Shown here: positions 1 to 64,000 of the stretch, one piece after another
Position numbering within the stretch: the stretch's first letter is position 1
How the letters are laid out: every line of letters begins with the position of its first letter
Assembly (NCBI GenBank): GCA_028281325.1
Contig: JANQKC010000024.1
Location: 79,474-143,473 of the forward strand
DNA length: 64,000 nt
Direction of reading: 5' to 3'
Source of the DNA: Alphaproteobacteria bacterium
GTDB taxonomy: Bacteria > Pseudomonadota > Alphaproteobacteria > UBA8366
Made by a program: the position numbers and the translations under genes
The notes under the pieces: generated by a model
Seen by the model: the letters and a program-made list of their open reading frames with translations, nothing else
What the model was told of the DNA's origin: nothing
Database searches by the model: none

Positions 1-2
1 CG

Positions 3-725
3 GTGAGGTCCGCGCATCGTCTCGCCGCGTCGATCCGCGCGCGGCTTCTGATCGTTTTCGGCATTCTCGTTGCGGCGGGGGCCGTGGCGGCGGACCCGTC
101 GGCGGCCATCGATGACGCCCTGAAACAAGCGGGCTGGACGCTCTTCAGCGATGATCGATGGCAGCCCGCGCAGTTCCGGCTCCGGCCCGACGGTGCGATC
201 GAGGTCCGCAGCGATAACAGCACGTCGCTGATCTGGAAGAAGGTCGACCAGAGGGACGTGCAGAAGACGCGGCTCGCCTGGGAATGGCGCGTCGACGAGA
301 TGATGCCGCCGACCGACATCACCGTGAAAGGCGGCGACGACCGACCCTTGGCATTGCATGTCTGGTTCATGAAGCCGCGCGATCAATTGAATTTCCTTGA
401 GCGCTTGCGGGCGGAATTCATAGAGCTTTGGGTCGGCCTGCCGGTGCATGGCCGCCTGCTGACCTATGTCTGGGGCGGCCGGGGGAAGATCGGCCATGCG
501 CAGCCGAACCCGCATGTCGGCGACGGCAGTTGGATGATCGTGCTGCGCGATGGCGACGCGCCGACCGGCGTCTGGTTCTCGGAAAGCCGCGATCTGGTGG
601 CGGATTACCGCGCCGCTTTCGGCGAGGACCCGCCGGACCGCGGCATCATCGCGCTGGCCGCCGATTCCGAGGATACGCAGACCCGCAGCCGCGCCGCTGT
701 CCGGGGCCTGCGGTTCCAACCCTGA
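3..725 (+). CDS. Secreted protein of unknown function (DUF3047-like); the N-terminus may be cut by the window edge
   Basis: 240-aa ORF with GTG start and N-terminal hydrophobic signal-like segment (LLIVFGILVAAGAVAA). Motifs WEWRV and LALHVWF resemble the DUF3047 family from memory. Confidence 0.4.
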   Translation: MRSAHRLAASIRARLLIVFGILVAAGAVAADPSAAIDDALKQAGWTLFSDDRWQPAQFRLRPDGAIEVRSDNSTSLIWKKVDQRDVQKTRLAWEWRVDEMMPPTDITVKGGDDRPLALHVWFMKPRDQLNFLERLRAEFIELWVGLPVHGRLLTYVWGGRGKIGHAQPNPHVGDGSWMIVLRDGDAPTGVWFSESRDLVADYRAAFGEDPPDRGIIALAADSEDTQTRSRAAVRGLRFQP

Positions 726-817
726 CTTTCCGTCCGGGCCGGTTTCCGCGCCTTGGGGTTGTTGGGGGCCGGCCGCATTTATGATACAAAACAGGCGTCT
801 AACCGAAGGGTTTTCGC

Positions 818-1771
818 ATGACTGACCATATGGATGGATTGGATTTCGCCGTCGCTCATGACGAGCCGATCCGATACCGCGATCGAATAAGTACCTATTA
901 TCAGACGCTTGGATACGGCAAGCCGTACCGCTGGGCGCAGTATGCCGACGTGCCGTTCACGCCGTTGCAACGGCCGCTGTCGGACAGCCGGGTCGCGCTG
1001 ATCACGACCGCCGCCCCCTACCAGCCCGACAAGGGCGATCAGGGGCCGGGCGCGCCGTATAACGCCGCCGCGAAGTTCTACCGCGTCTACTCGGACAGCA
1101 CCGACAGCGATCCGGACCTGCGGGTTTCCCATATCGGGATCGACCGCAAGCACACCACGGCCGAGGACATGAACACATGGTTCCCGCTCAAACAGCTTCG
1201 GCGGCTGGCGGCGGAAGGCCGGATCGGCGAGGTCGCGCCGCGCTTCCACGGCGCGCCGACCAACCGCAGCCAGAAGACGACGATCGAGCAGGATTGCGTC
1301 GATATCCTGGCGCGGGTGCGCGAGGACGAGGCCGACGTCGCGGTCATTGTCGCCAATTGACCGGTGTGTCACCAGACCGTGAGTCTGGTCGCACGGCATC
1401 TCGAAGCGAACGGCATCCCGACAATCGTCATGGGATGCGCCAAGGATATTGTCGAACACGCGGGCGTGCCGCGCTTCCTGTTCAGCGATTTTCCGCTCGG
1501 CAACGCCGCGGGGCGGCCGAACGACGTGGAGTCGCAGGCCTTCACGATGGAACTCGCCCTGACGGTGCTGGAAACCGCGCCGGGGCCGCGGACCACGGTG
1601 CAGTCGCCGCTGCGCTGGAGCGACAGTCCCGATTGGAAGCTGGATTTCAGCAACATCAGCCAGCTTTCCGACGAAGAGATCGCGCAGCGCAAGCGCGATT
1701 TCGACAAGGTCAAGGAAGTCGCCAAGGCGCGCCGCGCCGAAGACGGCTTGAAGGTCGACGCCGCCGAATAG
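818..1771 (+). CDS. Selenoprotein B family (glycine/sarcosine/betaine/D-proline reductase component B-like). In-frame TGA at 1358..1360 is read as selenocysteine (U-P-V-C)
   Basis: ORFs 818..1360 and 1364..1771 are in the same frame, separated only by TGA plus one codon. Both halves resemble GrdB/PrdB-family proteins (SRVALITTAAPY; GIPTIVMGCAKDIV). A hairpin follows the TGA immediately. Confidence 0.55.
1365..1395 (+). other. Putative bacterial SECIS hairpin. Stem is ACCAGAC/GTCTGGT (1371..1377 pairs 1383..1389) with loop CGTGA; it extends by a TGTGT/GCACG lower stem containing G-U pairs
   Basis: A perfect 7-bp inverted repeat with a 5-nt G/U-containing apical loop lies 18-22 nt downstream of the in-frame TGA. 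That distance is typical for SelB-binding elements. Confidence 0.4.
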
Positions 1772-1869
1772 CGGCGCATTTTACGTCATGAACCCGCCGC
1801 GCGCTTCCGATGGCGTGCGGCGGGTTTCCCCATCTCTGTAAACCTACCAAACGTAAAGAGACAAATGAC

Positions 1870-3078
1870 ATGAGTGCTGCGCTCCCCCTGGCTGGAATTC
1901 GGGTCCTCGATATCGGGCAGCTCATCGCGGGGCCGTTCGGCGCCACGATGCTCGGCGATTTCGGGGCCGAGGTGATCAAGGTGGAGCAGCCGGGCGTCGG
2001 CGACGCGTTGCGCGGCACGCCGGTGGACGGCAAGGCCAACCGCTCAACCAACTGGATGGTCGAAGGCCGCAACAAGAAATCGATCACTCTTAACCTGCGG
2101 GTCGATGCGGGGCAGGCGATCCTGAAGGAACTGGTGCGCGACGCCGACGTGCTGTTCGAGAATTTCACCCCCGGCACGCTGGAACGCTGGAACCTCGGGT
2201 GGGAAGACCTACGCGCCATCAATCCGAAACTGATCATGGTGCGCGTCTCCGGCTACGGGCAGGTCGGGCCGTATTCGAAACGCGCGGGCTATGACCGGAT
2301 CGCGCTCGGCTTCTCGGGCTACATGTATCCGACCGGCTTTCCCGACCGATTTCCGGTTCGGCCCGCTTTCCCGACGGCGGATTACAACACCGGCGCGTTC
2401 GGCGCGATGGCGGCGATGTTCGCGTTGTATCAGCGGGACGCCCAGCCGGACGGCGGCGAGGGGCAGATGATCGATCTGGCGCTGTACGAGCCGACCTTCC
2501 GCATCACCGCGAGCATGATGACCAACCACGCCAGGACCGGCGAGGTGCGCGAGCGCATCGGCAACCGCAACCCCACCTTCTCGCCCGCCGGCACCTTCGA
2601 AACCAAGGACGGCCGCTATGTGCAGATCGCCGCGGGCGGCGACAAGGTCTGGGCGCGCCTCGCCGAGGCGATCGGCCGGCCCGACCTAGTCGAGGACGAA
2701 CGCTACGCCCGCAGCCGCGCCCGGATCGAGCGCGCCGACGAATTGGAACAACTCCTGGCGGATTGGGTTGGGCAGCATGACTATTCGGAGGTCGAGGAGC
2801 GGCTGGTCCCCGCCAACGTGCCCTTCGGCGGGATCTACACGGCGGCGGACATCGCGGCCGATCCGCACTACGAGGCCCGCGACAACGTGATCACCGTGGC
2901 GGACGACGACGAAGGCGAGATCACCATGCCCGGCATCTTCCCGAAACTCGCCGCCACGCCGGGACGGGTGGACCATGCCGGCCCGCCGCTCGGCCAGCAC
3001 AACGCGGAAATCTATGGCGGCCTGCTGAAGAAGAGCGACGCCGAATTGGCCAAGCTGGCCGAGGACGGCGTGATCTGA
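1870..3078 (+). CDS. CoA-transferase family III (CaiB/BaiF-type)
   Basis: Strong family signature (GIRVLDIGQLIAGPFGATMLGDFGAEVIKVE ...). ATG at 1870 is preceded by aaagag. Confidence 0.8.
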   Translation: MSAALPLAGIRVLDIGQLIAGPFGATMLGDFGAEVIKVEQPGVGDALRGTPVDGKANRSTNWMVEGRNKKSITLNLRVDAGQAILKELVRDADVLFENFTPGTLERWNLGWEDLRAINPKLIMVRVSGYGQVGPYSKRAGYDRIALGFSGYMYPTGFPDRFPVRPAFPTADYNTGAFGAMAAMFALYQRDAQPDGGEGQMIDLALYEPTFRITASMMTNHARTGEVRERIGNRNPTFSPAGTFETKDGRYVQIAAGGDKVWARLAEAIGRPDLVEDERYARSRARIERADELEQLLADWVGQHDYSEVEERLVPANVPFGGIYTAADIAADPHYEARDNVITVADDDEGEITMPGIFPKLAATPGRVDHAGPPLGQHNAEIYGGLLKKSDAELAKLAEDGVI

Positions 3079-3098
3079 ACGGCCCGGCTATCGAAGGG

Positions 3099-3944
3099 AT
3101 GCCAACGATGAGCGAAGCGTCGGACATGGCCCTGCAGGCCGACCACGTCGAAGCGGAATTGAATTACATCGTGGACGATAGCATCCCGCCGGTCCGCTAT
3201 GTGGATTGGCCGGAAGAGGAACACAAGGCGCATATCCCGGAGTATGAGCCGCGCCGGGTCCGCATCCGTAACGGCCGCACGGCGGGCGAGGATTTCACCT
3301 TGCCGTCGCATGGGTTCCGGCTGGTGGACCATCCGACGAACGTAAAGAGTTTCCTCGACGAGGAGGAGATCAAGCGGGTGTACTACCCGGAGATCGAAGC
3401 GCTGATCCAAGCGGAGAGCGGGGCGCGCCGTGTTTTGGTATTCGACCACACGGTCCGCACGCCCGACACCGGCCAGCATGCGGAAGGGTGGGTGCGCGAC
3501 ACCGTCCGTTACGTTCACAACGACTATACCGAGACGTCAGCCCCGCAACGGGTGCGTGATTTCCTGCCGCCGGACGAAGCGGAAGAAGCATTGCGCCGCC
3601 GGTTCGCGATCATCCAGGTCTGGCGCTCGATCGCGCCGCGCGTGGAGTCCGAGCCGCTGGCCATGTGCGACGGGCGCACGATTCCCGAGGTCGGCTTCAT
3701 CCGCAACCAGCGGCGCTACCGCGACCGCACGGCGGAGACCTATCACATCGCCTACCACCCGGATCACCGCTGGTTCTACTTCCCGCTGATGACGCGGGAC
3801 GAGGCGATCGTGTTCAAGGTGTTCGACACGGACGCAAGCGCGGGCGTGCGCTTCACCGCGCACAGCGCCTTCGACGACCCAACCAGTCCGCCCGACGCCG
3901 CCATCCGGCAGAGCATCGAGATGCGGGCGCTGGCGTTCTTCTAG
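3099..3944 (+). CDS. CmcJ/NvfI-family oxidoreductase (7-alpha-cephem-methoxylase P8-chain-like)
   Basis: Motifs RVYYPE, VFDHTVR, HRWFYFP and ESIEMRALAFF match the CmcJ family as I recall it. An alternative start is at 3108. Confidence 0.55.
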   Translation: MPTMSEASDMALQADHVEAELNYIVDDSIPPVRYVDWPEEEHKAHIPEYEPRRVRIRNGRTAGEDFTLPSHGFRLVDHPTNVKSFLDEEEIKRVYYPEIEALIQAESGARRVLVFDHTVRTPDTGQHAEGWVRDTVRYVHNDYTETSAPQRVRDFLPPDEAEEALRRRFAIIQVWRSIAPRVESEPLAMCDGRTIPEVGFIRNQRRYRDRTAETYHIAYHPDHRWFYFPLMTRDEAIVFKVFDTDASAGVRFTAHSAFDDPTSPPDAAIRQSIEMRALAFF

Positions 3945-3947
3945 GGA

Positions 3948-4559
3948 TTACGCGCCCGAGGCGTTCGCCAGCGCGCGGTCGAGGAAGTCGAGCCGGTCCT
4001 GGCCCCAGAACAACTCGCCCTCGAAGACATAGGTCGGCGCGCCGAACACGCCGAGTTCTTCCACCTCGTCGGTGTTGCGCCGGTATTCCGCCACGACCGG
4101 GTCGCTCTTCTCGATGGCGATCAGCTCCGCGCCGTCCATGCCGTTCTCGTCGGCGATCGCCTTGCGGGTTTCCGGCAGCGCCACATTGCGTTCCTCCCAC
4201 CAGATGGCGCGCAGGATCGCATGCGACAGGCGCAGCGCGTCCAGCCCCAGCTGCTGCGCCGCGATCACCGTGTGGCCCGGCGTCTTGTTGTCCTTGGGCG
4301 GGTAGAAGCGTGGCTTCAGGTTCAGCGGCATGCCGAGATGTTTGCTCCAGCGCGCCAGCTCGACGCGGTGATAATCCTGGCGCGGCTGCGGCCTGGTCAG
4401 GATCGGGATGCCCCCGGTCTTCGGCGCGACCTCCTGGAAGTCATACGGCTTGAGGATGATCCGCGCGTGATGCCGCCGCGCGATCTCGACGATACGCGGC
4501 CCGGCGAAATACGCCCAGGGCGAGGAAAGGGAGTAGTAGCAGTCGACGGTGAGGGGCAT
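3948..4559 (-). CDS. 2-hydroxychromene-2-carboxylate isomerase family (DsbA-like thioredoxin fold)
   Basis: MPLTVDCYYSLSSPWAYF N-terminus and C-terminal GAPTYVFEGELFWGQDRLDFL match the family. The longer ORF to 4667 is probably an upstream extension. Confidence 0.7.
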   Translation of the reverse strand: MPLTVDCYYSLSSPWAYFAGPRIVEIARRHHARIILKPYDFQEVAPKTGGIPILTRPQPRQDYHRVELARWSKHLGMPLNLKPRFYPPKDNKTPGHTVIAAQQLGLDALRLSHAILRAIWWEERNVALPETRKAIADENGMDGAELIAIEKSDPVVAEYRRNTDEVEELGVFGAPTYVFEGELFWGQDRLDFLDRALANASGA

Positions 4560-4848
4560 AGTTGATCCGGAATTGGGTGGCGAGGATTTCATGATGGGGA
4601 AAAAGCGAATGAGAGGACAGTCGAATTTATTTGGCGCGCGCATGCGGGACGCCCCGATTACCTGCATCCCATGGCCACAGTTAGATGGTCTCCGGCACGC
4701 TATAATTTCGGCTGGTTGATGGCATTCGACCCAGTGCTTCCGGTGCGGCCATCGATGGCCAATACTCTGTTTACGTGTAAGGCTTTGGGTTTCAACTGGT
4801 TTTGGGCTTCGCTACGGTCACCATCCAAACTCCGCCGGGATTGGTAAA

Positions 4849-5889
4849 TTGAACGAAGAAATAACCGAAACATCACCGACAAGAACATCCAACGACCCGA
4901 TTTGGCCACCGCTGCCAGTCGGTCGAATAGACTGTTACTCTCGCTTGTGGCAACTAGAACTTTGGCTTCGCGAGCTTGTGTATGTGGAACTAAAGTCTCG
5001 ATACGGGGGTCAATGGACGCAGCAGATCGTTGGAGCCAGTATTTATGCCCAAAAGGCTGACAGAAGACTGACACATATGCCAACGCGAGAGCGGAGGCCG
5101 CTAAGTTACATCTCGTTTGATTCCCTGGTCAGGACAATAAGCAGACGTCGGCACCTATTTGCACCTTACCTCCCTATACGTTCGATCTGGGATGCCAAGC
5201 TAGATGAGGTGCGCCAAATCCGGAACCGTGTGGCCCACTTTCGACAGGGAAACGATGGGGATCTTCAGCGCGTCGATCAGCTATTAACTGATATTGACCC
5301 GGGGATTTGGCGCTTTTGCACCTCATACAATGATCATTTCCCAATTCTTCCTCCGAGTCGGGAGAAAGTTATAAAACAATTTATTGAACTGGATCCCTTC
5401 CCGTGGAGTCAGGTAGGTGACGGAGCATGGTCACGTGTCGGTATGGCCAGCCCCGATATGTTGTTAAGTGCGAATATTGAAGTGATTAGGCGACCGTGGC
5501 TTCGAGCGAAGTATCAAGGGCAAGTCGCCGGAAAATACGGATATCTTTTTGATATTAATATTCATGCAAGACAAAACAGGGTTTTCGAATATAAGAATTT
5601 TCTCAAAAACACTACTCATATTCACGATAGATGCTGCCATATTTTGCTCGATTCGTTCGGTACGACGATACGTGCGACATTGCCCTCCGTTTTGGGTGCT
5701 GCACAGATAACGGACACTGTTAACACGCTTATTGAGATGGGTAGGAGTGCGCTTAGACCGTCTCAAACTTTGCTGGAGATAAATAGGGTCGATTCATTAG
5801 CTAAAGACTGGCCCGAGTATGTCCTAGGTCCGGACCACCCGTTCTCTTTTCTCGGCCCAGATATGCCGTGCAAAATTTTCAGCATCTAA
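4849..5889 (+). CDS. HEPN-domain protein (Swt1-like, R-x4-H motif RNRVAH at 5221..5238) with an uncharacterised C-terminal half
   Basis: 346-aa ORF in the low-GC island with TTG start. It carries the canonical HEPN RNase motif R-N-R-V-A-H-F. The start codon is uncertain. Confidence 0.5.
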   Translation: MNEEITETSPTRTSNDPIWPPLPVGRIDCYSRLWQLELWLRELVYVELKSRYGGQWTQQIVGASIYAQKADRRLTHMPTRERRPLSYISFDSLVRTISRRRHLFAPYLPIRSIWDAKLDEVRQIRNRVAHFRQGNDGDLQRVDQLLTDIDPGIWRFCTSYNDHFPILPPSREKVIKQFIELDPFPWSQVGDGAWSRVGMASPDMLLSANIEVIRRPWLRAKYQGQVAGKYGYLFDINIHARQNRVFEYKNFLKNTTHIHDRCCHILLDSFGTTIRATLPSVLGAAQITDTVNTLIEMGRSALRPSQTLLEINRVDSLAKDWPEYVLGPDHPFSFLGPDMPCKIFSI

Positions 5890-6079
5890 GTGAATGCCGA
5901 TGTAATGATCAGCAGGCCGTTTTGGTGCTATTTCACTATGAAAAAATTGAATGCTGTAGCTGACCGAAAATTACGATGTCTTTGATAGTTGTTAGGACAA
6001 AGAAATTGTCTATTTGCAATAAGTTAAGGGTTGAGATGCAGTGTCATCCTGACTTGTATTGACCCGTAGATTCGACTGC

Positions 6080-6559
6080 TCACCTTAGGCCTGCCGCGTC
6101 CAACTGTCGTAGCAACAACGATGCGAGTGCTAGATGATCCAAGCAAGTGTCCGGATCGTCCGTCATTCCACTCGTATGCCCTCTCGGGTTTCGGATGCCC
6201 AGCATTGCGCCTGCGAACAAGAACTTGAAACCCTCTTGTTCATCCTTTTCAGACCTTGTCATCCCTGGATTTAGTGACACTTTTGGCGAACTTCCTCCGA
6301 GGGCGCTCATCATCAACTTGGTACCGTGGCTCGATGCTCCGGAGATACGCTGTATTTCTTCATCAACAAATTTGAAGGCCTCAAAAGTTGCTTGTGCACA
6401 GTGGCCATTATCAAATAGTCGCCTAACATCGTTCGGAAGGTCTGTATGGAGATTTCGCTCGTCAAAGGAATGTGCACTCGAGGGCCTGTCTACTCCCGCT
6501 TCAGTAAAGCGGTGCGCATTTCTTGCGATTCTTTCGAAGTCTTCGAAGTTACTCGCCAT
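6080..6559 (-). CDS. Hypoth_Ymh/TIGR02391-like HEPN protein (R-x4-H motif RNPRGH at 6176..6193)
   Basis: 159-aa ORF with the AMLGIRNPRGH motif. It overlaps the upstream gene by 11 nt, so they form an operon. Low GC. Confidence 0.5.
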   Translation of the reverse strand: MASNFEDFERIARNAHRFTEAGVDRPSSAHSFDERNLHTDLPNDVRRLFDNGHCAQATFEAFKFVDEEIQRISGASSHGTKLMMSALGGSSPKVSLNPGMTRSEKDEQEGFKFLFAGAMLGIRNPRGHTSGMTDDPDTCLDHLALASLLLRQLDAAGLR

Positions 6560-7226
6560 CGATTAGGTTTTTTCGAATACTTCGGAAGATCCTGTCATAT
6601 GTTTTTTGATCACCATCAGCCGGTAGGTTGACCTCTATACGAACAGTAAGTCCCACTCGGTGTTCTGGTTTCTCGGTTGTGCCAGTCGTATCTTTCTTTG
6701 ACTTCACAGATGCTGTGACCCGTTTCTTAGAGGATCTATCCGCACCCTTTTTCGATACCGGCCTGCGCTGATTGGTCTCTCGTGTTATTGGTACTTCCGC
6801 GTGACCTGAAAGTGCAGCGAGGTAGGTGAAAGTCCCAGCCTGTCTGGTTCCAACAATCTCGCTCGAATGATCTGAAGTGCGGAAGAACTGAGCTAAACTC
6901 GATCGATCCATATTCCACGCGTCGTCACCATGTAATTCAAATAGTTCCTCGTAAGCGGTCCGCACAATTTTCTCGAACTCTTTCTGAAACTCCTCGTCCT
7001 TGTGTTGAATGAAAGCGTTCGCGCATTCATCAACCTTCCTGCCTTCCTCATCAACAATGCCGAGGAATTTCAGCACATTGATGACGTAGCTTTCATTCTT
7101 CGGTGCCACGCCAAGCTTGCGAAGGGTTTCAGCTGTCACCTCTTGGGGAAAACTTCGACGCCGAAGGTGGTCGATCGTCTTTACCAGAGGGCCTGCGGAA
7201 GCTACGTACGGATACTTGTTTGCCAT
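6549..7226 (-). CDS. DUF5343-like protein, upstream partner of the HEPN gene
   Basis: N-terminus MANKYPYVASAGPLVKTI...FPQEVTAETLRKLG resembles DUF5343 from memory. The C-terminal half is a Lys/Ser/Thr-rich low-complexity tail. Confidence 0.45.
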   Translation of the reverse strand: MANKYPYVASAGPLVKTIDHLRRRSFPQEVTAETLRKLGVAPKNESYVINVLKFLGIVDEEGRKVDECANAFIQHKDEEFQKEFEKIVRTAYEELFELHGDDAWNMDRSSLAQFFRTSDHSSEIVGTRQAGTFTYLAALSGHAEVPITRETNQRRPVSKKGADRSSKKRVTASVKSKKDTTGTTEKPEHRVGLTVRIEVNLPADGDQKTYDRIFRSIRKNLIDGE

Positions 7227-7619
7227 TATACGCTTCGCCTCTATCTAGCACCCATGCTTCGTGTGTTTAGGCAGCCGAACATAGGTAGTATTGTAACATT
7301 ATAAGATTTACTCTCTTTTTGATTGCATAACTCAATTTTAGGCAGAGTGACAAATCCAATCTACTATTTTTAATGTGTAATCAAAGCTCTATGGACGATA
7401 CGGAAAATTAGTGTTGACGATCAGCATATTTGAATCGATAGAAATCTAATAATTACAATATGTTAATAGTAATTCTTAGTTGTATATTTGCTTATTTATC
7501 GGTCGACCTAGCAGATTTTGAAATCGCATTCTCCGAGATTCTCTGCACTATTTGCAGCGACACCGAATCACTAGAACGCTAAATTTCGCACAACAATAGA
7601 CACTTCTGGGTGGGGAAGA

Positions 7620-9218
7620 ATGCAGGCGGATTATGTGATCGTGGGGGCCGGGTCGGCGGGGTGCGTGTTGGCGAACCGGTTGAGCGCCGATGGCGCGCGG
7701 GTCGTGTTGCTGGAGGCGGGGCCGCCCGACCGCAACCCGATGATCCATATCCCGGCCGGGGTGCGCACGCTGATGCAGCATCCAGTGATCAACTGGAATT
7801 ACACGTCGGAGCCCGAGGAAGGCACCGCCGACCGGCGCGTCAACTGGCCGCGCGGCAAGACGCTGGGCGGCTCCAGCGCGATCAACGGCATGCTCTATGT
7901 GCGCGGCAACCCGGCGGATTACGACGGCTGGGCGCAGCGCGGCTGCCGTGGCTGGGCCTATGACGAGGTGTTGCCCTATTTCAAGAAATCCGAGGATTTT
8001 CGCGGCGACGGCGATGCCGCCTACCGCAGCCGGGGCGGCGTGCTGGCGGTCGAGAATTATCGGACGATCCTGCCGCTGACGCATAAGTTCGTCGAGGCGG
8101 CGCAGCAAGCGGGGTTCCCGCTGACGCCGGATTACAACGGCGCGCAGCAGGAAGGCGTCGCCTATTCGCAGATGACGCGGAACAAGCGCTTCCGGGCGTC
8201 GACCGCGCGCAGCTTCCTGGCCGAAGCGCGGCCGCGCGAAAACCTGGAGGTGGTGACCGAGGCCGTCGGCACGGGCTTGCTGTTCGACGGCACGCGTTGC
8301 GTCGGCGCGACCTACCGGCAGGGCGGTGAAGATAAAGAGGTGCGCGCCAATCGCGAGGTCATCGTCTCCGGCGGCGCGGTGAACTCGCCGCATCTTCTGC
8401 ACGTCTCGGGCATCGGCCCCGCCGACCATCTGCAATCCATCGGCGTGCCGGTGCGGCACGACCTGCCCGGTGTCGGCGGCAACCTGCAGGACCACTACGT
8501 GGTCCGTATCTCGCACCGGGTCGAAGGGCTGACGTCGATCAACGAGTTGGCGCGGGTTCCCCGCGTGCTGCCGGAGATCGCCCGGTATTTCCTGTTCGGG
8601 GACGGCGCGCTCACCTTCGGCGTGACGGCGGCGATGGTGTTCACCCGCAGCCGCGAGGGGCTGAGCAGCCCGGACCTGCAGCTCCTTTTCACCCCGGCGA
8701 GCTACGACGCGGTCGAGATCAAGTCCTTCGACAAGGAACCGGGCATGACCATCGCGGTCTGCCCCGTCCGGCCCGAGAGCCGGGGCACGATCATGGCGGC
8801 GAGCGCCGACCCGCTGCAGGCGCCGGCGATCCGGCCGAATTACCTGTCGGCGGAAAGCGACGCCCATGTCCTGCATGCGGGGCTGGAGAAATGCCGCAGC
8901 ATCTTCGCCGCCCCCGCGCTGGCCGAGGTGAGCAAGGGCGAACTCGCGCCGGGGCCGGAGGTGAATTCGGTGGAGACGGTGCGCGAATACACCCGCCACA
9001 AGGGCAACACGCTGTACCATCCGGTCGGCACCTGCAAGATGGGCGACGACCCGATGGCGGTGGTCGACGACCGGTTGCGGGTCCATGGCGTCCAAGGATT
9101 GCGGGTGATCGACGCCTCGATCATGCCGACCCTGACCACCGGCAACACCAACGCGCCCACCATCATGATCGCCGAGAAGGGCGCGGACATGATCCTGGAG
9201 GACAACACGGCGGCGTGA
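7620..9218 (+). CDS. GMC-family oxidoreductase (choline dehydrogenase-like)
   Basis: N-terminal FAD fold [19 protein letters not shown], full-length GMC architecture and a good SD (gggtggggaaga). Confidence 0.85.
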
Positions 9219-9382
9219 CGGCCTGGATTCCGGGCCTTTCCCTTACCCGAATGCGCCCATTCACCCGTATAAAAAGTTAATCGCCCCGCCGAAACCCGGA
9301 TGCTATCTTATCGCCGCGCGGGCCGGGGTCGGCCTGCGACTCCGACATTTCTGACTGTGATTTTGGACCGAGGAAACGCGTA

Positions 9383-10294
9383 ATGACGGCACCAGCGACC
9401 ATGACCGGGGTTTTGACACCCGTCGTGACCCCCTTCGATGACGATCTCAAGCCGGACGCGGCGCGCCTGCTGAAGCAGTGCCAATGGCTGCAGTCGAACA
9501 ACTGCGGCCTCGCGATCTTCGGCACCAACAGCGAAGGCAACTCTATGTCGACCGCCGAGCGCATCATGCTGATGGAAGCGCTGGTCGACGGCGGGATCGA
9601 CGCGGCGGAACTGATGCCAGGCACCGGCTGCTGCGCGCTGACCGATTCGGTCGAACTGTCGAAACGCGCGACCGACCTCGGCTGCGGCGGCGTGCTGATG
9701 CTGCCGCCCTTCTATTACAAGGGCGCGGACGACGACGCGCTCTATCGCAGTTATGCGGAGATCATCCAGCGGGTCGGCGACGACAAGTTGAAGATCTATC
9801 TCTATCACATCCCGCAGGTCTCGAATGTCCCGATCACGCTGACGTTGATCGAGAAGCTGGTGAAGGATTTTCCCGACACGGTGGTCGGCATCAAGGACAG
9901 CTCCGGCGACTGGAGCAACACCAAGGCGATGCTCGACAACTTCCCCGGCTTCGGCGTGTTCGCCGGGAGCGAGACCTTCCTGCTGCAGAATATGCGGAAC
10001 GGCGGAGTCGGCTGCATCTCGGCGACCGCAAACATCAATCCGGGCGCGATCCACGCGCTGTATGCGACATGGCAGAACGACGATGCCGACGATCAACAGG
10101 CCCGTCTCGATGAGGTCCGCGGCGTGTTCGAAGGGTTCCCGATGATCCCGGCGATGAAGGCGGCGATCGCCCATTTCGCCGGCGACGGCGTGTGGAAGAA
10201 CGTGCGCCCGCCGCTGATGAACCTGCCCGACGATGCGACCAACAAGCTGCTGGCGGAACTGGACCGCATTTCCTTCAAGATCGAAGGCGTTTAG
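9383..10294 (+). CDS. Dihydrodipicolinate synthase/N-acetylneuraminate lyase family (DapA-like aldolase)
   Basis: Class I aldolase features including the GIKDSSGD Schiff-base lysine region. SD is gaggaaacg. Confidence 0.8.
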   Translation: MTAPATMTGVLTPVVTPFDDDLKPDAARLLKQCQWLQSNNCGLAIFGTNSEGNSMSTAERIMLMEALVDGGIDAAELMPGTGCCALTDSVELSKRATDLGCGGVLMLPPFYYKGADDDALYRSYAEIIQRVGDDKLKIYLYHIPQVSNVPITLTLIEKLVKDFPDTVVGIKDSSGDWSNTKAMLDNFPGFGVFAGSETFLLQNMRNGGVGCISATANINPGAIHALYATWQNDDADDQQARLDEVRGVFEGFPMIPAMKAAIAHFAGDGVWKNVRPPLMNLPDDATNKLLAELDRISFKIEGV

Positions 10295-10308
10295 CCGCCC
10301 GCATCTTG

Positions 10309-10492
10309 TCATCCCCGTGAAAACGGGAATCCATGCGATCCGGTGCCTGGTTTCCCGCTTTCGCGGGAATGACGACGCATGGCGAAGGCAATATGGATTT
10401 GTGCGTAATCGGCATGCTTCGACAGGCTCAGCATGAGGGTTGAGCCAGCTAGAGGCAGAACACGATCCTCATCCTGAGCCCGTCGAAGGATG
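10309..10492. repeat. Mosaic palindromic intergenic repeat (REP/RIME-like), copy 1, with modules A' and A (cccgYgaaaRcggg hairpins) plus B (catgcttcgacaggctcagcatgaggg) and inverted B'
   Basis: The same modules recur at 45101..45212. It fills the whole gap between convergent genes and forms long hairpins. The minus-strand translation gives the spurious MLSLSKH ORF. Confidence 0.6.
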
Positions 10493-10499
10493 ACGGCGG

Positions 10500-11750
10500 T
10501 CAGGCGGCCATTGCCGCGCGCGGCCCGCGGGTCGTGCGCCACAGCAGCAACAGCATGATCATGATGTTGACCATGTTGAAGGCGATGCCGTTTATCAGCG
10601 CCGCCTGATACGACCCCGTCGCGTCGTAGATCCAGCCCGACAGCCAGCCGCCCAAGGCCATGCCCAGGATCGTCATCATCATCACGATGCCGACGCGTTG
10701 TCCCGCCTCGCGCGCGGGCAGGTATTCGCGCACGATGATCGCGTAGCTCGGCACGATGCCACCCTGCGACAGGCCGAAGATCACCGAAACGATGTAGAGC
10801 GAGGTCAAACCGTCGAACGGCAGGTATAAGCACAGCGCGATGCCCTGCAGGATCGAGCCCAGCAGCAGGGTGCGGATGCCGCCCATGTAGTCGGCGAGCA
10901 GGCCGAAGACGAGCCGGCTGACCACCCCGCCCGCCAGCATCAGCGACAGCATTTCCGCGCCGCGCGCGACGCCGTAGCCGAGGTCGACGCAATAGGCGAC
11001 GATATGAACCTGCGGCATCGACATGGCGACGCAACATCCGATCCCGGCGATTGCCAGCATGATCTGCAACATCCGCGGCGAGATATCGATGCTGTGGCCA
11101 GGCTGCGGTCCGACGGTGCCGTCCGCCCGCACCGGATGGTCCCGCGGCGGCGGCCGGCGCAGACACAGCGCCAGTGGCACCATCACGCAGATGCACAACA
11201 CGCCGATGCCCATATAGGTCGTGCGCCAGCCCTCGGTCCGGATGAAGCCTTCGATCAGGGTGGGCCAGATCGCGCCGGCGAGATAATTCCCGCTGGCGGT
11301 CGCCGCGACGGCGATGCCGCGTCGCCGGCTGAACCAATGCGAGACATCGGCGATCAGCGGCCCGAAACTGGCCGAGGTGCCGATGCCGATCAACAAGCCC
11401 TGGATCGCCGAGATCTGCCAGATCGCGTCGGCCATTCCGGCGAGGATGAACCCGAGCCCAAGCGCGGTCGCCGCGACGATGATCGGCAGGGTAATGCCGT
11501 ACCGGTCGACGAAACGCCCGACAATCGCGTTGCCGACCGCGAAGCCGACCATCGTCAGCGTATAGGGCAGTGACGCATCCGCGCGGTCGACGCCGAACTC
11601 GTCCTGTACCGCGGGCATGACGACCACCACCGCCCACATGCCGATGCTGCCCATGGTGGCCAGCAGGATCGACACGGCGAGACGGAACAGGGCGTAAGGC
11701 CCGTCGATGGCGCTCGCGCGCGCACCGGATGTGTCGCTGTGTGACGTCAC
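10500..11750 (-). CDS. MFS transporter
   Basis: 416 aa, about 12 TM helices, MFS-like. GTG start with GGAG SD. Confidence 0.8.
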   Translation of the reverse strand: MTSHSDTSGARASAIDGPYALFRLAVSILLATMGSIGMWAVVVVMPAVQDEFGVDRADASLPYTLTMVGFAVGNAIVGRFVDRYGITLPIIVAATALGLGFILAGMADAIWQISAIQGLLIGIGTSASFGPLIADVSHWFSRRRGIAVAATASGNYLAGAIWPTLIEGFIRTEGWRTTYMGIGVLCICVMVPLALCLRRPPPRDHPVRADGTVGPQPGHSIDISPRMLQIMLAIAGIGCCVAMSMPQVHIVAYCVDLGYGVARGAEMLSLMLAGGVVSRLVFGLLADYMGGIRTLLLGSILQGIALCLYLPFDGLTSLYIVSVIFGLSQGGIVPSYAIIVREYLPAREAGQRVGIVMMMTILGMALGGWLSGWIYDATGSYQAALINGIAFNMVNIMIMLLLLWRTTRGPRAAMAA

Positions 11751-12014
11751 GTTCGCTCCGTCTTTTCACGTATCGGAAAGGCTACCGCTCGAGGAACGTT
11801 AATTTAAAGCACGCCCTTTGCATGGGCGCCATGCCGAAAATGCCTCTTGTCGGTGGGGCGTTTTTCTGAATGTCGCAATTCTCCCGTGGCGGGTGGCGCC
11901 CTCCACAAAGCGGCAGTCGTCGTGCGGCGGCCCGTTGTCCCCGTCGCTTTCGCGGTTGCCTTCCCATGCAAACGATAAGAGTATGCCGATCATCCAGCAG
12001 ACGGGGCGGGGTCC

Positions 12015-13085
12015 TTGGCCAAAAAAGTCGCATTCATCACCGGGGTGACCGGGCAGGACGGCGCCTATCTTGCCGATCTGCTGTTGGGCAAAGGGTATGA
12101 GGTGCACGGCGTGAAACGCCGGTCGTCGTCCTTCAATACGGAACGGATCGACCATCTCTATCAGGACCCGCACGACGACGACATACGGTTCACCCTGCAC
12201 TACGGCGACATGACGGACGCCACGAACCTGCTGCGCCTGGTGCAACAGGTGCAGCCGACGGAAATCTATAACCTCGCCGCGCAATCGCATGTCATGGTGA
12301 GTTTCGAGACGCCGGAATACACCGCCAACGCCGATGCGCTCGGGACGCTTCGCATGCTGGAGGCGATCCGGATCCTCGGCCTTGAAGACAGCGTCCGCTT
12401 CTATCAGGCGTCCACGTCGGAACTCTATGGCAAGGCGCAGACCGCGCCGCAGAACGAAACCACGCCGTTCTATCCGCGCAGCCCGTATGGCGCCGCCAAA
12501 CTCTACGCCTATTGGATCACGGTGAACTACCGCGAAGCCTACGGCATGCACGCGAGCAACGGCATCAGCTTCAATCACGAAGGCCCGACGCGCGGCGAGA
12601 CCTTCGTCACCCGCAAGATCACCCGGGCGGTCGCCGCCATTGAGCAAGGGCTGCAGCCGCGCCTGTTTCTCGGCAACCTGGATGCGGAACGGGATTGGGG
12701 GCACGCGCGCGATTTCGCCGAGGGTATGTGGCGTGTGCTGCAGCAACCCGAACCGGACGACTACGTGCTGGCGACCGGTGAGAGCCATTCCGTTCGTGAA
12801 TTCGTCGAGCTGGCCTTTCAATGCGTCGACCGGACGATCGAATGGCGCGGCGCGGGCGTCGACGAGAAAGGCGTCGACGTGGCGACCGGCGACATCCTGG
12901 TCGAGATCGATCCCGTCTATTTCCGGCCGACCGAGGTCGGCAAATTGCTGGGCGATCCGGCGAAGGCGCGCGAGAAGCTCGGCTGGCAGGCGACCACGCC
13001 TTTCGGGAACATGGTGAGCGAAATGGTCGTCTCCGACATGGCGGTGGTCCGGGAAGAGACGGCCCGGAAGAACCGGCATGACTGA
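12015..13085 (+). CDS. gmd: GDP-mannose 4,6-dehydratase
   Basis: Near-canonical Gmd sequence ([18 protein letters not shown] ... [10 protein letters not shown]). TTG start. Confidence 0.9.
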
Positions 13086-14025
13086 GGCGGTTTTCGATCT
13101 TTCGGGCCGGCGCGTCTGGGTCGCCGGCCACGCGGGCATGGTCGGCGCGGCCTTGTGCCGCCGGCTGGACTCGGAGGATTGCGAGGTTATCACCGTCGAC
13201 CGCGCCACGGTCGATCTTCGCCGTCAGGCCGACGTGGAAGCGTGGATGGCGGAGACGCGCCCGGCGGTGGTGTTCCTGACCGCGGCGACCGTCGGCGGAA
13301 TCCTGGCGAACGACACGCGCCCGGCGGACTTCCTGTACGACAACCTGGCGATCGAGGCCAACGTCATCCATGCGGCGTATACGTCCGGTGTGGAAAAGCT
13401 GTTGCTGCTGGGCTCGTCCTGCATCTATCCGCGGGAAGCCCCGCAGCCGATGACCGAAGACGCCTTGTTGAGCGGCGCGCTGGAGCCGACGAACGAATGG
13501 TATGCGGTCGCCAAGATCGCCGGGATCAAGCTGTGCCAGGCGTATCGCCGGCAGCATGGCTGCGACTTTATCGCCGCGATGCCGACGAACCTGTATGGGC
13601 CGGGCGATACATTCGATCTTGCGGCCAGCCATGTGGTGCCCGCACTGATGGCGAAGGCGCACCAGGCGAAAACCGACGGCGCGTTGGAGATCGAAATCTG
13701 GGGCAGCGGCACACCGCGCCGCGAGTTCCTCTTTGTGGACGACGCGGCGGACGCCCTGGTGCATGTGATGCGATGCTATTCCAATGAGCAGCATATCAAT
13801 GTGGGCACCGGCGAAGACCTGACCATCGATGCGCTGGCGAAGATGATCTGCGAGGTCGTCGGATTCGAGGGCGATTGCCGCTACGACGCGTCGAAGCCGG
13901 ACGGGACGCCGCGGAAGCTTCTCGACGTGAGCCGACTCGCGGCGCTGGGGTGGACCGCCTCCACACCGTTGCGCACTGGATTGGCGCAGACCTACGACTG
14001 GTACAAAGCGCAATGTGCGGCATAG
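13078..14025 (+). CDS. fcl: GDP-L-fucose synthase
   Basis: Canonical Fcl/WcaG sequence. It overlaps gmd by 8 nt, indicating translational coupling. Confidence 0.9.
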
Positions 14026-15938
14026 CGGGCATTCTCGACGGGTCGGGCCGCCATGGCGATCCGGCGTCCCATGTCCAGGCGATGACCGATACCTTGGTGC
14101 ATCGCGGCCCGGACAGTAGCGGCATCTGGCAAGACCGCGATGCCGGCATCGCCTTCGGGCACCGGCGGCTGTCCATCGTCGATTTGTCCAATGCGGGTCA
14201 TCAACCGATGGCATCCGCGAACGGTCGCTGGACCGTCACCTATAACGGCGAAATCTATAACGCGCCGGAGTTACGCGCCGAGCTCGAGGCGGGCGGGGCG
14301 CGGTTTCGCGGACATTCGGATACCGAAGTCCTGGTCGAGGCCTGCGCGCAATGGGGCGTCGAGAAGACCCTGCCGAAACTGATCGGCATGTTCACCTTCG
14401 GTCTGTGGGATTCGGACACGCGCACGCTTTTCCTTGCGCGCGACCGGCTCGGGATCAAACCGCTGTACTGGGGCCGTTTCGGTGATCTGTTCCTGTTCGG
14501 TTCCGAACTGAAGGCGTTGCGGGCGCATCCCGGCTGGACCCCGGCGGTCGACCGCAACGCGCTGGCGTCCTTCATGCGGCATAACTACGTGCCGGGCCCG
14601 GGGTCGATCTATCAGGATGTCGGCAAGTTGGCGCCGGGCCATCTGCTGGTGGCGAAAGCGGGCATGGCGCCGAAGATCAGCGCGTTCTGGTCCCTGAAGG
14701 ATGTGGTTCGCGAGGCGCAGGCGCCCAGGTTGTCGTCGACGGAAGAGGCGGCGACCGACGAACTGGAGAAACTACTGAGCGATGCGATCACGCGGCGTAT
14801 GGTGGCCGACGTGCCGCTGGGTGCGTTCCTGTCCGGCGGGATCGATTCGTCGGTCGTGGTCGCCCTCATGCAAGCCAACGCGACCCAGCCGGTGCGGACC
14901 TTCTCCATCGGCTTCAACGAGCAGGGCTACAACGAGGCGCAGCACGCCAAGGAAGTGGCGGCGCATCTCGGGACCGACCATACGGAGCTGTATGTCGAGC
15001 CGCAGCATGCGATGGACACGATCCCGCGCATGGCTGAGATGTTCGACGAGCCGTTCGCCGACTCGTCGCAGATCCCGACTTTCCTGGTGTCGGAAATGAC
15101 CCGCAAGCATGTCACGGTCGCGCTGTCCGGCGACGGCGGCGACGAGTTGTTCGCCGGTTATGTCCGGTATTTCCAAGGGGTCAAGCTACTGCCGTTCATC
15201 GCCCGGGTGCCGCCGCCGGTGCGGGCGGCGATTGCCGGCGCGATACGATTGTTACCGCCGACCGCCTGGTCGACCCTGCTGCAGGTCCTGCCCGACCGCT
15301 GGCGGCCGCCGCAGCCCGGCGACAAGATGCATAAGCTGGCGGGGGTGCTGACCGAACCCGGCGACGCCTATTACCGCTACCTGGTCAGCCATTGGACCGA
15401 ACCGGACAAACTCGTTCTCGGGGGCGAGGAAATTCGGGGCCCGCTCTGGGACCCGTTGGTGCCAGACATCGTCCCGGACGCGATCGAACGGATGCAGTAT
15501 CTCGACACGATCACCTACATGCCGGACGACATCCTGACCAAGGTCGACCGCGCCTCGATGGCGGTGTCGCTGGAAGCGCGGGTGCCGCTGATCGATCACC
15601 GCGTGGTCGCCTTCGCGTGGTCCTTGCCGCCGCATCTGAAGGTGCGCGACGGCAGCGGGAAATGGCTGCTGCGCCAGGTCCTCGAACGACACGTGCCGCG
15701 AAAATTGATCGACCGGCCCAAGATGGGATTCGGCGTGCCCATCGACTCTTGGCTGCGCGGTCCCTTGCGCGATTGGGCGGAAGACCTGCTGTCGGAGAAG
15801 CGCTTGCGCGAAGACGGCTATTTCGATCCGCAGCCGATCCGCGAGAAATGGCAGGAACACCTGGGCGGAACCCGGAATTGGCACTACCTTTTGTGGGACG
15901 TGTTGATGTTCCAGCTTTGGAAGGAACGCTGGCTGTAA
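14013..15938 (+). CDS. Asparagine synthetase (glutamine-hydrolysing), polysaccharide-cluster type (WbpS-like)
   Basis: MCGIAG N-terminal nucleophile and SGGIDSS PP-loop. It overlaps the fcl stop by 13 nt. Confidence 0.85.
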   Translation: MCGIAGILDGSGRHGDPASHVQAMTDTLVHRGPDSSGIWQDRDAGIAFGHRRLSIVDLSNAGHQPMASANGRWTVTYNGEIYNAPELRAELEAGGARFRGHSDTEVLVEACAQWGVEKTLPKLIGMFTFGLWDSDTRTLFLARDRLGIKPLYWGRFGDLFLFGSELKALRAHPGWTPAVDRNALASFMRHNYVPGPGSIYQDVGKLAPGHLLVAKAGMAPKISAFWSLKDVVREAQAPRLSSTEEAATDELEKLLSDAITRRMVADVPLGAFLSGGIDSSVVVALMQANATQPVRTFSIGFNEQGYNEAQHAKEVAAHLGTDHTELYVEPQHAMDTIPRMAEMFDEPFADSSQIPTFLVSEMTRKHVTVALSGDGGDELFAGYVRYFQGVKLLPFIARVPPPVRAAIAGAIRLLPPTAWSTLLQVLPDRWRPPQPGDKMHKLAGVLTEPGDAYYRYLVSHWTEPDKLVLGGEEIRGPLWDPLVPDIVPDAIERMQYLDTITYMPDDILTKVDRASMAVSLEARVPLIDHRVVAFAWSLPPHLKVRDGSGKWLLRQVLERHVPRKLIDRPKMGFGVPIDSWLRGPLRDWAEDLLSEKRLREDGYFDPQPIREKWQEHLGGTRNWHYLLWDVLMFQLWKERWL

Positions 15939-15955
15939 GGGCGGCCGATGGGACG

Positions 15956-16666
15956 ATGGATCGAATAGAGCTATCCCAAGCCCTCGTGCTGTGCGCGCAT
16001 GGCGCCGGCGGCGGGAGTGCGGCCGCCGAGAAACTTGCGGGTATCCTTCGGGAACGGAAGCAATTCAGCCGCGTCGAGGTCTGCTGCCTCAAGGGCAGGC
16101 CCAGCGTGGCGGAGGCGTTGCAGGCCGTCGCCGGACAGGACGCCGTGCTGGTGCCGCTGCTGATGGCGGAAGGGTTTACCTACAAAACCTTGCTGCGCGG
16201 TGCGCTGTCGGATGCCGGCGCGATGGCGGATCGGGTTCGCTTGTCGCGCCCTGTCGGTGTGCATCCGCGTCTTGCCGATATCGCAGCGGCGCACGTTTGC
16301 CACGAATGCGCGCGGCACGGATGGGCAACGCCGGATGTTCATGTCCTGGTCGCGGCGCACGGCACGCCAAGGCACCGCGCCACCGGCGAGTCCGCGCGGG
16401 CGTTGGCCGCCGGGATTGAGGCGCAGGCGGTTTTTCACACCGCGCAGGTGGCGTTTCTGGAAAACCCGCCCTCCATCGAAGACGTGTTGCGCGCGATTGC
16501 GCCGGCCCCGTGCGTGGTCGTCGGGTTCTTCCTGGATGCCGGGGATCATGCGGATTCCGACGTGCCCGCGGCGATCATGCGGGCGCACCCCAAGGCGGGT
16601 TATACCGGTGCGATCGGCAACGATCCCGCGCTCGCCGATCTCATTCTAGATATAGCCCGCCAATAG
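15956..16666 (+). CDS. CbiX-like (sirohydrochlorin chelatase-type) domain protein
   Basis: ATG at 15956 with a gggacg SD. Includes VAAHGTPRH and an overall two-half CbiX-like layout. Confidence 0.55.
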   Translation: MDRIELSQALVLCAHGAGGGSAAAEKLAGILRERKQFSRVEVCCLKGRPSVAEALQAVAGQDAVLVPLLMAEGFTYKTLLRGALSDAGAMADRVRLSRPVGVHPRLADIAAAHVCHECARHGWATPDVHVLVAAHGTPRHRATGESARALAAGIEAQAVFHTAQVAFLENPPSIEDVLRAIAPAPCVVVGFFLDAGDHADSDVPAAIMRAHPKAGYTGAIGNDPALADLILDIARQ

Positions 16667-16686
16667 ACGGCATGGGTCGCCGCGCG

Positions 16687-17133
16687 CTACCGCAGGACCA
16701 GCACGGGGATCTTGCTGAGCGCCAGGACCTTCGCCGTCTGGCTGCCGAGCAGGGCGAGATTGATGCCGCGGCGGCCATGCGACGCCATCACGATGAGGTC
16801 GCATCCTTTCTCATCCGCGACCTCGATGATGCCGTCCGCCGGGGACCGGTCGCTCACATGATGCGTTTCGCTGGCCACGCCGGCGGCCTCCGCGGCGCTT
16901 TTCGCCTTGGCCAGCGTTTCTTGCGCGACGGCGGCGACCATATCCTCATAGCTCTTCATCGGGTTTTCGGTGCCCCGCATGGATTCCGACGCCATTTCCA
17001 CCGACGACCAAATTTCCGTGACGGTAACGAACAGAACCGAGGCGTCGATTCCCTTTGCCAACATCAGTCCATGATCCACGGCCCGGCCGGCCAGTTCCGA
17101 TCCGTCGGTGGCGATCAACATATGGCGGTACAT
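16687..17133 (-). CDS. Universal stress protein (UspA family)
   Basis: 148 aa with HMLIATDGSE and VMASHGRRG motifs. Confidence 0.8.
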   Translation of the reverse strand: MYRHMLIATDGSELAGRAVDHGLMLAKGIDASVLFVTVTEIWSSVEMASESMRGTENPMKSYEDMVAAVAQETLAKAKSAAEAAGVASETHHVSDRSPADGIIEVADEKGCDLIVMASHGRRGINLALLGSQTAKVLALSKIPVLVLR

Positions 17134-17253
17134 TTCACTCTCCTGTGGTTCGGCGAAAGTGGTCCGCCGGTAAGTTTTTTGGGTGAACGTCGGGCATCTT
17201 TTGCGTGTCCGTCATGACGTTCGTCAAGTGACGGAGTGTCGCGCGCCGTCGGT

Positions 17254-19068
17254 CTAAGCCGGCGCGGCGGATTGAATGGGGGGGAAATCGTCGGCTGTCA
17301 GGACTTCATTCTCCAAGAGCAGCGCCGCGCCCCGGTCGAGATCGGTTCGGCGTTTCTCCAGGATTCCCTTTGCGTCGGTAAGGGCTCGATCCACCAGGAC
17401 ACGAATCTCGCGGTCAATCAGTCTTGCGCTATCCTCGCTGTATACGCGCTGTTGCGAGATGCCGTAAACGGAATCGCCCAGAAAGGCTTGCCGCTGCGGC
17501 TCATAGACCATCTGCCCGGCTTCGTCGGACATGCCGAAGCGGGTCACCATGTTCCGGGCGATCTCGGTCGCCTTATCCAGGTCGTCATTGGCGCCGGTGG
17601 AGATTTCCCCGAAAATCAGCGCTTCGGCCGCGCGGCCGCCGAGTAGGACCGTCATCTTGTCCTTGAGTTCCCGGCGGGTCATGAGGAACCGGTCTTCGGT
17701 TGGGCGCTGCATCGTGTACCCCAACGCCCCGATGCCGCGGGGGATGATCGATACCTTGTGGATCGGATCCATGCCCGGCAGGGAGGCGGCGATCAGGGCG
17801 TGGCCCATTTCGTGATAAGCGACGGTCTTGCGCTCTTTCGGGTTAAGGACGCGGCTTTTCTTTTCCAGTCCGGCGACGATCCTTTCGATCGCAACGTTGA
17901 AGTCGTCCATGGTGACCGATTCGCTGGCGCGGCGGGTTGCCGCCAACGCGGCCTCGTTGACTAGGTTGGCAAGGTCCGCGCCCGAGAAGCCGGGCGTCAG
18001 CGCCGCGACTTGGTCGGGATCGACATCGTCGGCCAAGACGATCTTCCGCAGATGCACCTTGAGGATCGCGCTCCGCCCCAGCTTGTCGGGTCGGTCGACC
18101 AGCACTTGGCGGTCGAACCGGCCGGCGCGAAGCAGGGCCGGATCGAGAATTTCCGGACGGTTGGTGGCGGCCAGCAGCACGATGCCCTGGCTGGTGTCGA
18201 AGCCGTCGAGTTCGTTCAGGAGTTGGTTCAAGGTTTGCTCTTTCTCATCATAGCCGCCCATCGGCGTGACGCCGCGGGCGCGGCCGAGCGCGTCCAACTC
18301 GTCGATAAAGATGATGGAGGGGGCGGCTTTGCGGGCCTGTTCGAATAGGTCCCGGACCCGCGCCGCCCCGACGCCCACGAACATCTCGACGAATTCGGCA
18401 CCGGAGATCGAGTAGAACGGCACCCCTGCTTCGCCGGCCACGGCGCGGGCCAGCAACGTCTTGCCCGTTCCCGGGGGCCCGACCAACAGGACCCCCTTGG
18501 GAATCCGCGCGCCGAGCCGCCCATAGCTATCTGGATCGTTCAGAAAGTTCACCACTTCCTGCAGTTCCGCCTTCGCCTCGTCGACGCCGGCCACGTCCTC
18601 GAAGGTGACCTTCGTGTCGGTTTCTACATAGACCTTGGCCTTGGATTTGCCGATGGTGGTGAGACCGCCGAAACCTTGTTTCTCGGCCATCTTCCGGATC
18701 AGGAACATCCAGACGCCCAGAAAGAAGAGCACGGGAAGAACCCAGGACAGAATGTCCCGGAACCAGGTGTTCTGAATCGTGCCGGTGAACGTGACGCCGT
18801 GCTCGGAGAGCTGTTCGGCCATGTCCGGATCGACGCGCACGGTTACGAAATAGTGCTGGCCGTCCGGCAATGGGTTGCGCAGCTTGCCTTCCAGGTATTT
18901 TTCTTTGACCGAGACTTCCTCGATCTCGCCTTGCCGCAGAAGATCCTCGAACGTGCTGTAGGAAATCGGCTCGACCTGTTTGTGGGTCGTGTACCAACTC
19001 TGAAACAGGAAGATCAGAAAAAACGCCAACAGGGCGTAGTAGATATTGATCTGATTCTTCTTCTCCAT
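17254..19068 (-). CDS. ftsH: ATP-dependent zinc metalloprotease FtsH
   Basis: Walker [12 protein letters not shown] region and HEMGHA zinc site. SD is GGAAGG. Confidence 0.9.
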
Positions 19069-19093
19069 GGCGGTGCCTTCCGCGGATGACCGC

Positions 19094-19582
19094 CTAATCC
19101 TTGACGATGCGCCAGGTGCCGTCCGGCTGACGGCAGGCGACGCCGAAGCCCTGTTGGGTTTTTCCGGCGATGGTGACGCTTTGCTGGAACTCCCGGCAGT
19201 ATTGGCCGCTCGCCGAGGTGCCGTCGCGGGTGGGCGTGACCGTGCCGCTGTTGCCCGACTCGGGATTGTTCCAGGTGATGGTCTCGCCCAACGGGGCGTT
19301 GTGGGCCCTGCTGACCGCTCGATCTGCGCTCAGGCGGTCGGCCCTGTCGAGGCTCCGGCCGACCTCGCCGCCGGCAAGCGCGCCGATCAGAACCCCCACG
19401 GCGGTCGCCGCGAGCTTCCCCGTGCCGGACCCGAATTGTGCGCCGAGCAGGCCGCCGAGTGCGGCGCCGCCCAAGGTCCCGACGGTTTCCTTCTGGCCCG
19501 CCCGGTCGATGCCGGAACAGGCGCTGCCGATCAACGCCGTGGCCACCAAAACTGCGGTGAAACGGTTGGAAAGTCTCGCCAT
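19094..19582 (-). CDS. Outer-membrane lipoprotein, glycine-zipper/17-kDa surface antigen family
   Basis: Lipobox LIGSAC, GxxxG glycine-zipper repeats and a strong AAGGAG SD. Confidence 0.6.
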   Translation of the reverse strand: MARLSNRFTAVLVATALIGSACSGIDRAGQKETVGTLGGAALGGLLGAQFGSGTGKLAATAVGVLIGALAGGEVGRSLDRADRLSADRAVSRAHNAPLGETITWNNPESGNSGTVTPTRDGTSASGQYCREFQQSVTIAGKTQQGFGVACRQPDGTWRIVKD

Positions 19583-19804
19583 CGTCTAGCTCCTTTACGT
19601 CGTCGCATCCGATGTCCCTCTCGACGAGTCATGGATGCGAAGGTGTGGTTCAAGAATGATCGCGCGTGCTACGGATAGTTACAGCCTGTTTTGTCCGTCG
19701 GCCGCATTGACATCGCTCAAGCCGCTTGGTGCGTTCGCGGCGCACCGGTTGACCCAAATCAAGGCCCTGCATTCAGAGAAATGGCCGAGTCTCTTATGTA
19801 GACG

Positions 19805-20974
19805 ATGGAAATTCATTTTGTATTCCTCACCCTGGGCGGGCTCCTGTTGCTCGGCATGTTTGCCGATGAACTCGGCCGGCGTACCCGTCTGCCCCGGGTC
19901 AGCCTGATGATCCTGTTCGGTGTCGCCGTCGGCGCATCCGGGTTCGATCTGTTGCCGCGGGCGGTGCACGGATGGTTCGATTTTCTCGCGTCCGCCGCGT
20001 TGACGATGGTCGCCTTTCTGCTGGGCAGCCGGTTCACGCGGTCGAAGCTGCGCGATCAGGGCCGGGCGATCGTCATGATCTCGTTGATCGCGGTGCTTGT
20101 CACGGCGGCAATCGTCGGCGTCGGATTGATCGTCGCCGGCGCGCCGTTGATCGTTGCGCTGTTGCTGGGCGGGATCGCCACGGCGACCGCGCCCGCCGCG
20201 ACGCAAGACATCGTAAAGCAGGCCGGCGCGAACGGCCCGTTCACGGATACCTTGCTGGGCGTCGTCGCCATCGACGACGCTTGGGGATTGATTCTGTTCA
20301 GTGTCTTGCTGATTACGGCGAAGGCGATCATTGGCGACGGCGGCGCGGACATCCTGGCCCAAAGCCTATGGGAGCTTGGCGGGGCCGTCGCCGTCGGGAC
20401 CGTCGTCGGCGTTCCGGCCGCGTTTCTAACCGGCCGCCTGCATCCGGGAGAGCCCATTCAGGCGGAAGCGATCGGCGTCGTGTTCCTGTGCGCCGGGCTT
20501 GCGTTGTGGCTCGAGGTCTCGTTCCTGTTGAGCGGCATGGTCGCCGGTGCGCTGATCGTCAACCTGGCGCGGCATCACACGCGGACATTTCACGAGATCG
20601 AGCGTATCGAATGGCCCTTCATGGTGCTGTTCTTCGTGCTTGCCGGTGCGTCGCTCGATCTGAACGCTTTGACCGATATCGGCATCATCGGCCTTGCCTA
20701 TCTGGGGCTCCGCGTTGTCGGCCGGGTCGTTGGGGGATGGTCCGGCGCGGCGGTTTCAGGAATTCCGATGCTTCATCGGTACTGGATCGGGTTCGCGCTG
20801 CTGCCGCAGGCCGGCGTCGCGCTCGGCATGGCCCTGGTCGCCGTGGTTCATTTTCCCGAACTCGGGAAAACGTTGCTTGCCGTGACGATTGGTTCGACCA
20901 TTGTGTTCGAACTCTTCGGCCCGCTGTTCACGCAGGCGGCGCTTCGCAAGGTCGGCGAGGCGCGGGCGCGTTAG
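19805..20974 (+). CDS. Cation:proton antiporter (CPA/Na+-H+ exchanger family)
   Basis: 389-aa polytopic membrane protein with a CPA-like pattern. Confidence 0.75.
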   Translation: MEIHFVFLTLGGLLLLGMFADELGRRTRLPRVSLMILFGVAVGASGFDLLPRAVHGWFDFLASAALTMVAFLLGSRFTRSKLRDQGRAIVMISLIAVLVTAAIVGVGLIVAGAPLIVALLLGGIATATAPAATQDIVKQAGANGPFTDTLLGVVAIDDAWGLILFSVLLITAKAIIGDGGADILAQSLWELGGAVAVGTVVGVPAAFLTGRLHPGEPIQAEAIGVVFLCAGLALWLEVSFLLSGMVAGALIVNLARHHTRTFHEIERIEWPFMVLFFVLAGASLDLNALTDIGIIGLAYLGLRVVGRVVGGWSGAAVSGIPMLHRYWIGFALLPQAGVALGMALVAVVHFPELGKTLLAVTIGSTIVFELFGPLFTQAALRKVGEARAR

Positions 20975-21666
20975 TCGAGCATGTCGGTAATGCCCGGCGA
21001 TACCTGCAAGTGGTTTTGCAGCGCGCTGACCGCCGGGATGTTTTCGACCGCGACCTGCAACGCTGCCTTATGCTCCGGCGATTGCGCCAGGCCCCAAAGG
21101 TGCACGACTCCGTCTTTGACGAGCGTGTTGATATAGGCGCTGGACCCGCTGTCGACCTCGCGGATCGCGGCCATCACTGCCTCGCGCAGGGTCAGGTCGT
21201 CCTCCGCCGGCGCCGCAACCGGGATATGCCGCACGGCGAGCGCGCGGATGATATCGGCCCTGCTGACGATGCCGACAAGCCGGTCGCCGCGCAGAACGGG
21301 AACCCGTTTGATCCGGTTTTCCTCCAGAAGTTCGGCGATGTCCGCGACCGGGGTGTCTTCGTCGATCGTCAAGACCTCTTTCGTCATGACGTCGCGGACG
21401 TGGACCGCGTGGCTCTTCAGGAAATCGCGCGCTTTCTCCTCGTTCGACACCAGCATGTCCAGCCACCAGGATTGTTTTCGCTCCGTCCCGGTTTCGACGC
21501 GCCGCAGCAGGTCGCCTTCGCTGATGACGCCGATGAGATGGCCGTCGTCATCGACCACCGGTAGGGCGCTGACCGAGCGCTCCAGCAGAAGCTGTGCGAC
21601 GTCATGGATCGTTTGGTCCGCGCGCGCGCACGCGACATGAGTCGTCATGATTTCTTTTGCCAGCAT
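20971..21666 (-). CDS. CBS-pair plus BON domain protein
   Basis: Two CBS motifs followed by a C-terminal BON-like segment. An ATG at 21666 sits directly after a GTG. Confidence 0.65.
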   Translation of the reverse strand: MLAKEIMTTHVACARADQTIHDVAQLLLERSVSALPVVDDDGHLIGVISEGDLLRRVETGTERKQSWWLDMLVSNEEKARDFLKSHAVHVRDVMTKEVLTIDEDTPVADIAELLEENRIKRVPVLRGDRLVGIVSRADIIRALAVRHIPVAAPAEDDLTLREAVMAAIREVDSGSSAYINTLVKDGVVHLWGLAQSPEHKAALQVAVENIPAVSALQNHLQVSPGITDMLD

Positions 21667-21688
21667 CACGCTCTCGCTCGCCGTTCAG

Positions 21689-21955
21689 TTACAAGGGATA
21701 GTCTTTCTCCGGGTCGATGCCCGCGCCCTCCAGGAATTTGCGCATCTGTCGAACATGCGGCGGCGCCAGAGAATGAGAATCGTGGGAAAACTCCGCGAAG
21801 TGGCCGTTCAACCGTACGCCTAGCCGACCGCCATGCCGCTGCTCGATTTCGCCGCCCAACTCTTTCAGCACCGCTTCGACGGACCGGCTGGAAATGTTTG
21901 CGCTGACCGGGTGGGCGAACAGCGCGTGGAGGGTCTTACGGTGCTTGTGATTCAT
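21689..21955 (-). CDS. HicA-family toxin-like protein (type II TA mRNA interferase family); no partner seen
   Basis: MNHKHRKTLHALFAHPV ... HFAEFSHDSHS...VRQMRKFLEGAGI matches the long-form HicA family from memory. Confidence 0.45.
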   Translation of the reverse strand: MNHKHRKTLHALFAHPVSANISSRSVEAVLKELGGEIEQRHGGRLGVRLNGHFAEFSHDSHSLAPPHVRQMRKFLEGAGIDPEKDYPL

Positions 21956-22108
21956 CGGGTCTGCGATTCCCTGTCTCGTTGTGCCTAGCGGGGCGGATTA
22001 TGCCCTCCATACATTATGCGTAACGGCGCCTGACGCAGCGTTGACGTGGATCAACAATCAATACGTTCGGGCGTTCCGTTTCGGCAGCGATAGGATTGTC
22101 CGCGGCGG

Positions 22109-23083
22109 TCAGGGGGTCAAGATCGCCCGGCCGATGAGATTGCGGTCCATGATCGACTGCAGCAGGCGCGGCGCCTGGTTCAGCGGCGCTGTCTCCGCGA
22201 TGCGCGGTCGTATCTTGTTCTGCCGCCGCCATGCGAACAGCGTGTCGACCGTTTGGCGCACCATGTCCGGTTTATGGAATCGGTAGTAGCGCATGACCAT
22301 GCCGAGCGCGCGCCGGTTCTTCACCAGCAACCGGTTGGAGGGGATTTGCGGAATATCGCCGCCGGCAAAGCCGACAATAACATGCCGGCCGCCCCAACCG
22401 AGGCCGCTCAGGACGTCGGGATAAAGGCTTCCCATGACCGGGTCCAACGCGACATCGACGCCCTTGCCGTCCGTCAGGTCCATGATCGCCGCCTTCAGCC
22501 CGCCGCCCGTATAGTCGATGCCGTCGTCCGCGCCATGCTCGGCGGCAATGCGCAACCGCTCATCAGAACTTGCCACGGCGATGACCCGCGCGCCCAGCGC
22601 CTTGGCGACTTCGACCGCCGCCAGTCCGACGCCGCCGGCGGCGCCGGTCACCAGGACCGTCTCCCCCGGGTTGACGCCGGCCTCCCAATACAGGCCGCAA
22701 TGCGCCGTCGTATAGGCCATGCAAAGCGCCGCGCCATCGTGGAAGCCGATATCGTCGGGCATCGGCCAGACTTGGCTGGCGTCGACCGTCGCGAAATCCG
22801 CCCAGCCGCCCTCGTCGTTAAGCGCAATCACCGGCGTCCCGACGGCGGGACCTGCAACGGTCTCGCCCAGCGCGGCAACCGTTCCCGCGATCTCCATGCC
22901 GGGGACATAGGGCATGTCGTGTTTGATTTGGTGCTTGCCGGCGAGTTGCAGCCCATCGTGATAGGCGACGCCAGCGGCCTTGACCGCGATCTTGATCTGT
23001 CCGGGCGACGGCGTCGGTTCGGGAAAGTCGCCGACGATCAGGCTATCGGAGGCGCCGTAGGCACGGGCGAATACTGCGTGCAT
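22109..23083 (-). CDS. Zinc-binding dehydrogenase/quinone oxidoreductase (MDR superfamily)
   Basis: 324 aa from MHAVFARAYG with a GAAGGVG NAD(P) motif. The upstream 268 codons of the ORF are Arg-rich frame noise. Confidence 0.75.
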   Translation of the reverse strand: MHAVFARAYGASDSLIVGDFPEPTPSPGQIKIAVKAAGVAYHDGLQLAGKHQIKHDMPYVPGMEIAGTVAALGETVAGPAVGTPVIALNDEGGWADFATVDASQVWPMPDDIGFHDGAALCMAYTTAHCGLYWEAGVNPGETVLVTGAAGGVGLAAVEVAKALGARVIAVASSDERLRIAAEHGADDGIDYTGGGLKAAIMDLTDGKGVDVALDPVMGSLYPDVLSGLGWGGRHVIVGFAGGDIPQIPSNRLLVKNRRALGMVMRYYRFHKPDMVRQTVDTLFAWRRQNKIRPRIAETAPLNQAPRLLQSIMDRNLIGRAILTP

Positions 23084-23176
23084 GTTCTTCTCGATCAGAG
23101 GTTTAGATTTGCGGAGCGGAATGTCGCGCAGTGTAAAGAATTTTTGCCGACGGCGCTCGGATCGGCTTTTTCCCGC

Positions 23177-24445
23177 ATGAAACAGTTCGTCATGCGTCCG
23201 CAGATTTTCGGCCAAACCGAAAAGCTGCTGATTTACGCCGAGGCGTTCTATACTGGTCGCGGAACGTTGGTTTGCGTTGGGGGGACTGTGGTTTTGCTGC
23301 GCGAGGGATTTCGCCCGTTCTTTCTCGGCGCGGGGCTCTTTGCCGCGTTGGCAATGATCCTGTGGTTCGGCTATTTCCAGTTCGGATGGTCCTTGCCGGT
23401 CGCCACATCGCCCGCCTTGTGGCACGGCCACGAAATGATCTTCGGATTCGTCGCGGCGGCCATTGCCGGGTTTATCCTGACCGCCTTGCCCAATTGGACC
23501 GGAACCGAGCCGGTCGCCGGCCGGTGGCTTGCGGCGTTGGTGGCGCTGTGGGTCGCGGGGCGTCTCCTGTTGGCGACAAGCGCGATATGGCCCGCCGGCT
23601 TGGTGGCCATTGTCGATACGGCCTTCCTGGTGAGCTTGGCCGGTTACGTCGGGTGGGCGCTGATCGAATCGCAAAACTGGCGCAATCTGGTGTTCCTGGC
23701 CGCGATCGCGACGGTTATCGGCGGCAATCTGTTGTTCCATGCCGAGCAGCTTGGCCTCGCCGATGACGTCGGTTCCGACGGATTGCGTCTCGCCCTCAAC
23801 GGAATCGTGCTCTTGATCGCGATCATCGGTGGGCGGATCATCCCGGCCTTCACGCGAAACGCGCTCGATCGCGAGGGAATTACCCATGACATCGAGCCGC
23901 GGGCTTGGCTCGACGTGGCGGCGATTATCGCGGTCTTTGCGATCATCCCGGCGGACCTGTTCGGGCGCGATACCCTCGCGGCGGCGGCGGTCACGCTGGT
24001 CGCGGCGATCCTCAATACTTTACGGTTCCTGACCTGGCAGAGCGAGCGGACCCTTGGCATGCCGATCGTGTGGTCGCTTCATCTTGGCTATTTCTGGTTG
24101 ATCGTTGGCTTGTTCATGAAAGGACTCGCCGCGTCGTTGCCATCATTGGCGGGGATCGTGTGGATTCACGCGATCACGATCGGTGCGGTCGGAACCATGG
24201 TCATGGCCGTGATGACGCGCGCCACGCTGGGTCATACCGGGGGCGTCCTCGTCGCAAGCCGGACGACGGCGATCGCCTATGGCGCGGTCTCGCTCAGCGC
24301 GGTTAGCCGTATCATCGCGCCGGAGGTGCCGGACGTCCTGTACCTATTTCTCCTCGGCCTGTCGGCCGTCGCGTGGATCGCCGTCTTCGCGGTCTTCGTC
24401 GTGGAATTTTGGCCCCGGCTGACGGGCCCGACGTCCAGCGAATAG
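23177..24445 (+). CDS. nnrS: NnrS-family membrane protein (haem-copper, NO-stress associated)
   Basis: About 420-aa polytopic protein with conserved His residues, NnrS-like. The upstream 300 codons of the ORF are an antisense artefact of the MDR gene. Confidence 0.7.
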   Translation: MKQFVMRPQIFGQTEKLLIYAEAFYTGRGTLVCVGGTVVLLREGFRPFFLGAGLFAALAMILWFGYFQFGWSLPVATSPALWHGHEMIFGFVAAAIAGFILTALPNWTGTEPVAGRWLAALVALWVAGRLLLATSAIWPAGLVAIVDTAFLVSLAGYVGWALIESQNWRNLVFLAAIATVIGGNLLFHAEQLGLADDVGSDGLRLALNGIVLLIAIIGGRIIPAFTRNALDREGITHDIEPRAWLDVAAIIAVFAIIPADLFGRDTLAAAAVTLVAAILNTLRFLTWQSERTLGMPIVWSLHLGYFWLIVGLFMKGLAASLPSLAGIVWIHAITIGAVGTMVMAVMTRATLGHTGGVLVASRTTAIAYGAVSLSAVSRIIAPEVPDVLYLFLLGLSAVAWIAVFAVFVVEFWPRLTGPTSSE

Positions 24446-25183
24446 CGAATTCTCGTTCGCGGCCGCCCTGGCGGTCGTCCGGATTCCCGTTGGACACAGG
24501 GTGCGAAGCGGACAACGCTGGCAGATCGGCGTGTGGTGTCGGCACCGCCGTTGCCCGTGATGCTTCATCAGCGTGTGGTGAACATCGAAGTCGGTCGCCG
24601 TCCAGTCGTCGGGCAGTTGTCGCGTCAGTTGACGCGCCGCGGCCGGGATGGTGGCGTCCGGCGGCACGATCCCCAGCCGCCGGGCCACCCGCAAATGATG
24701 CGTATCGACGACAAGCGCCCGCATTTGCAGTCGGCTGAAGTTCAGCACGGCGGCGCTGACCTTGGCGCCCACGCCGGGCAGGTCCTCAAGCCATGACAAG
24801 GCGTCTTCCACCGGCCAATCCCGGAGGAAATCCAAATCCAGACTGCCGCGGCGGGCATGGATCTGCCGGAGCGCGGCCGGCAGGTGTACCGCTTTCCGTT
24901 CGGCGAACGTGAGCGGTGTCAGGATTGGCGCCAGATCCTCCGGCGTTGCGACGCGAACGGCCTCCCAACTCCGGTACCGCCGGAAAACCGCCTCGAAGAC
25001 ACGCTTCGACACTTCGGTCTGCGTTCGCGTGCCCAAGAGCGCCAAGACGAGCTGGCTCAACGGCGGCGGACGCAACCATGCGGGCGGCGGTCCATAATGA
25101 GTCAACAAGTGCCGATGAATTTCGGCGATCCGCGTCGGCGGTAGGGTCGGCAGCGAGTATTGCATCTCGCCATTTTCGAACAA
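24344..25183 (-). CDS. HhH-GPD base-excision glycosylase (endonuclease III-like) with a Cys cluster
   Basis: LPGVGAKVSAAVL HhH motif and C-x7-C-x2-C-x5-C. The C-terminal tail is low-complexity. Confidence 0.7.
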   Translation of the reverse strand: MFENGEMQYSLPTLPPTRIAEIHRHLLTHYGPPPAWLRPPPLSQLVLALLGTRTQTEVSKRVFEAVFRRYRSWEAVRVATPEDLAPILTPLTFAERKAVHLPAALRQIHARRGSLDLDFLRDWPVEDALSWLEDLPGVGAKVSAAVLNFSRLQMRALVVDTHHLRVARRLGIVPPDATIPAAARQLTRQLPDDWTATDFDVHHTLMKHHGQRRCRHHTPICQRCPLRTLCPTGIRTTARAAANENSLFAGRRARQPGPKFHDEDREDGDPRDGRQAEEK

Positions 25184-25464
25184 AACAAGAACATATCAAG
25201 TGCTCATTGAACCGAATGATCGAAAAATTGCGTGTATTTTCAATATTATACACTCTTATAGATAATTCAAATAAAACACACAAATTATAATTGTTTAAAC
25301 TTATTATTATCATCTTCAGATGGTGAATACATTGGCGAAGCCGGCTGATCGGGTTCCGTGGTGATCATCAAATTCTTCCTTGTTCGCGCTTGATCGGCAC
25401 CGGATGATGGTGCGGTTGGCCGAATCCCGGCGCGTAGAAAATCAGCATTCAGGAGAGAATCGTC

Positions 25465-26922
25465 ATGCCTGCACGTGCGTTCGATGGCGCGGTGACCCTT
25501 GCGTCGGCGATCCGGAACAAGGAAATCGGGTGTCTTGAATTGCTCGATCTCTATCTCGACCGTGTCGAGCGGCATAATCCGGCGCTGAACGCCGTCGTCG
25601 TCATGGACGCCGACTCTGCGCGGAATCGCGCGCGGGAGCTTGATTCGGCGCTCGCTGCCGGAACGGTCATCGGGCCGTTGCACGGGGTGCCGATGACGGT
25701 GAAGGAGTCGTTCGACATCGCCGGCATGCCGACGACCTGGGGGGCACCGTGGCTGAAGGACAACGTCGCGGCGTCGGATGCGTTGGCGGTCGAGCGGTAT
25801 CGATCGGCGGGCGCGGTGATTTTCGGCAAGACGAACGTCCCCTACATGCTGGCGGATTGGCAGACCTATAACGCGGTCTACGGAACGACGAACAATCCCT
25901 GGGATCTGTCGCTCGCACCGGGCGGATCGTCGGGCGGCGGCGCGACGGCAATGGCGGCCGGGCTGAGCGGTTTGGAGACCGGCAGTGATATCGGGGCGTC
26001 GATCCGCAATCCCGCACATTATTGCGGCGTGTTCGGGCACAAGCCGAGCTATGGGATCGCGTCGCCGCGTGGGCATGCCTTGCCGGATACCCTGACGCCT
26101 GCCGATATCTCGGTGATCGGCCCCTTGGCGCGCAGCGCCGAGGATCTTGAGGTGGCGCTTGACGTCATCACCGCCCCCGACCCCTTCGACGCGCCTGGCT
26201 GGCGGATCGACCTGCCGGCGGCGAAGAAGACGCGCCTCGCCGATTTCAAGGTCGGCGTCATGCTGTCCGATCCCAACACCGAGGTGGATGACGAACTGAG
26301 CGAGACGCTGCAGGCATTGGTCGACAGGATCGCCGCCGCAGGCGCGACGGTCAGCGATACCGTGCGTCCGGACATCGATACCCGCCGGTCGCACGCGGTC
26401 TATGTGGCGTTGCTGCGGGCGGCGACCTCGGGCCGGCAGACCGATGAGGAAAAGGCGCGGGCGCGCGAAGCGGTCGCGGGTCTCGATCCCGATGACGACA
26501 GCTACTATGCGCAGTTGATGCGCGCCAACACGATGTCGCACGCCGACTGGCTGTCGGTCCGGGAAGAGCGCAGCCATCTGCGGCTGCGCTGGCAGGAATT
26601 CTTCGGGGACTATGATCTTCTGCTCTGTCCCGCGGCGTCCTCGGCCGCGCAACCGCATGACCACGACGGCGAACGGTATCAGCGCACGATCCGCATCAAC
26701 GGGCATGACGTGCCGACGACTGACCAGTTGTTCTGGGCGGGATATAGCGGCGTGGTCTATCTGCCGTCGACGGTGGCGCCGGCTGGCCTGACGCGGTCGG
26801 GCCTGCCGGCCGGCCTGCAGATCATCGGACCCTATCTCGGCGACCGAACCTGCATCGCGTTCGCGCGCTTGATCGAGGAATCCTTCGGAGGATTCCAGCC
26901 GCCGCCGGATTTCGCGGATTGA
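25465..26922 (+). CDS. Amidase (amidase-signature family)
   Basis: GGSSGG signature and Ser-cisSer-Lys triad context. Confidence 0.85.
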   Translation: MPARAFDGAVTLASAIRNKEIGCLELLDLYLDRVERHNPALNAVVVMDADSARNRARELDSALAAGTVIGPLHGVPMTVKESFDIAGMPTTWGAPWLKDNVAASDALAVERYRSAGAVIFGKTNVPYMLADWQTYNAVYGTTNNPWDLSLAPGGSSGGGATAMAAGLSGLETGSDIGASIRNPAHYCGVFGHKPSYGIASPRGHALPDTLTPADISVIGPLARSAEDLEVALDVITAPDPFDAPGWRIDLPAAKKTRLADFKVGVMLSDPNTEVDDELSETLQALVDRIAAAGATVSDTVRPDIDTRRSHAVYVALLRAATSGRQTDEEKARAREAVAGLDPDDDSYYAQLMRANTMSHADWLSVREERSHLRLRWQEFFGDYDLLLCPAASSAAQPHDHDGERYQRTIRINGHDVPTTDQLFWAGYSGVVYLPSTVAPAGLTRSGLPAGLQIIGPYLGDRTCIAFARLIEESFGGFQPPPDFAD

Positions 26923-26960
26923 GGGCGGGAATCCCTGGTTAGGGGCGCGTGCCTGACGGC

Positions 26961-28787
26961 CTAGCGCCGCACGGTGTAGATTCGGAAGCCGCCCGTCGCG
27001 TCGCGGTCGACCGGAACCGGCGTAAGCCAGGCCGGCGGATTGTCCGCAAGCAATCGGCCGTAAAGCCGGTCGGGCTCATCGTCGTCGAGGTAGTGGCGGC
27101 GCTCCGCCGCCGATGGGCAGATCACGATGACGCCGATGTCGCGGCGTTGCGCAATCGCTTGGCTCTCCGCATCGTCCGTCGCCGCCAGCAGCCGGTAGCT
27201 GTCCCAGATGCCGTCGCCGTTGCGGTGATAGGGCGCGCCGACCACCGAATGCGCCGTGCGGTAGAGTATTTCCGGCCCGTAGTCGAGCAATCCCCCGATC
27301 ACGGTCGGCGTTGCGCCCAATCCGTCGCGGTCGTTCAGAAGGTCGGCGATGTTGGCGACCTCGCAGTCGGGGTGTTTTTGATCGATCGTCTTGTCCGGCG
27401 TGACCGCCATGACGAAGGTTCCGGACATCAGCGCACCTAGCATGATGACGAAGGTCGCGCCGCATTTCACGGCGAACTGGCGGGCGCCTTTCAAGGCGTG
27501 TTCGCTCCACGCCATCAGCCGTCCGACGATCTCGGCAAGCGCCCAGACGCTGGCGATCTCGGCGAAGGGGGCGAAGCGTAAGTGTTTCAGCGAGAGCGCG
27601 AAATAGATGCCGAGTACGATGGTCAGAAAGACCCAGCGAAGCGTCGCCGGACGCTTCCGTTCATGCCACAGGACGAATCCCAAGAAGACCAGGCAAGGCA
27701 GGCACGCGCCGACGAAGAAGAGGAACCGGCCGAACGATTTCATGTCCGTTGGCGCCAGCGGTTTCAGCTCGGCGACTTGGTCGTGCCAGATCGGCAGGAT
27801 CCGGGGGTCGACCGTGGCGAAGGGACCGGCGAAGAAATCCGGGAACAGGATGCCGAAGACGCCTAGGCTGGCGACGCCCGCGATGCCCGCGACGGCCATG
27901 CGCGCGCGCAGCGTCGCATCGGCGTGGCGGTGTCCGTTCCGGTACAGCGTCACCCAGAAGCCGGTCGCGATCGCGGCTAGGGCGACATGTACGATGGAAA
28001 GGCGGTCGTATTCGATCTCGAACCAGCCGGTGATCGGTCGTTCGATGATCAGGGACACGACTGTCGTCGCCAGGAACGCGCCGGCCACGACGATCTGATT
28101 TCGGGTGAATGCGCGATCGCGCCAAAGCCAAAGGACTGCGAGCGTCGCTTGGCACACGCCGACCAGCAGCAGCAGTTCGATACTGACCCAAAGCGCGCCG
28201 CCATAGGCGATGCCGGCGCCAACCGCCGTCCGGACCGATCGACGGTCGGTCATCAGGCGCAGCGTCGCGCCCATGCACAGGATGAAGGCGACGAACTGCA
28301 AGCCATGATGATCGGCGCGGCCCATCATGGTGTAGCTGAGAACGCCCGGCTGCAGCAGAAAGATGAAGACCGCGAGGATGGCGCGGTCGCGGCCGAGGAC
28401 CGGCCGGGCCGCCCAGGCCATCGCGATACAGGCGAAGAAAGCGATGATCGGCGACGTCACGACCCCCGCGATGAACAACGCCTGGGCATCGTCCGTGAAC
28501 GGGGAGACCAAGGCCATGACCGTCAGGATGATCACGTCCATCGGCCGCGTCCAATGCAGTACGTCGCCATAAGGGGCGTTGCTGCGCGCGATCAGCGATT
28601 CGTACCAGCCGGCGCCGGCCAGCAGTTCCTTGATGCGGACCAGCCGCATGTAACCGTCCGGACCGAGCAATTCACCGTCGAACACGGGTGCGGCCACGGT
28701 CTGTCCCAGCATGGCATGCAGAACCGCCCATAAGCCGAGAATGATCAGCCATGGTATAAAGACACTGGTTTTGCCTGAAGCGGCCAT
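26961..28787 (-). CDS. Large polytopic membrane protein with a C-terminal soluble domain (possible GT-C-fold glycosyltransferase)
   Basis: More than 12 TM helices followed by an approximately 150-aa hydrophilic C-terminus. The start (ATG 28787 or TTG 28838) is uncertain. Confidence 0.5.
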   Translation of the reverse strand: MAASGKTSVFIPWLIILGLWAVLHAMLGQTVAAPVFDGELLGPDGYMRLVRIKELLAGAGWYESLIARSNAPYGDVLHWTRPMDVIILTVMALVSPFTDDAQALFIAGVVTSPIIAFFACIAMAWAARPVLGRDRAILAVFIFLLQPGVLSYTMMGRADHHGLQFVAFILCMGATLRLMTDRRSVRTAVGAGIAYGGALWVSIELLLLVGVCQATLAVLWLWRDRAFTRNQIVVAGAFLATTVVSLIIERPITGWFEIEYDRLSIVHVALAAIATGFWVTLYRNGHRHADATLRARMAVAGIAGVASLGVFGILFPDFFAGPFATVDPRILPIWHDQVAELKPLAPTDMKSFGRFLFFVGACLPCLVFLGFVLWHERKRPATLRWVFLTIVLGIYFALSLKHLRFAPFAEIASVWALAEIVGRLMAWSEHALKGARQFAVKCGATFVIMLGALMSGTFVMAVTPDKTIDQKHPDCEVANIADLLNDRDGLGATPTVIGGLLDYGPEILYRTAHSVVGAPYHRNGDGIWDSYRLLAATDDAESQAIAQRRDIGVIVICPSAAERRHYLDDDEPDRLYGRLLADNPPAWLTPVPVDRDATGGFRIYTVRR

Positions 28788-28907
28788 GAATGCGCGGTCC
28801 GTTGTGGATTGAGGGCCGCTGCAAGTCTTAATTAACAATGGTTACCAAAAGGTTGCCCGCGGCCCGATGAGAGCCCGCCGGCCCGCACAGAAGAAGGAGC
28901 GCGAAGA

Positions 28908-29960
28908 ATGCCGACAGTACCTGCCGACCGATTGGAGAAGATTGCCGCGACGCTGTTACAGGGCGCGGGCGCGAGCGCGGAAGAGGCGGCAATCGTCGCG
29001 CGGCACAGCATCGGGGCCAATCTGGCCGGTCATGATTCGCACGGAATCATCCAGATTCCGGTCTATATCGACCGGGTGAACAAGGAGCATATCGTTCCCG
29101 GCGCGCCGTTCGACATCACCCGTGAAACGCCGACCACGACCGTGATCGACGGTCATTGGGGCTTCGGCTACGTGGTATCGGAGCGGGCGATGCAGATCAC
29201 CATCGACAAGGCCAAGAAGAACGGTGTCGCCGCGACCACCGTTTTCCGGCAAAGCCATGTCGGCCGTGTCGCGGATTATCCGATCATGGCGGCCAACGAA
29301 GGCCTGATCGGCATGATGACCGCCGATTCCGGCCGTTCGCCGAAATCCGTCGTACCCTTCGGCGGTCGCGAGCCCCGCCTCGGCACGAACCCGATCAGCA
29401 TCGCCATGCCGTCCGACCTGGATGGTCCCTTCTTCATCGACATGGCGACGTCGGCGGCGGCGGCTGGCAAGCTCAAGGTCGCGCAGTCCCGCGGCACGTC
29501 GATCCCCGAGGGATGGGTGCTCGACAAGGACGGCAATCCGTCCACGGACCCTTTCGCGTTGACCAAAGGCGGCTCGGTGTTGCCGCTCGGCGGCCCGGAG
29601 GGGCACAAGGGATACGGTCTCTCCGCGATGATTGAAATCTTCTCCGGCATCCTGACCGGGCTCGGGTTCGGGGTGGAACCCAGCGGTCGGCATAACGACG
29701 GCGTCTTCATGGCGGCGTTCCAGGTCGACGCCTTCAAGGATTTGGCGGAGTTCAAACAGGAAGTGGCCGACTTCGCCGCCTATCTCAAGGATACGCCGAA
29801 GGCCGCGGGCTTCGATGAAATCTTCTATCCCGGTGAGTTGGAGCACCTGCGGACACAGAAGGGGTTGGACGAGGGCGTCGCCGTCGAGGACGCGACGTGG
29901 GAGAAGCTGGTCGGGCTCGCCAAGGAATACGGCGTCGCCGATCAGTTGCAGATGAGCTAA
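28908..29960 (+). CDS. Ldh_2-family oxidoreductase (malate/L-lactate/ureidoglycolate dehydrogenase type 2)
   Basis: HDSHGI motif and family-typical length. Confidence 0.8.
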   Translation: MPTVPADRLEKIAATLLQGAGASAEEAAIVARHSIGANLAGHDSHGIIQIPVYIDRVNKEHIVPGAPFDITRETPTTTVIDGHWGFGYVVSERAMQITIDKAKKNGVAATTVFRQSHVGRVADYPIMAANEGLIGMMTADSGRSPKSVVPFGGREPRLGTNPISIAMPSDLDGPFFIDMATSAAAAGKLKVAQSRGTSIPEGWVLDKDGNPSTDPFALTKGGSVLPLGGPEGHKGYGLSAMIEIFSGILTGLGFGVEPSGRHNDGVFMAAFQVDAFKDLAEFKQEVADFAAYLKDTPKAAGFDEIFYPGELEHLRTQKGLDEGVAVEDATWEKLVGLAKEYGVADQLQMS

Positions 29961-29986
29961 CGCGCCCGGGAAAAGGAGATTTTGCA

Positions 29987-30151
29987 TGACGGAGAAAGAG
30001 AGCCGCTACGTCTTCCGCGCAAGTGCGGCGCCGCTCACCGAGATCGGCCCGGGGGACATGGCGCATATTCCCGCCGGATACGAGCATCGTCACCGCACGA
30101 GCGCGATCGGTGACGAGCCGGTGCGATACTTTATTACCGAATTCGAGTGAT
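29987..30151 (+). CDS. Small (54 aa) cupin-like fragment ORF
   Basis: Strong SD (aaaggag) 7 nt upstream. GPGDMAHIPAGYEHRH resembles a cupin metal-site strand. Confidence 0.3.
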
Positions 30152-30334
30152 CGCGCCGGGCATGACCGCCCGTCGATACAATTGAAACAAAGCCGGCCCG
30201 GATCTGACATCGGGCCGAAAAGCCGACTGACTAAAACCCGGCGCTATGGGAACACCATGGCGCCGGGATCGTTTTGCCTCTTCCCAATGCCGCCATGGCG
30301 CATTGTCCAGGCAAAGAATTTTTTGGGAATAGGA

Positions 30335-31360
30335 ATGATCGCTATGAAATTCGTCATTTTCGGCGCAACCGTCTTGATAACCGCCTTGGCCAGCGCGGCG
30401 GAAGCGCGCAATCATCTGCACATCGTCAGTTCGCCCGGCGATTTCGTCTTCACGTCGAAGGTTGCGGAAAGCTTCGCCCGCGAATACCGTCAACCGACGC
30501 CGGTCGTCCGGCGCACCGGGTCGCGAACGACGGTTAGGAAATTCTGCGCCGGTATCGGCGTCGACCATCCCGACATCGTCAGCCTGCCGCGCCCGATGCA
30601 GCAAGCGGAAATCGACGAATGCCGGCGCAACGGCGTCAAGCGCATCACGCAGATCAAAGTGGGCTACGAAGCCATCGTCTTGGCACGACAGCGCGGCGCC
30701 TTCCGCTTCGACGTGAACAAGGCACATCTGTTCAAAGCCTTGGCGAAAGAGGTGCCCGTCGACGGCCGCATGGTGTCGAACCCGTATCGGAAGTGGAGTG
30801 ATATCGACCCCCTCCTGCCGCCGATTCCCATTCGCGTGATCGGGCCGCGGTCGGATTCCGAAATCCGCCATGCCTTCGTGAAACTGGTGATGGTCGAGGC
30901 CTGTCGGACCGTACCGGAATTGGCGGCTCTCGATGCGCCCCTCCGCGATAAGGTCTGCACCACCTTTCGAGACGATGGGGCGTTTCGGGCGGTGGCGCGG
31001 ACCTATCGCGATACGGCCCGGTTTCTGGAACGCGATTCCGCACGGATCGCGATCATGCCCTACTCTGTCTATGAGGAATGGGACGAGGCGTTGACAACCG
31101 TGCGGGTCGACAGTGTCGCGCCGACTCCGGCGACAGTCGCGCGCAGCGAATATCCGATCGTCTGCCCATTCTTCGTCTACGTAAAGACGCAGCATTACGA
31201 TCGGGTGCCGGGACTTCTCGAATTCGTGGTGGAGTACACGAGCGACCGGGCCTGGGGGCCGGACGGATATCTGATCGATGACGGTCTTATCCCGATGACC
31301 GAACGGGACCGCCGGTGGCACCGCGCCAACGCGATCGGCTTCACGCCGATGCCGCAGTAG
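30335..31360 (+). CDS. Periplasmic PBP-superfamily protein (PstS/PBP_like_2-type phosphate-binding domain)
   Basis: Signal peptide MIAMKFVIFGATVLITALASAAEA and a gggaatagga SD. The family assignment is by eye. Confidence 0.5.
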   Translation: MIAMKFVIFGATVLITALASAAEARNHLHIVSSPGDFVFTSKVAESFAREYRQPTPVVRRTGSRTTVRKFCAGIGVDHPDIVSLPRPMQQAEIDECRRNGVKRITQIKVGYEAIVLARQRGAFRFDVNKAHLFKALAKEVPVDGRMVSNPYRKWSDIDPLLPPIPIRVIGPRSDSEIRHAFVKLVMVEACRTVPELAALDAPLRDKVCTTFRDDGAFRAVARTYRDTARFLERDSARIAIMPYSVYEEWDEALTTVRVDSVAPTPATVARSEYPIVCPFFVYVKTQHYDRVPGLLEFVVEYTSDRAWGPDGYLIDDGLIPMTERDRRWHRANAIGFTPMPQ

Positions 31361-31430
31361 GGCGCTGTGGTAAGCCGACAAAACGAAAGAGCCGGAATCC
31401 CGGGACGTGCCTGGGAATTCCGACTCTTCG

Positions 31431-32570
31431 CTAGACCTCCTTTCGGTCGCGCGGCTTGATCCGCACGAGGTCGTCGAGCACGCCGTCCATGCCGTTGCCG
31501 ACAATGACGTTCCCGACCTTTTCGGACACCTTCTCAAGCGCCTCCAACTCCTTCAGCCGCAGGAGGATCGGGTTGTCCTCCATCAGCTTCGCGGTGTTCA
31601 GGAGGGACCGCGTCGCCGCCGTCTCCTCCCGGCGCTTGATCACGTTCGCCTGCGCGGTCTTTTCCGCCTCGATGACGCGGTTCATCAGCTCCCGCACGTC
31701 GCCGGGCAGGACGATGTCCTTGACCCCGGTCGCGGTCACCTCAAGACCGTTCGCCTCGAGCTTCGGCACCAACCGCTCGGCGATCGCCGCGTTGATCCCC
31801 TGCTTGTCGCCCAGCACCTCTTCGAGGGTCCGGGTTCCGACCACCTGACGCAGAGCGAACTGAAGCTCCTTGTACAGGTAGTCCCGCAGGTCGGCCGTGA
31901 CCGTCACCGCCGCCATCGGGTCGGCGATGCGGTAGACCGCGGTCACGTTGGCGCGGACGCCGATGCGGTCCTTGGTCAGCACGTCCTGACCCGTGACCTC
32001 GAGGGTCTGCAGACGCAGGTCGAGGGTCACCGCATCGACACGCTTAGCCGCCCGGATGAAGGCGTAGCGTCCCGGCGTCAGCTGCCGATCGATCACGCCG
32101 TCCACGTACAACAGCGCGACATATCCGGCCGGCACGTCGACGACCTTGATCAGGTCGGCGGCGTTGAGCCGGGCGAGCGGCGCCACGAGCGCCTGCGGCA
32201 CGTCGATCTCCGCCTCGACGTCGAGGGTCTGGATCTCGATTTCCCGCAGCGTCTTGGCGTAGAACGTCCGTTCGCCCGGGCCGACCGCGTCGACCAGCTT
32301 GCCGCCGGCGAAGACGAGGCCGAGCGTGTTGTCGGCCATATCGGCGACGGCGAAGTGCTCGCGCACGACCGCCGGCCGCGTCAGGTACAACGCCTCCAAC
32401 GCCGCGTCGCGGACCGGCATCTGCCGCAGGTCCAGCTTGCGGACCTCGGTGTGGCCGGACACGGTCTGCATCCGGCGATAGGTTCCGGGTCCCAGAACCT
32501 TCTGGAAGACCCGGTCGCGGTACAGGAGCCCCAGCTCCGTCTCCGCGATCATATCCGTACGAAAAACCAT
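31431..32570 (-). CDS. SPFH/band-7 domain protein (slipin-like)
   Basis: SPFH core followed by a coiled-coil tail. Confidence 0.75.
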   Translation of the reverse strand: MVFRTDMIAETELGLLYRDRVFQKVLGPGTYRRMQTVSGHTEVRKLDLRQMPVRDAALEALYLTRPAVVREHFAVADMADNTLGLVFAGGKLVDAVGPGERTFYAKTLREIEIQTLDVEAEIDVPQALVAPLARLNAADLIKVVDVPAGYVALLYVDGVIDRQLTPGRYAFIRAAKRVDAVTLDLRLQTLEVTGQDVLTKDRIGVRANVTAVYRIADPMAAVTVTADLRDYLYKELQFALRQVVGTRTLEEVLGDKQGINAAIAERLVPKLEANGLEVTATGVKDIVLPGDVRELMNRVIEAEKTAQANVIKRREETAATRSLLNTAKLMEDNPILLRLKELEALEKVSEKVGNVIVGNGMDGVLDDLVRIKPRDRKEV

Positions 32571-32920
32571 CGGTCTTCTCCTTTACTTCTTTCGCACTCG
32601 GTGGAACGGAAAAGTTCCTAATGAATGGAGTGTCGAGGCAACCGGACGGAACCCGGCGGTCGGCCGTGGACCGTGCGATCGCGGGGCCGTCTTCCGGCGG
32701 CGCGCGGGCGGGGGTTCCGGCCGGTTCCGAAACCCGAAGGCTTCATCGTCGGTCCGGCGTGCCCGCCCGCGGTCCGCTGGAATCGGGACGCGCGAGCAGC
32801 GCGGCTCAAAGCGGCGTCATGCCTGGCTTCGGCGCGGCGAGACACACGTCCCGCCGATCCGAAACCTGGCTTCCGTCCGGCACCCCAGAAATCAATTTGG
32901 CTTCTGCTAATGGCGCAGTT

Positions 32921-32994
32921 TCTGGATGGGAGGACTCGAACCTCCAACAGCTGAGTTAAAAGCTCAGAACTCTAACCAATTGAGCTACATCATG
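32921..32994 (-). tRNA. tRNA-Lys(UUU)-like sequence with a defective acceptor stem (possible pseudo-tRNA)
   Basis: T arm GGAGG-TTCGAGT-CCTCC, anticodon arm CTGAG-CTTTTAA-CTCAG and D arm GCTC...GAGT are all present. Acceptor pairs 2-71 and 3-70 mismatch. The 5' end overlaps the CCA of the adjacent tRNA-Met. Confidence 0.4.
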
Positions 32995-33067
32995 GAGCCG
33001 ATGACGGGAGTCGAACCCGCGGCCTGCGGATTATGATCCGCCGCTCTACCATCTGAGCTACATCGGC
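32993..33067 (-). tRNA. tRNA-Met(CAT), elongator-like
   Basis: Reads GCCGATG-TA-GCTC-AGATGGTA-GAGC ... GCGGG-TTCGACT-CCCGT-CATCGGC-T-CCA, with a perfect acceptor stem. By my reading the anticodon loop is 6 nt (TCATAA) rather than 7. Confidence 0.6.
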
Positions 33068-33467
33068 GGGCTATCCGTCGTCGCGACACACGCGGGGCGC
33101 ATTACGGGCGCCGGGCGCGCCGGCCGGGTATACGGAACCCGGACCATAGGACGCGGATGATCCTGCTAAAGGACCTAACGAATAACGCCTGACAGCCTAA
33201 ACGCTGGGTGCCGGCTTTCGCCTATGTTTGGAAAGAATGTTTCATCGGTCTTGCCCTTTCTGATCTGCGCGTCGCGGCGGGCAAGACGCGTCTGGAAACG
33301 GCGCGTCAGGCCCGTAGGCGGCCTCGCTCTATTGAGTTGTTTGGTTTTAATGACGGACAGGTCATTGTGATTCCCAAATGTTTTCGGTTTCCAAGACATC
33401 CGCCCGGTTGCGAGCGGACGGGGCTTGTACGCCGGTTCCTGATTCCGATCAACCCGGATTCAGCGTC

Positions 33468-33527
33468 TCGGGCGAAAAAGAAACGAACCGGTCGCGACGG
33501 ACGCCGGACCGGTTCGTTTCTTGTCGG
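33468..33527. terminator. Bidirectional rho-independent terminator (14-bp stem GAAACGAACCGGTC/GACCGGTTCGTTTC with A-run and T-run flanks)
   Basis: Perfect inverted repeat 25 nt downstream of the minus-strand enoyl-CoA hydratase stop. A T-tract follows on the minus strand (TTTCTTTTTC). Confidence 0.55.
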
Positions 33528-33551
33528 ATGCCGGCTTATCGGGTCAGGTTG

Positions 33552-34325
33552 TTACCGGCCCTTGCGTTTGATGAAATCGGGGAAGGCGTCCTCGGCCTTG
33601 GCGCCCGGCAGCACATGCTTTGCGTAGTCCTTCTCAATGGTCCATTGATCGACCAGGCTGCGGCCCTTCTGTTGCAGCAACAGCGATTTGATCCCCATGA
33701 CCGATTTGCGGTCGTTGCCTGCGATCTGCTTGGCCAGTTCCATGGTCTTGTCGCGCAGCTCGGCGCTCGGCACCAGATGGTTCAGCAGGCCGATGCGGTA
33801 GGCCTCCTCGGCCTTGACCACGCGGGCGCTGAACAGCAGTTCCTTGGCCATCGGCCAGCCGACCTGATTCGGCAGCGTCCAGGTGCTGTTGATCCGGCCG
33901 TAGGCGGCGGCGAGGAAGCGGAACTGGGTCCGCTCGCAACCGATCCGCATGTCGACCGACGACGCCAGCACCGCACCGCCGCCGTAGGCCAGCCCGTTCA
34001 TCATGCCGATGGTCGGCTTCAGGCAGGCGCTGACCTCGTAGCCGCTGAGGGTCCGCACCGTGGCGCTGCGGTCGAGCTTGCCCTCCTTCTCCAGCCGGTC
34101 GTTCTCGCGCTGTTCGTGGATGTCGCCGCCGGCGGTGAAGGCGCGTTCGCCGGATCCGGTGATGACGATGCAGCCGACGTCGTCGTCCTCTTCGGCGCGC
34201 AGAACCGCCTTCTGCAGTTCGGCGGTGAGTTTGTTGTTCATGGCGTTCAGGACTTCGGGCCGGTTCAGCGTCACGATCGCCACGCCGTCCTCCTTGTCCA
34301 CCAGGATATGCTCGTAGTCGCTCAT
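33552..34325 (-). CDS. Enoyl-CoA hydratase/isomerase (crotonase family)
   Basis: Crotonase fold motifs; the ATG at 34325 has an AAGGAAG SD. Confidence 0.85.
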   Translation of the reverse strand: MSDYEHILVDKEDGVAIVTLNRPEVLNAMNNKLTAELQKAVLRAEEDDDVGCIVITGSGERAFTAGGDIHEQRENDRLEKEGKLDRSATVRTLSGYEVSACLKPTIGMMNGLAYGGGAVLASSVDMRIGCERTQFRFLAAAYGRINSTWTLPNQVGWPMAKELLFSARVVKAEEAYRIGLLNHLVPSAELRDKTMELAKQIAGNDRKSVMGIKSLLLQQKGRSLVDQWTIEKDYAKHVLPGAKAEDAFPDFIKRKGR

Positions 34326-34429
34326 CGGCGGCGCTTCCTTTCGTAAAAGATCAGGGGGCCCGTCAGGCGCGGGCGATTTCTTCAATCATACTGTATGGGG
34401 CCGGACGAGATCGATTCGAGGCCGCCAAC

Positions 34430-35296
34430 TCAAACCTCGAAACGATAGACCTTGCCGTCGCGGCGGATATGGCCGGCGGTCGGCGTGGCGAAGTGGGTGC
34501 CGATGACCAGCACCGGCGTGTCCGCATAGCGGTCGAGCAGGTTTTCCCGCGTCGCGCGCGCGGCGTTCGAATCCACGTCCGCGCTGCTGACCCAGTCCGG
34601 CCGCGCCATCTGGCAGGGGTGATGCATCACGTCCCCGGTGATCAGCGCTTCCTCGCCCTTCGAAGAGATGCGCACGCTGACATGCCCCGGCGTGTGACCG
34701 GGCGTCGGTTCCAGACGCACTTCGTCGCAAATTTGTTCGTCCGACGCGACGAAGTCGACCAACCCCGCGTCGAACACCGGCTTGACCGAGTCCCCAAAGC
34801 AATCGTCCCCGCGCCCGTTGGGGCCGCTATGGGCCTGCCAGTGGTCCCATTCGGTCTGCCCGATCAGGTAACGCGCGTTGGGGAAGGTCGGGACCCACTT
34901 GCCGTCGACCAGCATGGTGTTCCAGCCCACGTGATCCACGTGCAGATGGGTGCACAGGACCGTATCGATCGACTCGCGCGGATAGCCCGCTTCGGCGATG
35001 TCGTCTAGGAAAGGGCCGGTGCGCATGTGCCAGCCGGGGATGGCGCGCTGCTTGTCGTTGCCGAGGCAGGTGTCGACCATGATGCGCCGCGCGCCCGTAT
35101 CGACGATCAGCGCATGGATGCTCATAATCAGCCGCCCGTCCGGGTCCATGAAATGCGGCTTCAGCCAGTCGATATCCACCACGTTCTCCCGCGTCGCGTC
35201 GGGCAGGATGAACTTCGTGCCGCCGGTCACCTGTATCTCGATGACCCGGGTGACTTTGACGTCGCCGATCTGCCATGGAGCGCTAACTTGTGTCAT
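34430..35296 (-). CDS. MBL-fold metallo-hydrolase (lactonase-like)
   Basis: THLHVDHVGWN (HxHxDH) motif; start 35296 with GGGGAG SD. Confidence 0.75.
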   Translation of the reverse strand: MTQVSAPWQIGDVKVTRVIEIQVTGGTKFILPDATRENVVDIDWLKPHFMDPDGRLIMSIHALIVDTGARRIMVDTCLGNDKQRAIPGWHMRTGPFLDDIAEAGYPRESIDTVLCTHLHVDHVGWNTMLVDGKWVPTFPNARYLIGQTEWDHWQAHSGPNGRGDDCFGDSVKPVFDAGLVDFVASDEQICDEVRLEPTPGHTPGHVSVRISSKGEEALITGDVMHHPCQMARPDWVSSADVDSNAARATRENLLDRYADTPVLVIGTHFATPTAGHIRRDGKVYRFEV

Positions 35297-35352
35297 CGAA
35301 CTCCCCGATTTGAGTGTGCGTTGCGCTACCCTGCCACAACGGTGTCGTCGGG

Positions 35353-36261
35353 TCATAGTCGGGCCTGCAGCCGCGCGACGATGGCCACTGCGGTTTCGGA
35401 AACCGTGCGGACGAATTGCTCGGCGGTCCGGGTCGGTCGGGCATCCTTCGGTGACAGGACGCCGTAGGGGATGGAGACGGCGGGGTCGACCCGGCGGATT
35501 GTCAATTGGTCCGGCGGAAAAAGGTCGAGAATGAAGGGATCGGCGAGCGTCGCGCCAAGCCCTTTGGTGACCAGCTGACAGGCGGAAAAGACGTTCGACG
35601 TCTCGGTCTGAATCAGCGGCGGTTTTGCTTGCGACGCAAAAAAGGCATCGAACCGCTGCCGCATCGGACGGCCGCGCGTCAGCCGAATGAACGGCGCTTC
35701 GGCCAGGTCTTTGGCGCGCAGCGGGGATTGGTGCTTCAGAGCGGAATTCGGCGGCAGGGCCGCCAGCAACGGCACCTCGATGAGCGGCTTCACCGAGATC
35801 ATCGGATGGTCCATCGGGAGAGGCGCGAACCCGAGGTCGAACTGATGACCCGCGATCCAGTCCGCGAGGTCGTCGCGGGACCGGATTTCCAAGGCGTGCG
35901 CGACGGCGGGGTGTTCCGCTGTGAAGGCCGAGATGGCCTCCGGCATGAGCGTGTAGGCCAGATGCGGTTGCGCCAAAAGGCGCAGCCGTTCGCGGTACGG
36001 CCCGCGAATGTCTTCGGCGACCAGGTCCAAATGGTCCATGCCGCTCAAGATACGCTCGACCTCGCGGTAAAACCGCTTGCCCTCGGCGGTCGGAAAGAGG
36101 CGCTGTCGCCGCCGCGTGAACAGCGGGAACCCCAAATCCGCTTCGAGGTCCGCGATCATGCGGCTGACTTGCGGTTGCGTGCGGCCCATTTGCCGCGCGG
36201 CCGCTGTCACCGTGCGCGATTCCATCACGGTGTGGAAGGCGCGCAACGCCTGTAGTTTCAT
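35353..36261 (-). CDS. LysR-family transcriptional regulator
   Basis: N-terminal HTH (TVTAAARQMGRTQPQVSRMIADLE) plus a LysR substrate-binding domain. Confidence 0.85.
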   Translation of the reverse strand: MKLQALRAFHTVMESRTVTAAARQMGRTQPQVSRMIADLEADLGFPLFTRRRQRLFPTAEGKRFYREVERILSGMDHLDLVAEDIRGPYRERLRLLAQPHLAYTLMPEAISAFTAEHPAVAHALEIRSRDDLADWIAGHQFDLGFAPLPMDHPMISVKPLIEVPLLAALPPNSALKHQSPLRAKDLAEAPFIRLTRGRPMRQRFDAFFASQAKPPLIQTETSNVFSACQLVTKGLGATLADPFILDLFPPDQLTIRRVDPAVSIPYGVLSPKDARPTRTAEQFVRTVSETAVAIVARLQARL

Positions 36262-36303
36262 CTGATCCTCGCCAGTTTATGCGAATTAAGCATTAACTTG
36301 GAA

Positions 36304-36324
36304 AATAATACATTATCAATTATT
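36304..36324. promoter_or_regulatory. Candidate LysR operator: inverted repeat AATAAT-N9-ATTATT in the AT-rich divergent intergenic region
   Basis: A 6-bp inverted repeat sits inside an AT-rich patch between the divergent LysR and sulfatase genes. Confidence 0.3.
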
Positions 36325-36406
36325 AACTTTGCCGGTTACCGTTCGGAACGCTGCCGTCCCAAGGCGGACGACGCTCCTCGACAGGCTTGAGAGAGAAACC
36401 GCACCG

Positions 36407-37951
36407 ATGTCGCAACGGCCCAATATTCTTCTCATCACGTCCGACCAGCAGCGGTGGGACACGTTCGGCCTGGAATCGCGCCGCTGCAAGACGCCGCATT
36501 TGGACCGGCTTGCCCGAAACGGGACCCGCTTCTCGTCCTGCATTACGCCCAATGTGGTCTGTCAGCCGTCGCGCGCGTCGATGCTGACTGGCCTCTTGCC
36601 GTTGTCGCATGGCGTGGCGGACAATGGGATCAATCTGGAGCCGGCTGTCGGGAAGCAGGGGTTTTCCGGACAATTGGCCGGCAACGGCTATGACACGGCG
36701 TTCATCGGGAAGGCCCATTTCGCGTCCAAAGGATGCTTCGAGCCGAGCGGCACGCCGGAATGCAAACATAGCTCCGCGGATTACGGCGAGGACTGGAACG
36801 GTCCCTATATGGGGTTCGACCATGTGGAATTGATGGTGCACGGTCATTTCGACCGGATTAAGGAACCCTTGCGGCCGCCGCTGGGACAGCATTTCGAACG
36901 GTGGTTTTTCAGCCGCGGCACCGACGACGAAGCATGGCAGCTTTGGTCGGAAGAATTGCAGCCGCCGACGGACACACCGCAGACGTGGCATTCCGCCTTG
37001 CCGGTGCAGTGGCACAGCAGCACGTGGATGACGGACCGAGCGATCGATTGGATCGCGCGGCGCAAGGGGGACGAGCCGTTCTGCGCCTGGGTATCGTTGC
37101 CGGACCCGCATCATCCGTTCGACTGCCCCGAACCGTGGAGCCGCTTGCATCATCCGGACGAGGTCGACTTGCCGGCTCATCGCACCCGCGATCTGGACCG
37201 CAGACCATGGTGGCACAAGGCGACCTTGGAAGGGGAACCCGCGATGCCGGATCCGGAGGCCGTGGCGTGGCGAAAACACGGATCGCGCGTCCCGCCGCTG
37301 TCCGATGCTCAGTTGCGCAGGATGACGGCGAACTATTTCGGCATGATCTCGTTGGTCGATCATAGCGTGGGGCGCATCCTGGACGCGCTCGATGCGCAGG
37401 GCGTCGCGGACAACACCATCGTCGTCTTCACCACCGACCATGGCGATCTTTTGGGCGATCACGGCCTCTACCTCAAAGGGCCGACCATGTATGAAGCCTT
37501 GTTGCGGATCGGCTTGATCGTTGCCGGGCCGGGCGTGCCGGCGGATCGAGTCGTGCAGGACCCGGTCTCGACCGTCGATTTGGCCGCCACCTTTCTCGAC
37601 TACGGCAACACGGAATGCCCGGCGCATTGGCAGAGCGAGTCGCTTCGTCCGTTGATCGAGGCTCGTGCCGGCGCGTCGCGGGACGTCGCGTATAACGAAT
37701 GGCGGCTGCACGAGGCGCGCTGCGGCGTGCCGCTCGAATTGCGCACGATCCGAACCAAGATCCACAAATGCACCTTCGAGTTGGACAGCGGCGCGGGGGA
37801 ACTCTACGACCTCGCCAACGACCCCATGGAGATGAACAATCTCTATGACGACAGCGGCTATCGGGCCGTTCGCAATGAACTCGAAGACATGATGCGCGCC
37901 CGTCCGGGACCGCTGCTGAACAAGATTCCCGACCCTGTCGGGTCGGCCTGA
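36407..37951 (+). CDS. Sulfatase (Cys-type, formylglycine motif C-Q-P-S-R)
   Basis: VCQPSRASMLTG signature; start 36407 with GAGAGAGA upstream. Confidence 0.85.
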   Translation: MSQRPNILLITSDQQRWDTFGLESRRCKTPHLDRLARNGTRFSSCITPNVVCQPSRASMLTGLLPLSHGVADNGINLEPAVGKQGFSGQLAGNGYDTAFIGKAHFASKGCFEPSGTPECKHSSADYGEDWNGPYMGFDHVELMVHGHFDRIKEPLRPPLGQHFERWFFSRGTDDEAWQLWSEELQPPTDTPQTWHSALPVQWHSSTWMTDRAIDWIARRKGDEPFCAWVSLPDPHHPFDCPEPWSRLHHPDEVDLPAHRTRDLDRRPWWHKATLEGEPAMPDPEAVAWRKHGSRVPPLSDAQLRRMTANYFGMISLVDHSVGRILDALDAQGVADNTIVVFTTDHGDLLGDHGLYLKGPTMYEALLRIGLIVAGPGVPADRVVQDPVSTVDLAATFLDYGNTECPAHWQSESLRPLIEARAGASRDVAYNEWRLHEARCGVPLELRTIRTKIHKCTFELDSGAGELYDLANDPMEMNNLYDDSGYRAVRNELEDMMRARPGPLLNKIPDPVGSA

Positions 37952-37954
37952 CGG

Positions 37955-39502
37955 TCAGGCGCGATAGGGAAAGGACGTGGGGCCGAGTAGGCCCGGCAGC
38001 AACGGCTGCGTCCACTCGATCCAGCGGCACAGCATCGGTCGCGTCTCGCGCGGGTCGATCAGATCGTGCATCGAAAAGGACTCGGCGCGCGCGGCGGGCG
38101 ATTGCTTGCGGGCGAGCATGTCTTCCAACTCCTGCCGCCGGGCCTCCGGGTCCGGGGCGGCGGCGATCTCGCGTCCGTAGGCGACGGCGACGCCGCCCTC
38201 GACCGGCAAGGCGCCCATTTCCGCCGACGGCCAGGCCAGGACATAAGCGTCGGGTCCGTAATGCGCCGCCTGCGCCACGCCGAAGGATTTCCGCACCACC
38301 ACCGAGGCCCAGGGCACCGAACAGTCGGCGACCGCCAGGACCGCGGCGGTACCGTAGCGGATCGTTCCCGCGCGTTCGGACTCGCTGCCGATCATGAAGC
38401 CCGGTTCGTCGACGAAGCTGACGATCGGCAGATGGAAGGTTTCGCAAATCTCGACGAAACGGCGCACCTTCATCGCGCCGTTCGCGCTCATCGCGCCGGC
38501 GTAGTACCGGCAGTCGTTGCCGATGACGCCGACGGGCTGGCCGTTCAGCCGGGCAAAGCCGGTGATCTGGCCGCGGCCGAACGCGCGCGTCATCTCGAAG
38601 AAGCTGTGCCGGTCCACGACATGGGCGATGACCTTCCGCATGTCGAAGACCTTGCGCCGGTCGCGCGGCACGATCCCGGCCAGTTCCTCGTCCTTTCGGT
38701 TCGGATCGTCGTCACTCTCGGCGACGGGCGGCAAGTCCCAGACGTTGGACGGCAGGTAGCTCAGGAAACGCCGGATTTGATCGAAGGCGTCCGCGTCGTC
38801 CTTGGCGACGTTGTCGGCCACGCTGTTGCGGCCATGGACCTGCGCGCCGCCCAGTTCTTCCTTCGTGACCTTCTCCCGCAGCGCGCGCTCGACGACCGCC
38901 GGTCCGGCGATGAGTATCTGCGCCGTTTCCTTGGTCATGACGGAAAAATGCGCCGCGACGAAGCGGGAGGCGGGGAGCCCGGCGACCGGGCCGAGTGCGG
39001 CGGTCACGACCGGCACACTGGCCAGCGCGCGGGCGACGGAGCGAAACCGCGGCGGCGAGTAGGGCGGCGTGCCCACCGTCTTGGACCCGGTTCCGGCGAC
39101 GCTGCCGCCGCCGCCCTCGTGCAGGCGGATCAGCGGCACCTTGTACCGGCAGGCCAGTTCCTCGGCGTAGATGCTCTTGCGCAAGCCGGCCTCGTTCGGC
39201 GACCCACCGCGTAGGGTGAAGTCCTCGCCGCCGATGATGCAGCGGCGGTCATCGACCATGCCGAATCCGAGCACGAAATTCGCGGGGGAGAAGGAGTCGA
39301 GCGATCCGTCGTCGTTCCGTTCCGCGGCCCCGGACGCGCCGCCGATTTCGTCGAAACTATCGGCATCCAGCAGGCCGTCGATCCGTTCGCGGACGGTCTG
39401 GCGGCCTTGCGCATGCTGCCGGGCGACGCCCTCCGTGCCGCCAAGTTCCTTGGCGAGCGTGCGTTTCCGTTCGATGTCCGCGATTTCCTTGTCCCAACTC
39501 AT
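37955..39502 (-). CDS. Acyl-CoA carboxylase carboxyltransferase (beta) subunit
   Basis: Carboxyl_trans domain pair; ATG at 39502 with GAAGGAA SD. Confidence 0.8.
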   Translation of the reverse strand: MSWDKEIADIERKRTLAKELGGTEGVARQHAQGRQTVRERIDGLLDADSFDEIGGASGAAERNDDGSLDSFSPANFVLGFGMVDDRRCIIGGEDFTLRGGSPNEAGLRKSIYAEELACRYKVPLIRLHEGGGGSVAGTGSKTVGTPPYSPPRFRSVARALASVPVVTAALGPVAGLPASRFVAAHFSVMTKETAQILIAGPAVVERALREKVTKEELGGAQVHGRNSVADNVAKDDADAFDQIRRFLSYLPSNVWDLPPVAESDDDPNRKDEELAGIVPRDRRKVFDMRKVIAHVVDRHSFFEMTRAFGRGQITGFARLNGQPVGVIGNDCRYYAGAMSANGAMKVRRFVEICETFHLPIVSFVDEPGFMIGSESERAGTIRYGTAAVLAVADCSVPWASVVVRKSFGVAQAAHYGPDAYVLAWPSAEMGALPVEGGVAVAYGREIAAAPDPEARRQELEDMLARKQSPAARAESFSMHDLIDPRETRPMLCRWIEWTQPLLPGLLGPTSFPYRA

Positions 39503-39784
39503 GCAGAGTTCCTTCGGTCGAAAATTAGCGGTTGCAAATGGCAATTCGGAATCACCGCCCTAGTTTTTTTGTCCAGGGGAGGACTATTATGGTCCGGACG
39601 ACTTTCCGATTGCACTGTCTATAAGCATTGGTTCGGTCAATTGCACGGGCGAACCGCTCCGGGCGCAAGGCCATGCGCGCGCATTCCTACAGTTGAGGCG
39701 CGCTGGTTTTGTATTGGCCGCCTCTGCTGCTATAGAGATTCCAATTGAAGCATGAAGCACAACCGACGAGGGAGAGTACCAACG

Positions 39785-40642
39785 ATGCTTAAGAGATTCT
39801 TCGCCGCAATGATCCTGATCTTCGGGTTCGGGTCCGCCGTCGCGGCCGAAACATTCGTCTTTACCGCGATCCCCGATCAGGACGAAACGCGCTTGAAAGA
39901 GCGTTTCGGAAAGATCGCGGACTATCTGTCCAAGGAATTGGATACGACGGTCAAATACGTGCCGGTGAAAAGCTATGCGGCGGCGGTGACGGCCTTCAAG
40001 AACAACCAGGTGCAGCTCGCCTGGTTCGGCGGCCTGTCCGGCGTGCGCGCGCGGGCGTCGGTGCCGGGCTCGGTGGCGATCGCGCAAGGCTATGAAGACC
40101 AGTTCTTCGAAACCTATTTCATCGCGAACGAAAAGGCGGGGCTCTCCCTGACCAAGGAGTTTCCGAAGGAAATTGCCGGCAAGACCTTCACCTTCGGGTC
40201 GAAGGGGTCCACGTCCGGCCGTTTGATGCCCGAGTTCCATATCCGCCGAAACTTCGGCAAGACGCCCGACAAGGTGTTTGAGCGCGTCGGTTTCAGCGGC
40301 GATCACTCGCGCACGATCGCGTTGGTGCAGTCCGGCGCCTATCAGGTCGGCGCGGTGAATTACAAGGTTTGGAAAAAGGAATTGGATGCCGGCAAGATCG
40401 ATCCCAAAAAGGTTTCGATCATCTGGCGGACGCCGCCTTATCCCGACTATCAGTGGAGCATTCGCGGCGACGTGGATCAGAAATTCGGCGCGGGCTTTCA
40501 GAAGAAGGTGACGGACGCCTTATTGAATATGAAGGACCCGGCGCTGCTCGAGTCCTTTCCGCGCAGCAAGTTCATTCCGGCGACCAACGACGACTACAAG
40601 ATGATCGTGGATACCGGAAAGGAAATCGGTCTGATCGACTGA
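39785..40642 (+). CDS. ABC transporter substrate-binding protein, PhnD/SsuA-like (putative selenium oxyanion-binding)
   Basis: Signal peptide and PhnD-like fold; GAGGGAGAG SD. It heads an operon that ends in the selD fusion. Confidence 0.7.
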   Translation: MLKRFFAAMILIFGFGSAVAAETFVFTAIPDQDETRLKERFGKIADYLSKELDTTVKYVPVKSYAAAVTAFKNNQVQLAWFGGLSGVRARASVPGSVAIAQGYEDQFFETYFIANEKAGLSLTKEFPKEIAGKTFTFGSKGSTSGRLMPEFHIRRNFGKTPDKVFERVGFSGDHSRTIALVQSGAYQVGAVNYKVWKKELDAGKIDPKKVSIIWRTPPYPDYQWSIRGDVDQKFGAGFQKKVTDALLNMKDPALLESFPRSKFIPATNDDYKMIVDTGKEIGLID

Positions 40643-41298
40643 TGGCGCTTGTCGACCTCACCCTCGCGTCCGCGGGCTATAACGGCGCGAACGTCCTGCA
40701 CGACGTGTCGTTGTCGATCGAACGGGGCGAGAAGGTCGCACTGGTCGGGCGGAGCGGGGCTGGCAAGTCCACCCTGCTTCGGCTGATCTACGAGCGTATC
40801 GACGGCGAGGCCGCGATGGTTCCGCAGGAACTCGGCCTCGTCCGTGCGCTCACCGTGTTTCACAACATCTATATGGGGCAGCTCAACTGCCACAGCACCT
40901 GGCGCAACGTGATGAACCTCGTGCGCCCGATGCAGCAGGAAGTCGAAAACATTGGCGGCATCGTGAAGACGCTTGGCCTGGAGAACGAGATGTTCTCCGC
41001 TGTCGGCGCGTTGTCCGGCGGACAGCAGCAACGGACGGCCGTGGGCCGGGCCCTGTATCAGCGGGCAGACATTCTGCTCGGCGACGAGCCCGTCTCGGCG
41101 GTGGACGAGCATCAATCCCGGTCAATTCTGGAAAGCATCGCCGACGCGAAACCCACGGTCATTCTGGCGATGCATGACATCGATCTCGCGCTCGCCTATT
41201 CCAACCGCGTCATCGGGTTGGATGCCGGGCGCATCGTGATGGACGAGTCGACCGCCGGCATGAAGGCGTCCGACCTCGACCTTCTCTATCGAGGCTGA
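40642..41298 (+). CDS. ABC transporter ATP-binding protein (PhnC-like)
   Basis: Walker A GRSGAGKST and LSGGQQQR signature. Its start overlaps the SBP stop by 1 nt (TGATG). Confidence 0.8.
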   Translation: MALVDLTLASAGYNGANVLHDVSLSIERGEKVALVGRSGAGKSTLLRLIYERIDGEAAMVPQELGLVRALTVFHNIYMGQLNCHSTWRNVMNLVRPMQQEVENIGGIVKTLGLENEMFSAVGALSGGQQQRTAVGRALYQRADILLGDEPVSAVDEHQSRSILESIADAKPTVILAMHDIDLALAYSNRVIGLDAGRIVMDESTAGMKASDLDLLYRG

Positions 41299-41303
41299 GC
41301 GGC

Positions 41304-42800
41304 ATGCAGGCGGTTTGGCGTTACTCTCCGGCGGTTCGGACCAGCCTGATATTCGTCGGTATCGCCTTTCTCTGCCTGATCTTCGCCGACATTTCGATTT
41401 CGACGGTGAACCCGTGGACCGAGATGGGTCGTTTGCTGCTGGGAGTCGTGACCCCGGACTTCCTGGCCACGGAAAGTCTGGTCAACGCCCTGGTGCAGAC
41501 CGTCGCTTTCGCCATCCTGGGCGTCGTCGTTGGAAATATCGCCGGGTTTTTCCTGGCGCTGATTTTTCATTATCGCGCGGTGCGCGTCGGCTGCGCCTTC
41601 GTGCGCGCGATCCATGAGCTGTTCTGGGCGCTGATCTTTTTGCAGATTTTCGGCCTGTCGCCGATCACCGGCATCCTCGCCATCGGGATTCCCTATGCGG
41701 GGATCATCGCGAAGGTCTATGCCGAGATTTTGGAGGAAGCCGACACCACGCCGCTGAAGGCGGTGCCGCCGGGCAGCACGGCGACCTCCGTCTTTATCTT
41801 CGTGCGGTTGCCGGACGTCTGGGCGCATTTCAAGACTTACTCGCTCTACCGGCTGGAATGCGGCTTGCGGTCGAGCGCGGTGCTCGGGTTCGTCGGCCTG
41901 CCGACGTTGGGCTACTACCTCGAAACGGCGTTCCGCCAAGGCCATTATTCCGAAGTCTCCGCGCTGCTGATCCTGTTCTATATTGTGATCGCGAGCATGC
42001 GGGTGTGGATGCGCCGCAACCTGCTGCCGCTCTATATCCTGGGCGCAATCCTGCTGTTGCCGTGGGGCGGACACGAAATCTACGCGGACAACATCGTCCG
42101 GTTCTTCACCCAGGACATCGTCCCGCAGCCGTTGCGCGACGGCGTGTTCGAGCCGGGCGCGCTGTCCGGGTTCGGCGACTGGCTGTCGGTATTGTTCGTC
42201 GAACAGGCGTTGCCCGGTGCGGTCGACACGCTGCAACTGACGATGATCGCGCTGGTCGCGACCGGCGTCCTGGCGCTGGTCTTTTTTCCGCTGCTGTCGC
42301 CGCTGTTCTTCGGCCGCGGCGGCCGTCTCGGCGGGCATGTGTTTTTGGTGGTCGTGCGATCGACGCCGGAATACATCCTGGCCTATGTCTGCCTGCAGCT
42401 TTGGGGGCCGTCGATGTTGCCCGCGATCATCGCGTTGTCGCTGCACAACGGCGCGATCATCGCGCATCTGATTGGCCGCTACACCGAACATATGAAGGTG
42501 CGGGTCGATGCGCCGCGTGGGCTCAATCTTTACTTTTACGAATCGGTGCCGCGTGTCTATGGGCAGCTCCTGGCGTTCCTTTTCTATCGCTGGGAAGTGA
42601 TTTTACGTGAGACCGCAATTCTCGGCATGTTGGGCATCGCGACGCTCGGCTTCTATGTGGACAGCGCCTTTGCGGATATCCGGCTGGACCGCGCGCTGGT
42701 GCTGATCCTGTTCACGGCGGCGCTGAATATCTGCGTCGATGCGTTGTCGCGGCATATCCGGGCGCGGCTCCGTCTCAAGACGACCATCGAACATGGGTGA
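41304..42800 (+). CDS. ABC transporter permease, duplicated PhnE-like (two permease domains in one 498-aa chain)
   Basis: Two consecutive six-helix PhnE-like halves. Confidence 0.75.
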   Translation: MQAVWRYSPAVRTSLIFVGIAFLCLIFADISISTVNPWTEMGRLLLGVVTPDFLATESLVNALVQTVAFAILGVVVGNIAGFFLALIFHYRAVRVGCAFVRAIHELFWALIFLQIFGLSPITGILAIGIPYAGIIAKVYAEILEEADTTPLKAVPPGSTATSVFIFVRLPDVWAHFKTYSLYRLECGLRSSAVLGFVGLPTLGYYLETAFRQGHYSEVSALLILFYIVIASMRVWMRRNLLPLYILGAILLLPWGGHEIYADNIVRFFTQDIVPQPLRDGVFEPGALSGFGDWLSVLFVEQALPGAVDTLQLTMIALVATGVLALVFFPLLSPLFFGRGGRLGGHVFLVVVRSTPEYILAYVCLQLWGPSMLPAIIALSLHNGAIIAHLIGRYTEHMKVRVDAPRGLNLYFYESVPRVYGQLLAFLFYRWEVILRETAILGMLGIATLGFYVDSAFADIRLDRALVLILFTAALNICVDALSRHIRARLRLKTTIEHG

Positions 42801-45070
42801 TCCTCGTGCAATCGACCACACCGATCCTTAAAGACCTCGTTCTCGTCGGCGGCGGACACAGCCATGTCGGCGTGCTGCGGTCCTTCGGCATGAAGCCGAT
42901 CCCGGGCGTCCGCCTGACGGTCCTCTGCCGCGACGTGGACACGCCCTATTCGGGGATGTTGCCAGGGTTGGTCGCGGGGCATTACACCTTCGAGGAGACC
43001 CATATCGATCTCGGCCCGTTGGCCCGCTTCGCCAAGGCGCGCTTCTACAACGACGATGTGATCGGCATCGACCCGCGTCAGCGGTTGGTGATCTGCAAGG
43101 ACCGCCCGCCGGTCTCCTACGACATGCTGTCGATCAACGTCGGGTCCGCGCCCGCGACCTGGGAGACGCCGGGCGCCGACGGCAACGTAGTGCCGGTCAA
43201 GCCGATCAACCGGTTCGTCGCGCATTGGGAACGCCTGCGCGAACGCATCCTGTTGCGCGAGGACCCGGTGCGGATCGGTATCGTCGGCGGCGGCGCGGGC
43301 GGCGTCGAACTGCTGCTCGCCATCCAGTACCGGTTGAAGAGTCTATTGGCCGGGCAAGGGCGCACCGACGCGCATTTGGAGTATCACCTGATCAGCGAAG
43401 AGTCGGACATCCTGACCACGCATAACCCGCTGGTCCGGTCCAAGTTCCGGCGCATCTTCGCCGAGCGCAGCATCAACTTCCACGCGGATACGCAGGTCGA
43501 GTCCGTGACGCCGGGTAAGGTCCAGGCCGCGAACGGCGACACCATTGCGTTGGACGAAATCCTGTGGGTGACCCGGGCGGGCGCCGCGCCGTGGATCAAG
43601 GAATCCGGACTGGCGGTTGACGAATACGGTTTTATGCAGGTCGGCGACACGCTGCAATCGACCTCGCATCCGGAAATCTTCGGCGCGGGCGATATCGCGG
43701 CGATGGTCAATCATCCGCGCCCGAAAGCGGGCGTCTTCGCGGTGAGGCAAGGGCCGCCACTGACCCGAAACCTGCGGCGTATGCTGGTCGGCAAGTCCGC
43801 GCGGCCGTTCACGCCGCAGCGGGAATGGCTTAGCCTGATCAGTACCGGCGATAAATACGCGGTTGCCTCGCGATCCAAATGGTCGGTCGAGGGCAAGCTG
43901 GTCTGGCGCTGGAAGGACTGGATCGACCAGCGCTTCATGAAGAAGTTCAACGAATTGCCCGAAATGGAGACGGAGGAAAAATCGGACGTGCCGCGCGGCC
44001 TGGCGGGCGACGAGGTGATCAAGGAAATCTCCGCCGTCGCCATGCGCTGCGGCGGCTGTGGCGCGAAGGTGGGTGCCACGGTGTTGCAGCGCGCGCTGTC
44101 GCAGCTAAAGCCGGTGGCGCGCGACGACGTGTTGATCGGCCTGCACGAACCGGACGACGCCGCGGTGGTCGAGGTGCCGCCCGGCAAGGTGATGGTGCAT
44201 TCGGTCGATTCGTTCCGCGCCATCGTCGACGACCCGTATCTGTTCGGCCGCATCGCCGCCAACCACAGCCTCGGCGATATCTATGCGATGGGCGCGGACC
44301 CGCAGACCGCGCTCGCCATCGCCACCGTGCCCTACGGACTGGAGGAGAAGGTGGAGGACGTGTTGTCCCAGATGCTGACCGGCGCGATGGAGGTCTTGCA
44401 GGAATCGAACACCTCGTTGGTCGGCGGTCATACCAGCGAAGGCGCGGAGCTGTCGCTGGGCTTTTCCGTGAACGGCCTGATCGACCGAGAGAAGGTCTTG
44501 CGCAAGGGCGGCATGCAGTCGGGCGACCGGCTGGTGCTGACCAAGGCGATCGGAACCGGCACGCTGTTCGCTGCCGACATGCGGCTGAAGGCGAAAGGCC
44601 AGTGGATCAAGGGGGCGCTCGCCTCGATGCTGCTGTCGAACTACGAGGGCGCGCACTGCCTGTCCGACCACGGCGCAAATGCATGCACCGACGTGACCGG
44701 CTTCGGGTTGTTGGGGCATCTGGTCGAGATGACCAAACCGTCCGGCGTCGACGTGGAACTCGATCTCGGCGCGATCCCGTATCTGGACGGCGCGCGGGAG
44801 ACGGTGGCGGCCGGCATCACCAGCACCTTGCAACCGCAGAACCTGCGGCTCCGCCGCGCCATTTCCAATATCGCAGAGGTCGGCGACGACCCGCGTTTTC
44901 CGTTGATCTTCGATCCGCAGACTGCCGGCGGCTTGCTGGCCAGCGTGCCGCAGGACCGGGCCGAGGATTGCGTCGGCGCGTTGCGCGATCTGGGATATGA
45001 CCGGACGGCGATCATCGGCACCGTGTTGCCCGAGGGCAACCGGTTGGAACCGATTACGGTGCGGGCGTAG
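42797..45070 (+). CDS. selD: Fusion of a pyridine-nucleotide-disulfide oxidoreductase ('N-terminal to SelD' domain) with selenide,water dikinase SelD (Cys-type); the senC equivalent
   Basis: N-terminal LVLVGGGHSHVGVL FAD/NAD fold. The C-terminal half from about 43980 is canonical SelD (AMRCGGCGAK at 44042..44068, with TGC/TGT and no TGA). It overlaps the permease stop by 4 nt (ATGA). Confidence 0.8.
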   Translation: MILVQSTTPILKDLVLVGGGHSHVGVLRSFGMKPIPGVRLTVLCRDVDTPYSGMLPGLVAGHYTFEETHIDLGPLARFAKARFYNDDVIGIDPRQRLVICKDRPPVSYDMLSINVGSAPATWETPGADGNVVPVKPINRFVAHWERLRERILLREDPVRIGIVGGGAGGVELLLAIQYRLKSLLAGQGRTDAHLEYHLISEESDILTTHNPLVRSKFRRIFAERSINFHADTQVESVTPGKVQAANGDTIALDEILWVTRAGAAPWIKESGLAVDEYGFMQVGDTLQSTSHPEIFGAGDIAAMVNHPRPKAGVFAVRQGPPLTRNLRRMLVGKSARPFTPQREWLSLISTGDKYAVASRSKWSVEGKLVWRWKDWIDQRFMKKFNELPEMETEEKSDVPRGLAGDEVIKEISAVAMRCGGCGAKVGATVLQRALSQLKPVARDDVLIGLHEPDDAAVVEVPPGKVMVHSVDSFRAIVDDPYLFGRIAANHSLGDIYAMGADPQTALAIATVPYGLEEKVEDVLSQMLTGAMEVLQESNTSLVGGHTSEGAELSLGFSVNGLIDREKVLRKGGMQSGDRLVLTKAIGTGTLFAADMRLKAKGQWIKGALASMLLSNYEGAHCLSDHGANACTDVTGFGLLGHLVEMTKPSGVDVELDLGAIPYLDGARETVAAGITSTLQPQNLRLRRAISNIAEVGDDPRFPLIFDPQTAGGLLASVPQDRAEDCVGALRDLGYDRTAIIGTVLPEGNRLEPITVRA

Positions 45071-45100
45071 GAACCTCGTTCCGTTATTGCCGTTTGTATT

Positions 45101-45212
45101 GACCTCACCCTGAGCGTGTCGAAGGGCCTTCGGAGCGTGGCATGCTTCGACAGGCTCAGCATGAGGGTGGTGCATGCCTAGCTAAGTTATTACCGCGAAA
45201 GCGGGAATCCAG
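45101..45212. repeat. Mosaic palindromic intergenic repeat (REP/RIME-like), copy 2, with B' inverted module, B module (catgcttcgacaggctcagcatgaggg at 45141..45167) and A-type hairpin (ccgcgaaagcggg)
   Basis: Shares modules with 10309..10492. It lies between convergent selD-fusion and senB-like genes. Confidence 0.6.
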
Positions 45213-45218
45213 TATTCG

Positions 45219-46184
45219 CTACCCAAGAATGTGCAACAAATCCCGCCACGCCGCTTCTTCCCGCTCCGGCTTGAACAGGTCGGCGCGCGCGCGGCATTGG
45301 CGCGTTAGCGTCTTCAGGAAATTCCGATCGTGTTCGACCCTGTCCAGGCAGGCCGCCAGGGCGGCGGTGTCGCCGACCGGGAAAAATCCGGCATAGTCGT
45401 CGCCCAGCAGCCCGACCGATCCTGAAATGTCCGATGCGATGACCGGGACGTCCGCGGCGACCGCTTCGGACAGCACGTTCGCGCCGCCCTCCATGATCGA
45501 ACTCAACACCATCGCGTGGGACGAATCGAAAAGCCGGCGTACCTGCCATCCTTGCGCTTCGCCGCGCCAGTCGTATCGGAGATTGGCGGCCATCTCCTGC
45601 CGCGCGCGCTCGGCCCAGTTCCCGTCATGCGCCTTGCCCAGATGCACGATCCGGACCCGCGAATCGCTCGGCAGCAACCGCGCGGCCTCGGCGGCACGCA
45701 ACGGATCCTTCTCGTCGCGTAGATGACCGATCACACAAATATCGACGGTGCGCCGCGACGGGCGGCGGGTCCGGTTGAGCGGCAAGGCCGATTGGTGGAT
45801 GACATGAAGCTTTTCGTGGAACCGATCCGGTATCTCCCGGTGCACGAGGCCGTGCAGGCACACCAGCGCGTCGGCGAGTTCCATGGAGCGATGGGTCTCG
45901 TCCGGATGGCTGCGTTGAAACTTGTAGATGTCGGTTCCCGCCAGCAGGACGATCAGCGGGCGATCGGGGTACCGCTCGTGGAAACGGATGATCGATCCGG
46001 CGCTGCGCCAGGCATGGACGGCGATCATCGCGTCGACCGATTCGTTCTCGTACTCGGTCGCGACGATCACCTCATGACCGAGACGGCGCAGGATATCCTG
46101 CCACCGCACCGCCGTCCTTCTGTTGCCGTCGCGCGACTGTTTGCCTGCGGGCGTGACAAGGCTAATCTTCAAGCCGGTCCGCAT
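45219..46184 (-). CDS. senB: Small glycosyltransferase of the selD-associated family (selenosugar synthase SenB-like)
   Basis: About 320-aa GT-B-like protein (MRTGLKISLVTPAG...). Genomic context is SelD on one side and an EgtB-like gene on the other. The start is uncertain, with a TTG at 46172 possible. Confidence 0.55.
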   Translation of the reverse strand: MRTGLKISLVTPAGKQSRDGNRRTAVRWQDILRRLGHEVIVATEYENESVDAMIAVHAWRSAGSIIRFHERYPDRPLIVLLAGTDIYKFQRSHPDETHRSMELADALVCLHGLVHREIPDRFHEKLHVIHQSALPLNRTRRPSRRTVDICVIGHLRDEKDPLRAAEAARLLPSDSRVRIVHLGKAHDGNWAERARQEMAANLRYDWRGEAQGWQVRRLFDSSHAMVLSSIMEGGANVLSEAVAADVPVIASDISGSVGLLGDDYAGFFPVGDTAALAACLDRVEHDRNFLKTLTRQCRARADLFKPEREEAAWRDLLHILG

Positions 46185-46198
46185 TAGGTGGTTTGCCC

Positions 46199-47512
46199 AT
46201 GACTGAACCCGTCCCCACGTCCCGCTTGATCGACATGATGACGAGCGCGCGCCGCCGCACGCTGGAATTGGTTCAAGGGCTGACGCCGGACCAGTTCATT
46301 GGCCCGAAACTGCCGACGCTTAATCCGTTGATCTGGGAAATCGGGCATGTCGGCTGGTTCTATGAAAATTTCATCTTGCGGCGATTGTACAACCAAGAGC
46401 CGATGCTCGCGACCGGAGATTCGCTTTATGACTCGATCGCAATCGCGCATGAAACGCGGTGGGATTTGCCGGTCCTGCCGTTGAACGAAATCCTTGCCTA
46501 TATGCAGGACGTGCAGGACGCGTTGATCGACCGCTTGGGCGACAAGGATATGGCGGACGAACGGCACAGTTATCTCTACCAGTTCACCGTCTTTCACGAA
46601 GACATGCACACCGAGGCCTTTACCTGGGCGCGGCAGACATTGGGATATCAGACGCCGGTCTTCGAGGGCGGCCCGGTCGATCGCGCTGCGCCGCAGACCG
46701 GGTCATTGTCCGGCGATGTGGCGATCATGGGCGGCACCTTTCGGATGGGTGCGGAGAAGAGCGCGCCGTTTCTGTTCGACAACGAGAAATGGGCGCGTCC
46801 CGTAACCGTCGCACCGTTCAAGATGGCGCGGGCGCCGGTTACCAACCGCGCATTTGCCGAATTTGTCGCGGAGGGCGGTTACCGAACCGAATCCTTCTGG
46901 GACGCCGATGGCTGGGCCTGGCGGCAAGACGCGGTGGTGGAACATCCGGTCTATTGGGTGCCGGACGAGCATGGCGGTTGGGGCGTTCGGCAATTCGATC
47001 GCGTCGTCGACCTGCCGCTCGACCAGCCGGTCATCCACGTCTGCTGGCATGAAGCGAACGCCTACTGCCGCTGGGCGGGCCGGCGCTTGCCGACGGAAGC
47101 GGAATGGGAGTTGGCGGCGACGACGGTGCCGGAAACCACCGACGGCGTTTTGCAGAAGCGCCGGTATCCGTGGGGCGACGAGGCGCCGACGCCGGACCGT
47201 GCCAATCTCGATGGGTTCGCGCTTGGCTGCGTCGATGTCGCGGCATATCCGGCGGGCGACAGCGCCTATGGCTGCCGTCAGATGATCGGCAATGTCTGGG
47301 AATGGACGCAGGACGTCTTCAAGCCGTTTCCGGGTTTCGCGCCCGACGATTACAAGGAATACTCCCAGCCGCTGTTCGATACGACACGGGTCTTGCGGGG
47401 CGGTGCGTGGACGACGCGGGGGCGGATGATCACGTCCCTTTATCGCAACTATTTCGGGCCGGACCGGCGCGACGTTTTCGCCGGGTTCCGGACCTGCGCG
47501 TTGTCCGACTAA
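46199..47512 (+). CDS. senA: EgtB-like C-Se/C-S bond-forming enzyme (DinB_2 N-terminal domain plus FGE-sulfatase domain); selenoneine synthase SenA-like
   Basis: WEIGHVGWFYENFIL and FHEDMHTEAF (DinB_2 His triad), then GGTFRMG, TEAEWELAA, GNVWEWT and RGGAW (FGE-sulfatase fold). AGGTGG SD sits 8 nt before ATG 46199. Confidence 0.65.
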   Translation: MTEPVPTSRLIDMMTSARRRTLELVQGLTPDQFIGPKLPTLNPLIWEIGHVGWFYENFILRRLYNQEPMLATGDSLYDSIAIAHETRWDLPVLPLNEILAYMQDVQDALIDRLGDKDMADERHSYLYQFTVFHEDMHTEAFTWARQTLGYQTPVFEGGPVDRAAPQTGSLSGDVAIMGGTFRMGAEKSAPFLFDNEKWARPVTVAPFKMARAPVTNRAFAEFVAEGGYRTESFWDADGWAWRQDAVVEHPVYWVPDEHGGWGVRQFDRVVDLPLDQPVIHVCWHEANAYCRWAGRRLPTEAEWELAATTVPETTDGVLQKRRYPWGDEAPTPDRANLDGFALGCVDVAAYPAGDSAYGCRQMIGNVWEWTQDVFKPFPGFAPDDYKEYSQPLFDTTRVLRGGAWTTRGRMITSLYRNYFGPDRRDVFAGFRTCALSD

Positions 47513-49674
47513 CCCGCGTCGCGTTTCACGATCAGGGCGTCGACGATCGACACGCCCTCGCCGGCCGGATGAACCAGCACGGGGTTCAGGTCGATCTCCG
47601 CGATGGTGTCCGCGTGATCGGCGGCGAGTTGCGACAGTTTCACGATCAGGTCGATCAACGCGTCGATGTCGGCGGCGGGCGCGCCGCGCACCCCGTCCAG
47701 TAACTTCCGGCCTTTCAGCCGGTCCAGCACCTGCGCCGCCGCGTCGGCGGTCAGCGGTACCGGCGAGAAGGCGACGTCGCGCAGCACCTCGACATGGATG
47801 CCGCCGAGCCCGACCATGAGCATGGGGCCGAAGGCGTCGTCATGATTGATGCCGAGGATGATCTCCTGACCTCGCTTCGCCATCGGCTGCACCAGCACGC
47901 CGTGAATGTCCGGGTCGTCGACACCGGAATTCTTGTGATAGGCGATTGCGTTTTCGATCAGCGACGAAAAAGCGTCTTCGACGGCCGCCGGATCGTCCAA
48001 GCCGAGGGCGACCGCGCCTGCGTCGGTCTTGTGTAAGACGTCGGGCGATTGGACCTTGAGGGCGACCGGGCCGCCGATTTCACCGAGCGCCATGGCCGCG
48101 TCCTCCGGGGATTTCGCCAAACGGCCGACCGGAACGGGTATGCCATAGGCGGCGAGGGCCGGCACGGCCTGGTATTCGCAGAGCACGGGGCCCGCGTCGG
48201 CCAACAATGGCGCGGCAGCCTCCTTGGCATTGCCGGACAGTGTCGTGACCGCCGGCGTTTTGAGGAACCGGTCGCGGAAGGCGTGGTAGTCGGCCATCGC
48301 CGCCATGGTGCGGGCGCAGTTCCGCATGTTGGTATAGAGCGGATAGCCGGCGCGGTTCAGCAGTTCCATCGCCGTGCCGCGGGTCAGTGTGTAGCTGCAG
48401 AACAGGATCGGTTTCTCGCACTCGGCGGCGACCCGTTTCAGGTTTTCCTCTTCCCGCTCGTAGCCGGCGGCGTTGCGGGCCGACGTCACCACGATCACCG
48501 AATCCACTTCCGGGGATTGCGCGACCATCCCCGCGAAATTTCCATAGCCGACTTCCCGGATCGCCTGCGCGGTGCCGTCCACCGGATTCTGCGACGTGCC
48601 GTAGGGCGGCAGATATTCGTCGATCACCGCGCGGGTCTCGGCGTCCAAGGGCGGCACCACGAGGCCGGCCGCTTCGCAACTGTCGGCCATCCATCCGCCG
48701 CCGCCGCCCGATCCAGTGGCGATGCCGACCCGCTTGCCCATCGGCAGTTTGTTGCGGTAACGCGAGAACCCGGCTGCGACGTCGACGATATCCTCGATGT
48801 CGTAGCCTTCGATCACGCCGTACCGGTCGAACATCGCCTTATAGGCCGTGTAGGCGCCGGTCATGGCCGCCGTGTGCGAGGCGGCGGCGCGTTGTCCGGC
48901 TTCCGACCGGCCGATCTTGGTCAGGATGATCGGCTTACCGGCGCGCAGAGCCTTCTCGGCGATGGGGGCGAAGCGTTCCGGGTTCTTGATGTCCTCCATG
49001 AACATCAGGATCACCTCGGTCTTGCCGTCGTCGAGCATGTAGTCGACAAAATCCAAACCCGAGAGGCAGGCTTCGTTTCCGGTGGTCATCACATAGCTGA
49101 ACGGCAGTTCCTTGGGACGGCCCCGATCGTAGAAGGAGAAACCGATGCCGCCGCTTTGCGCCGTGACGCCGATATAGCCGTCGGACCGGTGCGGCGGCAC
49201 GAGCGGCAGGTCGGGGTCGTCGACCGTGGCGCTGAAGGTGGCGCAGAGCGGCGCCAGCATGTTGGCGAAGCCTTCGGAATTGGGGCCGCCGATGGCGAGG
49301 TCGTATTTCTCGGCGATCGCCCGGATTTCATCCTGCAGGGCATCGCCCGCGTCGCCGGATTCCTCCGCGAAGCCGGAACTGATGATCATGGCCGCGCGCA
49401 CGCCCGCTTCGCCGCAGTCGGTCAACGCGTCCGCGACATTTTCTGCCGGGATCACCAGGACCGCCAGATCGACGCGTTCGGGGATGTCGGCGATCGTCCG
49501 GTAGGTTTTCAGGCCGTTGATCTCATCGTTGCTGCGGCTGACGGGATAGATGTTGCCGGGAAATTCGTGGCAGCCGAGGACATGCATGATGCGACCGCGG
49601 ATGATATGCGCGTTCGGCGAGGCGCCGATGACCGCCACGGATTTCGGGGACATGAGCGCGGAGATGTCGGGCAT
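47509..49674 (-). CDS. ADP-forming acyl-CoA synthetase (CoA-binding plus ATP-grasp; acetate--CoA ligase [ADP] family)
   Basis: N-terminal CoA-binding SVAVIGAS and C-terminal ATP-grasp; 721 aa. Confidence 0.8.
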   Translation of the reverse strand: MPDISALMSPKSVAVIGASPNAHIIRGRIMHVLGCHEFPGNIYPVSRSNDEINGLKTYRTIADIPERVDLAVLVIPAENVADALTDCGEAGVRAAMIISSGFAEESGDAGDALQDEIRAIAEKYDLAIGGPNSEGFANMLAPLCATFSATVDDPDLPLVPPHRSDGYIGVTAQSGGIGFSFYDRGRPKELPFSYVMTTGNEACLSGLDFVDYMLDDGKTEVILMFMEDIKNPERFAPIAEKALRAGKPIILTKIGRSEAGQRAAASHTAAMTGAYTAYKAMFDRYGVIEGYDIEDIVDVAAGFSRYRNKLPMGKRVGIATGSGGGGGWMADSCEAAGLVVPPLDAETRAVIDEYLPPYGTSQNPVDGTAQAIREVGYGNFAGMVAQSPEVDSVIVVTSARNAAGYEREEENLKRVAAECEKPILFCSYTLTRGTAMELLNRAGYPLYTNMRNCARTMAAMADYHAFRDRFLKTPAVTTLSGNAKEAAAPLLADAGPVLCEYQAVPALAAYGIPVPVGRLAKSPEDAAMALGEIGGPVALKVQSPDVLHKTDAGAVALGLDDPAAVEDAFSSLIENAIAYHKNSGVDDPDIHGVLVQPMAKRGQEIILGINHDDAFGPMLMVGLGGIHVEVLRDVAFSPVPLTADAAAQVLDRLKGRKLLDGVRGAPAADIDALIDLIVKLSQLAADHADTIAEIDLNPVLVHPAGEGVSIVDALIVKRDAG

Positions 49675-49737
49675 GGTGTCGGGTGTCCTGTGTGGACCTC
49701 TTGTTGTTCCAAACGATGAGCGGCCGGTGCTAGCGGG

Positions 49738-50898
49738 TCAGCGAAGCCCCAGGCCACGGGCGATGATGCCACGCAGGATTTCCCGCGTGCCGCCCTGGAT
49801 GGTGAGTTTCGGTGCGATCAACGTCGCAAAGCGCATCAACTCGTCGAAATCCGCGCGGTTGCCGGGATCAGATCGCGCGAAAGCCGACAGCTCGCGCGCC
49901 TTCGCCGGCAGGTCCTGCTCCCAGTTCGTACCGAGATCCTTCACCACCGAGCTTTCGAGCACCGGTTCCTTGCCCGCTGCGAGCATGCCGTTGACCGAAA
50001 TCGACATGCGGCGCAGCGTGTGCAACTGCGCGACGAGCCGGCCGATGCCTTCGGCGCCGCGCGCGTCCGGTTCCTTGCCGAGCACGTTGACCAATTCCGG
50101 CAGGATATAGATCGTTTCGAGGAATCGTTCCGGTCCGCTCCGCTCGTAGGCGAGTTCGCTGGTCGCCTGTTTCCAGGCGGAATCGATCTCGCCCAGGACG
50201 GCGTTTTCCGGCAGCACCGCATCCTCGAAGATCACTTCGTTGAATTCGTGATTGCCGGTCAGGTGCAGCAGCGGCCGCACCGTGATGCCCGGCGTGCTCA
50301 TATCCACCAGGAACTGGGTCAGGCCATGCCGGCGGTTGTCCTCGGTCGCGGGCGACGTGCGGAACAGGCCGATCATGTAGTGCGAGCGGTGCGCGTTGCT
50401 GGTCCAGACCTTACGGCCGTTGATGCGCCAGCCGTCGGCGGTCTTCTCCGCCTTCGTCTTGGCGGCGAACAGGTCGGAGCCGGAATCGGGCTCGCTCATG
50501 CCGATGCAGAAATAGCATTCGCCGCGGGCGATGCGCGGCACGATGTCTTGCTTGACCTCTTCCGGCGCGTATTTCAGCAGGATCGGGCCGCTTTGCCGGT
50601 CGGCGGTGAAATGCGCCCGGGTCGGCGCGCCGGCGACCCGGAATTCCTCGGTCACCACGTAGCGTTCCAGGAAGCTGCGCTCGTGGCCGCCGTACTCCTT
50701 CGGCCACGTGAGGCCGATCCATCCGCGGTCGCCGACCTTCCGGCTGAAGTCGGGATTGAAGGCCTTGCCGAGATGCGCGGACTGCGGGTCGAAGGTGCCG
50801 GCCGCGATTTCCTCTTTGAGGAAGGCGCGGACTTCCGTGCGAAGTTCCTCGGCTTCGGGCGGAAGGCGGATCGGGTCGAATTCGATTGTGCTCGACAT
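49738..50898 (-). CDS. Acyl-CoA dehydrogenase
   Basis: ACAD N, middle and C domains; start 50898 with GGAGA SD. Confidence 0.85.
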   Translation of the reverse strand: MSSTIEFDPIRLPPEAEELRTEVRAFLKEEIAAGTFDPQSAHLGKAFNPDFSRKVGDRGWIGLTWPKEYGGHERSFLERYVVTEEFRVAGAPTRAHFTADRQSGPILLKYAPEEVKQDIVPRIARGECYFCIGMSEPDSGSDLFAAKTKAEKTADGWRINGRKVWTSNAHRSHYMIGLFRTSPATEDNRRHGLTQFLVDMSTPGITVRPLLHLTGNHEFNEVIFEDAVLPENAVLGEIDSAWKQATSELAYERSGPERFLETIYILPELVNVLGKEPDARGAEGIGRLVAQLHTLRRMSISVNGMLAAGKEPVLESSVVKDLGTNWEQDLPAKARELSAFARSDPGNRADFDELMRFATLIAPKLTIQGGTREILRGIIARGLGLR

Positions 50899-51074
50899 GG
50901 CGGCGCGCGTCTCCGTTGGCTCGATCGGCCCGGCGTCATTTGCAGGCAGGACGCCGAAGGCGGTAAGTGTAGATCGAGAAAGTGTCGACCCGCTGCTCGC
51001 GGGATCGCCCCGCATAATATCCGTAGCCCGGCAGCTTTGTCACATCGGCCGCGATTCCAAAGGACTAGGAGCCC

Positions 51075-52139
51075 ATGAGCGATACCGACACCATCATCGT
51101 CGATACCACGACGAAGATCTTCCAGGACCTTTGCGATCCGCAGACCGTGAACAACGCGGAAGACGAGTCATGGCGTCGGCCGCTCTGGACAGCGCTGCAG
51201 GAGTCGGGTCTGACGCTGACCTGGGTGCCGGATACGCTGGGCGGCGCCGGCGCGGAATTGCAGGACGGGTTCGATGTGCTGCGCGTCGCCGGGTCCTATG
51301 CGGTGCCGGTCCCCTTGGCGGAAACGTTGCTGGCCGGTTGGCTGTTGTCGCAGGCCGGTCTCGAATCGCCCATGGAGGCGATGACCGTCGCGCCGGTGCG
51401 CAAGGGCGACGGCCTGACCATCGGCGATTACGGCACGCTCTCTGGCACGGCGCATCAGGTGCCCTTCGCCCGTGACGCCGGGCACGTTGCCGTCGTCGCG
51501 CGGCAGGGCGATGCGGTCAAGGTCGCGTTGGTCGAACGGTCGCAGGGCACCGTCGCGGAAGGGCGCAGTCTCGCGGACGAGCCGAAGGACGACATTACCT
51601 TCGACGGCGCGGGGCTCGTTGCCGTCGCCGATGCGCCGGACGGTATCGACGAAGACGCCGTCTTTCTGATGGGCGCGGCGGTGCGGTCGGTGCAGATGGC
51701 GGGCGCGTTGCAGGCGATCCTGGATGTGTCGGTGGAGTATTCCAAGGACCGCACCGCGTTCGGGCGGGCGATCTCCAAGTTCCAGGCGGTCCAGCACAAT
51801 CTCGCCAAGCTTGCGAGCGAGGTGTCCGCCGCGATTGCCGTCTCGGCGTCGGCCGCGGATGCGATCCAACGACGCGACGGGTTCGACGAACATCTGGTGC
51901 TGGAGGTGGCGTCGGCAAAGATTCGCGTCGGCGAGGCGGCCGGCGAGGGCGCGGCCATCGGTCATCAGGTGCACGGCGCGATCGGCTTCACCATCGAACA
52001 CATCCTGCACCGTTATTCGCGCCGGCTTTGGTCCTGGCGTGACGACTTCGGCAGCGAGAGCGAATGGGCCGTTCGGCTCGGGACGATGATCGCGGCCAAG
52101 GGTGGCGACGAGCTGTGGCCGACCTTGACGGCGGGTTAG
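51075..52139 (+). CDS. Acyl-CoA dehydrogenase family protein (divergent; probable partner subunit)
   Basis: ACAD C-terminal-like helical domain (FGRAISKFQAVQHNLA). Confidence 0.7.
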   Translation: MSDTDTIIVDTTTKIFQDLCDPQTVNNAEDESWRRPLWTALQESGLTLTWVPDTLGGAGAELQDGFDVLRVAGSYAVPVPLAETLLAGWLLSQAGLESPMEAMTVAPVRKGDGLTIGDYGTLSGTAHQVPFARDAGHVAVVARQGDAVKVALVERSQGTVAEGRSLADEPKDDITFDGAGLVAVADAPDGIDEDAVFLMGAAVRSVQMAGALQAILDVSVEYSKDRTAFGRAISKFQAVQHNLAKLASEVSAAIAVSASAADAIQRRDGFDEHLVLEVASAKIRVGEAAGEGAAIGHQVHGAIGFTIEHILHRYSRRLWSWRDDFGSESEWAVRLGTMIAAKGGDELWPTLTAG

Positions 52140-52513
52140 CCGAGCGCTTCGAAGTCGTCCTCGCGCAGCAAGGCGGTGCCGTCCGGCTGCAGCACCCAGA
52201 GTTCCTTGGTGATCACGCCATGCGCATTATTCATTCGCCAGTCGGATGAGAGGATCGCGGATCGCGCATCGACGATCTCGATTTTCGGGTCGACATACTC
52301 GACGCCGGTAAATCCGCTTTCGATCAGCTTCGTCCAAAATGCGTGGATTTGTTTATGCCCCGTAAAAGTGCCGAACGGCTCGGCGTTCATCACGGCGTCC
52401 TTTTCGTAAGCCGCCGTGCAGCCGTCGGCGTCGCCCGCATTGAAGGCGGCGATCCATTTCGCGCTGGCGGCTTTGACGGTGGCGATCAGCGCCTCATGGT
52501 TATCGTCGGTCAT
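52136..52513 (-). CDS. SnoaL/NTF2-like small protein
   Basis: About 125 aa with an NTF2-like pattern; start 52513 with GGAG SD. Confidence 0.5.
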   Translation of the reverse strand: MTDDNHEALIATVKAASAKWIAAFNAGDADGCTAAYEKDAVMNAEPFGTFTGHKQIHAFWTKLIESGFTGVEYVDPKIEIVDARSAILSSDWRMNNAHGVITKELWVLQPDGTALLREDDFEALG

Positions 52514-52558
52514 GGCGGTGACTCCGGTCGTTTGGTTTGAGGGGCAGGATGGCGTCAA

Positions 52559-54199
52559 TCAGCCGAGTTTGAAATCCTTCATCGCGTGGTCGACGAGGCT
52601 GGCCTTACGCACCTTGTTGCTGCCGGTCAGGCCGTAGCGTTCGAACCCGTCGACGATCTTTACATAGCGCGGCACCTTGAAGTTGGCGATCCGCTCGCGG
52701 CACCACCCGATGACATCGTCATCGCTCAGGGCCGCGCCGTCGTTCGGCACGACATAGGCTGCCGGCACCTCGACGAGACGGGCGTCCGGCACGCCGATCA
52801 CCTGCGCCTGGCTGACCGCCGGATGCTGGTTGATGCACTCCTCGACTTCCGCGGGGGCGAGGTTCTCGCCGCCGACGCGGATGATCTCTTTCTTGCGGCC
52901 GATGAAGACCAGCCGGTTGTCGCCGCTCAACCGCCCGAGGTCGCCGGTGTGCAGCCAGCCGTCGGCGTCGATCGTCTCCGCGGTCGCCTCGGGCATGTTG
53001 TAATAGCCCTTCATCACCGCCCAGCCGCGGGTCAGGATTTCGCCGTCCCGCCCTGCGGGAAGGTCTTGGCCGTCGTCGTCGACGATCCGCACCTCGAGAC
53101 CGTCATGGATACGCGCCAAGCCGTCGATACGGTCTTTCAGCGGATCGTTGCAGTTCGACATGGCGATATTGGGCGATGCCTCGGACAAGCCGTAGGCGAC
53201 CACCATGTGCCGTGCGCCGAACCGCTCGGCGAGGTCGCGCATGACGCTGGGCGACACGGCGGCGATGCCTGTCCGCAGGTGATAGGTCCGCTTGTCGAAA
53301 TCGGGATGTCCCATCAGCATCTGGAACATCGTGTCGTTGCCGCTGGTCATCGTGCAGCGCTCCTCGCTCAGGATGCGCAAGGCCTCGGCGGGATCGAACC
53401 TGGCGGTTGTGATCAGGCAGGCGCCGCCCAACAGGGCGACGAGCAAGCCCATTGTGGTGCCGCCCACATGGAAAAACGGTCGGCCGACATAATACCGGTC
53501 GCCGGGTCGTACGCCGGCGCGCGCCGCCATCCAGGCCGCGTTGTGCAGCATGTTGCGATGCCGCAGCATCGCCCCCTTGGGAAAAGACGTGGTGCCGGAT
53601 GTGTATTGGATCAGGGCGATATCTTCCGTCGAGACATCGGCTTTCGCCGTCGCCAACGCCTCTGCCGCCGCTGCGTCGGCGAGGAAATCGTCAAAGGTCA
53701 TCGCGGCCGCCGGCACCGTGTCCCCGACCACCACGATTTTTTCGAGTTTGGGCAGGGCGGCATGCGGCGGGGCCGTGTCGATCGACGGGCAAATCTCGCG
53801 CAGCATGTCGATGAAGTCGATGTCGAGGAAACGGTCGGCGACGAAGAGCACCCGGGCGTCCGACTGCTCGAGCGCGTAGCGGATCTCTCCGGCCTTGAAC
53901 CGGGTGTTGATCGGCACGGCCACCGCGCCGATCGCGGCGATGGCGTAGAACAACCGAACCCATGCGATGCCATTGCCGAGGCAGAGCGCGACATGGTCGC
54001 CTCTCTTCACGCCGAGAGCGAGCAGCGAGCGGGCGGTATCGTCCGCCAGCCGGGCGAGGTCGGCATAGGTCAGCCGGGAGTCACCGTAAACCACGGCTTC
54101 CGCGTCCGGCCAGCGGTCGGATGCGGCGGACAGCGCGGCGGCGAATGTCGGGGGGCTGATGACGTCGATTTCGGGTTCTGGCGTTTTCGTGTTTGGCAT
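52559..54199 (-). CDS. AMP-dependent acyl-CoA synthetase/ligase
   Basis: YTSGTTSFPKGA AMP-binding motif, with full length matching the family. Confidence 0.85.
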   Translation of the reverse strand: MPNTKTPEPEIDVISPPTFAAALSAASDRWPDAEAVVYGDSRLTYADLARLADDTARSLLALGVKRGDHVALCLGNGIAWVRLFYAIAAIGAVAVPINTRFKAGEIRYALEQSDARVLFVADRFLDIDFIDMLREICPSIDTAPPHAALPKLEKIVVVGDTVPAAAMTFDDFLADAAAAEALATAKADVSTEDIALIQYTSGTTSFPKGAMLRHRNMLHNAAWMAARAGVRPGDRYYVGRPFFHVGGTTMGLLVALLGGACLITTARFDPAEALRILSEERCTMTSGNDTMFQMLMGHPDFDKRTYHLRTGIAAVSPSVMRDLAERFGARHMVVAYGLSEASPNIAMSNCNDPLKDRIDGLARIHDGLEVRIVDDDGQDLPAGRDGEILTRGWAVMKGYYNMPEATAETIDADGWLHTGDLGRLSGDNRLVFIGRKKEIIRVGGENLAPAEVEECINQHPAVSQAQVIGVPDARLVEVPAAYVVPNDGAALSDDDVIGWCRERIANFKVPRYVKIVDGFERYGLTGSNKVRKASLVDHAMKDFKLG

Positions 54200-54587
54200 A
54201 GGGACCCGACCCTATGGAATGGCCGCGTTCGCCGCAAGCGGCGCGCGGCGGCCCTACGTCGGTAGGAATACGGGCATATCAACTTGCGTCGCAGCGAGAT
54301 ATGCATTGAAATGCGCGTTGACCCGGTTTGGATGCCGGTTTCCAATTTAGACGTGCCGAGTTCGTAACTCGACACAGCTTTCCCGAGCTCGGTGGATTCC
54401 CACCGGGAGCCGTTTTCTACCTTTGGTGTGTCGACGTAATGCGGACATTCAGCAGGACGCGACCGGAGCCGTTTGAAACCGTCGGCGCCCGTGTCGACTG
54501 TCGATTGGTCCTGCGCCGCGTTGAAACAGATGGGCCGACGCGCCAAAATCCGATTGGTCGGTCGAACAACCTGCAGGAGCGATAGCG

Positions 54588-56009
54588 ATGGATGTCACGA
54601 AAATTTTGGGCGAATGGGCTGCGGAGTCACCGGCAACAACATCGGACGTTGCGTTGCGGCGCGCCCGGCACGCCATCCATGACGTGATCGCCTGCATGGT
54701 CGCGGGCGCGGGCGATGAAGGATCGGCGCGCGTGCGCGCGACGATCGCACCCTATGGCGGCGGGGGTTGCACGGTCTTCGGTTCGACCGCGAAGGCGGCG
54801 GCCCCTTGGGCGGCGCTGGCCAACGGCATGGCCGCGCATGCGCTGGACTTCGACGACAACTACCTGCCGGGGCTGACCCATGCGAGCGCGGTGCTCATTC
54901 CGGCCTTGCTGCCGCTGGCCGAGGAAATCGACGCGACCGGTCAGCAGTTGATCGACGCCTACATCGTCGGCCTCGAGATGCATGCCGCCATCGGACGCGG
55001 CGTCAACCGGGCGCATTACGATATGGGATGGCATGGCACCTCGACGGTCGGGTGCGTCGGCACCGCCGCGGCCTGCGGGCGGCTTCTCGGTCTCGATCGG
55101 GATGCGATGATCAACGCGATCAGCTTGGGCGTCAGCATGGCGTCGGGCCCGAAGGTGCAGTTCGGGACGATGGGTAAGCCGTATCACGCGGGCATGGCCG
55201 CAAAGAACGCGGTGCTTGCGGCGCAGCTCGCGGCGAACGGGTTCCAGGCCCGTGACGTGGCGCTCGAAGGCGCGCTTGGATTTCGCGATCTCTATGCCGG
55301 ACCGGACGAGAACGCTTGGGAACACTTGGCTCATCCGCTGGGCGATCCGCTGGCGATCGAAGAGTTCGGCCTGGCGCCGAAGCTGTATCCGTGTTGCGGG
55401 TCGGCGCACCGGGCGCTCGATGTCGTTTTGGCGCTCCGGGCCGATCATGGTTTCGAGCCCGAGGATGTGGCCAGGGTCGATACCTTGGTCGGCTTCGGCA
55501 ACAAACGGAACCTGATGTACGAAAACCCGCAGCAGGAAATGGAAGCGCGCTTTTCCATGAATTATTGCATCGCGCTCGCCTTGAAGTTCGGCCGTCTGTC
55601 GCTGTCCGACTTCACGCCCGACGCGGTGCAGCGGCCCGAAGTGCGCGACCTGATGCCATTGGTCACGATGGACGCCTATGACAAGGATGCCGAAGGCGAC
55701 GATCCGACCTTCCGGTTGCCGCACAAGGTGAAGATCGAACTCAAGGACGGCCGCGTGATCGAGGACCAATCCCTTTGGGCGCGCGGCACCATCCACAATC
55801 CGTTCGATGAGGCGGACCTGTCGGCGAAGTTCCGCGATTGCTGCGAGGGTTTCCTCGCGCCGGATGATTACGACGCGGCGGAGCGTATTCTGTTGGACCT
55901 GGAGTCGCTCGGCTCGGCGCGCGGGTTGACGCAACATCTTGTCTTCGAGGCGGGCTCGGATCATGGCGAACGGTTCGCCGAACGGTATGACACGATGGCG
56001 GCCGAATAG
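54588..56009 (+). CDS. MmgE/PrpD-family protein (2-methylcitrate dehydratase-like)
   Basis: Family-typical N-terminus and length. Confidence 0.85.
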   Translation: MDVTKILGEWAAESPATTSDVALRRARHAIHDVIACMVAGAGDEGSARVRATIAPYGGGGCTVFGSTAKAAAPWAALANGMAAHALDFDDNYLPGLTHASAVLIPALLPLAEEIDATGQQLIDAYIVGLEMHAAIGRGVNRAHYDMGWHGTSTVGCVGTAAACGRLLGLDRDAMINAISLGVSMASGPKVQFGTMGKPYHAGMAAKNAVLAAQLAANGFQARDVALEGALGFRDLYAGPDENAWEHLAHPLGDPLAIEEFGLAPKLYPCCGSAHRALDVVLALRADHGFEPEDVARVDTLVGFGNKRNLMYENPQQEMEARFSMNYCIALALKFGRLSLSDFTPDAVQRPEVRDLMPLVTMDAYDKDAEGDDPTFRLPHKVKIELKDGRVIEDQSLWARGTIHNPFDEADLSAKFRDCCEGFLAPDDYDAAERILLDLESLGSARGLTQHLVFEAGSDHGERFAERYDTMAAE

Positions 56010-56028
56010 CGGCCGCAGAGGGGAGTAA

Positions 56029-57435
56029 GTGACGATGACGCGTGAAGACGCCGTCGAAACGGCGCTGACGTACTACGACGACGGCAAGTATTTCGACGAC
56101 CTACGACGCCGGGTGGCGATCCCGACCGAATGTCAGGATCCGAAACAGGTTCCCGAACTCTACCGGTATCTGCGGGACGAGATGACACCGGCCTTCGAGG
56201 CGATGGGATACAACTGCCGTGTTTTCGACAACCCGATTCCAGGGCAAGGCCCGTTCTTCCTGGCGCATCGCTTCGAGAGCGAGAGCCTGCCCACGATTCT
56301 CGGCTACGGCCATGGCGATGTCGTGTTGGGTCAGGAGGGGCAGTGGCTCGACGGCTTGTCGCCCTGGGAACTGACCGAGCGGGGCGACAAGGTCTATGGC
56401 CGCGGTACCGCCGACAACAAGGGCCAGCACACGCTGCACATGAACGCCCTGGAAGCGATTATCGAAACGCGCGGCAAGCTCGGTTTCAACCACAAATTCC
56501 TGGTGGAGACCGGCGAGGAAAATGGATCGAAAGGCCTCGACGAGTTCGTCGCCGCCAACAAGGACGCCCTGGCGGCGGATGTCTTTTTGGCGTCCGACGG
56601 GCCGCGCGTCGACATGGACAGCCCGAACCTGGTGCTCGGCAACCGCGGTATCTTCGGCTTCGAACTGGTCTGCGAATTACGCGACGGCGGCCATCACTCG
56701 GGCAACTGGGGCGGGCTGCTGGCCAACCCGGCGATCATCCTGTCGCACGCGGTTGCCAGCCTGATCAACGCCAAGGGCAAGATTCTCGCGCCGGACCTGC
56801 TGCCCGAGCCGATCCCCAACTCGGTGCGCGTCGCGCTCAAGGACGTCAAACGCAACGGCGGTGGCGAAGCGCCGGAAATCGACGAGGATTGGGGCGAGCC
56901 GGGCTTAACCGTCGCCGAACAGGTGTATGGCTGGAACAGCCTGGATATCCTGGCGATGAAGACGGGCAATCCCGACAACCCGGTCAACGCCATTCCGCCG
57001 AAAGCCTCGGCGTTGTGTCAAATCCGCTATGTGGTCGGGTCCAAGGACGACGACTTTATGACGACCATCCGCAAGCATCTGGATGCGAACGGGTTCGATA
57101 TGGTCGAGATCAAGAAGCCGTCGGGCAGCAACACGCCCGAATTCAAGGCGGCGCGGACCGACCCGGACAATCCATGGGCGCGGTGGGCGGCGCAGGCGTT
57201 GGGGAAAGGCTGGGGCAGTAAGGTCGCAGTCCTGCCCAATTCGGGCGGGTCGATCTGCAACCACACTTTCCAGAACCATCTCGGCACACCGACGATCTGG
57301 ATTCCATTGTCCTATTCGGCATGCTCGCAGCATGCGCCGAACGAACACATCCTCAAGAGCCTGACCCGTCAGGGCATGGAATTGGTGACCAACGTCTACT
57401 GGGACCTCGGCGAGAACGCCCCTGCCAAATCCTGA
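56029..57435 (+). CDS. M20-family metallopeptidase (dipeptidase-like), paralogue 1
   Basis: HGDVV and GTADNKGQ metal-site motifs. Confidence 0.8.
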   Translation: MTMTREDAVETALTYYDDGKYFDDLRRRVAIPTECQDPKQVPELYRYLRDEMTPAFEAMGYNCRVFDNPIPGQGPFFLAHRFESESLPTILGYGHGDVVLGQEGQWLDGLSPWELTERGDKVYGRGTADNKGQHTLHMNALEAIIETRGKLGFNHKFLVETGEENGSKGLDEFVAANKDALAADVFLASDGPRVDMDSPNLVLGNRGIFGFELVCELRDGGHHSGNWGGLLANPAIILSHAVASLINAKGKILAPDLLPEPIPNSVRVALKDVKRNGGGEAPEIDEDWGEPGLTVAEQVYGWNSLDILAMKTGNPDNPVNAIPPKASALCQIRYVVGSKDDDFMTTIRKHLDANGFDMVEIKKPSGSNTPEFKAARTDPDNPWARWAAQALGKGWGSKVAVLPNSGGSICNHTFQNHLGTPTIWIPLSYSACSQHAPNEHILKSLTRQGMELVTNVYWDLGENAPAKS

Positions 57436-57445
57436 TCACCGAAAC

Positions 57446-58876
57446 ATGTCCAACTCAAAGAGCGATAGAGCAATGAACAGGGAAGATGCCGTCGCGGCGG
57501 CGACCGCCTATTTCGATCAAGGCGACTTCGAGGCCGAACTGGCCCGACGCGTGGCGATCAAGTCCGAAAGCCAGAACCCGGATGCCGGGGAGGATATCGA
57601 CCGCTACCTCTCGGACGAGATGGAGCCGTCGCTGAAGGCGCTCGGGTTCACCTGCCAGATTCTGGAAAACCCGATGGAGGGCGGCTGGCCGATGCTGGTG
57701 GCCGAGCGGATCGAAGATCCGGCCTTGCCGACGTTGCTCACCTACGGTCATGGCGACGTGGTGCTGGGGCTTCCGGAGGAATGGCGCGAAGGCCTGGACC
57801 CTTGGGAGTTGAAACGCGAGGGCGACCGCATTTACGGGCGGGGCACCGCGGATAACAAGGGGCAGCACACGATCAACATGGCCGCGCTGCGGGCAGTGTT
57901 GGAGACGCGCGGCAAGCTCGGCTTCAATTGCCGTTACCTGATCGAGATGGGCGAGGAGACTGGATCGCCCGGCCTCGGCGAATTCTGTCAAAAGCATAAG
58001 GACCTGCTTGAGGCCGATGTGCTGATCGCCTCGGACGGTCCGCGCTCCAGTTTCGAACGGCCGACCTTGTTCCTGGGCGCGCGTGGCGGTTTCAACTTCA
58101 ACATGGACGTGGATCTGCGCGAGGGCGGGCACCATTCCGGCAACTGGGGCGGCCTGCTGGCCAACCCGGCGGTGATTCTGCTGAACGCGATTTCGACCAT
58201 CACCACGGCGAAGGGCAAGATATTGATCCCCGAGTTGCTGCCGCCCGGTATTCCGGATTCGGTGAAACGCGCCCTCGAAGACATCGAACATGACGGCGGC
58301 GACGACGCGCCGGAGATCGATGCCGATTGGGGTGAGCCGGGGCTGAGCACCGCGGAGCAGGTGCATGCCTGGAACAGTTTCGAGGTGCTCGCCTTCAGCG
58401 CGGGCAATCCCGACCGTCCGGTCAACGCCGTCCCGCCGAAAGCGCGGGCGACCTGCCAGATCCGCTTCACGGTCGGCGTCGATCCGACCACCTTCCTGGA
58501 CACGCTGCGCAAGCATTTGGACGACAACGGGTTCCCGATGATCGAGCTCAGCATGGCGCGGAAGAACTACGCCAACGCGACGCGGCTCGATCCCGATCAT
58601 CCTTGGGTGCGGTTCTGCGAATCGTCGCTGGCGCGGACGACCAACAAGAAGACCGCGGTGTTGCCGAGCCTCGGCGGCACCTTGCCGAACGACGTCTTCG
58701 CGGATGGATTGGACCTGCCCACGGTCTGGGTGCCGCATTCCTACACCGGCTGCTGCCAGCATGCGCCCGACGAGCATATGCTGGTGCCGGTGGCGCGCGA
58801 GGCGCTGCGCCTGATGGCCGGGCTGTTCTGGGACATGGGCGACCCCGACATCGCCGACAAACCTGGAAAGGGGTAG
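57446..58876 (+). CDS. M20-family metallopeptidase, paralogue 2 (tandem duplicate)
   Basis: Collinear with 56029..57435 (same motifs: HGDVVLG, GTADNKGQHT, HHSGNWGGLLANPA). Confidence 0.8.
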   Translation: MSNSKSDRAMNREDAVAAATAYFDQGDFEAELARRVAIKSESQNPDAGEDIDRYLSDEMEPSLKALGFTCQILENPMEGGWPMLVAERIEDPALPTLLTYGHGDVVLGLPEEWREGLDPWELKREGDRIYGRGTADNKGQHTINMAALRAVLETRGKLGFNCRYLIEMGEETGSPGLGEFCQKHKDLLEADVLIASDGPRSSFERPTLFLGARGGFNFNMDVDLREGGHHSGNWGGLLANPAVILLNAISTITTAKGKILIPELLPPGIPDSVKRALEDIEHDGGDDAPEIDADWGEPGLSTAEQVHAWNSFEVLAFSAGNPDRPVNAVPPKARATCQIRFTVGVDPTTFLDTLRKHLDDNGFPMIELSMARKNYANATRLDPDHPWVRFCESSLARTTNKKTAVLPSLGGTLPNDVFADGLDLPTVWVPHSYTGCCQHAPDEHMLVPVAREALRLMAGLFWDMGDPDIADKPGKG

Positions 58877-58880
58877 CGTC

Positions 58881-60383
58881 ATGGCGCGGATCGCGGTCGG
58901 CGGGATGCAGCATGAAACCAATACCTTCATGCCGGCGCTGACCGATTACGCGTATTTCCGCCAGCATCGGGACCGGCCGCCGTTGGTGCGTGGGGCCGAT
59001 GTGATGGAATGGCTCGACGGCGGCAGTTTCGGGTTGTCGGGTTTTCTGACCGAAATGGCGGACCGGCACGACCTTGTACCGCTGGTGTGGGCCGGTGGCG
59101 GCGCCGGCGGCATGGTCACGGAGGACGCCTTCGAGCGGATCGCCGGCGAGTTGATCGCCGCCCTGTCGCAGGCGCTGCCGGTCGATGCGGTTTATTTGGA
59201 CCAGCATGGCGCGATGGTGACCGCCGGCTATCAGGACGCGGACGGGGAGTTGTTGCGGCGCGTGCGCGCCTGTGTCGGTCCCGACGTACCCATCGTCGCC
59301 AGTTTGGATTATCACGCCAATATCTCGCCCGAGATGGTGACGCATGCCGACGCGCTGGTCGCCTATCGGACCTATCCGCATGTGGACCGGCGCGAGACCG
59401 GGGCGCGGGCTGCGGCGGCGATCGAATTGATGCTGGACCGCGGGCGTCCCGCCGGCCGGGCGTTTCGCAGCTTGGGCTTCGTCGTGCCGTCGCATCAGCA
59501 GCCGACCGCGATGGAGCCGACCAAGAGTTTCGTCGACGCATGCATCGCTGGGGAAATCGGCGACGTCTTCAACCTGTCCTATCTCGGCGGGTTCCGTTTG
59601 TCGGACATTTATCATTGCGGTGTCTCGGTGGTGGCGAGCGCCTGGACGCAATCGGCGGCCGATGCGGCGGTGGATGCCGTGGCCGAGGAGATCCTGCGGC
59701 GCGAAGCGGAATTCGACGAGCCCATGCTCGAACCGGACGATTGCGCGCAACACGCCATGGCGATCGCCGCGACGGCATCCAAGCCCGTGCTGATCTGCGA
59801 CCCGCAGGATAATCCCGGTGGCGGCGGCAGCGGCGACACGACCGGCATGCTGGCGGCCTTGGTGCGGAACGGGGCGACGGATGCGGTCGTCGGCACGCTG
59901 CACGACGCGGATGCGGCGCTGGCAGCGCACGCGGCCGGAGTCGGCGCGGAACTGACGCTTGACCTCGGCGGCAAGGCGGACCTGCCGGACAACGACCCCT
60001 TTCACGGTGCCTTTACGGTCCTCGCCCTTGGCGACGGAAAAATGCGGACGACCGGACCGGTGGTCGGCGGGCGGGACATCGACATCGGCGCGACGGCGTT
60101 GCTGCGCATCGGCGGCGTGAAGGTGCTGGTGACGGAGAAACGGGTGCAGGCCTACGATCAATCTCTGTTCCGGCATGTCGGCGTCGAGCCGAAGGACCAG
60201 AAAATCCTGGGATTGAAGAGTGCCGTGCATTTCCGCGGTGATTTCGAACCGCTCGCCGAAAGAGTTTTGGTCATCAAGGCGCCCGGCGGGTGTCCGGCCG
60301 ATCCGCGTGACCTTCCTTACAAAAATTTAAGGCGGGGCACCCGGCTCGGCCCAAAAGGACCGCCGTTTCTGCCCAATCGGTGA
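58881..60383 (+). CDS. M81-family metallopeptidase (MlrC/microcystinase C-like; DUF1485 plus DUF1284)
   Basis: MARIAVGGMQHETNTF N-terminus is typical of the MlrC family. Confidence 0.7.
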   Translation: MARIAVGGMQHETNTFMPALTDYAYFRQHRDRPPLVRGADVMEWLDGGSFGLSGFLTEMADRHDLVPLVWAGGGAGGMVTEDAFERIAGELIAALSQALPVDAVYLDQHGAMVTAGYQDADGELLRRVRACVGPDVPIVASLDYHANISPEMVTHADALVAYRTYPHVDRRETGARAAAAIELMLDRGRPAGRAFRSLGFVVPSHQQPTAMEPTKSFVDACIAGEIGDVFNLSYLGGFRLSDIYHCGVSVVASAWTQSAADAAVDAVAEEILRREAEFDEPMLEPDDCAQHAMAIAATASKPVLICDPQDNPGGGGSGDTTGMLAALVRNGATDAVVGTLHDADAALAAHAAGVGAELTLDLGGKADLPDNDPFHGAFTVLALGDGKMRTTGPVVGGRDIDIGATALLRIGGVKVLVTEKRVQAYDQSLFRHVGVEPKDQKILGLKSAVHFRGDFEPLAERVLVIKAPGGCPADPRDLPYKNLRRGTRLGPKGPPFLPNR

Positions 60384-60524
60384 CGCGCAATTTGCCGCAC
60401 CGGGGATTGGCAAAAGCGTCCAAGGATTGCCATATTCTCTGCATATAGGGGCGCTACCATTGAACCCGTCCATCGTTGATTCGGTGATAAACAGCCGGAC
60501 GGCGTTTGGCGGAGTGGAGGTATT

Positions 60525-62015
60525 ATGAAATACGACCGCAGGCATTTTTTGGCCGGCGCCATGGCCAGTACGGCGCTCATCGGGTTGTCCGGGTGCACCA
60601 CCGTCAACCCGGCCACCGGCCGGTCCAGTTTCACCGGGCTGTATTCCGTCGAGGACGACATCAAGCTTGGCCGTCAGGAGCATCCGAAACTGGTCGAGCA
60701 ATTCGGCGGCGAATACGAGAATCCGCGGCTGAAGCGCTATGTCGTCGAGACCGGCAACAAACTGGCGCGCGGCACCGAGTACCAGCAATTCCCCTATCAG
60801 TTCACCTTGCTCAACACGCCCATCGTGAACGCGTTCGCGTTGCCCGGCGGCTATGTTTACATGTCCCGTGGCTTGTTGGCGCTTGCCAGCAACGAGGCGG
60901 AAATGGCCGGCGTCCTGGCGCATGAGCTGGGCCATGTGAATGCGCGGCATTCCGCGGAACGGATCAGCGCGGCGCAGATGGCGCAACTAGGTATGCTGTT
61001 GGGCGCGGTCGGCGGGTCCGCGCTTGGATTGGGGTCGGAAGCGCTCCAGATCGGCCAACAGATCGCCATGCTGTCGATCCAGAGCTATTCCCGCCAACAG
61101 GAATTCGAAGCGGATACGCTGGGTGTCCGATATATGAGCCGGGCCGGCTATGAACCCGACGCGATGGTAACTTTCCTCAGCACCTTGCGGGAACAGAGCA
61201 TTGTCGACGCCGAGATGCGCGGCCTGCCGCCGGGCAGCGTCGACCAGTTCAATATGATGTCGACGCACCCCCGCACCAAGGACCGCGTCGAGGCGGCGAT
61301 CAAGGCCGCCGCCGTGTCCCGGCCCGATAACCCGCGGATCGGCCGCGATACCTATCTCGCCAAGATCGACGGCATGCTGTTTGGCGACGATCCGAGCCAG
61401 GGCTACGTCAAGGGCCGGTTGTTCCAGCATCCCGAGTTGCGGTTCCAGTTCCAGGTGCCGGAAGGGTTCCGTTTGATGAACGGCCGGGATCAGATCGTTG
61501 CGCAAAATCAAAGCGGGGCGGCGATCATCTTCGACACCGGCAAGGTCCAGCGCAGCCGGGACATGGCCTCGTACCTGCAGAACGAGTGGACGCCGAACAC
61601 GCCGCTCAGGGATGTCGAGCGTATCACCATCAACGGCCAGGAAGCCGCGACCGGCTGGGTGCGGGGTCAGGATCGGCGTGGCGGTACGGTCGACCTGCGC
61701 GGGGTCGCCATTCGGCGCAATGCGCAATCCGTCTACCGCATGCTGTTTGTCAATCCGGCGAAGGATTCGCCGCGTTTGGCGCGAGGTTTCCGGGAGACGA
61801 CCTATAGCTTCCGGCGCTTAAGCCAGGCCGAAGCAAGCAAGATCAAGCCGTTACGCCTATTGCTGGTGCCGGCTAGGAAGTCGGACTCGATCGGCGGACT
61901 GTCGAAAACCTTGCCATACGGCAAATACAATGAGAGCTGGTTCCGCGTGCTCAATGACTTGAAGCCGAATGAGGCGCTGCCGCAAAATCGCCGGCTGAAG
62001 GTGGTCGCGGCATAG
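60525..62015 (+). CDS. M48-family zinc metalloprotease lipoprotein
   Basis: Lipobox LIGLSGC and HELGHV ... E zinc site. Confidence 0.75.
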   Translation: MKYDRRHFLAGAMASTALIGLSGCTTVNPATGRSSFTGLYSVEDDIKLGRQEHPKLVEQFGGEYENPRLKRYVVETGNKLARGTEYQQFPYQFTLLNTPIVNAFALPGGYVYMSRGLLALASNEAEMAGVLAHELGHVNARHSAERISAAQMAQLGMLLGAVGGSALGLGSEALQIGQQIAMLSIQSYSRQQEFEADTLGVRYMSRAGYEPDAMVTFLSTLREQSIVDAEMRGLPPGSVDQFNMMSTHPRTKDRVEAAIKAAAVSRPDNPRIGRDTYLAKIDGMLFGDDPSQGYVKGRLFQHPELRFQFQVPEGFRLMNGRDQIVAQNQSGAAIIFDTGKVQRSRDMASYLQNEWTPNTPLRDVERITINGQEAATGWVRGQDRRGGTVDLRGVAIRRNAQSVYRMLFVNPAKDSPRLARGFRETTYSFRRLSQAEASKIKPLRLLLVPARKSDSIGGLSKTLPYGKYNESWFRVLNDLKPNEALPQNRRLKVVAA

Positions 62016-62030
62016 ACCGGCAAGCGCCGA

Positions 62031-62735
62031 TCAGTCGTAGGTCAGCCAATCGCGCATCAAGGCGGTGACGGCTTCCGGTTGTTCGATCGTCGACAGATGG
62101 CCGCAATCCTCCACCACGCAAAGCCGCGCGTTGGGGATGGCTTCCGCCATTTCCTCGCTGACCTCCAGCGGGGTGCCCTGGTCCTGCCGGCCGCAGATTA
62201 CCATCGTCGGCGTAGCGATATCGCCCAGGACGGGCCGGCTGTCGCGCCGGTTCATGATCGCGGTCATCTGCTGGATGAAGACCTTGGGGCCGATCCGATC
62301 CGCCATGCCGTAGGCAATGTCGACATAGGCGGGATCGGTCACGCGGTCCGGGTGCAGCAGGATCGGCAGCGAGTTGCGTTTGACCGCATCGTAGTCGCCC
62401 GCTTCGGCGAGTCCGATCATTTCCTTGCGGATGGAGGTGCGCTCCGGCGGGTCGTCGCGCGCCGACGTGTCGAGCAGCGCCAGCTTGGTGACGCGCTCCG
62501 GCGCCAGCCGCATCATCTCGAAGGCCATATACCCGCCCATCGATAGCCCGGCATAGGCGAATTCGGGCGGGGCGGCCTTCAGCATGCGCTTCGCCATGTC
62601 GACCAGCGAATCGTCCTGGGTCGTGTCCACCATCGTCATGTCGGCGATGTCGGCGAGATGGACGAATTGATGTTCCCAAAGCCGTTTGTCGTTCATGAGG
62701 CCGGGGCCGAGGACGAGAGGGATGCGGTCGGGCAT
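62031..62735 (-). CDS. Alpha/beta-hydrolase fold protein
   Basis: GLSMGG nucleophile elbow; start 62735. Confidence 0.75.
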   Translation of the reverse strand: MPDRIPLVLGPGLMNDKRLWEHQFVHLADIADMTMVDTTQDDSLVDMAKRMLKAAPPEFAYAGLSMGGYMAFEMMRLAPERVTKLALLDTSARDDPPERTSIRKEMIGLAEAGDYDAVKRNSLPILLHPDRVTDPAYVDIAYGMADRIGPKVFIQQMTAIMNRRDSRPVLGDIATPTMVICGRQDQGTPLEVSEEMAEAIPNARLCVVEDCGHLSTIEQPEAVTALMRDWLTYD

Positions 62736-62829
62736 GGAGTTTCCGCCTAAGGGGGTTGCAGTTGCCGTTAGTGTACCTTGTGTGCGAAGACACGAGTCAA
62801 ATGAGCACCGAACGAAGAGGCGACGATCG

Positions 62830-63666
62830 ATGAGCAGTTTGAAGGAATTGGTGGCGGGACGGTACGGGATCGAGCTGGATTGCGGCGTGGACATGGCGGC
62901 GGAAGGTGCCTTGGCGGGAATCCTGAGCCGGGGCTCGCAGCGGCACTACACCGACGAGCCGGTCACCGACGAGTTGCTGCAGGTCCTGCTCGCCTGCGCG
63001 CAGTCGGCGCCTACGAAATCCGACCTGCAGCAGTATTCGATCATCGTCGTCAAGGACGCGGCGCTGCGCCAGAAGTTGAGCGATCAGGGCGGCGGTATGG
63101 ATTGGCCGCCGAAGGCCCCGGTCTTCCTGGTTTTTTGTGCCGATATCCACCGGATTCGCAAACTCGCCGGCATTCGCGGCCACGATCATCAGAACGACAA
63201 TGTCGACACCTTCATGAACGGGATCATCGATGCCGCGGTCGCGATGCAGTGTTTCATCAACGCGGCCGAAGCGGCGGGGCTCGGCACCTGCCCGATCAGC
63301 CAGATCCGTAACAAGATCGATGAGACCTGCGACTTGTTGGGCTTGCCCGAAGGGGTGTTCCCGATCGCCGGATTGGCCGTCGGCTGGCCTCAATTCCCGA
63401 CGCCGCGTATTTCGCTGCGCCTGCCGCAGTCGGTCGTCGTCCATACCGACCGCTACGACGAAAGCAATATGCCGGCGGATGTGGAGTCCTACGATCAACG
63501 GCGGCACGCCCATACGCCGCTGCCGGAAGCCAAGCAGCGCCATGTGGACAAATACGGCGCCCTCGACTACTGCCCGTGGTCGGAGAACGTGACCCGCCAG
63601 CTTTCCCTGCCGGAACGGCCCGGGTTCCGCGAGTTCCTCAATAAGCACGGGTTCAAGCTGGATTAG
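62830..63666 (+). CDS. Nitroreductase-family protein
   Basis: Nitroreductase-like fold by eye, with a GAAGAGG SD. Confidence 0.65.
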   Translation: MSSLKELVAGRYGIELDCGVDMAAEGALAGILSRGSQRHYTDEPVTDELLQVLLACAQSAPTKSDLQQYSIIVVKDAALRQKLSDQGGGMDWPPKAPVFLVFCADIHRIRKLAGIRGHDHQNDNVDTFMNGIIDAAVAMQCFINAAEAAGLGTCPISQIRNKIDETCDLLGLPEGVFPIAGLAVGWPQFPTPRISLRLPQSVVVHTDRYDESNMPADVESYDQRRHAHTPLPEAKQRHVDKYGALDYCPWSENVTRQLSLPERPGFREFLNKHGFKLD

Positions 63667-63898
63667 CAGACCGCCGAAAATGTCTTTTGTATCCTTCGAG
63701 ACGGGCCTACCGGCCCTCCTCAGGATGAGGAAATCAAGCAAAACCCTCATGGTGAGGAGGCGCGATAGCGCCGTCTCGAACCATGGAGACCTAACATCAT
63801 GACTTTTTCAGCAGCTTGCTGGGGGCGCTGGACCCGACGGCGGGAGACCGCTAGAAATCGTTGCCGACGATCAACACCAATGCGCGGGAGTAAATCGA

Positions 63899-64000
63899 CG
63901 TGACGGATAAGATGCTGGCGGAGAAATCACCGCCGGTCGCCACCATGACCTTCAACAATCCGGCCCGTCACAACGCGGTCTCCAGCGACATGTGGGCCGC
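63899..64000 (+). CDS. Enoyl-CoA hydratase/isomerase family protein, 5' fragment (continues past the window)
   Basis: GTG start after GGGAG; MTFNNPARHNAVS crotonase N-terminus. Confidence 0.5.

What the first reader, a model, noticed from the sequence alone, without database searches (positions are those of the whole stretch)
818..1771. In-frame TGA joins two selenoprotein-B (GrdB/PrdB)-like half-ORFs: candidate selenocysteine gene
ORFs 818..1360 and 1364..1771 share a reading frame and are separated only by TGA (1358..1360) plus one Pro codon. Both halves resemble the selenoprotein B family, whose characterised members carry Sec. The junction reads V-A-N-U-P-V-C, a U-x-x-C redox-type spacing. 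Standard gene finders would split or truncate this gene. It lies in an organism that also encodes SelD 41 kb downstream.
Basis: partly seen in the sequence, partly recalled or inferred. Interest (0 to 1): 0.75.

Follow-up and report, generated by a model that had tools for sequence, protein, structure and literature searches.

The report
Selenocysteine gene of the PrdB-like family
The in-frame TGA at 1358 is very probably a real selenocysteine codon in a 317-residue PrdB-like redox protein, a selenoprotein family catalogued since 2005, so the call is correct but the thing is ordinary for specialists.

Summary
ORF 818..1360 ends in TGA, and the same frame runs on to TAG at 1771, giving 317 codons with the motif V-A-N-U-P-V-C-H-Q.

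- **Cys in close homologues.** The TGA column is an invariant Cys in all 120 best full-length homologues.
- **TGA in true prdB.** It is an in-frame TGA in annotated prdB genes of Peptoclostridium and Terrisporobacter.
- **Recurrence.** At least 119 other species carry TGA at this position with both flanks open.
- **Selection.** Both halves are under purifying selection (dN/dS 0.03-0.21).
- **Hairpin.** Eleven nucleotides after the UGA lies a 17-nt stem-loop with loop CGUGA. Its synonymous sites are frozen in TGA forms but free in Cys forms. The 6-bp stem is fully paired in 89/120 TGA forms against 4/120 Cys forms. This fits a bacterial SECIS element.
- **TGA as a stop.** TGA ends 19 of 49 other genes, so the recoding is site-specific.

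Caveats:
- The SelD 41 kb away sits beside SenB and SenA in a selenoneine cluster, so it is weak evidence for Sec decoding.
- selA, selB and tRNA-Sec are not in the window and could not be searched genome-wide.
- The protein is not a true D-proline reductase: it scores below the family cut-off and has no PrdA partner. Its commonest neighbour is a family III CoA-transferase.

Verdict: a new member of a known kind; low to moderate interest.

The parts
818..1771 (+). Complete coding sequence of a 317-residue PrdB-like selenoprotein. Residue 181 is Sec, in the motif N-U-P-V-C-H-Q.
   Evidence: Searches give the frame. Searches give the family hits. Searches show full-length homologues of 308-329 aa covering residues 1-317. 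One search gives dN/dS of 0.03-0.21 on both halves.
805..810 (+). Putative ribosome-binding site GAAGGG, 7 nt before ATG 818.
   Evidence: Read directly from the sequence. Not tested.
1358..1360 (+). In-frame TGA read as selenocysteine (U181).
   Evidence: The column is Cys in 120/120 homologues. It is TGA in annotated prdB genes. It is TGA in at least 119 other species.
1367..1369 (+). Codon for Cys184, the proposed resolving Cys of the U-x-x-C centre.
   Evidence: Invariant in all 120 Cys-form homologues, in the TGA forms and in true PrdB.
1365..1395 (+). SECIS-like hairpin inside the coding sequence. Lower stem 1365-1369/1391-1395; 1x1 internal loop; upper stem 1371-1377/1383-1389; apical loop CGUGA at 1378-1382. 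The conserved core 1372-1388 is 17 nt and starts 11 nt after the UGA.
   Evidence: Searches give the fold. Searches show 87% of cells paired, with pair 15-31 covarying (C-G 68, U-A 27); the 6-bp stem is fully paired in 89/120 TGA forms against 4/120 Cys forms, and the loop is CGUGA in 101/120; synonymous entropy is 0-0.56 bits at codons +5..+9 in TGA forms only.
1870..3078 (+). Family III CoA-transferase, the commonest gene neighbour of this protein family and probably in the same operon. The start could be 1810 or 1870.
   Evidence: PF02515, E=1.7e-122; found on the same strand in all 36 TGA-form loci that have it, starting within about 760 nt of the TGA in 32 of them, and present in 24 Cys-form loci; 19 of 63 called downstream neighbours.
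42797..45070 (+). Selenophosphate synthetase SelD fused to an N-terminal pyridine-nucleotide-disulfide oxidoreductase. It is the only Sec-pathway enzyme visible in the window, but it belongs to a selenoneine (sen) cluster.
   Evidence: One search gives the Pfam domains. TIGR03169 scores 498 bits (cut-off 310) and TIGR00476 selD 301 bits (cut-off 125). SenB is at 45219-46184 (-) and SenA at 46193-47512 (+), both above their cut-offs.

Best explanation
Window 818-1771 is one gene for a 317-residue PrdB/GrdB-superfamily protein. Its active-site residue 181 is selenocysteine, encoded by UGA 1358-1360.

Recoding (inferred). A hairpin inside the coding sequence begins 11 nt after the UGA and has a 6-7 bp upper stem and the apical loop CGUGA. 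It acts as a bacterial SECIS element. It would recruit SelB.GTP.Sec-tRNA(Sec) to the ribosome, so that Sec is inserted instead of the chain being terminated.

Chemistry (inferred). In an AlphaFold model of a Cys homologue (P0001), the corresponding Cys sits between a beta-strand and the N-terminus of a helix, with Cys184 one turn later. By analogy with PrdB, the selenol is the nucleophile and Cys184 resolves the adduct as a selenenyl-sulfide, which an external reductant then reduces.

Pathway (weak inference). The protein has no PrdA-type pyruvoyl partner nearby, and its commonest neighbour is a family III CoA-transferase. It is therefore probably not a D-proline reductase. It more likely serves an uncharacterised pathway linked to carboxylates or acyl-CoA.

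What is shown: the frame, the homology, the Sec/Cys column, the recurrence of the TGA, purifying selection, and the structure-specific synonymous constraint.

What is inferred: SelB-dependent insertion, the catalytic roles of U181 and C184, and any link to CoA metabolism.
For: - Frame and motif.
- PrdB model TIGR04483 matches residues 47-255 at E=7e-30.
- All 120 best homologues (66-77% identity, full length) have Cys at the TGA column inside an invariant C-P-[VI]-C-H motif.
- Annotated prdB genes of P. acidaminophilum and T. petrolearius, the latter next to prdA, carry an in-frame TGA at exactly this column.
In nearly all, about 180 codons or more are open upstream; the exceptions are loci cut by an end and two with 119 codons. 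In all that were not cut off, about 126-136 codons are open downstream.
- The closest relatives are 95-98% identical in protein but only 89-90% in DNA. dN/dS is 0.03-0.16 upstream of the TGA and 0.06-0.21 downstream.
- Hairpin pairing: the 6-bp upper stem is fully paired in 89/120 TGA forms against 4/120 Cys forms, the loop is CGUGA in 101/120, and pair 15-31 shows C-G to U-A compensation.
- Hairpin codons: the codons forming the hairpin are nearly fixed in TGA forms (ACC 105, GTG 106, AGT 102, CTG 106 of 120). In Cys forms the same codons vary, and in the TGA forms the flanking codons vary.
- TGA is an ordinary stop for 19 of 49 window genes.
- SelD is present.
- In the structural model of homologue P0001 (pTM 0.80), the Cys at the Sec position lies at the strand-to-helix junction.
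- PrdB with a UxxC motif is a catalogued selenoprotein family.
Against: - No selA, selB or tRNA-Sec lies in the 64-kb window or in the 8-kb pieces around the 119 related genes. The rest of the genome could not be searched.
- The only SelD seen has another explanation, because it sits in a selenoneine cluster.
- By folding energy alone the hairpin is unremarkable. For 63 nt the z-score is -0.54, with 55 of 200 shuffles folding at least as well. For 101 nt it is -2.2.
- No Rfam family matches the region, even at E<=10.
- The amino-acid sequence alone imposes part of the pairing: 72% of cells pair in Cys forms.
- TGA forms are each other's nearest neighbours in 104 of 105 cases, so the 119 genes represent few independent origins.
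- There is no experimental evidence of selenium incorporation.
Confidence: 0.9

Rival explanations
1. Pseudogene: a TGC-to-TGA nonsense mutation inactivated a Cys-type gene, and the downstream frame has simply not decayed yet.
For: Every close full-length homologue in the protein database has Cys here. No Sec-insertion genes other than SelD are visible.
Against: The same TGA occurs in at least 119 species across Alpha- and Gammaproteobacteria, Rokubacteria, Chloroflexi and others, with intact flanks. The segment downstream of the TGA has dN/dS of 0.06-0.21 at dS of 0.2-0.6. A hairpin specific to the TGA forms is conserved at synonymous sites.
Confidence: 0.02
2. Split gene: translation stops at the TGA and restarts at GTG 1364, giving two polypeptides of 180 and 135 aa that assemble.
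For: GTG lies one codon after the TGA. Gene callers produce two ORFs.
Against: The codon at that position is not a start codon in 31 of 120 TGA forms (GTC 14, GTT 14, GTA 2, ATC 1). No ribosome-binding site is apparent in the coding sequence just upstream of it, read directly. The split would delete the residue that is Cys or Sec in every homologue and in true PrdB. It would also not explain the hairpin conserved only in TGA forms.
Confidence: 0.03
3. Sec-independent readthrough: the UGA is decoded by a near-cognate tRNA (Trp or Cys), with the hairpin merely slowing termination. This would apply in a genome that makes selenophosphate only for selenoneine.
For: The SelD belongs to the sen cluster. 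selA, selB and selC were not seen.
Against: The spacing and size of the hairpin, and a small apical loop containing G, match what is described for bacterial SECIS elements (plus my own recollection of E. coli fdhF). Homologous PrdB proteins are characterised selenoproteins. A Cys codon would be a simpler solution, and other lineages use one.
Confidence: 0.05

Closest known systems
PrdB, the selenoprotein subunit of D-proline reductase of Clostridia (NCBIfam TIGR04483)
   Same: Homologous over residues 47-255 (E=7e-30) and about 31% identical. The Sec codon falls in the same alignment column, with the same U-x-x-C-H motif. Both use an in-frame TGA.
   Different: It scores 104 bits against an equivalog cut-off of 300. 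It is 317 aa rather than about 240, with extra N- and C-terminal segments. No prdA, prdC or other prd gene was found among the 50 window proteins scanned or among the called neighbours of related genes. The hosts are GC-rich Proteobacteria rather than Stickland-fermenting Firmicutes.
'Proline reductase PrdB' UxxC selenoproteins counted in the Sargasso Sea and GOS metagenomes (Zhang et al. 2005, 2008)
   Same: The same family label and UxxC motif, with an in-frame TGA, Cys homologues and a predicted SECIS directly downstream. They are abundant in environmental samples, as here, where at least 119 species were found.
   Different: I could not compare sequences from those papers directly. That they are the same orthologous group is inferred from the family name, the motif and the habitat.
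GrdB/GrdF/GrdH, protein B of the glycine, sarcosine and betaine reductases (Pfam PF07355, NCBIfam TIGR01917/TIGR01918)
   Same: Distant homology (E=1e-8 to 1e-11). Pfam GRDB is just above its threshold. Sec lies in a UxxC context.
   Different: It is below the TIGR01918 subfamily cut-off, 33.9 against 65.45 bits. Only the C-terminal roughly 200 residues of the ~430-residue GrdB models are matched. The UxxCxxC motif described for GrdB is not present; the sequence here is U-P-V-C-H-Q-T. No grdA, grdC, grdD or grdE gene is nearby.
Bacterial SECIS element, with E. coli fdhF as the archetype
   Same: It lies inside the coding sequence directly after the UGA and has a small apical loop containing G. 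There is an 11-nt spacer and then a 17-nt stem-loop, which is the geometry I recall for the minimal fdhF SECIS (Liu et al. 1998; my own knowledge, not verified here).
   Different: The sequence differs: the loop is CGUGA and there is no bulged U. No Rfam model matches it. Binding to SelB has not been tested.

Membership tests
Bacterial selenoprotein gene (UGA recoded as Sec) | An in-frame UGA aligned with Cys or Sec in homologues | tested here: met
   Cys in 120/120 homologues. TGA in annotated prdB genes. TGA in at least 119 further species.
Bacterial selenoprotein gene (UGA recoded as Sec) | A SECIS stem-loop immediately downstream of the UGA, with a small apical loop containing G | tested here: met
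   The hairpin at 1365-1395 has the loop CGUGA. Conservation specific to TGA forms and covariation support it. This is in-silico evidence only. Energy alone is not significant and no Rfam family matches.
Bacterial selenoprotein gene (UGA recoded as Sec) | The genome encodes selD | tested here: met
   TIGR00476 scores 301 bits against a cut-off of 125, at 42797-45070. However, this SelD sits in a sen (selenoneine) cluster.
Bacterial selenoprotein gene (UGA recoded as Sec) | The genome encodes selA, selB and tRNA-Sec (selC) | not testable with these tools
   None lies in the 64-kb window or in the fetched neighbourhoods.
Bacterial selenoprotein gene (UGA recoded as Sec) | Selenium demonstrated in the polypeptide | not testable with these tools
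   This needs 75Se labelling or mass spectrometry.
PrdB, D-proline reductase subunit (TIGR04483 equivalog) | Score at or above the curated equivalog cut-off of 300 bits | tested here: not met
   104.2 bits.
PrdB, D-proline reductase subunit (TIGR04483 equivalog) | Encoded with prdA, the pyruvoyl proprotein, in a prd operon | tested here: not met
   No PrdA or Gly_reductase-type hit among 50 window proteins or among 149 called neighbours of related TGA-form genes. In contrast, prdA lies next to prdB in Terrisporobacter.
PrdB, D-proline reductase subunit (TIGR04483 equivalog) | A Sec (or Cys) in a U-x-x-C motif at the homologous position | tested here: met
   Alignment A3.
Glycine/betaine/sarcosine/D-proline reductase selenoprotein B subfamily (TIGR01918) and Pfam GRDB PF07355 | Score above the curated cut-off | tested here: inconclusive
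   TIGR01918 scores 33.9 against 65.45 bits, so it is not met. PF07355 scores 22.9 against 22 bits, so it is barely met and only over residues 38-177. Sources give close homologues these family names.
GrdB (glycine reductase protein B) | A protein of about 430 aa with a UxxCxxC motif, encoded with grdA, grdE, grdC and grdD | tested here: not met
   The protein is 317 aa, the motif is U-P-V-C-H-Q-T with no second Cys, and no grd genes lie in the window.
   SenA NF041186 scores 486 bits (cut-off 420). SenB TIGR04348 scores 414 bits (cut-off 300). SelD is adjacent.

The most novel reading that the evidence does not exclude
The stand-alone, 310-330-residue PrdB-like proteins of aerobic Proteobacteria and other phyla occur in Sec and Cys forms. 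They may form a distinct enzyme family that works without any pyruvoyl partner (PrdA or GrdE) and, together with the frequently adjacent family III CoA-transferase, carries out an undescribed selenol- or thiol-dependent reductive step on a CoA-activated or carboxylate substrate. In this genome a single SelD, fused to an oxidoreductase, would then supply both selenoneine and selenoprotein synthesis.
Probability: 0.4. Interest if true: 0.5.

Novelty: new member of a known kind. Interest (0 to 1): 0.25.

Why it matters
For annotation: the gene should be called as one 317-codon CDS with Sec at codon 181, not as two fragments, which is how at least one automatic gene caller split it.

For biology: the window shows an organism that appears to use selenium in two ways, through a selenoprotein and through a selenoneine cluster. 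It also adds one instance to a very widespread PrdB-like family whose substrate is unknown, even though the family has been counted among the commonest environmental selenoproteins for twenty years.

The contrast between the Sec and Cys forms gives a clean in-silico definition of this family's SECIS (CCAGAC-CGUGA-GUCUGG, 11 nt after the UGA). That definition could be used to annotate the family automatically.

None of this changes current understanding of selenium biology.

Tried and rejected
1. **Solved structures.** A PDB sequence search with the fused protein found no hit at E<=1. Foldseek of the AlphaFold model of homologue P0001 against the PDB found nothing at E<=1e-3. There is therefore no solved structure to anchor the mechanism.
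2. **Rfam.** Only two tRNAs passed at gathering threshold over the whole window. Nothing matched 1300-1460 at E<=10.
3. **tRNA-Sec.** ARAGORN found none in the window or in the fetched loci L001-L239.
4. **SelA and SelB.** tblastn with E. coli SelA and SelB against the window and all loci gave no hits. Distant alphaproteobacterial versions in the window would also have been seen by the Pfam scans.
5. **Walking out of the window.** Exact-protein look-up found only 3.6-6.6 kb Logan contigs from the runs SRR20820732, SRR20820734 and SRR20820735, or nothing. The rest of the genome stayed out of reach.
6. **Other selenoprotein genes in the window.** The in-frame-TGA scan returned 13 candidates, and by inspection only 1358 is credible.
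7. **Neighbourhood ORF picking.** The first attempt, by ORF length alone, picked antisense shadow ORFs in GC-rich loci. It was redone with a GC3 filter.
8. **Literature on SECIS spacing.** A search for the 11-nt spacing returned an irrelevant paper. That point rests on my own recollection.
9. **Genome-wide UGA reassignment.** Rejected, because TGA terminates 19 of 49 genes.

Full report
**1. The observation**

ATG 818 opens a frame that meets TGA at 1358-1360. CCG and then GTG (1364) follow, and the same frame runs to TAG at 1769-1771. The 317-codon reading gives ...EADVAVIVAN-U-PVCHQTVSLVAR....

Both parts have the high third-position GC content of real genes in this 63% GC window, 0.82 and 0.83. 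A scan of all six frames for TGAs flanked by high-GC3 coding sequence returned 13 candidates. By inspection, only the one at 1358 looks like a selenoprotein gene; the rest read as antisense frames or gene boundaries.

TGA is an ordinary stop for 19 of the 49 other genes I listed. The organism therefore has not reassigned UGA, and any readthrough must be specific to this site.

**2. What the protein is**

| Model | Result |
|---|---|
| NCBIfam PrdB, TIGR04483 | E=7e-30, 104 bits, residues 47-255; equivalog cut-off 300 |
| GrdF, GrdH, GrdB | E=1e-8 to 1e-11 |
| TIGR01918 subfamily | 33.9 bits; cut-off 65.45 |
| Pfam GRDB, PF07355 | 22.9 bits; cut-off 22 |

A search of the large protein collection returned thousands of homologues. 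The best 120 are full-length proteins of 308-329 aa with 66-77% identity. Several are named by their sources as 'glycine/betaine/sarcosine/D-proline family reductase selenoprotein B' or 'PrdB'.

**3.

- In all 120 of those homologues the residue aligned with the TGA is Cys. It lies in an essentially invariant N-C-P-[VI]-C-H-Q motif.
- A tblastn search of plasmid records found prdB genes annotated by RefSeq. One is in Peptoclostridium acidaminophilum. Another, in Terrisporobacter petrolearius, lies next to prdA.
- Both prdB genes contain an in-frame TGA. In the alignment that TGA falls in exactly the same column as the window's TGA: TAG-U-GT-C-HRS against VAN-U-PV-C-HQT.
- The literature lists D-proline reductase PrdB as a characterised UxxC selenoprotein. 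'Proline reductase PrdB, UxxC' was also one of the most abundant selenoprotein families in the Sargasso Sea (42 genes) and GOS (235 genes) surveys.

**4. Recurrence and selection**

The hosts are mostly Alphaproteobacteria, with Gammaproteobacteria, Rokubacteria, Methylomirabilota, Chloroflexi and Thermomicrobiales as well.

In nearly all loci the frame is open for about 180 codons or more before the TGA. The exceptions are loci cut by an end and two with 119 codons. Unless the locus ends first, the frame is also open for about 126-136 codons after it.

The four closest relatives (L020, L035, L012, L104) are 95-98% identical in protein but only 89-90% in DNA. Nei-Gojobori dN/dS against six relatives is 0.03-0.16 for the part before the TGA and 0.06-0.21 for the part after it, at dS of 0.2-0.7.

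The segment downstream of the TGA is therefore translated in this frame and is under purifying selection. This excludes a recent pseudogene.

**5. The recoding signal**

Directly after the TGA the RNA can fold as follows:

| Element | Window coordinates |
|---|---|
| Lower stem | 1365-1369 with 1391-1395 |
| Internal loop | 1x1 |
| Upper stem | 1371-1377 with 1383-1389 |
| Apical loop CGUGA | 1378-1382 |

By energy alone this is not remarkable in so GC-rich a sequence. The z-score is -0.54 for 63 nt and -2.2 for 101 nt. The case rests on comparison between gene forms.

As a control I fetched 120 Cys-form genes from metagenomes using the same pattern with TGY in place of TGA.

| Measure | TGA forms (n=120) | Cys forms (n=120) |
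|---|---|---|
| Codon +6 | ACC 105 | ACC 44, ACG 34, AGC 23 |
| Codon +7 | GTG 106 | varied |
| Codon +8 | AGT 102 | AGC 60, AGT 11 |
| Codon +9 | CTG 106 | CTG 67, CTC 30, CTT 10 |
| Upper 6-bp stem fully paired | 89 | 4 |
| Apical loop CGUGA | 101 | 9 |
| Synonymous entropy, codons +5..+9 | 0-0.56 bits | 0.6-1.7 bits |

- **Local constraint.** Within the TGA forms, flanking codons have 0.85-2.2 bits of synonymous entropy. The constraint is therefore local and cannot be explained by relatedness alone.
- **Constraint on the protein.** Codon +7 is Val in 100% of TGA forms but in only 31% of Cys forms. The RNA structure constrains the protein sequence.
- **Covariation.** Pair 15-31 is C-G in 68 distinct sequences and U-A in 27.
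- **Remaining TGA forms.** The 31 without a full 6-bp stem keep the CCAG/CUGG part of the same stem with an internal mismatch, keep 5 of the 6 pairs, or carry a variant (CCAG-UCGGUCAGU-UUGG) seen in loci labelled Gammaproteobacteria or Pseudomonadales.

The conserved core is a 17-nt stem-loop that begins 11 nt after the UGA and has G as the second base of its loop. [quoted passage not shown] It also agrees with what I recall of the minimal E. coli fdhF SECIS, which is my own knowledge and was not verified here. No Rfam model matches the region.

**6. The Sec machinery, and a correction about SelD**

However, it is a 757-residue fusion of a pyridine-nucleotide-disulfide oxidoreductase (TIGR03169, 498 bits) with SelD (TIGR00476, 301 bits).

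It is followed by SenB (45219-46184, minus strand; TIGR04348, 414 bits against a cut-off of 300) and SenA (46193-47512; NF041186, 486 bits against 420). This is the three-gene selenoneine cluster of Kayrouz et al..

A PhnD/PhnC/PhnE-like ABC transporter runs directly into the SelD gene. That paper notes a putative selenate transporter near many sen clusters, but I did not test whether this transporter is of that kind.

So SelD shows that the cell makes selenophosphate, but it does not by itself show that the cell decodes Sec.

- No tRNA-Sec, selA or selB lies in the window.
- None lies in the 8-kb pieces around the related genes.
- I could not reach the rest of the genome. Only short Logan contigs from the runs SRR20820732, SRR20820734 and SRR20820735 carry this organism's proteins.

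This is the main untested link. The lineage-wide retention of the TGA, the hairpin and the downstream frame argues that the machinery is present.

**7. How the protein probably works, and what it is not**

I made an AlphaFold model of the closest Cys homologue (P0001, 77% identical; pTM 0.80). It places the Cys at the Sec position at the junction between strand 174-178 and helix 182-197. This is the usual setting of a redox CxxC or UxxC centre.

By analogy with PrdB I infer that the selenol of U181 is the nucleophile. C184 would then resolve the adduct as a selenenyl-sulfide.

The protein is not a true PrdB:
- It scores a third of the equivalog cut-off.
- It has N- and C-terminal extensions.
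- No prdA or other prd or grd gene lies in the window.
- No such gene lies among 149 called neighbours of the related genes.

The only common neighbour is a family III CoA-transferase. In the window it lies at 1870-3078. It is on the same strand in all 36 TGA-form loci that have it, starts within about 760 nt of the TGA in 32 of them, and is present in 24 Cys-form loci. It accounts for 19 of 63 called downstream neighbours. Enoyl-CoA hydratases and DUF6134 proteins follow in frequency.

A role in a pathway linked to carboxylates or acyl-CoA is therefore a reasonable guess, but a weak one. No solved structure exists for the fold.

**8. Rival explanations**

- **Pseudogene.** Excluded by sections 4 and 5.
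- **Split gene restarting at GTG 1364.** This fits poorly. That codon is not a start codon in 31 of 120 TGA forms. A split would also remove the universally conserved Cys/Sec residue.
- **Sec-independent near-cognate readthrough.** This cannot be formally excluded without the sel genes. It would not explain a hairpin of SECIS geometry that is conserved only in the TGA forms.

**9. Verdict**

This is a correctly spotted, previously unannotated instance of a selenoprotein family that has been catalogued since 2005. Automatic callers split the gene.

The novelty class is 'new member of a known kind', and interest is about 0.25. The residual interest lies in two things: the unknown substrate of this very widespread stand-alone PrdB-like family, and the coexistence of a selenoprotein gene and a selenoneine cluster in one genome.

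Noticed in passing
window 39752-47512: A selenoneine (sen) cluster. A PhnD/PhnC/PhnE-like ABC transporter (39752-42800) runs directly into SelD, whose start overlaps the permease stop. SelD is fused to a TIGR03169 pyridine-nucleotide-disulfide oxidoreductase (42797-45070). SenB (45219-46184, minus strand) and SenA (46193-47512) follow. The transporter could be the selenium importer of the cluster.
   Followed up: partly
window ~4600-7550: A low-GC insertion of about 3 kb (GC 0.50-0.53 against 0.63-0.66 around it). It carries a HEPN (Swt1-like) protein (4849-5889), a Hypoth_Ymh protein (6080-6559, minus strand) and a DUF5343 protein (6549-7226, minus strand). The syntenic relative L104 joins window position 4559 to 7576 within about 110 nt, so the segment is absent there. 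It may be a small mobile or defence island.
   Followed up: partly
window 32921-33067 (- strand): Two tRNA genes abut with no spacer. The first has a CAU anticodon (Met or Ile2 type) and ARAGORN could not name it. The second is tRNA-Lys(UUU). Neither is tRNA-Sec.
   Followed up: partly
window 1358-1405 compared with alignments A1 and A2: The RNA hairpin constrains the protein. Codon +7 after the TGA is Val (GTG, in the apical loop) in 100% of TGA forms but in only 31% of Cys forms. Ser at +8 uses the otherwise rare AGT codon in 102 of 120 TGA forms.
   Followed up: yes
window 3099-3944 and 3948-4667: Just beyond the CoA-transferase lie a CmcJ/NvfI-family oxidoreductase (NF041278, 296 bits) and, on the opposite strand, a DsbA-like thioredoxin-fold protein. 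Both neighbours are conserved only in the closest relatives (3 loci and 1 locus), so a functional link to the selenoprotein is unsupported.
   Followed up: partly
locus L245 (Roseomonas haemaphysalidis plasmid p546-2), 4968-7353: A Cys-form homologue (61.5% identity to the window protein) lies tail-to-tail with a gene annotated as protein adenylyltransferase SelO. This is a single case, and SelO is not among the neighbour families listed for the other loci.
   Followed up: no
window 49738-52139: Two divergently oriented genes of the acyl-CoA dehydrogenase family. One matches only the N-terminal and middle domains (49738-51015, minus strand). The other matches only the C-terminal domain (51075-52139, plus strand). 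Both are probably full-length divergent members, but this was not examined.
   Followed up: no

What the first reader, a model, noticed from the sequence alone, without database searches (positions are those of the whole stretch)
1365..1395. SECIS-like hairpin immediately 3' of the in-frame TGA
A perfect 7-bp stem (ACCAGAC/GTCTGGT) with a 5-nt loop CGTGA is extended by a G-U-rich lower stem. The hairpin begins 5 nt after the TGA, and the apical loop lies 18-22 nt downstream. This matches the geometry of SelB-binding SECIS elements (for example E. coli fdhF). A random hairpin at exactly this spot is unlikely.
Basis: seen in the sequence. Interest (0 to 1): 0.55.

Follow-up and report, generated by a model that had tools for sequence, protein, structure and literature searches.

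The report
Selenocysteine insertion hairpin, PrdB-like gene
The hairpin just after the in-frame TGA is almost certainly a genuine bacterial selenocysteine-insertion (SECIS) signal in a PrdB-like selenoprotein gene, a family catalogued in environmental bacteria since 2005, so it is real but ordinary.

Summary
TGA 1358-1360 lies in frame inside one gene (818..1771, PrdB/GrdB-like). It is followed by a 7-bp perfect stem (1371-1377/1383-1389), a 5-nt loop CGUGA (1378-1382) and a weaker lower stem (1365-1369/1391-1395).

On its own the hairpin is only modestly unusual (about 2% by chance). The comparative evidence is what decides it.
- All 120 listed full-length homologues have Cys where the window has TGA.
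- About 114 genomes from several phyla keep the in-frame TGA.
- In 100 unique TGA sequences the hairpin is kept and loop bases G22-U23 never change.
- One stem pair switches C-G to U-A 27-28 times, in many separate clades.
- Cys-codon orthologues picked with the same motif lose the hairpin (4.6 against 6.1 of 7 pairs).
- Those Cys forms also use different synonymous codons. Ser AGT is 14% there and 87% in TGA forms, against an 18% background in the same genes.

The element meets all four published bacterial SECIS criteria, and its register matches real E. coli fdhF (stem-loop at nt 15-31 after UGA). selA, selB and tRNA-Sec are not in the window, but a SelD fusion gene is.

"PrdB, UxxC" selenoproteins with predicted SECIS elements have been published since 2005. 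Verdict: supported, already known, low interest.

The parts
818..1771 (+). PrdB/GrdB-like selenoprotein gene (317 codons, motif N-U-P-V-C-H-Q) read through the in-frame TGA
   Evidence: One frame throughout. Pfam GRDB 22.9 bits against a cutoff of 22; TIGR04483 PrdB 104 bits against a cutoff of 300. Full-length homologues of 310-329 aa align across the TGA with Cys at that position.
1358..1360 (+). In-frame UGA, inferred Sec codon (UxxC motif)
   Evidence: Aligned with Cys in all 120 listed homologues. About 114 genome orthologues keep an in-frame TGA. An identical 180-aa upstream ORF is found in two independent assemblies.
1361..1371 (+). 11-nt spacer between the UGA and the conserved 17-nt stem-loop core (A1371 additionally pairs with U1389 in this window)
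   Evidence: The register is the same as in E. coli fdhF, where the upper stem-loop also starts at nt 15. Pair 14-32 forms in only 41-43% of orthologues.
1372..1388 (+). Conserved 17-nt SECIS core: stem CCAGAC/GUCUGG with loop CGUGA
   Evidence: Pairs 16-30, 17-29 and 20-26 are invariant. Pair 18-28 is G-C or G-U. Pair 15-31 covaries between C-G and U-A. Pair 19-27 is kept in 77-79% of sequences. Folding energy is -7.4 kcal/mol for this core and -9.1 with the A-U pair added.
1378..1382 (+). Apical loop CGUGA with invariant G1379-U1380, the inferred SelB contact
   Evidence: Loops in 100 unique TGA orthologues are CGUGA (81), GGUCA (10), CGUCA (3), CGUGU (3), CGUGG (2) and GGUUA (1), always xGUxx. 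This codon is Val (GUN) in 100 of 100 Sec forms and in only 43 of 118 Cys forms.
1363..1369 (+). 5' side of the lower stem (G1363 plus UGUGU 1365-1369)
   Evidence: MFE structure. Pairs 8-38, 11-35 and 12-34 always form; pairs 9-37 and 10-36 form in about 62-68% of orthologues. GUG at codon 2 is enriched in Sec forms: 69 of 99 against 33 of 103.
1391..1397 (+). 3' side of the lower stem (GCACG 1391-1395 plus C1397)
   Evidence: Same calls. The Ala codon GCA, which supplies A36 to pair with U10, makes up 51% in Sec forms against 10% in Cys forms.
42797..45070 (+). Oxidoreductase::SelD (selenophosphate synthetase) fusion inside a sen (selenoneine) cluster. It is a possible selenium donor for Sec synthesis and is listed as context, not as part of the RNA element.
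   Evidence: tblastn with E. coli SelD gives E = 1.5e-47. TIGR00476 selD scores 300.8 bits against a cutoff of 125, and TIGR03169 scores 498 bits. Its motif RCGGCGAK aligns with E. coli GAGCGCK and keeps that motif's first Cys and its Lys.

Best explanation
The hairpin at 1363-1397 is a bacterial SECIS element. While the ribosome translates the PrdB-like mRNA, the 17-nt stem-loop starting 11 nt after the UGA is free to fold. Its apical part, with the invariant loop bases G22-U23, is bound by the specialised elongation factor SelB carrying Sec-tRNA(Sec). That tethers the factor next to the A site, so that UGA 1358-1360 is read as selenocysteine rather than stop. The ribosome then unwinds the hairpin and translates it as H-Q-T-V-S-L-V. 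The product is a 317-residue protein with a redox U-P-V-C (UxxC) motif.

Shown here: the structure, its register, its conservation with compensatory change only where TGA is present, its decay where TGA has become TGY, and the Sec/Cys pairing in homologues.

Inferred from established knowledge of the E. coli sel system, not tested here: SelB binding, Sec-tRNA delivery and actual selenium incorporation.
For: 1. The TGA is in frame inside one conserved gene, and all 120 listed full-length homologues have Cys there.
About 114 are true orthologues from Alpha-, Beta- and Gammaproteobacteria, Rokubacteria/Methylomirabilota and Chloroflexi. All have conserved coding sequence continuing after the TGA.
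3. Hairpin conservation: 84.3% of cells pair against 24-42% in slid controls, and 0 of 500 shuffles reach the observed pairing or covariation score. RNAalifold finds the same register on its own.
4. Covariation: the synonymous His wobble base (nt 15) pairs with the first base of the codon after Leu (nt 31). Counts are C-G 62, U-A 28, U-G 5 and C-A 5, with Fisher p = 8e-15. In Cys forms the two positions are independent (p = 1.0). Fitch parsimony gives at least 18 state changes on the gene tree, and in 10 of the 14 closest disjoint pairs of sequences that differ at nt 15, nt 31 differs too (C-G against U-A); 2 more keep the pair as a U-G wobble, and 2 contain a C-A mismatch.
5. Codon choice at identical amino acids, Sec against Cys forms: Thr ACC 100% against 51%; Ser AGT among AGY 87% against 14%; Leu YTG 100% against 59% (p = 1e-15 to 1e-22). 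Composition is matched (GC3 0.79 against 0.82), and background AGT/(AGT+AGC) in the same genes is 0.18.
6. Loop G22-U23 is invariant in Sec forms, while the codon supplying it is Val in only 36% of Cys forms.
7. All four published bSECIS criteria are met (PMC13188914): loop of 5 nt, stem of 7 bp, G at loop position 2 followed by U, spacing of 17 nt, MFE of -9.1 to -18.8 kcal/mol.
8. The register is the same as in real E. coli fdhF.
9. TGA is an ordinary stop elsewhere in the window: 21 of 53 selected ORFs end in TGA. So the genetic code is not reassigned.
10. A selenophosphate synthetase gene lies in the same window.
Against: - selA, selB and tRNA-Sec were not found in the 64 kb or in the 8-kb flanks of the orthologues. 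For fragments this short that says little, but it means the Sec machinery of this organism is not demonstrated.
- The SelD found sits in a selenoneine (sen) cluster and may be dedicated to that pathway.
- No Rfam SECIS model matches, even at E <= 10.
- About a quarter of the TGA orthologues, mainly a gammaproteobacterial subgroup reading CAG-UCG-GUC-AGU-UUG, form only 5 of the 7 upper-stem pairs because of a U/U or A/C mismatch at pair 19-27.
- The single-sequence fold statistics are weak for the 63-nt segment.
- The Sec set came from genomes and the Cys set from metagenomes, and the sequences are phylogenetically related, so the exact p-values are overstated.
Confidence: 0.9

Rival explanations
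1. The hairpin is a by-product of protein-level conservation in a GC-rich gene (H-Q-T-V-S-L is conserved) and has no RNA function. The TGA would then be passed by some other means, or would split the gene in two.
For: The stem arms encode strongly conserved residues (HQT and SL) in both Sec and Cys forms. Cys forms still form 4.6 of 7 pairs on average, and 2 of 118 form all 7. The 63-nt fold is no better than shuffles.
Against: At identical amino acids the TGA forms use the pairing codons far more often than the Cys forms or the same genes' own background: AGT 87% against 14% and 18%; YTG 100% against 59%; ACC 100% against 51%. A synonymous site covaries with its pairing partner only in TGA forms. 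Among Cys forms with the same HQTVSL peptide, only 2 of 21 form 7 pairs, against 36 of 80 Sec forms. The downstream ORF has no separate ribosome-binding site, and it stays in frame in about 114 genomes.
Confidence: 0.03
2. The hairpin is functional but independent of SelB. It would be a pausing or read-through-stimulating structure that promotes near-cognate decoding of UGA (Trp or Cys), or an mRNA-stability or attenuator element.
For: The Sec machinery was not found in the window. Downstream stem-loops can stimulate stop-codon read-through in other systems (own knowledge).
Against: The invariant xGUxx loop, the 17-nt stem-loop exactly 11 nt after UGA as in fdhF, and the Sec/Cys pairing in a UxxC redox motif are the specific signature of SelB-type SECIS elements (PMC13188914). 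No T-run follows the hairpin, and no terminator is called there. This gene family is a published selenoprotein family (PMC1088965, PMC2398784).
Confidence: 0.05
3. The TGA is a sequencing or assembly error or a recent nonsense mutation (pseudogene), and the hairpin is coincidental.
For: A single window cannot exclude an error. The closest Cys-form homologue is 77% identical.
Against: The same 180-aa ORF ending at this TGA is present in two independent assemblies. About 114 other genomes have TGA at the same codon with intact conserved sequence downstream. GC3 stays at about 0.83 after the TGA.
Confidence: 0.01

Closest known systems
Bacterial SECIS consensus (bSECISearch model of Zhang and Gladyshev, as summarised in PMC13188914)
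   Same: It lies immediately 3' of an in-frame UGA inside the coding region. It has a 5-nt apical loop, a 7-bp upper stem, G at loop position 2 followed by U, a 17-nt spacing between UGA and the loop, and an MFE well below -7.5 kcal/mol.
   Different: Nothing defining differs. The loop's first and last bases (C and A) cannot pair, whereas the commonest pattern has them pairing.
E. coli fdhF SECIS, the experimentally characterised SelB-binding element
   Same: Counted from the U of UGA, both upper stem-loops span nt 15-31 (17 nt after an 11-nt spacer). Both have a small loop containing G-U: fdhF GGUC at 22-25, window CGUGA at 21-25. Both are extended by an imperfect lower stem reaching back towards the UGA.
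   Different: The sequences are unrelated. The G-U sits one nucleotide closer to the UGA here. The upper stem here is perfect, with no bulged U; the bulged U of fdhF is a SelB determinant in E. coli (own knowledge, not tested here). No Rfam SECIS model matches.
'Proline reductase PrdB' (UxxC, pfam07355) selenoprotein family of marine metagenomes (Sargasso Sea 2005, GOS 2008)
   Same: The Sec motif is the same (UxxC), the Pfam family is the same, and it occurs in environmental Proteobacteria. [quoted passage not shown]
   Different: I could not compare sequences with the published ones because the figures are not held, so identity of the subfamily is inferred from the motif, the Pfam family and the taxonomy. 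The window's source is a GC-rich alphaproteobacterial MAG-like genome rather than a marine read.
Clostridial D-proline reductase PrdB and glycine reductase GrdB
   Same: Homologous fold region, with Sec in a UxxC motif (PMC13188914).
   Different: It scores far below the equivalog cutoffs: TIGR04483 104 against 300, TIGR01917 33 against 602. No PrdA or GrdA partner lies next to it. The recurrent neighbour is instead a family III CoA-transferase. The biochemical function is therefore probably different and is unknown.

Membership tests
Bacterial SECIS element (bSECIS consensus, PMC13188914 Fig. 2 legend) | Located in the coding region immediately downstream of an in-frame UGA | tested here: met
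   UGA is at 1358-1360. The structure spans 1363-1397 inside ORF 818..1771.
Bacterial SECIS element (bSECIS consensus, PMC13188914 Fig. 2 legend) | Apical loop of 3-9 nt and upper stem of 4-16 bp | tested here: met
   The loop is 5 nt (1378-1382). The upper stem is 7 bp in the window, and 6 bp are conserved across orthologues.
Bacterial SECIS element (bSECIS consensus, PMC13188914 Fig. 2 legend) | At least one G in the first two loop positions, usually followed by G or U | tested here: met
   The loop is C-G-U-G-A. The G-U at loop positions 2-3 is invariant in 100 of 100 unique TGA orthologues.
Bacterial SECIS element (bSECIS consensus, PMC13188914 Fig. 2 legend) | [quoted passage not shown] | tested here: met
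   17 nt (1361-1377).
Bacterial SECIS element (bSECIS consensus, PMC13188914 Fig. 2 legend) | Minimum free energy <= -7.5 kcal/mol | tested here: met
   -9.1 kcal/mol for the upper hairpin alone, -17.3 for 1363-1397, and -18.8 for 1355-1400.
Bacterial SECIS element (functional definition) | The UGA aligns with Cys in homologues (Sec/Cys pair) | tested here: met
   All 120 listed homologues carry Cys there.
Bacterial SECIS element (functional definition) | Structure conserved with compensatory changes in TGA orthologues and relaxed in Cys orthologues | tested here: met
Bacterial SECIS element (functional definition) | The host genome encodes SelA, SelB, SelD and tRNA-Sec | tested here: inconclusive
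   A SelD domain is present at 44054-45031, but inside a sen cluster. No selA or selB hit and no tRNA-Sec were found in the 64 kb.
Bacterial SECIS element (functional definition) | Binds SelB and directs selenium-dependent UGA decoding | not testable with these tools
   This needs a gel shift, a reporter assay, 75Se labelling or mass spectrometry.
Rfam SECIS families | Match to a curated covariance model | tested here: not met
   There was no match of any Rfam 15 family to 1300-1460, even at E <= 10.
D-proline reductase PrdB (TIGR04483 equivalog) | Score above the curated equivalog cutoff | tested here: not met
   104.2 bits against a cutoff of 300. This is a homologue, not an equivalog.
D-proline reductase PrdB (TIGR04483 equivalog) | Encoded with the PrdA proprotein and other prd genes | tested here: not met
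   The window neighbours are DUF3047, a family III CoA-transferase, an unassigned 281-aa protein and a DSBA-like protein. A CoA-transferase also neighbours the closest Cys form and at least 37 Sec loci.
Pfam GRDB (PF07355) | Score at or above the gathering threshold | tested here: met
   22.9 bits against a cutoff of 22, matching only residues 38-177. This is marginal.

The most novel reading that the evidence does not exclude
The most novel reading still open has two parts.

First, the host protein may not be a proline reductase at all. It could be an orphan UxxC selenoprotein that works with the adjacent family III CoA-transferase in an uncharacterised reductive pathway of aerobic Proteobacteria, Chloroflexi and Rokubacteria.

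Second, its SECIS may form a distinct class with unusually conserved sequence (core CCAGAC-CGUGA-GUCUGG nearly identical across phyla, and no Rfam model). That class would have spread with the gene and been lost about a dozen times by Sec-to-Cys conversion. In this genome the selenium could come from the sen-cluster SelD fusion, linking selenoneine and selenoprotein synthesis.
Probability: 0.3. Interest if true: 0.35.

Novelty: already known. Interest (0 to 1): 0.15.

Why it matters
Practically, it means the two ORFs 818..1360 and 1364..1771 should be annotated as one selenoprotein gene rather than as two fragments or a pseudogene, and that the organism probably decodes UGA as Sec. The Sec-versus-Cys comparison made here also shows cleanly how an RNA signal embedded in coding sequence constrains synonymous codons and even amino-acid choice (Val rather than Ile at the loop codon), and how that constraint disappears once TGA becomes TGY. 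It does not change what is known about SECIS elements. The family and its SECIS were catalogued in 2005-2008.

Tried and rejected
- **Rfam:** searched at gathering threshold over the whole window, and at E <= 10 over 1300-1460. No SECIS or other RNA family matched the site.
z = -0.54, not informative. Only the tighter 46-nt segment is significant.
- **Solved structures:** sequence search found no relative.
- **Sec machinery:** tblastn with E. coli SelA, SelB and SelD against the window and all fetched loci found only SelD, and only in the window. ARAGORN found no tRNA-Sec. The 625, 350, 445 and 485 aa genes at 25-31 kb, which I suspected by size to be selB, selD or selA, are an STT3-like protein, a malate/lactate-type dehydrogenase, a PstS-like protein and an amidase.
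- **A second in-frame TGA:** the candidate at 52559 on the minus strand (546-aa plus 140-aa ORFs in one frame) is rejected. The AMP-binding enzyme is complete, and a spacer with GGAG and an ATG starts a separate SnoaL-like gene. The other same-frame TGA candidates lie in antisense frames of GC-rich genes.
- **Terminator reading:** rejected, because no T-run follows the hairpin and no site is called there.
- **Pattern-scan false positives:** L076, L079, L106 and L117 were chance matches and L075 carries a frameshift. All were excluded.
- **Literature:** Liu et al. 1998 on the minimal E. coli SECIS is not held, so I verified the fdhF geometry on the fdhF sequence itself.

Full report
**1. What is in the sequence.**

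The TGA at 1358-1360 lies in frame between ORF 818..1360 (180 codons) and ORF 1364..1771 (135 codons). Read through, the product is 317 residues with the motif ...VIVAN-U-PVCHQTVSLVARHLE....

Directly downstream, RNAfold gives these features:
- a perfect 7-bp stem, ACCAGAC 1371-1377 with GUCUGGU 1383-1389
- a 5-nt loop, CGUGA 1378-1382
- a 1x1 C/C mismatch
- a 5-bp lower stem containing two G-U pairs, 1365-1369 with 1391-1395
- a closing G1363-C1397 pair

As a single sequence the hairpin is only moderately unusual. For 46 nt, z = -2.35 (3 of 200 shuffles fold as well). For 63 nt, z = -0.54. A perfect 7-bp stem in SECIS register after a given TGA is expected about 2% of the time in this window.

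**2. The gene.**

The product is a distant member of the GrdB/PrdB superfamily:

| Model | Score (bits) | Cutoff (bits) |
|---|---|---|
| Pfam GRDB | 22.9 | 22 |
| TIGR04483 PrdB | 104 | 300 |
| TIGR01918 | 34 | 65 |

No sequence relative has a solved structure. A search of 5.8 billion proteins gave thousands of full-length homologues. All 120 listed ones carry Cys exactly where the window has TGA, in the motif N-C-P-V-C-H-Q. That is the usual Sec/Cys signature. Gene callers stop at TGA, so Sec forms are hidden from protein databases.

**3. TGA-carrying orthologues.**

A degenerate DNA pattern that requires TGA inside the conserved motif was scanned over one genome per species. After removing four chance matches and one frameshifted copy, about 114 are true orthologues with conserved coding sequence on both sides of the TGA. 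They come from Alphaproteobacteria (Hyphomicrobiaceae, Acetobacteraceae, Stellaceae, Rhodospirillaceae), Gammaproteobacteria, a Nitrosovibrio, Rokubacteria/Methylomirabilota and Chloroflexi/Thermomicrobiales.

The window's own 180-aa ORF is found identically in two independent read-set assemblies. This excludes a sequencing error or a pseudogene.

TGA is also a normal stop for many genes in the window, so the genetic code is not reassigned.

**4. The RNA structure is under selection where TGA is present.**

Positions are numbered from the U of UGA. In 100 unique sequences:
- Pairs 16-30, 17-29 and 20-26 are invariant.
- Pair 18-28 is G-C or G-U.
- Pair 19-27 is kept in 77%.
- Pair 15-31 is C-G in 62, U-A in 28, U-G in 5 and C-A in 5.

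Nt 15 is the synonymous wobble base of the His codon. Nt 31 is the first base of the codon after Leu (G for Val/Ala, A for Ile/Thr). A silent site therefore tracks a replacement site 16 nt away (Fisher p = 8e-15).

The dedicated pair-count tool reports 84.3% of cells paired, against 24-42% with slid partners. It counts 27 double-sided changes at pair 15-31, and 0 of 500 shuffles reach the observed pairing or covariation score. RNAalifold recovers the same register independently.

The analysis used a tree built from protein sequence outside the hairpin. On that tree the pair state changes at least 18 times. In 10 of the 14 closest disjoint pairs of sequences that differ at nt 15, nt 31 differs as well (C-G against U-A). 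Two more keep the pair as a U-G wobble, and two contain a C-A mismatch. The covariation is therefore not one inherited event.

The loop is always xGUxx: CGUGA 81, GGUCA 10, and the rest CGUCA, CGUGU, CGUGG or GGUUA.

The lower stem is less constant. Pairs 9-37 and 10-36 form in about two-thirds of the sequences.

**5. Control: Cys-codon orthologues selected with the same motif.**

Replacing TGA by TGY in the pattern gave 119 usable metagenome orthologues, 118 of them unique.

| Feature | Sec (TGA) forms | Cys (TGY) forms | Source |
|---|---|---|---|
| Upper-stem pairs formed, mean of 7 | 6.1 | 4.6 (p = 2e-21) | |
| Nt 15 and nt 31 | covary (p = 8e-15) | independent (p = 1.0) | |
| Thr codon ACC | 85 of 85 | 40 of 79 | |
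| Ser codon AGT among AGY | 83 of 95 | 9 of 66 | |
| Leu codon YTG | 100 of 100 | 68 of 116 | |
| Ala codon GCA | 51% | 10% | |
| Loop codon is Val (GUN) | 100 of 100 | 43 of 118 | |

In Cys forms the loop codon is often Ile, Leu, Met or Cys instead of Val.

Base composition does not explain these differences. GC3 medians are 0.79 and 0.82. The background AGT/(AGT+AGC) in the same genes outside the hairpin is 0.18 and 0.17. The contrast also persists in the subsets with GC3 >= 0.75.

The closest Cys relative (77% identity) has TGC plus CAU...ACG GUG GCG CUG, and it no longer forms the hairpin. On a joint tree, Sec and Cys forms interleave with about 13 switches, and hairpin integrity follows the TGA state.

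Caveats:
- The two sets come from different collections.
- The tree is rough.
- The sequences are related, so the p-values are inflated.

The direction and size of the effects are nevertheless clear.

**6. Comparison with what is known.**

The published bacterial SECIS consensus requires four things (PMC13188914):
- a 3-9 nt loop and a 4-16 bp upper stem
- a G in the first two loop positions, usually followed by G or U
- 16-37 nt between the UGA and the loop
- an MFE of -7.5 kcal/mol or lower

All four are met here: a 5-nt loop, a 7-bp stem, loop C-G-U, 17 nt, and -9.1 to -18.8 kcal/mol.

I tested the fdhF comparison on the real E. coli K-12 gene. Its Sec codon is codon 140. Its upper stem-loop spans nt 15-31 with loop GGUC at 22-25. 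The window's conserved stem-loop also spans nt 15-31, with loop CGUGA at 21-25. From my own knowledge, untested here, SelB recognises the loop G-U and, in E. coli, a bulged U. This element has the G-U but no bulge. No Rfam model matches.

The gene family itself is already in the literature. 'Proline reductase PrdB' with a UxxC motif (pfam07355) was the third most abundant selenoprotein family in the Sargasso Sea, with 42 sequences. [quoted passage not shown]

The protein is probably not a true D-proline reductase. It scores far below the equivalog cutoff and has no PrdA neighbour. It is instead recurrently adjacent to a family III CoA-transferase, in at least 37 Sec loci, 26 Cys loci and the closest Cys homologue.

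**7. Trans-acting machinery.**

selA, selB and tRNA-Sec were not found in the window or in the flanks of orthologues. For 64 kb that is uninformative.

The window does contain a selenium cluster at 39.7-47.5 kb:
- a putative selenate-binding ABC protein
- a PhnE-like permease
- an oxidoreductase::SelD fusion (TIGR00476 300.8 bits against a cutoff of 125; the first Cys and the Lys of the E. coli GAGCGCK motif are kept)
- SenB
- SenA

SenA, SenB and SenC form the selenoneine pathway, and SenC is a selenophosphate synthetase (bioRxiv 10.1101/2022.04.13.486033). The organism therefore takes up selenium and makes selenophosphate. Whether this SelD also serves Sec synthesis is unknown.

**8. Verdict.**

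The steps shown are the structure, the register, selection on the RNA conditional on TGA, and the Sec/Cys pairing. The steps inferred are SelB binding and selenium incorporation.

The element and its host family are of a known, catalogued kind, so interest is low. The residual novelty concerns the unknown biochemical role of this PrdB-like protein and its CoA-transferase partner, and the lack of a curated RNA model for this very conserved SECIS.

Noticed in passing
window 39752-47512: A selenium-utilisation cluster: a putative selenate ABC substrate-binding protein (TIGR04553, 389 bits), a PhnE-like permease, a 757-aa pyridine-nucleotide-disulfide oxidoreductase::SelD fusion (42797-45070), SenB (45219-46184, minus strand) and SenA (46193-47512). 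This is a selenoneine (sen) biosynthetic cluster, lying about 40 kb from the selenoprotein gene.
   Followed up: partly
window 4560-7575: A segment of about 3 kb with much lower GC3 (0.48-0.50 against about 0.83 elsewhere). It carries a weak HEPN_Swt1-like ORF (4849-5889), a Hypoth_Ymh protein (6080-6559, minus strand) and a DUF5343 protein (6549-7226, minus strand). In the syntenic relative L099 the alignment jumps from window 4559 to 7576, so it looks like an inserted island, possibly a defence or toxin-antitoxin type module.
   Followed up: partly
window 32921-33067 (minus strand): Two tRNA genes lie practically abutting. One is tRNA-Lys(UUU). For the other, ARAGORN could not assign an anticodon. 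Read by eye, its anticodon arm looks like GCGGA-UCAUAA-UCCGC, a 6-nt loop containing CAU, although Rfam scores it as a good tRNA at 62 bits.
   Followed up: no
window 1870-3078, and loci L242/L243 and at least 37 of L001-L119: A family III CoA-transferase (PF02515, 410 bits) lies immediately downstream of the PrdB-like gene. It is adjacent in many Sec-form and Cys-form loci alike, which suggests a functional pair unrelated to classical proline reductase operons.
   Followed up: partly
loci L002, L004, L008, L019, L021, L024, L073, L091, L098, L102, L115 (Gammaproteobacteria, K189A clade): A subgroup of TGA orthologues reads CAG-UCG-GUC-AGU-UUG. This gives a weaker upper stem (U/U mismatch at pair 19-27, G-U at pair 18-28) and a GGUCA loop. 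In some of them RNAfold prefers an alternative helix that pairs the UGA itself (UGACCGG with CGGUCA).
   Followed up: no
window 52136-54199 (minus strand): An AMP-binding enzyme gene ends in TGA and is followed, in the same frame, by a SnoaL-like gene. This mimics an in-frame TGA, but it is an ordinary stop followed by a spacer with GGAG and an ATG.
   Followed up: yes
window 1759-1776: A GC-rich hairpin followed by a T-rich tail (terminator-like) spans the TAG stop (1769-1771) that ends the full-length selenoprotein gene. This fits 818..1771 being one transcription and translation unit.
   Followed up: no

Follow-up and report, generated by a model that had tools for sequence, protein, structure and literature searches.

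Within the 64-kb window, the whole stretch of DNA analysed here, the sole low-GC stretch is an island of three genes (Table 1). One gene on the plus strand encodes a 346-aa HEPN protein, termed HEPN346 here. Convergent to it are two overlapping minus-strand genes encoding a DUF5343 protein and a Ymh-type HEPN protein. The three reading frames, the R-x4-H motifs RNRVAH and RNPRGH, the convergent layout and the overlapping minus-strand operon had been listed in a preliminary description, and all were confirmed in the sequence.

Table 1. Features of the island and its borders in window coordinates; nt, nucleotides.
Feature	Position	Strand	Size or GC	Remarks
DsbA-like gene	start codon 4559	-		borders island
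Inserted island	4560-7615		3,056 bp; 47.0% GC	limits from blastn against empty site L134
HEPN346 gene	4849-5889	+	346 aa	TTG start; probable N-terminal HEPN domain and C-terminal alpha/beta domain
RNRVAH motif of HEPN346	5221-5238	+	R125-H130	R-x4-H, putative RNase active site; read from sequence
Convergent spacer	5890-6079		190 bp; 39.5% GC	between stop codons of HEPN346 and Ymh genes
Ymh-type HEPN gene	6080-6559	-	159 aa	downstream gene of pair, putative RNase toxin/effector; Pfam PF09509, TIGR02391
RNPRGH motif of Ymh protein	6176-6193	-	R123-H128	R-x4-H; read from sequence
Overlap of DUF5343 gene end and Ymh gene start	6549-6559	-	11 nt	fits translational coupling
DUF5343 gene	6549-7226	-	225 aa	upstream gene of pair; Pfam DUF5343, E 2e-14
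DUF5343 C-terminal strand-plus-helix element	6552-6656	-	residues 191-225	very highly conserved
DUF5343 linker	6657-6803	-	residues 142-190	variable, basic, K/S/P-rich, disordered
DUF5343 N-terminal winged-helix and helical domain	6804-7226	-	residues 1-141	
AT-rich spacer	7227-7615		36.5% GC	upstream of DUF5343-Ymh operon, now also upstream of GMC oxidoreductase gene
GMC oxidoreductase gene	ATG at 7620			borders island on other side

The empty site was present in a related genome (L134), whose flanks are about 90% identical in nucleotide sequence. In blastn, positions 4373-5843 of L134 corresponded to window positions 3089-4559 and positions 5997-8699 to window positions 7616-10317, each at 90% identity. 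The island exactly replaced the native 153-bp divergent spacer, measured from start codon to start codon, between the DsbA-like and GMC oxidoreductase genes, and no residual homology to this spacer was found inside the island by blastn against L134. The GC content dropped by 18 points from 65% in the flanks. The genes held 48-50% GC, and only the two AT-rich spacers fell to 36-40%. The low-GC island of the preliminary description is real, but the GC content of about 40% given for it was wrong and its limits of 4690-7600 had to be corrected through the empty site. Its horizontal acquisition, which had also been proposed, is borne out by the empty site together with the GC drop. No tRNA, integrase, flanking repeat or Rfam match was found at the island, and neither tandem repeats nor Rfam matches were present in positions 4400-7800. 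A consensus scan of the convergent spacer revealed no terminator-like site. The promoter of the DUF5343-Ymh operon must be located in the AT-rich spacer upstream of it, where one sigma-70-like site was recorded on the plus strand at 7430-7459, which is chance level and no more.

The Ymh protein matched PF09509 (Hypoth_Ymh) over profile positions 1-119 of 119 with an E value of 2.7e-31 and 108.3 bits (cut-off 25), and TIGR02391 with an E value of 9e-23 and 80.7 bits (cut-off 39.45). Altogether, 848 homologues were found. Residues R123, N124, P125, R126 and H128 were invariant among 26 Ymh proteins paired with DUF5343; in a set of 47, their conservation was at least 95%. From this conserved motif, we infer catalytic competence of the Ymh protein as a HEPN RNase. 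The Ymh family has been described as an active HEPN family, occurring alone or fused to paraMORC, AbiJ-NTD and AbiTii in restriction-modification contexts (PMC3710099).

In the DUF5343 protein, the C-terminal element, with the consensus VGLTVRIEVNLPAxGDQxTYDRIFxSIRKNLIDG, was more conserved than the fold domain. The family is represented by about 1,100 cluster representatives among 1.84 billion. Residues 1-221 matched PDC-M34A (PDLC04589) on profile positions 1-207 of 208 with an E value of 6.5e-27, and all 23 of 23 DUF5343 relatives matched this profile as well. PDC-M34 is a phage defence candidate with no demonstrated function in PADLOC-DB 2.0 (Payne et al., bioRxiv 10.1101/2024.01.29.577857). 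In the literature library searched, DUF5343 and PDC-M34 were named in no paper.

The two minus-strand genes are strictly linked. Ymh directly followed DUF5343 in 49 of 50 genome loci, and DUF5343 was located immediately upstream in three of three further members of the Ymh subfamily on long contigs. DUF5343 and Ymh were the only conserved genes at the genome loci. An overlap of 8-17 nt was typical in 49 other loci of the pair; the 11-nt overlap in the window fits translational coupling. Pairwise-identity matrices of both proteins were correlated with r = 0.73 (39 pairs). The gene that had been described as DUF5343-like is a genuine operon partner of the Ymh gene, as indicated by the Pfam match, the overlap and the linkage. 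With about 225 aa for DUF5343 as the first and about 159 aa for Ymh as the second protein, the compact overlapping operon of 1.15 kb (6080-7226, minus strand) has the layout of a type II toxin-antitoxin system. The pair was present in Alpha- and Gammaproteobacteria, Acidobacteriota, Nitrospirota, Bacteroidota, Planctomycetota, Actinomycetota, Chloroflexota and other phyla. Its distribution across these was patchy at 45-75% identity, and in most high-GC hosts its GC content was below that of the flanks, which together indicate horizontal transfer and not vertical housekeeping. Several copies were degraded or frameshifted. Housekeeping genes predominated among the immediate neighbours, where IS200, integrase, Phd/YefM and Mrr genes were seen in small numbers. 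Type I restriction-modification genes adjoined one copy (L141), and BrnT/BrnA was next to other copies. The defence-island signal around the pair was weak. The pair was absent from the phage, plasmid and IMG/VR collections searched, and no conserved operator or upstream region was found between loci.

The DUF5343 protein looks like an antitoxin or regulator, judging by the 5' position of its gene, the basic disordered linker and the conserved C-terminal element. The same logic of a 5' position for the partner has been used for MNT-HEPN and ParA-HEPN dyads (PMC3710099). In its anatomy, the pair resembles a toxin-antitoxin dyad of type II or an abortive-infection dyad. It would be a self-contained, widely transferred cassette in which DUF5343 may be the dedicated partner, combining a predicted winged-helix nucleic-acid-binding domain with the basic linker and the C-terminal strand-helix element. 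It would keep the Ymh RNase inactive and probably autoregulate the operon. Its loss, titration or modification, e.g. by phage infection or cassette loss, would free the Ymh RNase, which may then cleave cellular or phage RNA and bring growth to a stop. As the C-terminal element is apparently common to PDC-M34A, which has another HEPN partner, it may serve dimerisation or nucleic-acid binding instead of toxin binding. In one locus (L049), an IS element severs the C-terminal element of DUF5343 and the Ymh gene is intact, which a simple antitoxin model explains poorly, except if the IS element is polar on Ymh expression.

A different use of the same two proteins appears rather unlikely. The pair could be a sensor-effector abortive-infection system, in which DUF5343 senses phage DNA, RNA or protein with its winged-helix domain and basic linker and switches on the Ymh RNase in response. 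As a separate polypeptide, DUF5343 would correspond to the AbiJ-NTD, AbiTii and paraMORC domains fused to Ymh elsewhere, where these N-terminal domains have sensor or regulatory roles (PMC3710099). Ymh domains are also placed C-terminal to other modules in PD-Lambda-3_B and Aga_HEPN, and PDC-M34 was discovered embedded in defence systems. The disrupted DUF5343 gene of L049 would be tolerable if Ymh were inactive without its partner. However, a partner-first overlapping order and insertion as a lone unit between housekeeping genes are rather what toxin-antitoxin cassettes typically show, and defence genes are weakly enriched around the pair. Sensor-effector and antitoxin models overlap and are not separable in silico.

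The plus-strand protein HEPN346 comprises a probable N-terminal HEPN domain of Swt1/Abi2 type (about residues 25-160) and a C-terminal alpha/beta domain with no assigned function (about residues 165-346). The automatic call in public collections is shortened to 270 aa; the long form is backed by an alignment with 24 homologues. Among the 25 family members, R125, R127, A129 and H130 were invariant. Close to the C-terminal end, the motif WPEYVLGP was near-invariant, with W321, P322 and E323 invariant. Pfam PF18731 (HEPN_Swt1) matched with 20.6 bits and an E value of 5.5e-4, below the cut-off of 27.5 bits. Homologues at 45-50% identity have precomputed PF18731 matches, with 31.1 bits for L111, and some relatives are named 'Swt1 family HEPN domain-containing protein' by NCBI. 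In the AlphaFold2 model (pLDDT 86.7), residues 26-159 were all-helical and carried RNRVAH. Searches against the PDB gave nothing significant by Foldseek and no match by profile search. Residues 29-148 matched PDC-M34B with an E value of 2.9e-12, better than Pfam HEPN_Swt1. The HEPN families of HEPN346 and Ymh were unrelated at profile level (hhalign probability 0.5%) and the motif was conserved in each, which supports the earlier claim of two distinct R-x4-H families.

No partner gene was conserved across the HEPN346 family in 80 metagenome loci. Family members carried N-terminal fusions with TIR, EAD5 or BrnA. The usual neighbours were restriction-modification, Gabija-like and other defence genes; they gave 316 PADLOC families, including GajA, MADS, Mrr, CAP12 TIR and patatin, versus 32 for the neighbours of the DUF5343-Ymh pair. 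The three closest relatives adjoined Dcm/Vsr/EcoRII with an OLD-like ATPase, type I restriction-modification with Abi_C, or a conjugative-type region. No conserved non-coding sequence was detected upstream or downstream of the family in 64-65 loci, a result still compatible with a fast-evolving RNA. A type III toxin-antitoxin or AbiF-like arrangement with a non-coding RNA antitoxin was considered for HEPN346 and found no support, with neither a repeat nor a conserved upstream non-coding RNA found. From its sequence and surroundings, HEPN346 appears to be a solitary effector, a HEPN protein with an uncharacterised C-terminal domain. It may act like single-gene abortive-infection proteins of the AbiD/AbiF type, with the C-terminal domain as a putative sensor or autoinhibitor.

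The three genes had been proposed as one module, with their absence from each other's vicinity in other genomes named beforehand as the argument against it. This proposal fails because the three genes were not found together at any other locus compared. No HEPN346 homologue was located near the pair in 49 genome loci and three extra contigs, and no DUF5343 gene near the HEPN346 family in 80 metagenome loci and the three closest relatives. Co-occurrence was strong for DUF5343 and Ymh but not for the three-gene set. The island is thus probably a stack of two independent HEPN modules, a DUF5343-Ymh toxin-antitoxin or abortive-infection dyad and a solitary HEPN346 effector. A single defence or abortive-infection system in which both HEPN RNases have DUF5343 in common as partner or regulator, or in PADLOC terms a PDC-M34 of M34A-like DUF5343 and M34B-like HEPN346 with an extra Ymh gene, is very improbable: all three genes lie in one insertion of uniform GC and both profiles are matched, but besides the missing co-occurrence the HEPN346 gene is convergent where the A and B genes of PDC-M34 are co-oriented, HEPN346 has 346 aa with an extra domain versus 147-192 positions in the M34B profiles, and DUF5343 is already coupled translationally to Ymh. 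Since the HEPN domain of HEPN346 resembles PDC-M34B and the HEPN346 gene is only two genes away from the M34A-like one, the two might be linked functionally in this particular genome. In automated annotation, the M34A-like and M34B-like matches of the island could be fused and miscalled as 'PDC-M34'.

HEPN RNases recur as effectors in toxin-antitoxin, abortive-infection, CRISPR and restriction-linked immunity. A HEPN toxin with a partner in a foreign island is a well-known theme, and nothing in the island departs from it. The two modules are most reasonably read as conflict systems, whether for defence, for abortive infection or as toxin-antitoxin, as the preliminary description had supposed. 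It is highly doubtful that the genes have no conflict function, with DUF5343 as an ordinary transcription factor, Ymh as a non-toxic RNA-binding or processing protein and HEPN346 likewise in host physiology, for which the HEPN-fold regulator MtlR would be the model. The housekeeping neighbours of the pair, its absence from the phage and plasmid collections searched and the existence of non-catalytic regulators among HEPN families (PMC3710099) agree with such a function, but the invariant R-x4-H motif in both HEPN proteins, the patchy multi-phylum spread with GC below that of the host, the degraded copies and the relatives that match defence-system models and adjoin restriction-modification systems all argue against it.

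The DUF5343-Ymh pair is compact, strictly linked and spread over many phyla, with a partner protein of a new type. To our knowledge, HEPN silencing is known for few families, by MNT AMPylation, RnlB, non-coding RNA (AbiF) or cyclic oligoadenylates (Csm6/Csx1). It is conceivable, if somewhat short of probable, that DUF5343 is an exchangeable partner of HEPN RNases, Ymh here and a Swt1-clade protein in PDC-M34, with the same C-terminal element gating both. If this were true, a new toxin-antitoxin or abortive-infection superfamily would emerge, with neutralisation or activation distinct from MNT and RnlB. Gating of two HEPN families by DUF5343 would mean a further mechanism by which HEPN RNases are controlled, and the pair would be a tractable system of two genes in which to study it.

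Among known systems, HEPN346 shares with AbiD/AbiF (Abi2 clade; PbAbiF-ncRNA structure 8vz6) the single gene, the lack of a family-wide protein partner and the defence-island setting. It differs in having no Pfam Abi_2 match, a different C-terminal alpha/beta domain and no detected conserved upstream non-coding RNA, and its sequence is not similar enough to place it in that family. The Ymh-type HEPN domain of the pair recurs in PD-Lambda-3_B and Aga_HEPN. All 26 of 26 Ymh partners matched the C-terminal 130 positions of PD-Lambda-3_B (best E value 5e-19) and Aga_HEPN (best E value 5e-15). In these systems, however, the Ymh domain forms the C-terminal part of larger fusion proteins (profiles of 222-382 positions) and has other partners, whereas a stand-alone 159-aa Ymh protein is combined with DUF5343 here. 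A review places PD-lambda-3 under the PD-(D/E)XK nuclease domain (PMC10952713). HEPN-MNT (HepT/MntA) and RnlA-RnlB/LsoA-LsoB resemble the pair as two-gene dyads in mobile chromosomal cassettes with a HEPN R-x4-H RNase toxin, and in HEPN-MNT the partner gene is also upstream (PMC3710099). In contrast to both, the partner here is the winged-helix protein DUF5343, neither an AMPylating nucleotidyltransferase nor RnlB, the HEPN protein belongs to the Ymh family and neutralisation by DUF5343 is putative.

A close relative of the pair is PDC-M34, which came to notice because it is embedded in systems of the BREX, DISARM or type I restriction-modification kind (bioRxiv 10.1101/2024.01.29.577857). None of these was located beside the island, which is bordered by the DsbA-like and GMC oxidoreductase genes, and restriction-modification neighbours were only occasional at other loci of the pair (type I at L141, one Mrr). 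An assignment of the island to PDC-M34 was rejected: component A was present, and the gene directly downstream on the same strand was Ymh instead of M34B. M34B did not match the Ymh protein of the window at E <= 1 or any of the 26 Ymh partners at E <= 0.01; it resembles the HEPN domain of HEPN346 instead. The match to M34A is moderate (93 bits), and the DUF5343 protein of the pair is therefore assigned to a different subfamily. The earlier statement that the island holds no named system is correct in part, and has to be qualified by the A component shared with PDC-M34. Both are two-gene cassettes on one strand in the order A then B, with a DUF5343-type A component matched over its full length including the C-terminal element and a small HEPN protein as component B. 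By sequence comparison, the DUF5343-Ymh pair is a sibling of PDC-M34, in which the Ymh HEPN replaces the M34B HEPN.

The window had a mean GC content of 63% and a single marked dip at approximately 4.6-7.6 kb. The GC content of this island (4560-7615) was 47.0%, compared with 65-66% in the flanks. The preliminary description had put it at about 40%, which was too low since such values were confined to the two AT-rich spacers (see table). In L134, a related genome with an empty insertion site, genes for a DsbA-like protein and a GMC oxidoreductase are divergent neighbours on a 5.3-Mb contig with 153 bp between them, and the flanks share approximately 90% nucleotide identity with the window. Comparison by blastn against L134 placed the breakpoints at 4559/4560 and 7615/7616. 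The whole 153-bp spacer between both start codons was exchanged for the 3,056-bp island, and no residual homology to the native spacer (L134 5844-5996) was left in it. The empty site and the GC drop relative to the flanks corroborated the proposed foreign origin of the island as an insertion. No tRNA, integrase or meaningful direct or inverted flanking repeat was found at the island ends or in the region, and no tandem repeats or Rfam families were present at the island.

Through the insertion, the DsbA-like gene and the GMC oxidoreductase gene lost their entire native divergent promoter region, so both must be transcribed from island sequence (4560-4848 and 7227-7615). One sigma-70-like site at 7430-7459 (+) points toward the GMC gene, a single match that is not above chance expectation. 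Between its CoA-transferase and YDMC-family genes, L134 has an additional gene of approximately 1.2 kb at 3158-4372 (389 aa, with Ala_racemase_N and D-serine dehydratase domains). The window lacks it (3086-3089), which marks a second indel between both genomes near the island.

Features of the island, with window positions
Feature	Position	Strand	GC (%)	Characteristics
346-aa ORF	4849-5889	+	47.9	TTG start; contains RNRVAH
AT-rich spacer	5890-6079		39.5	
159-aa ORF (Ymh)	6080-6559	-	50.4	Contains RNPRGH; Hypoth_Ymh, E 2.7e-31; also TIGR02391
225-aa ORF (DUF5343)	6549-7226	-	48.7	Pfam DUF5343, E 2e-14
AT-rich spacer	7227-7615		36.5	

The reading frames, family matches and R-x4-H motifs reported earlier for the three genes were real features according to ORF reading and profile matches, with the match of the 346-aa protein to HEPN_Swt1 remaining below threshold (20.6 vs 27.5 bits, E 5.5e-4). 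The Ymh gene overlaps the DUF5343 gene by 11 nt. Profile-profile comparison gave no link between the two HEPN families, which are thus unrelated at this level, and none of the three proteins matched a solved structure by sequence or profile. The preliminary description had proposed the three genes as one candidate defence or abortive-infection module, to be checked by the co-occurrence of orthologues in other genomes. In 50 genome loci, 80 loci from metagenomes and 6 additional look-ups, the three genes never occurred together, and the three-gene reading was therefore rejected. What remains is a mini-island with two independent uncharacterised HEPN modules.

The first module, DUF5343-Ymh, is a strictly conserved unit. 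A genome scan with a DUF5343 alignment, using one genome per species, yielded 50 loci from many phyla. According to phmmer, a Ymh orthologue was located immediately downstream of DUF5343 in 49 of them; the remaining locus, at the end of a contig, contained a degraded copy. When all ORFs within approximately 6 kb were clustered all against all, DUF5343 and Ymh emerged as the only two conserved genes, and the search for a conserved third gene yielded only antisense shadow ORFs. An overlap of 8-17 nt between the two genes is typical of the genome loci, and in most high-GC hosts the pair had a GC content 3-20 points under that of its flanks. Three further Ymh-subfamily members, each located on a long contig, all had DUF5343 upstream. 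Pairwise identities of the DUF5343 and Ymh proteins co-varied (r = 0.73). The DUF5343 family comprised approximately 1,100 cluster representatives among 1.84 billion. Among the best 150 of these, longer proteins held the DUF5343 domain only and no Rosetta-stone fusions to HEPN or other domains were present. Housekeeping genes made up most of the neighbours of the pair; IS200, integrase, Phd/YefM and Mrr genes occurred in small numbers. One copy adjoins type I restriction-modification genes and another BrnT/BrnA. Carriage of DUF5343 was not found in phage, plasmid and IMG/VR collections, and a PHROGs search returned nothing useful.

The DUF5343 protein has a three-part build. The N-terminal domain (residues 1-141) was confidently modelled and showed a column identity of 0.63. 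It is followed by a variable, basic linker with a column identity of 0.27 and a pLDDT below 50 across residues 149-188. The most conserved part is a C-terminal strand-helix element of 35 residues (column identity 0.82). In Ymh, R123, N124, P125, R126 and H128 were invariant. The HEPN census grades the Ymh family as catalytically active, describes it both as a stand-alone domain and in fusions with paraMORC, AbiJ-NTD and AbiTii modules in restriction-modification contexts, and argues that the 5' gene of HEPN dyads is an antitoxin (PMC3710099). From the build of DUF5343, the invariant Ymh motif residues and this census, we infer that the pair is an abortive-infection or toxin-antitoxin dyad whose Ymh RNase would be gated by DUF5343. 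Three observations count against a simple antitoxin. No conserved operator or promoter was found upstream of the pair, where the regions were not alignable. PDC-M34A, which is paired with a different HEPN, likewise aligns to the C-terminal element of DUF5343. In locus L049, an IS element takes off this C-terminal element and Ymh is intact.

The insertion in L049 (6600-7860, a Vicinamibacterales MAG) is a 402-aa transposase-like ORF that interrupts the DUF5343 gene precisely at the conserved element (…RVGLTVR|), and the downstream Ymh gene is intact and keeps the RNPRGH motif. On a Fibrobacter contig (L023, 126-2458), DUF5343 is followed by a 443-aa gene combining a partial Ymh with a PNP_UDP_1 phosphorylase domain. 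The Ymh part covers the N-terminal two-thirds (profile positions 1-87 of 119) without the R-x4-H part, and a second, partial DUF5343 gene follows. Either an effector swap or an artefact of assembly could account for this arrangement. Eight further copies (L005, L012, L042, L045, L046, L047, L050 and L052), often from long-read MAGs, seem frameshifted or fragmented by pseudogenisation or assembly error; in some of these, DUF5343 seems broken and Ymh intact.

The second module consists of the 346-aa gene. Its family comprised 238 homologues of approximately 340-360 aa that were conserved over their full length. Within RNRVAH, R125, R127, A129 and H130 were invariant, and a WPEYVLGP motif close to the C-terminus was nearly invariant. 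The public automatic call (L001 3240-4052) starts at the first ATG and gives 270 aa, losing the first HEPN helix. The N-terminal alignment with homologues supports the TTG-start form as correct and the shorter call as truncated. Among 80 metagenomic loci, no neighbour was conserved across the family, DUF5343 was absent from all and a Ymh-type ORF was present in one. Of the three closest relatives (61-66% identity), one was located next to Dcm/Vsr/EcoRII and an OLD-like ATPase, another next to type I restriction-modification and Abi_C genes, and the third in a conjugation-type region. Defence models such as GajA, MADS, Mrr, CAP12 TIR and patatin were abundant among the neighbours of the family. 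In the structural model (pLDDT 86.7), the N-domain was helical and the C-domain alpha/beta; Foldseek against the PDB gave nothing significant and a PDB profile search gave nothing. No Rfam hit, no tandem repeat and no conserved non-coding sequence in the flanks pointed to a non-coding RNA or type III antitoxin, and this possibility was rejected. The 346-aa protein is predicted to be a separate, solitary Abi-like HEPN effector encoded by a single gene, whose C-terminal domain would sense or autoinhibit.

Some family members carry N-terminal fusions (L111 1282-3045; proteins P0233 and P0238) to TIR_2, a BrnA antitoxin domain or EAD5, the BrnA-fused form being represented by several proteins of approximately 441 aa. 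These fusions are consistent with effector use in conflict systems. In a distant sub-clade (39-43% identity; L077, L085, L093, L096, L098 and L102), an AIG2/GGACT-like gene, of the gamma-glutamyl cyclotransferase fold, lies directly upstream on the same strand and overlaps the 346-aa homologue in some loci, an arrangement that points to a two-gene variant. The window contains no remnant of this partner.

Apart from the 2013 HEPN census and the PADLOC preprint, no literature was found on DUF5343, PDC-M34, TIGR02391 or Swt1-like HEPN. Given this, the strict linkage, the spread over many phyla and the new type of HEPN partner that DUF5343 putatively represents, the dyad is more interesting than the 346-aa module. 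In its predicted role, it follows the familiar pattern of HEPN toxin and partner and is no new category. Among the closest described systems is PDC-M34, a two-gene PADLOC-DB candidate (FAM_01148>>FAM_01657) and one of 145 'guilt-by-embedding' candidates in BREX, DISARM and type I restriction-modification loci (bioRxiv 10.1101/2024.01.29.577857). The supplementary table gives 97 beside PDC-M34 (bioRxiv 10.1101/2024.01.29.577857), which we read as occurrences in RefSeq. In the island, M34B models match the unlinked 346-aa protein at residues 29-148, so an automated tool might combine this protein and the M34A-like DUF5343 in a false PDC-M34 call. Of the DUF5343 proteins tested, all 23 matched M34A, whereas none of 26 Ymh partners matched M34B; the definition of PDC-M34 therefore does not cover the pair. 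In PD-Lambda-3_B and Aga_HEPN, the Ymh-type C-terminal part was matched by all 26 Ymh partners. With the A component in common and Ymh in place of M34B, the pair is a sibling of PDC-M34 with a swapped HEPN.

Follow-up and report, generated by a model that had tools for sequence, protein, structure and literature searches.

The two overlapping minus-strand genes at positions 6080 to 7226 of the window (the whole stretch of 64,000 nucleotides that was analysed) form a self-contained cassette of 1.15 kb, horizontally mobile across many bacterial phyla, which joins a DUF5343 protein (A) to a HEPN protein of the Ymh/TIGR02391 family (B). We regard it as an even proposition (probability about 0.5) that the cassette is a mobile toxin-antitoxin (TA)-like or abortive-infection module in which the DUF5343 protein gates a HEPN RNase. 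HEPN RNases are effectors in CRISPR types III and VI, in abortive infection and in TA systems, and the central question for HEPN families is how each of them is kept silent and then triggered. The cassette is abundant, each protein forming roughly a thousand clusters at 90% identity in about ten phyla, and it is very compact and unstudied; in a literature search, neither DUF5343 nor PDC-M34, the closest catalogued system, was mentioned in any main text. The features of the locus are the following (positions in the window; basis in brackets).

4560..7615, no strand: low-G+C insertion of 3.06 kb carrying the cassette and one unrelated HEPN gene (composition and empty site)
4849..5889, plus strand: Swt1-family HEPN gene, 346 amino acids, RNRVAH motif, convergent with the pair and not part of the cassette (Pfam, PADLOC)
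6080..6559, minus strand: gene B, Ymh/TIGR02391-family HEPN, 159 amino acids, predicted RNase effector (open reading frame list, ATG start)
6176..6193, minus strand: HEPN catalytic motif R123-N-P-R-G-H128 (Rx4H) in B (translation and homologue alignment)
6549..6559, minus strand: A/B overlap of 11 nt, with the ATG of B within the last codons of A
6549..7226, minus strand: gene A, DUF5343, 225 amino acids, upstream gene of the cassette (open reading frame list, ATG start)
7227..7615, minus strand: AT-rich region upstream of the cassette, about 36% G+C (composition)

An 11-nt overlapping, co-directional two-gene unit had been described in the first-pass annotation, and the two open reading frames do share 6549..6559. 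On the coding strand A ends with ...GAT GGC GAG TAA and B begins with ATG GCG AGT AAC..., and the position of the ATG of B inside the end of A suggests translational coupling. No clear Shine-Dalgarno sequence before B could be read in the window; its start codon is supported by the conservation of residues 8-15 among B homologues. That the two families should also be neighbours elsewhere, a point on which the first-pass annotation had made its reading depend, was borne out from both sides. Among 80 independent genome loci other than the window, from about ten phyla and collected from the DUF5343 side, a Ymh gene was found directly downstream of the DUF5343 gene on the same strand in 79, and DUF5343 lay upstream in all four places surveyed from the Ymh side; this arrangement is far beyond chance. 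The A/B junction was an overlap of 4-17 nt in 74 of the 79 loci, with lengths of 4 nt (6 loci), 8 nt (29), 11 nt (27), 14 nt (2) and 17 nt (9). Distances between cassettes were correlated for A and B (r=0.73), the families were of similar size (1022 and 848 clusters, respectively), and no third gene family was conserved with the pair among the 80 loci. Longer proteins that might have been natural A-B fusions (P0373, P0379, P0242 and P0276) were rejected, since they look like the result of frameshift read-through or of a wrongly called start.

The family assignments of the first-pass annotation, DUF5343 and Ymh-type HEPN, both hold, with Pfam or NCBIfam matches above the cutoffs. Protein B matched Pfam Hypoth_Ymh (PF09509) with 108.3 bits (cutoff 25) and NCBIfam TIGR02391 with 80.7 bits (cutoff 39.45), and has the HEPN fold, a four-helix up-and-down bundle. 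The nuclease motif that had been noticed in the downstream protein is intact (RNPRGH) and follows helix 102-121 in the predicted model, in line with the Rx4-6H motif of the HEPN superfamily, which comes after the third core helix. Residues R123, N124, R126 and H128 were invariant in 55 homologues and P125 nearly so, while R123-R126 and H128 were each kept in at least 97% of 63 cassettes; B is predicted to cleave RNA. Among PADLOC models, B matched the PD-Lambda-3 B profile (E=1.6e-16) over its C-terminal positions 136-263 of 270 only, and no match to the PDC-M34B profiles was obtained at E<=1.

Protein A matched Pfam DUF5343 (PF17278) with 54.4 bits against a cutoff of 27 (E=2.1e-14), residues 6-141 covering profile positions 1-134 of 140, and PADLOC PDC-M34A (PDLC04589) with E=6.5e-27, residues 1-221 covering positions 1-207 of 208. 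The best 120 of its 1022 homologue clusters showed 59-76% identity, with 99% query coverage in all but one, and nearly all of the best 150 of 1191 clusters from a wider representative search share its architecture, which consists of three parts.

6789..7226, minus strand: residues 1-146 of A, winged-helix subdomain and helical bundle
6657..6788, minus strand: residues 147-190 of A, basic, disordered, low-complexity linker (pLDDT and homologue comparison)
6549..6656, minus strand: residues 191-225 of A and the stop codon, nearly invariant C-terminal motif, extended segment and helix (invariant columns, AF2)

In the first part, a putative recognition helix (helix-turn-helix) is invariant among homologues, and the probable ligand of the winged-helix and helical domain is nucleic acid or some other conserved molecule. 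A Foldseek search of the PDB with A gave no significant match, and sequence searches of the PDB with A, B and the 346-residue neighbour gave no meaningful one. The first-pass annotation had described a Lys/Ser/Thr-rich basic tail in A; the basic stretch is real (residues 147-190), but it is a linker that precedes a C-terminal motif of 35 residues, not a tail. Within this linker residues 148-188 have pLDDT values below 50, and among cassettes it varies in length (39-60 amino acids) and sequence (mean pairwise identity 14%), is rich in A, K, S and P and carries a net charge of +2 to +12, that is, always positive. The motif that follows, VGLTVRIEVNLPAxGDQxTYDxIFxSIRKNL, has a mean pairwise identity of 75%, and the AF2 model of A places a helix at residues 207-222 (pLDDT 72-83).

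Among the TA systems with HEPN toxins are HEPN-MNT (HepT-MntA, for example Shewanella SO_3166/SO_3165) and RnlA-RnlB or LsoA-LsoB. In HEPN-MNT (type VII TA) the HEPN toxin is AMPylated by its partner, a minimal nucleotidyltransferase. The partner found here is neither MNT nor RnlB-like but a DUF5343 protein in which a conserved peptide is tethered to a winged-helix domain; searches of Pfam, NCBIfam and PADLOC gave no nucleotidyltransferase hit for A. At the sequence level B matches none of the solved HEPN structures. In AbiEi/AbiEii (type IV TA) the toxin is a nucleotidyltransferase and not a HEPN protein, and the likeness of A to AbiEi is limited to a generic winged-helix fold. Anantharaman et al. 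2013 (PMC3710099) describe fusions of Ymh HEPN domains (AbiJ-NTD1-Ymh, AbiTii-Ymh and paraMORC-Ymh) in restriction-modification (R-M) neighbourhoods, in passages on Ymh that do not name DUF5343. Like those fusions, as they are presented in these passages, the cassette joins a variable N-terminal sensor or adaptor module to an RNase of the same HEPN family (PF09509), and some cassettes adjoin type I R-M genes; unlike them, the adaptor here is a polypeptide of its own, whose translation is probably coupled to that of the HEPN protein, and A had no Pfam match to the AbiJ-NTD or AbiTii models at E<=1. PD-lambda-3 is an Escherichia coli system (Vassallo et al. 2022, PMC9519451) experimentally shown to act by abortive infection (PMC13190303) and listed with a PD-(D/E)XK nuclease domain (PMC10952713). 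The likeness to it is the match of B to the C-terminal part of the PD-Lambda-3 B profile, whereas B has no counterpart to the profile's N-terminal half (about 135 positions), neither A nor the 346-residue neighbour had a hit to any PD-lambda-3 profile at E<=1, and the island contains nothing of the PD-(D/E)XK kind, its only other gene being the Swt1-like HEPN gene.

The closest catalogued system, PDC-M34, is a PADLOC phage-defence candidate (cassette CAS_00130, FAM_01148>>FAM_01657) predicted by 'guilt-by-embedding' (Payne et al., bioRxiv 10.1101/2024.01.29.577857). It resembles the present pair in being a two-gene cassette with a DUF5343-type first gene and what is probably a small HEPN second gene. 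The second gene of PDC-M34 appears to be a Swt1-like HEPN, judging from the domain that the PDC-M34B profile matches, whereas the coupled HEPN protein here is of the Ymh/TIGR02391 clade; the sole PDC-M34B-like gene in the window is separate, longer, convergent and not conserved with the pair. The links to defence that can be cited for the cassette are the PDC-M34A match of A, the PD-Lambda-3 B match of B and the occurrence of R-M, BrnTA and ParE genes as neighbours; in the window, a second HEPN gene lies in the same island.

In a gated module, A would be made first from the same mRNA, and the 11-nt overlap would couple translation of B to that of A, so that both proteins would appear together. 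The tethered C-terminal peptide of A, possibly with the N-terminal domain, would hold the HEPN protein inactive. On a trigger, for example phage infection, A would be removed, titrated or changed in shape, and this loss or change would free the RNase and lead to arrest of the infected cell, free B being expected to cut RNA and stop growth. On this model B would be the toxin, A its inhibitor, and the pair would have an anti-phage role. The three-part build of A (winged-helix domain, disordered linker, conserved C-terminal motif) is similar to that of antitoxins in which a DNA-binding domain is combined with a disordered end that binds the toxin.

The insertion (4560..7615) sits between divergent DsbA-family and GMC-oxidoreductase genes and has a G+C content of 45-51%, against 60-69% in the flanks. 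A related genome (L089) lacks the insertion and has 153 nt between the two flanking genes; its similarity to the window stops at 4559 and restarts at 7616. No terminal repeats, integrase, tRNA-like sequence or Rfam RNA match were found in the insertion. Across 72 loci the cassette was lower in G+C than its flanks by a median of 7 points, by more than 5 points in 46 loci, and it exceeded them by more than 5 points in none. Identity between cassettes of distant phyla was 41-76%, and their distribution across phyla is patchy. No relatives were found in 72,556 plasmids, 50,697 phages and 2.9 million viral contigs (IMG/VR), which is unusual for addiction or defence modules. Genomic neighbours are heterogeneous, and many cassettes sit between metabolic or housekeeping genes; some adjoin type I R-M genes, BrnTA or ParE (ParE twice). 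About ten of 135 nearest neighbours, a raw count and an estimate, match PADLOC models (for example R-M components, PDC-S02/S70/M37B and DolB), and the other nameable neighbours are mostly housekeeping genes, so that the cassette is at most weakly tied to defence islands.

The AT-rich region upstream of A (7227..7615) probably holds the promoter of the cassette and its ribosome-binding site (GAGG, 11-14 nt before the ATG of A). A sigma-70 consensus scan called no minus-strand promoter in the window, and promoter and terminator counts were not above those in shuffled controls; a candidate TATAAT was read by eye at about 7299-7304. Upstream of A in 70 cassettes no shared operator was detected beyond the Shine-Dalgarno sequence in what was a test of limited power, and a GGTGCTACGATT motif was confined to about 11-14 of the 70 loci. 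This lack of a shared operator speaks, though weakly, against A being a type II antitoxin of the autoregulated textbook kind, and it bears on an alternative in which the cassette is a classical type II addiction or stress module without a role in phage defence, A being a protease-degraded, autorepressing winged-helix antitoxin and B an RNase toxin. In its favour are two small co-directional, overlapping genes with the putative antitoxin first, solitary insertions amid housekeeping genes in many genomes, other TA genes as neighbours (ParE twice, and BrnTA), and the winged-helix domain and disordered region of A. We nevertheless consider this alternative unlikely, as no common operator accompanies the invariant helix-turn-helix, and as the cassette was not found among the plasmids searched, on which addiction modules are common. 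Protein A is also larger than B and conserved to about the same degree, which is untypical of fast-evolving antitoxins, and it matches a defence candidate, while B matches part of a component of a system for which abortive infection has been shown.

The high conservation of the N-terminal domain of A, taken with the lack of a conserved operator, suggests a ligand other than its own promoter. This would suit a second alternative, in which A is an activating or targeting subunit that brings the HEPN protein to a specific nucleic acid, B alone being inactive or harmless; the always positive charge of the linker would fit as well, and a stoichiometry fixed by translational coupling would suit an obligate complex. 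However, stand-alone Rx4-6H HEPN proteins are described as TA or abortive-infection toxins in the part of PMC3710099 that deals with them, and the antitoxin-first gene order and the low-G+C mobility fit a selfish toxic module better, which makes a targeting role for A distinctly improbable. That the pair is a housekeeping regulator with an RNA-processing enzyme and has no role in conflict is very improbable: although many cassettes lie between metabolic genes, and some HEPN families, such as MtlR, are treated as non-catalytic regulators in the relevant section of PMC3710099, the catalytic Rx4H motif is intact and invariant, the cassettes are scattered unevenly over phyla and share 41-76% identity between distant ones, the G+C content is below that of the flanks, and the site is empty in a close relative of the host.

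The gated-RNase reading would be of interest because A has a clear design, in which a basic tether joins a winged-helix domain to an invariant peptide. Should this peptide be a latch for the HEPN protein, the cassette would provide a minimal model of how HEPN enzymes are regulated, and a small RNase module that is portable and can be switched. A more general and tentative proposal, which we think unlikely in the form given here, is that DUF5343 proteins are a dedicated class of interchangeable partners for HEPN RNases of at least two unrelated clades (Ymh and Swt1-like), in which the winged helix would sense a conserved nucleic acid or ligand and not its own promoter, the basic linker would act as a tether, and the C-terminal peptide would be a universal HEPN latch. 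If true, this would be an unrecognised type of HEPN control, distinct from MNT-type, RnlB-type and cyclic-oligoadenylate control.

The second HEPN gene of the insertion (4849..5889) encodes a protein that matched Pfam HEPN_Swt1 below the cutoff (E=5.5e-4) and PADLOC PDC-M34B with E=2.9e-12. Automated defence finders would probably call PDC-M34 here from the DUF5343 gene and this unrelated Swt1-like gene; the comparative data do not support these two genes as a PDC-M34 unit. A three-gene island, with PDC-M34 made up of the DUF5343 and Swt1-like genes and the Ymh gene as an accessory, was rejected as barely credible even though A matches PDC-M34A, the 346-residue protein matches PDC-M34B and a single gene separates these two within the 3-kb insertion, because no homologue of the 346-residue gene was found in any of the 80 other cassette loci, those located elsewhere have no DUF5343 neighbour, the gene runs convergently to the pair and is not co-transcribed with it, and its product is about 150 amino acids longer than the PDC-M34B profiles (147-192 positions). 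The gene itself, like the PDC-M34 link, the low-G+C 3-kb insertion and the C-terminal motif of A, is an addition to what the first-pass annotation had described. Members of its family are mostly about 330-370 amino acids long, and homologues were located in a prophage and in an AbiE/AbiV island, with no DUF5343 gene nearby in these places.

The overlapping two-gene arrangement described in the first-pass annotation was confirmed from the ORF table, the sequence and profile matches. The two genes (coordinates and start codons from the ORF table and sequence) and a third gene of the same island are:

7226..6549, minus strand: gene A, DUF5343 protein, 225 aa, ATG start
6559..6080, minus strand: gene B, Ymh-type HEPN protein, 159 aa, ATG start
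4849..5889, plus strand: Swt1-family HEPN gene, 346 aa, RNRVAH motif, convergent with the pair and within the low-G+C island

Genes A and B overlap by 11 nt (6549..6559); on the coding strand A ends in ...GAT GGC GAG TAA and B begins with ATG GCG AGT AAC, the ATG of B being embedded in the conserved terminal (D/N)-G codons of A. Gene A scored 54.4 bits against Pfam DUF5343 (PF17278; cutoff 27), and gene B scored 108.3 bits against Hypoth_Ymh (PF09509; cutoff 25) and 80.7 bits against TIGR02391 (cutoff 39.45). The nuclease motif previously ascribed to the downstream protein was present as RNPRGH (6176..6193).

Among 5.8 billion proteins, 1022 relatives of A were found, the best 120 of which were all 59-76% identical and nearly all spanned the whole query, those with names coming from several phyla; the 848 relatives of B were nearly all 157-161 aa long. 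A locus scan restricted to a single genome for each species gave 80 loci with a DUF5343 homologue (41-74% identity), distributed over Alpha- and Gammaproteobacteria, Burkholderiales, Actinomycetota, Acidobacteriota, Planctomycetota, Bacteroidota, Nitrospirota, Verrucomicrobiota and Bipolaricaulota. A homologue of B lay directly 3' of A on the same strand in 79 of these, the lone exception being a truncated gene on a 2.1-kb contig. Approached from the B side, four places out of four had DUF5343 upstream; one of these copies was missing from the gene calls and was recovered by tblastn (61% identity). The gene pair is real and non-random: the two families clearly do occur as neighbours elsewhere, contrary to the refuting condition named in the first-pass annotation, and its interpretation was upheld at the level of gene architecture. 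Junctions overlapped by 4 nt (n=6), 8 nt (n=29), 11 nt (n=27), 14 nt (n=2) or 17 nt (n=9), and five did not overlap. In three of these five (L075, L076 and L077) the DUF5343 frame stopped approximately 90 nt before the Ymh gene while the tblastn match reached the protein end, probably because of frameshifts, whether these stem from errors in sequencing or from decay of the copies. Across 63 cassettes, the pairwise distances for A correlated with those for B (r=0.73).

The AlphaFold model of B is all-alpha (pLDDT 81), with helices at residues 54-73, 79-87, 102-121 and 136-155 preceded by an extra N-terminal helix. Residues R123, N124, R126 and H128 were invariant in 55 homologues and each at least 97% conserved across 63 cassettes, and E107, Q108 and G110 were conserved to the same degree. 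Ymh is described as a HEPN family with an Rx4-6H motif (Anantharaman et al., PMC3710099), occurring solo and fused to AbiJ-NTD1, AbiTii or paraMORC, and often near R-M systems (PMC3710099). From the conserved motif residues and this classification, RNase activity of B is a well-grounded prediction.

Alignments and domain-wise statistics divided A into three parts (pLDDT from the predicted structure):

Residues 1-146: N-terminal domain, mean pairwise identity 50%, pLDDT 83-95
Residues 147-190: linker, mean pairwise identity 14%, 39-60 aa, pLDDT <50
Residues 191-225: C-terminal motif, mean pairwise identity 75%, pLDDT 72-83

The linker is A/K/S/P-rich with a net charge of +2 to +12, and the C-terminal motif (VGLTVRIEVNLPAxGDQxTYDxIFxSIRKNL) forms an extended segment followed by a helix (207-222). 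The Lys/Ser/Thr-rich basic tail proposed in the first-pass annotation therefore stands as a basic stretch, not as a tail; it is a tether, and the conserved element C-terminal to it had been overlooked.

The evidence best supports reading the pair as a cassette of toxin–antitoxin-like or abortive-infection type. Both proteins would be produced from one mRNA, and the tethered invariant peptide of A, possibly together with its N-terminal domain, would silence the HEPN RNase until a trigger released B, which would then cleave RNA and arrest the cell. The data establish the gene pair with its conserved overlap, the strict co-inheritance, the mobility, both folds and the conservation of the catalytic motif; the RNase activity and toxicity of B, the contact between A and B and the part of A that makes it, the trigger and the biological role are inferred. 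Several observations count against this reading. No relative of A, and hence no cassette, turned up among the 72,556 plasmids, the 50,697 phage genomes and the 2.9 million viral contigs searched. Apart from the Shine-Dalgarno sequence, no operator common to the 130 nt upstream of A was found in 70 cassettes. The putative recognition helix of A is invariant, and the lack of a co-transferred operator is a mild argument against simple autorepression and for a different conserved ligand. These results also count against a rival reading, a toxin–antitoxin system serving addiction alone. As an antitoxin, moreover, A would be unusually large and conserved. In another rival reading, A would be an activator or targeting subunit.

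A GGTGCTACGATT motif, similar in appearance to an extended -10 element of a promoter, was confined to approximately 11-14 of the 70 upstream regions (loci L036, L038, L039, L044, L047, L048 and others), some 25-35 nt before the DUF5343 start; the inspected carriers were annotated as Acidobacteriota, and the motif was missing from other lineages. In the window, the 389 nt 5' of the DUF5343 gene (7227..7615) are non-coding and AT-rich (~36% G+C). Several short, imperfect repeats, some inverted and some direct, occur in this stretch (one example has its arms at 7438-7459 and 7466-7487), and a consensus scan predicted no promoter on its minus strand.

A housekeeping pair would fit the nearest neighbours of the cassettes, which are heterogeneous but mostly housekeeping genes (for example, aconitase, ribonucleotide reductase and peptidases), a further point against the toxin–antitoxin or abortive-infection reading; at three gene-called loci the surroundings were purely housekeeping. 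The cassette is mobile, however, its G+C content being a median 7 points lower than that of its flanks (the deficit exceeded 5 points in 46 of 72 loci, and no locus showed an excess above 5 points). A minority of neighbours were R-M components, other PADLOC candidates, ParE, IS200 or TrwC relaxase; a type I R-M system adjoins one cassette and BrnTA another.

In PADLOC-DB, A matched the PDC-M34A profile over its full length (E=6.5e-27), whereas B matched no PDC-M34B profile; its matches were to Aga_HEPN and to PD-Lambda-3_B, in the C-terminal part of the latter (E=1.6e-16). The PDC systems comprise 145 predicted candidates, proposed on the basis of "guilt-by-embedding" within BREX, DISARM and type I R-M loci (bioRxiv 10.1101/2024.01.29.577857), PDC-M34 being the cassette FAM_01148>>FAM_01657 with 97 instances. 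For PD-lambda-3, abortive infection has been shown experimentally (PMC13190303), and a PD-(D/E)XK domain is listed (PMC10952713). No mention of DUF5343 or PDC-M34 was found in the main text of the literature searched. The cassette is not categorically new: HEPN RNases accompanied by a co-transcribed regulator are well known, and PADLOC already lists the DUF5343 half as a predicted candidate. The novelty lies in how strictly DUF5343 is paired with the Ymh clade of HEPN proteins and in the three-part architecture of A.

The 346-aa protein matched HEPN_Swt1 below the Pfam threshold and PDC-M34B over residues 29-148 (E=2.9e-12, PADLOC), its C-terminal domain of ~200 aa carrying no annotation. The recorded gene call is 270 aa, from Met77 (3240..4052 of locus L001). 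Homologues, annotated as Swt1-family HEPN, are mostly ~330-370 aa and most span 90% or more of the ORF; together with a HEPN match starting at residue 29, this supports the long ORF and indicates that the recorded start is probably wrong (too late), translation perhaps beginning at the TTG at position 4849. Homologues were located in a prophage, flanked by its terminase and portal genes, and in a Mesorhizobium AbiE/AbiV island, with DUF5343 nearby in neither, and none occurred at the 80 other cassette loci; the gene is therefore treated as an independent single-gene HEPN element that lies in the same small island as the cassette. A three-gene unit, suggested by that shared island, finds no counterpart among the 80 loci, where, by all-against-all clustering of every ORF, conservation was confined to A, B and the shadow ORFs antisense to them, with no co-travelling third gene. 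A pipeline calling DUF5343 plus the 346-aa gene "PDC-M34" would, on present evidence, merge two separate modules.

The 64-kb window has a single strong low-G+C stretch (45-51% versus 60-69% elsewhere), and the pair sits in it; the only other compositional irregularity is a modest dip at 25001..26000 (57% versus ~64%). In a related genome without the island (L089; flanks ~90% nucleotide identity), the DsbA-family and GMC-oxidoreductase genes are separated by 153 nt (7844..7996). Homology breaks off at 4559 and returns at 7616, so that 4560..7615 represents an insertion or replacement in which 3.06 kb of low-G+C DNA took the place of the whole spacer; no terminal repeats, integrase, tRNA or Rfam RNA were found in it. 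For the DsbA-family gene (3948..4667, minus strand), the longest ORF is 239 aa, and both the homology and the 203-aa gene call of the related genome end at 4559; the 36 additional N-terminal codons of this ORF thus lie in the insertion and probably go untranslated.
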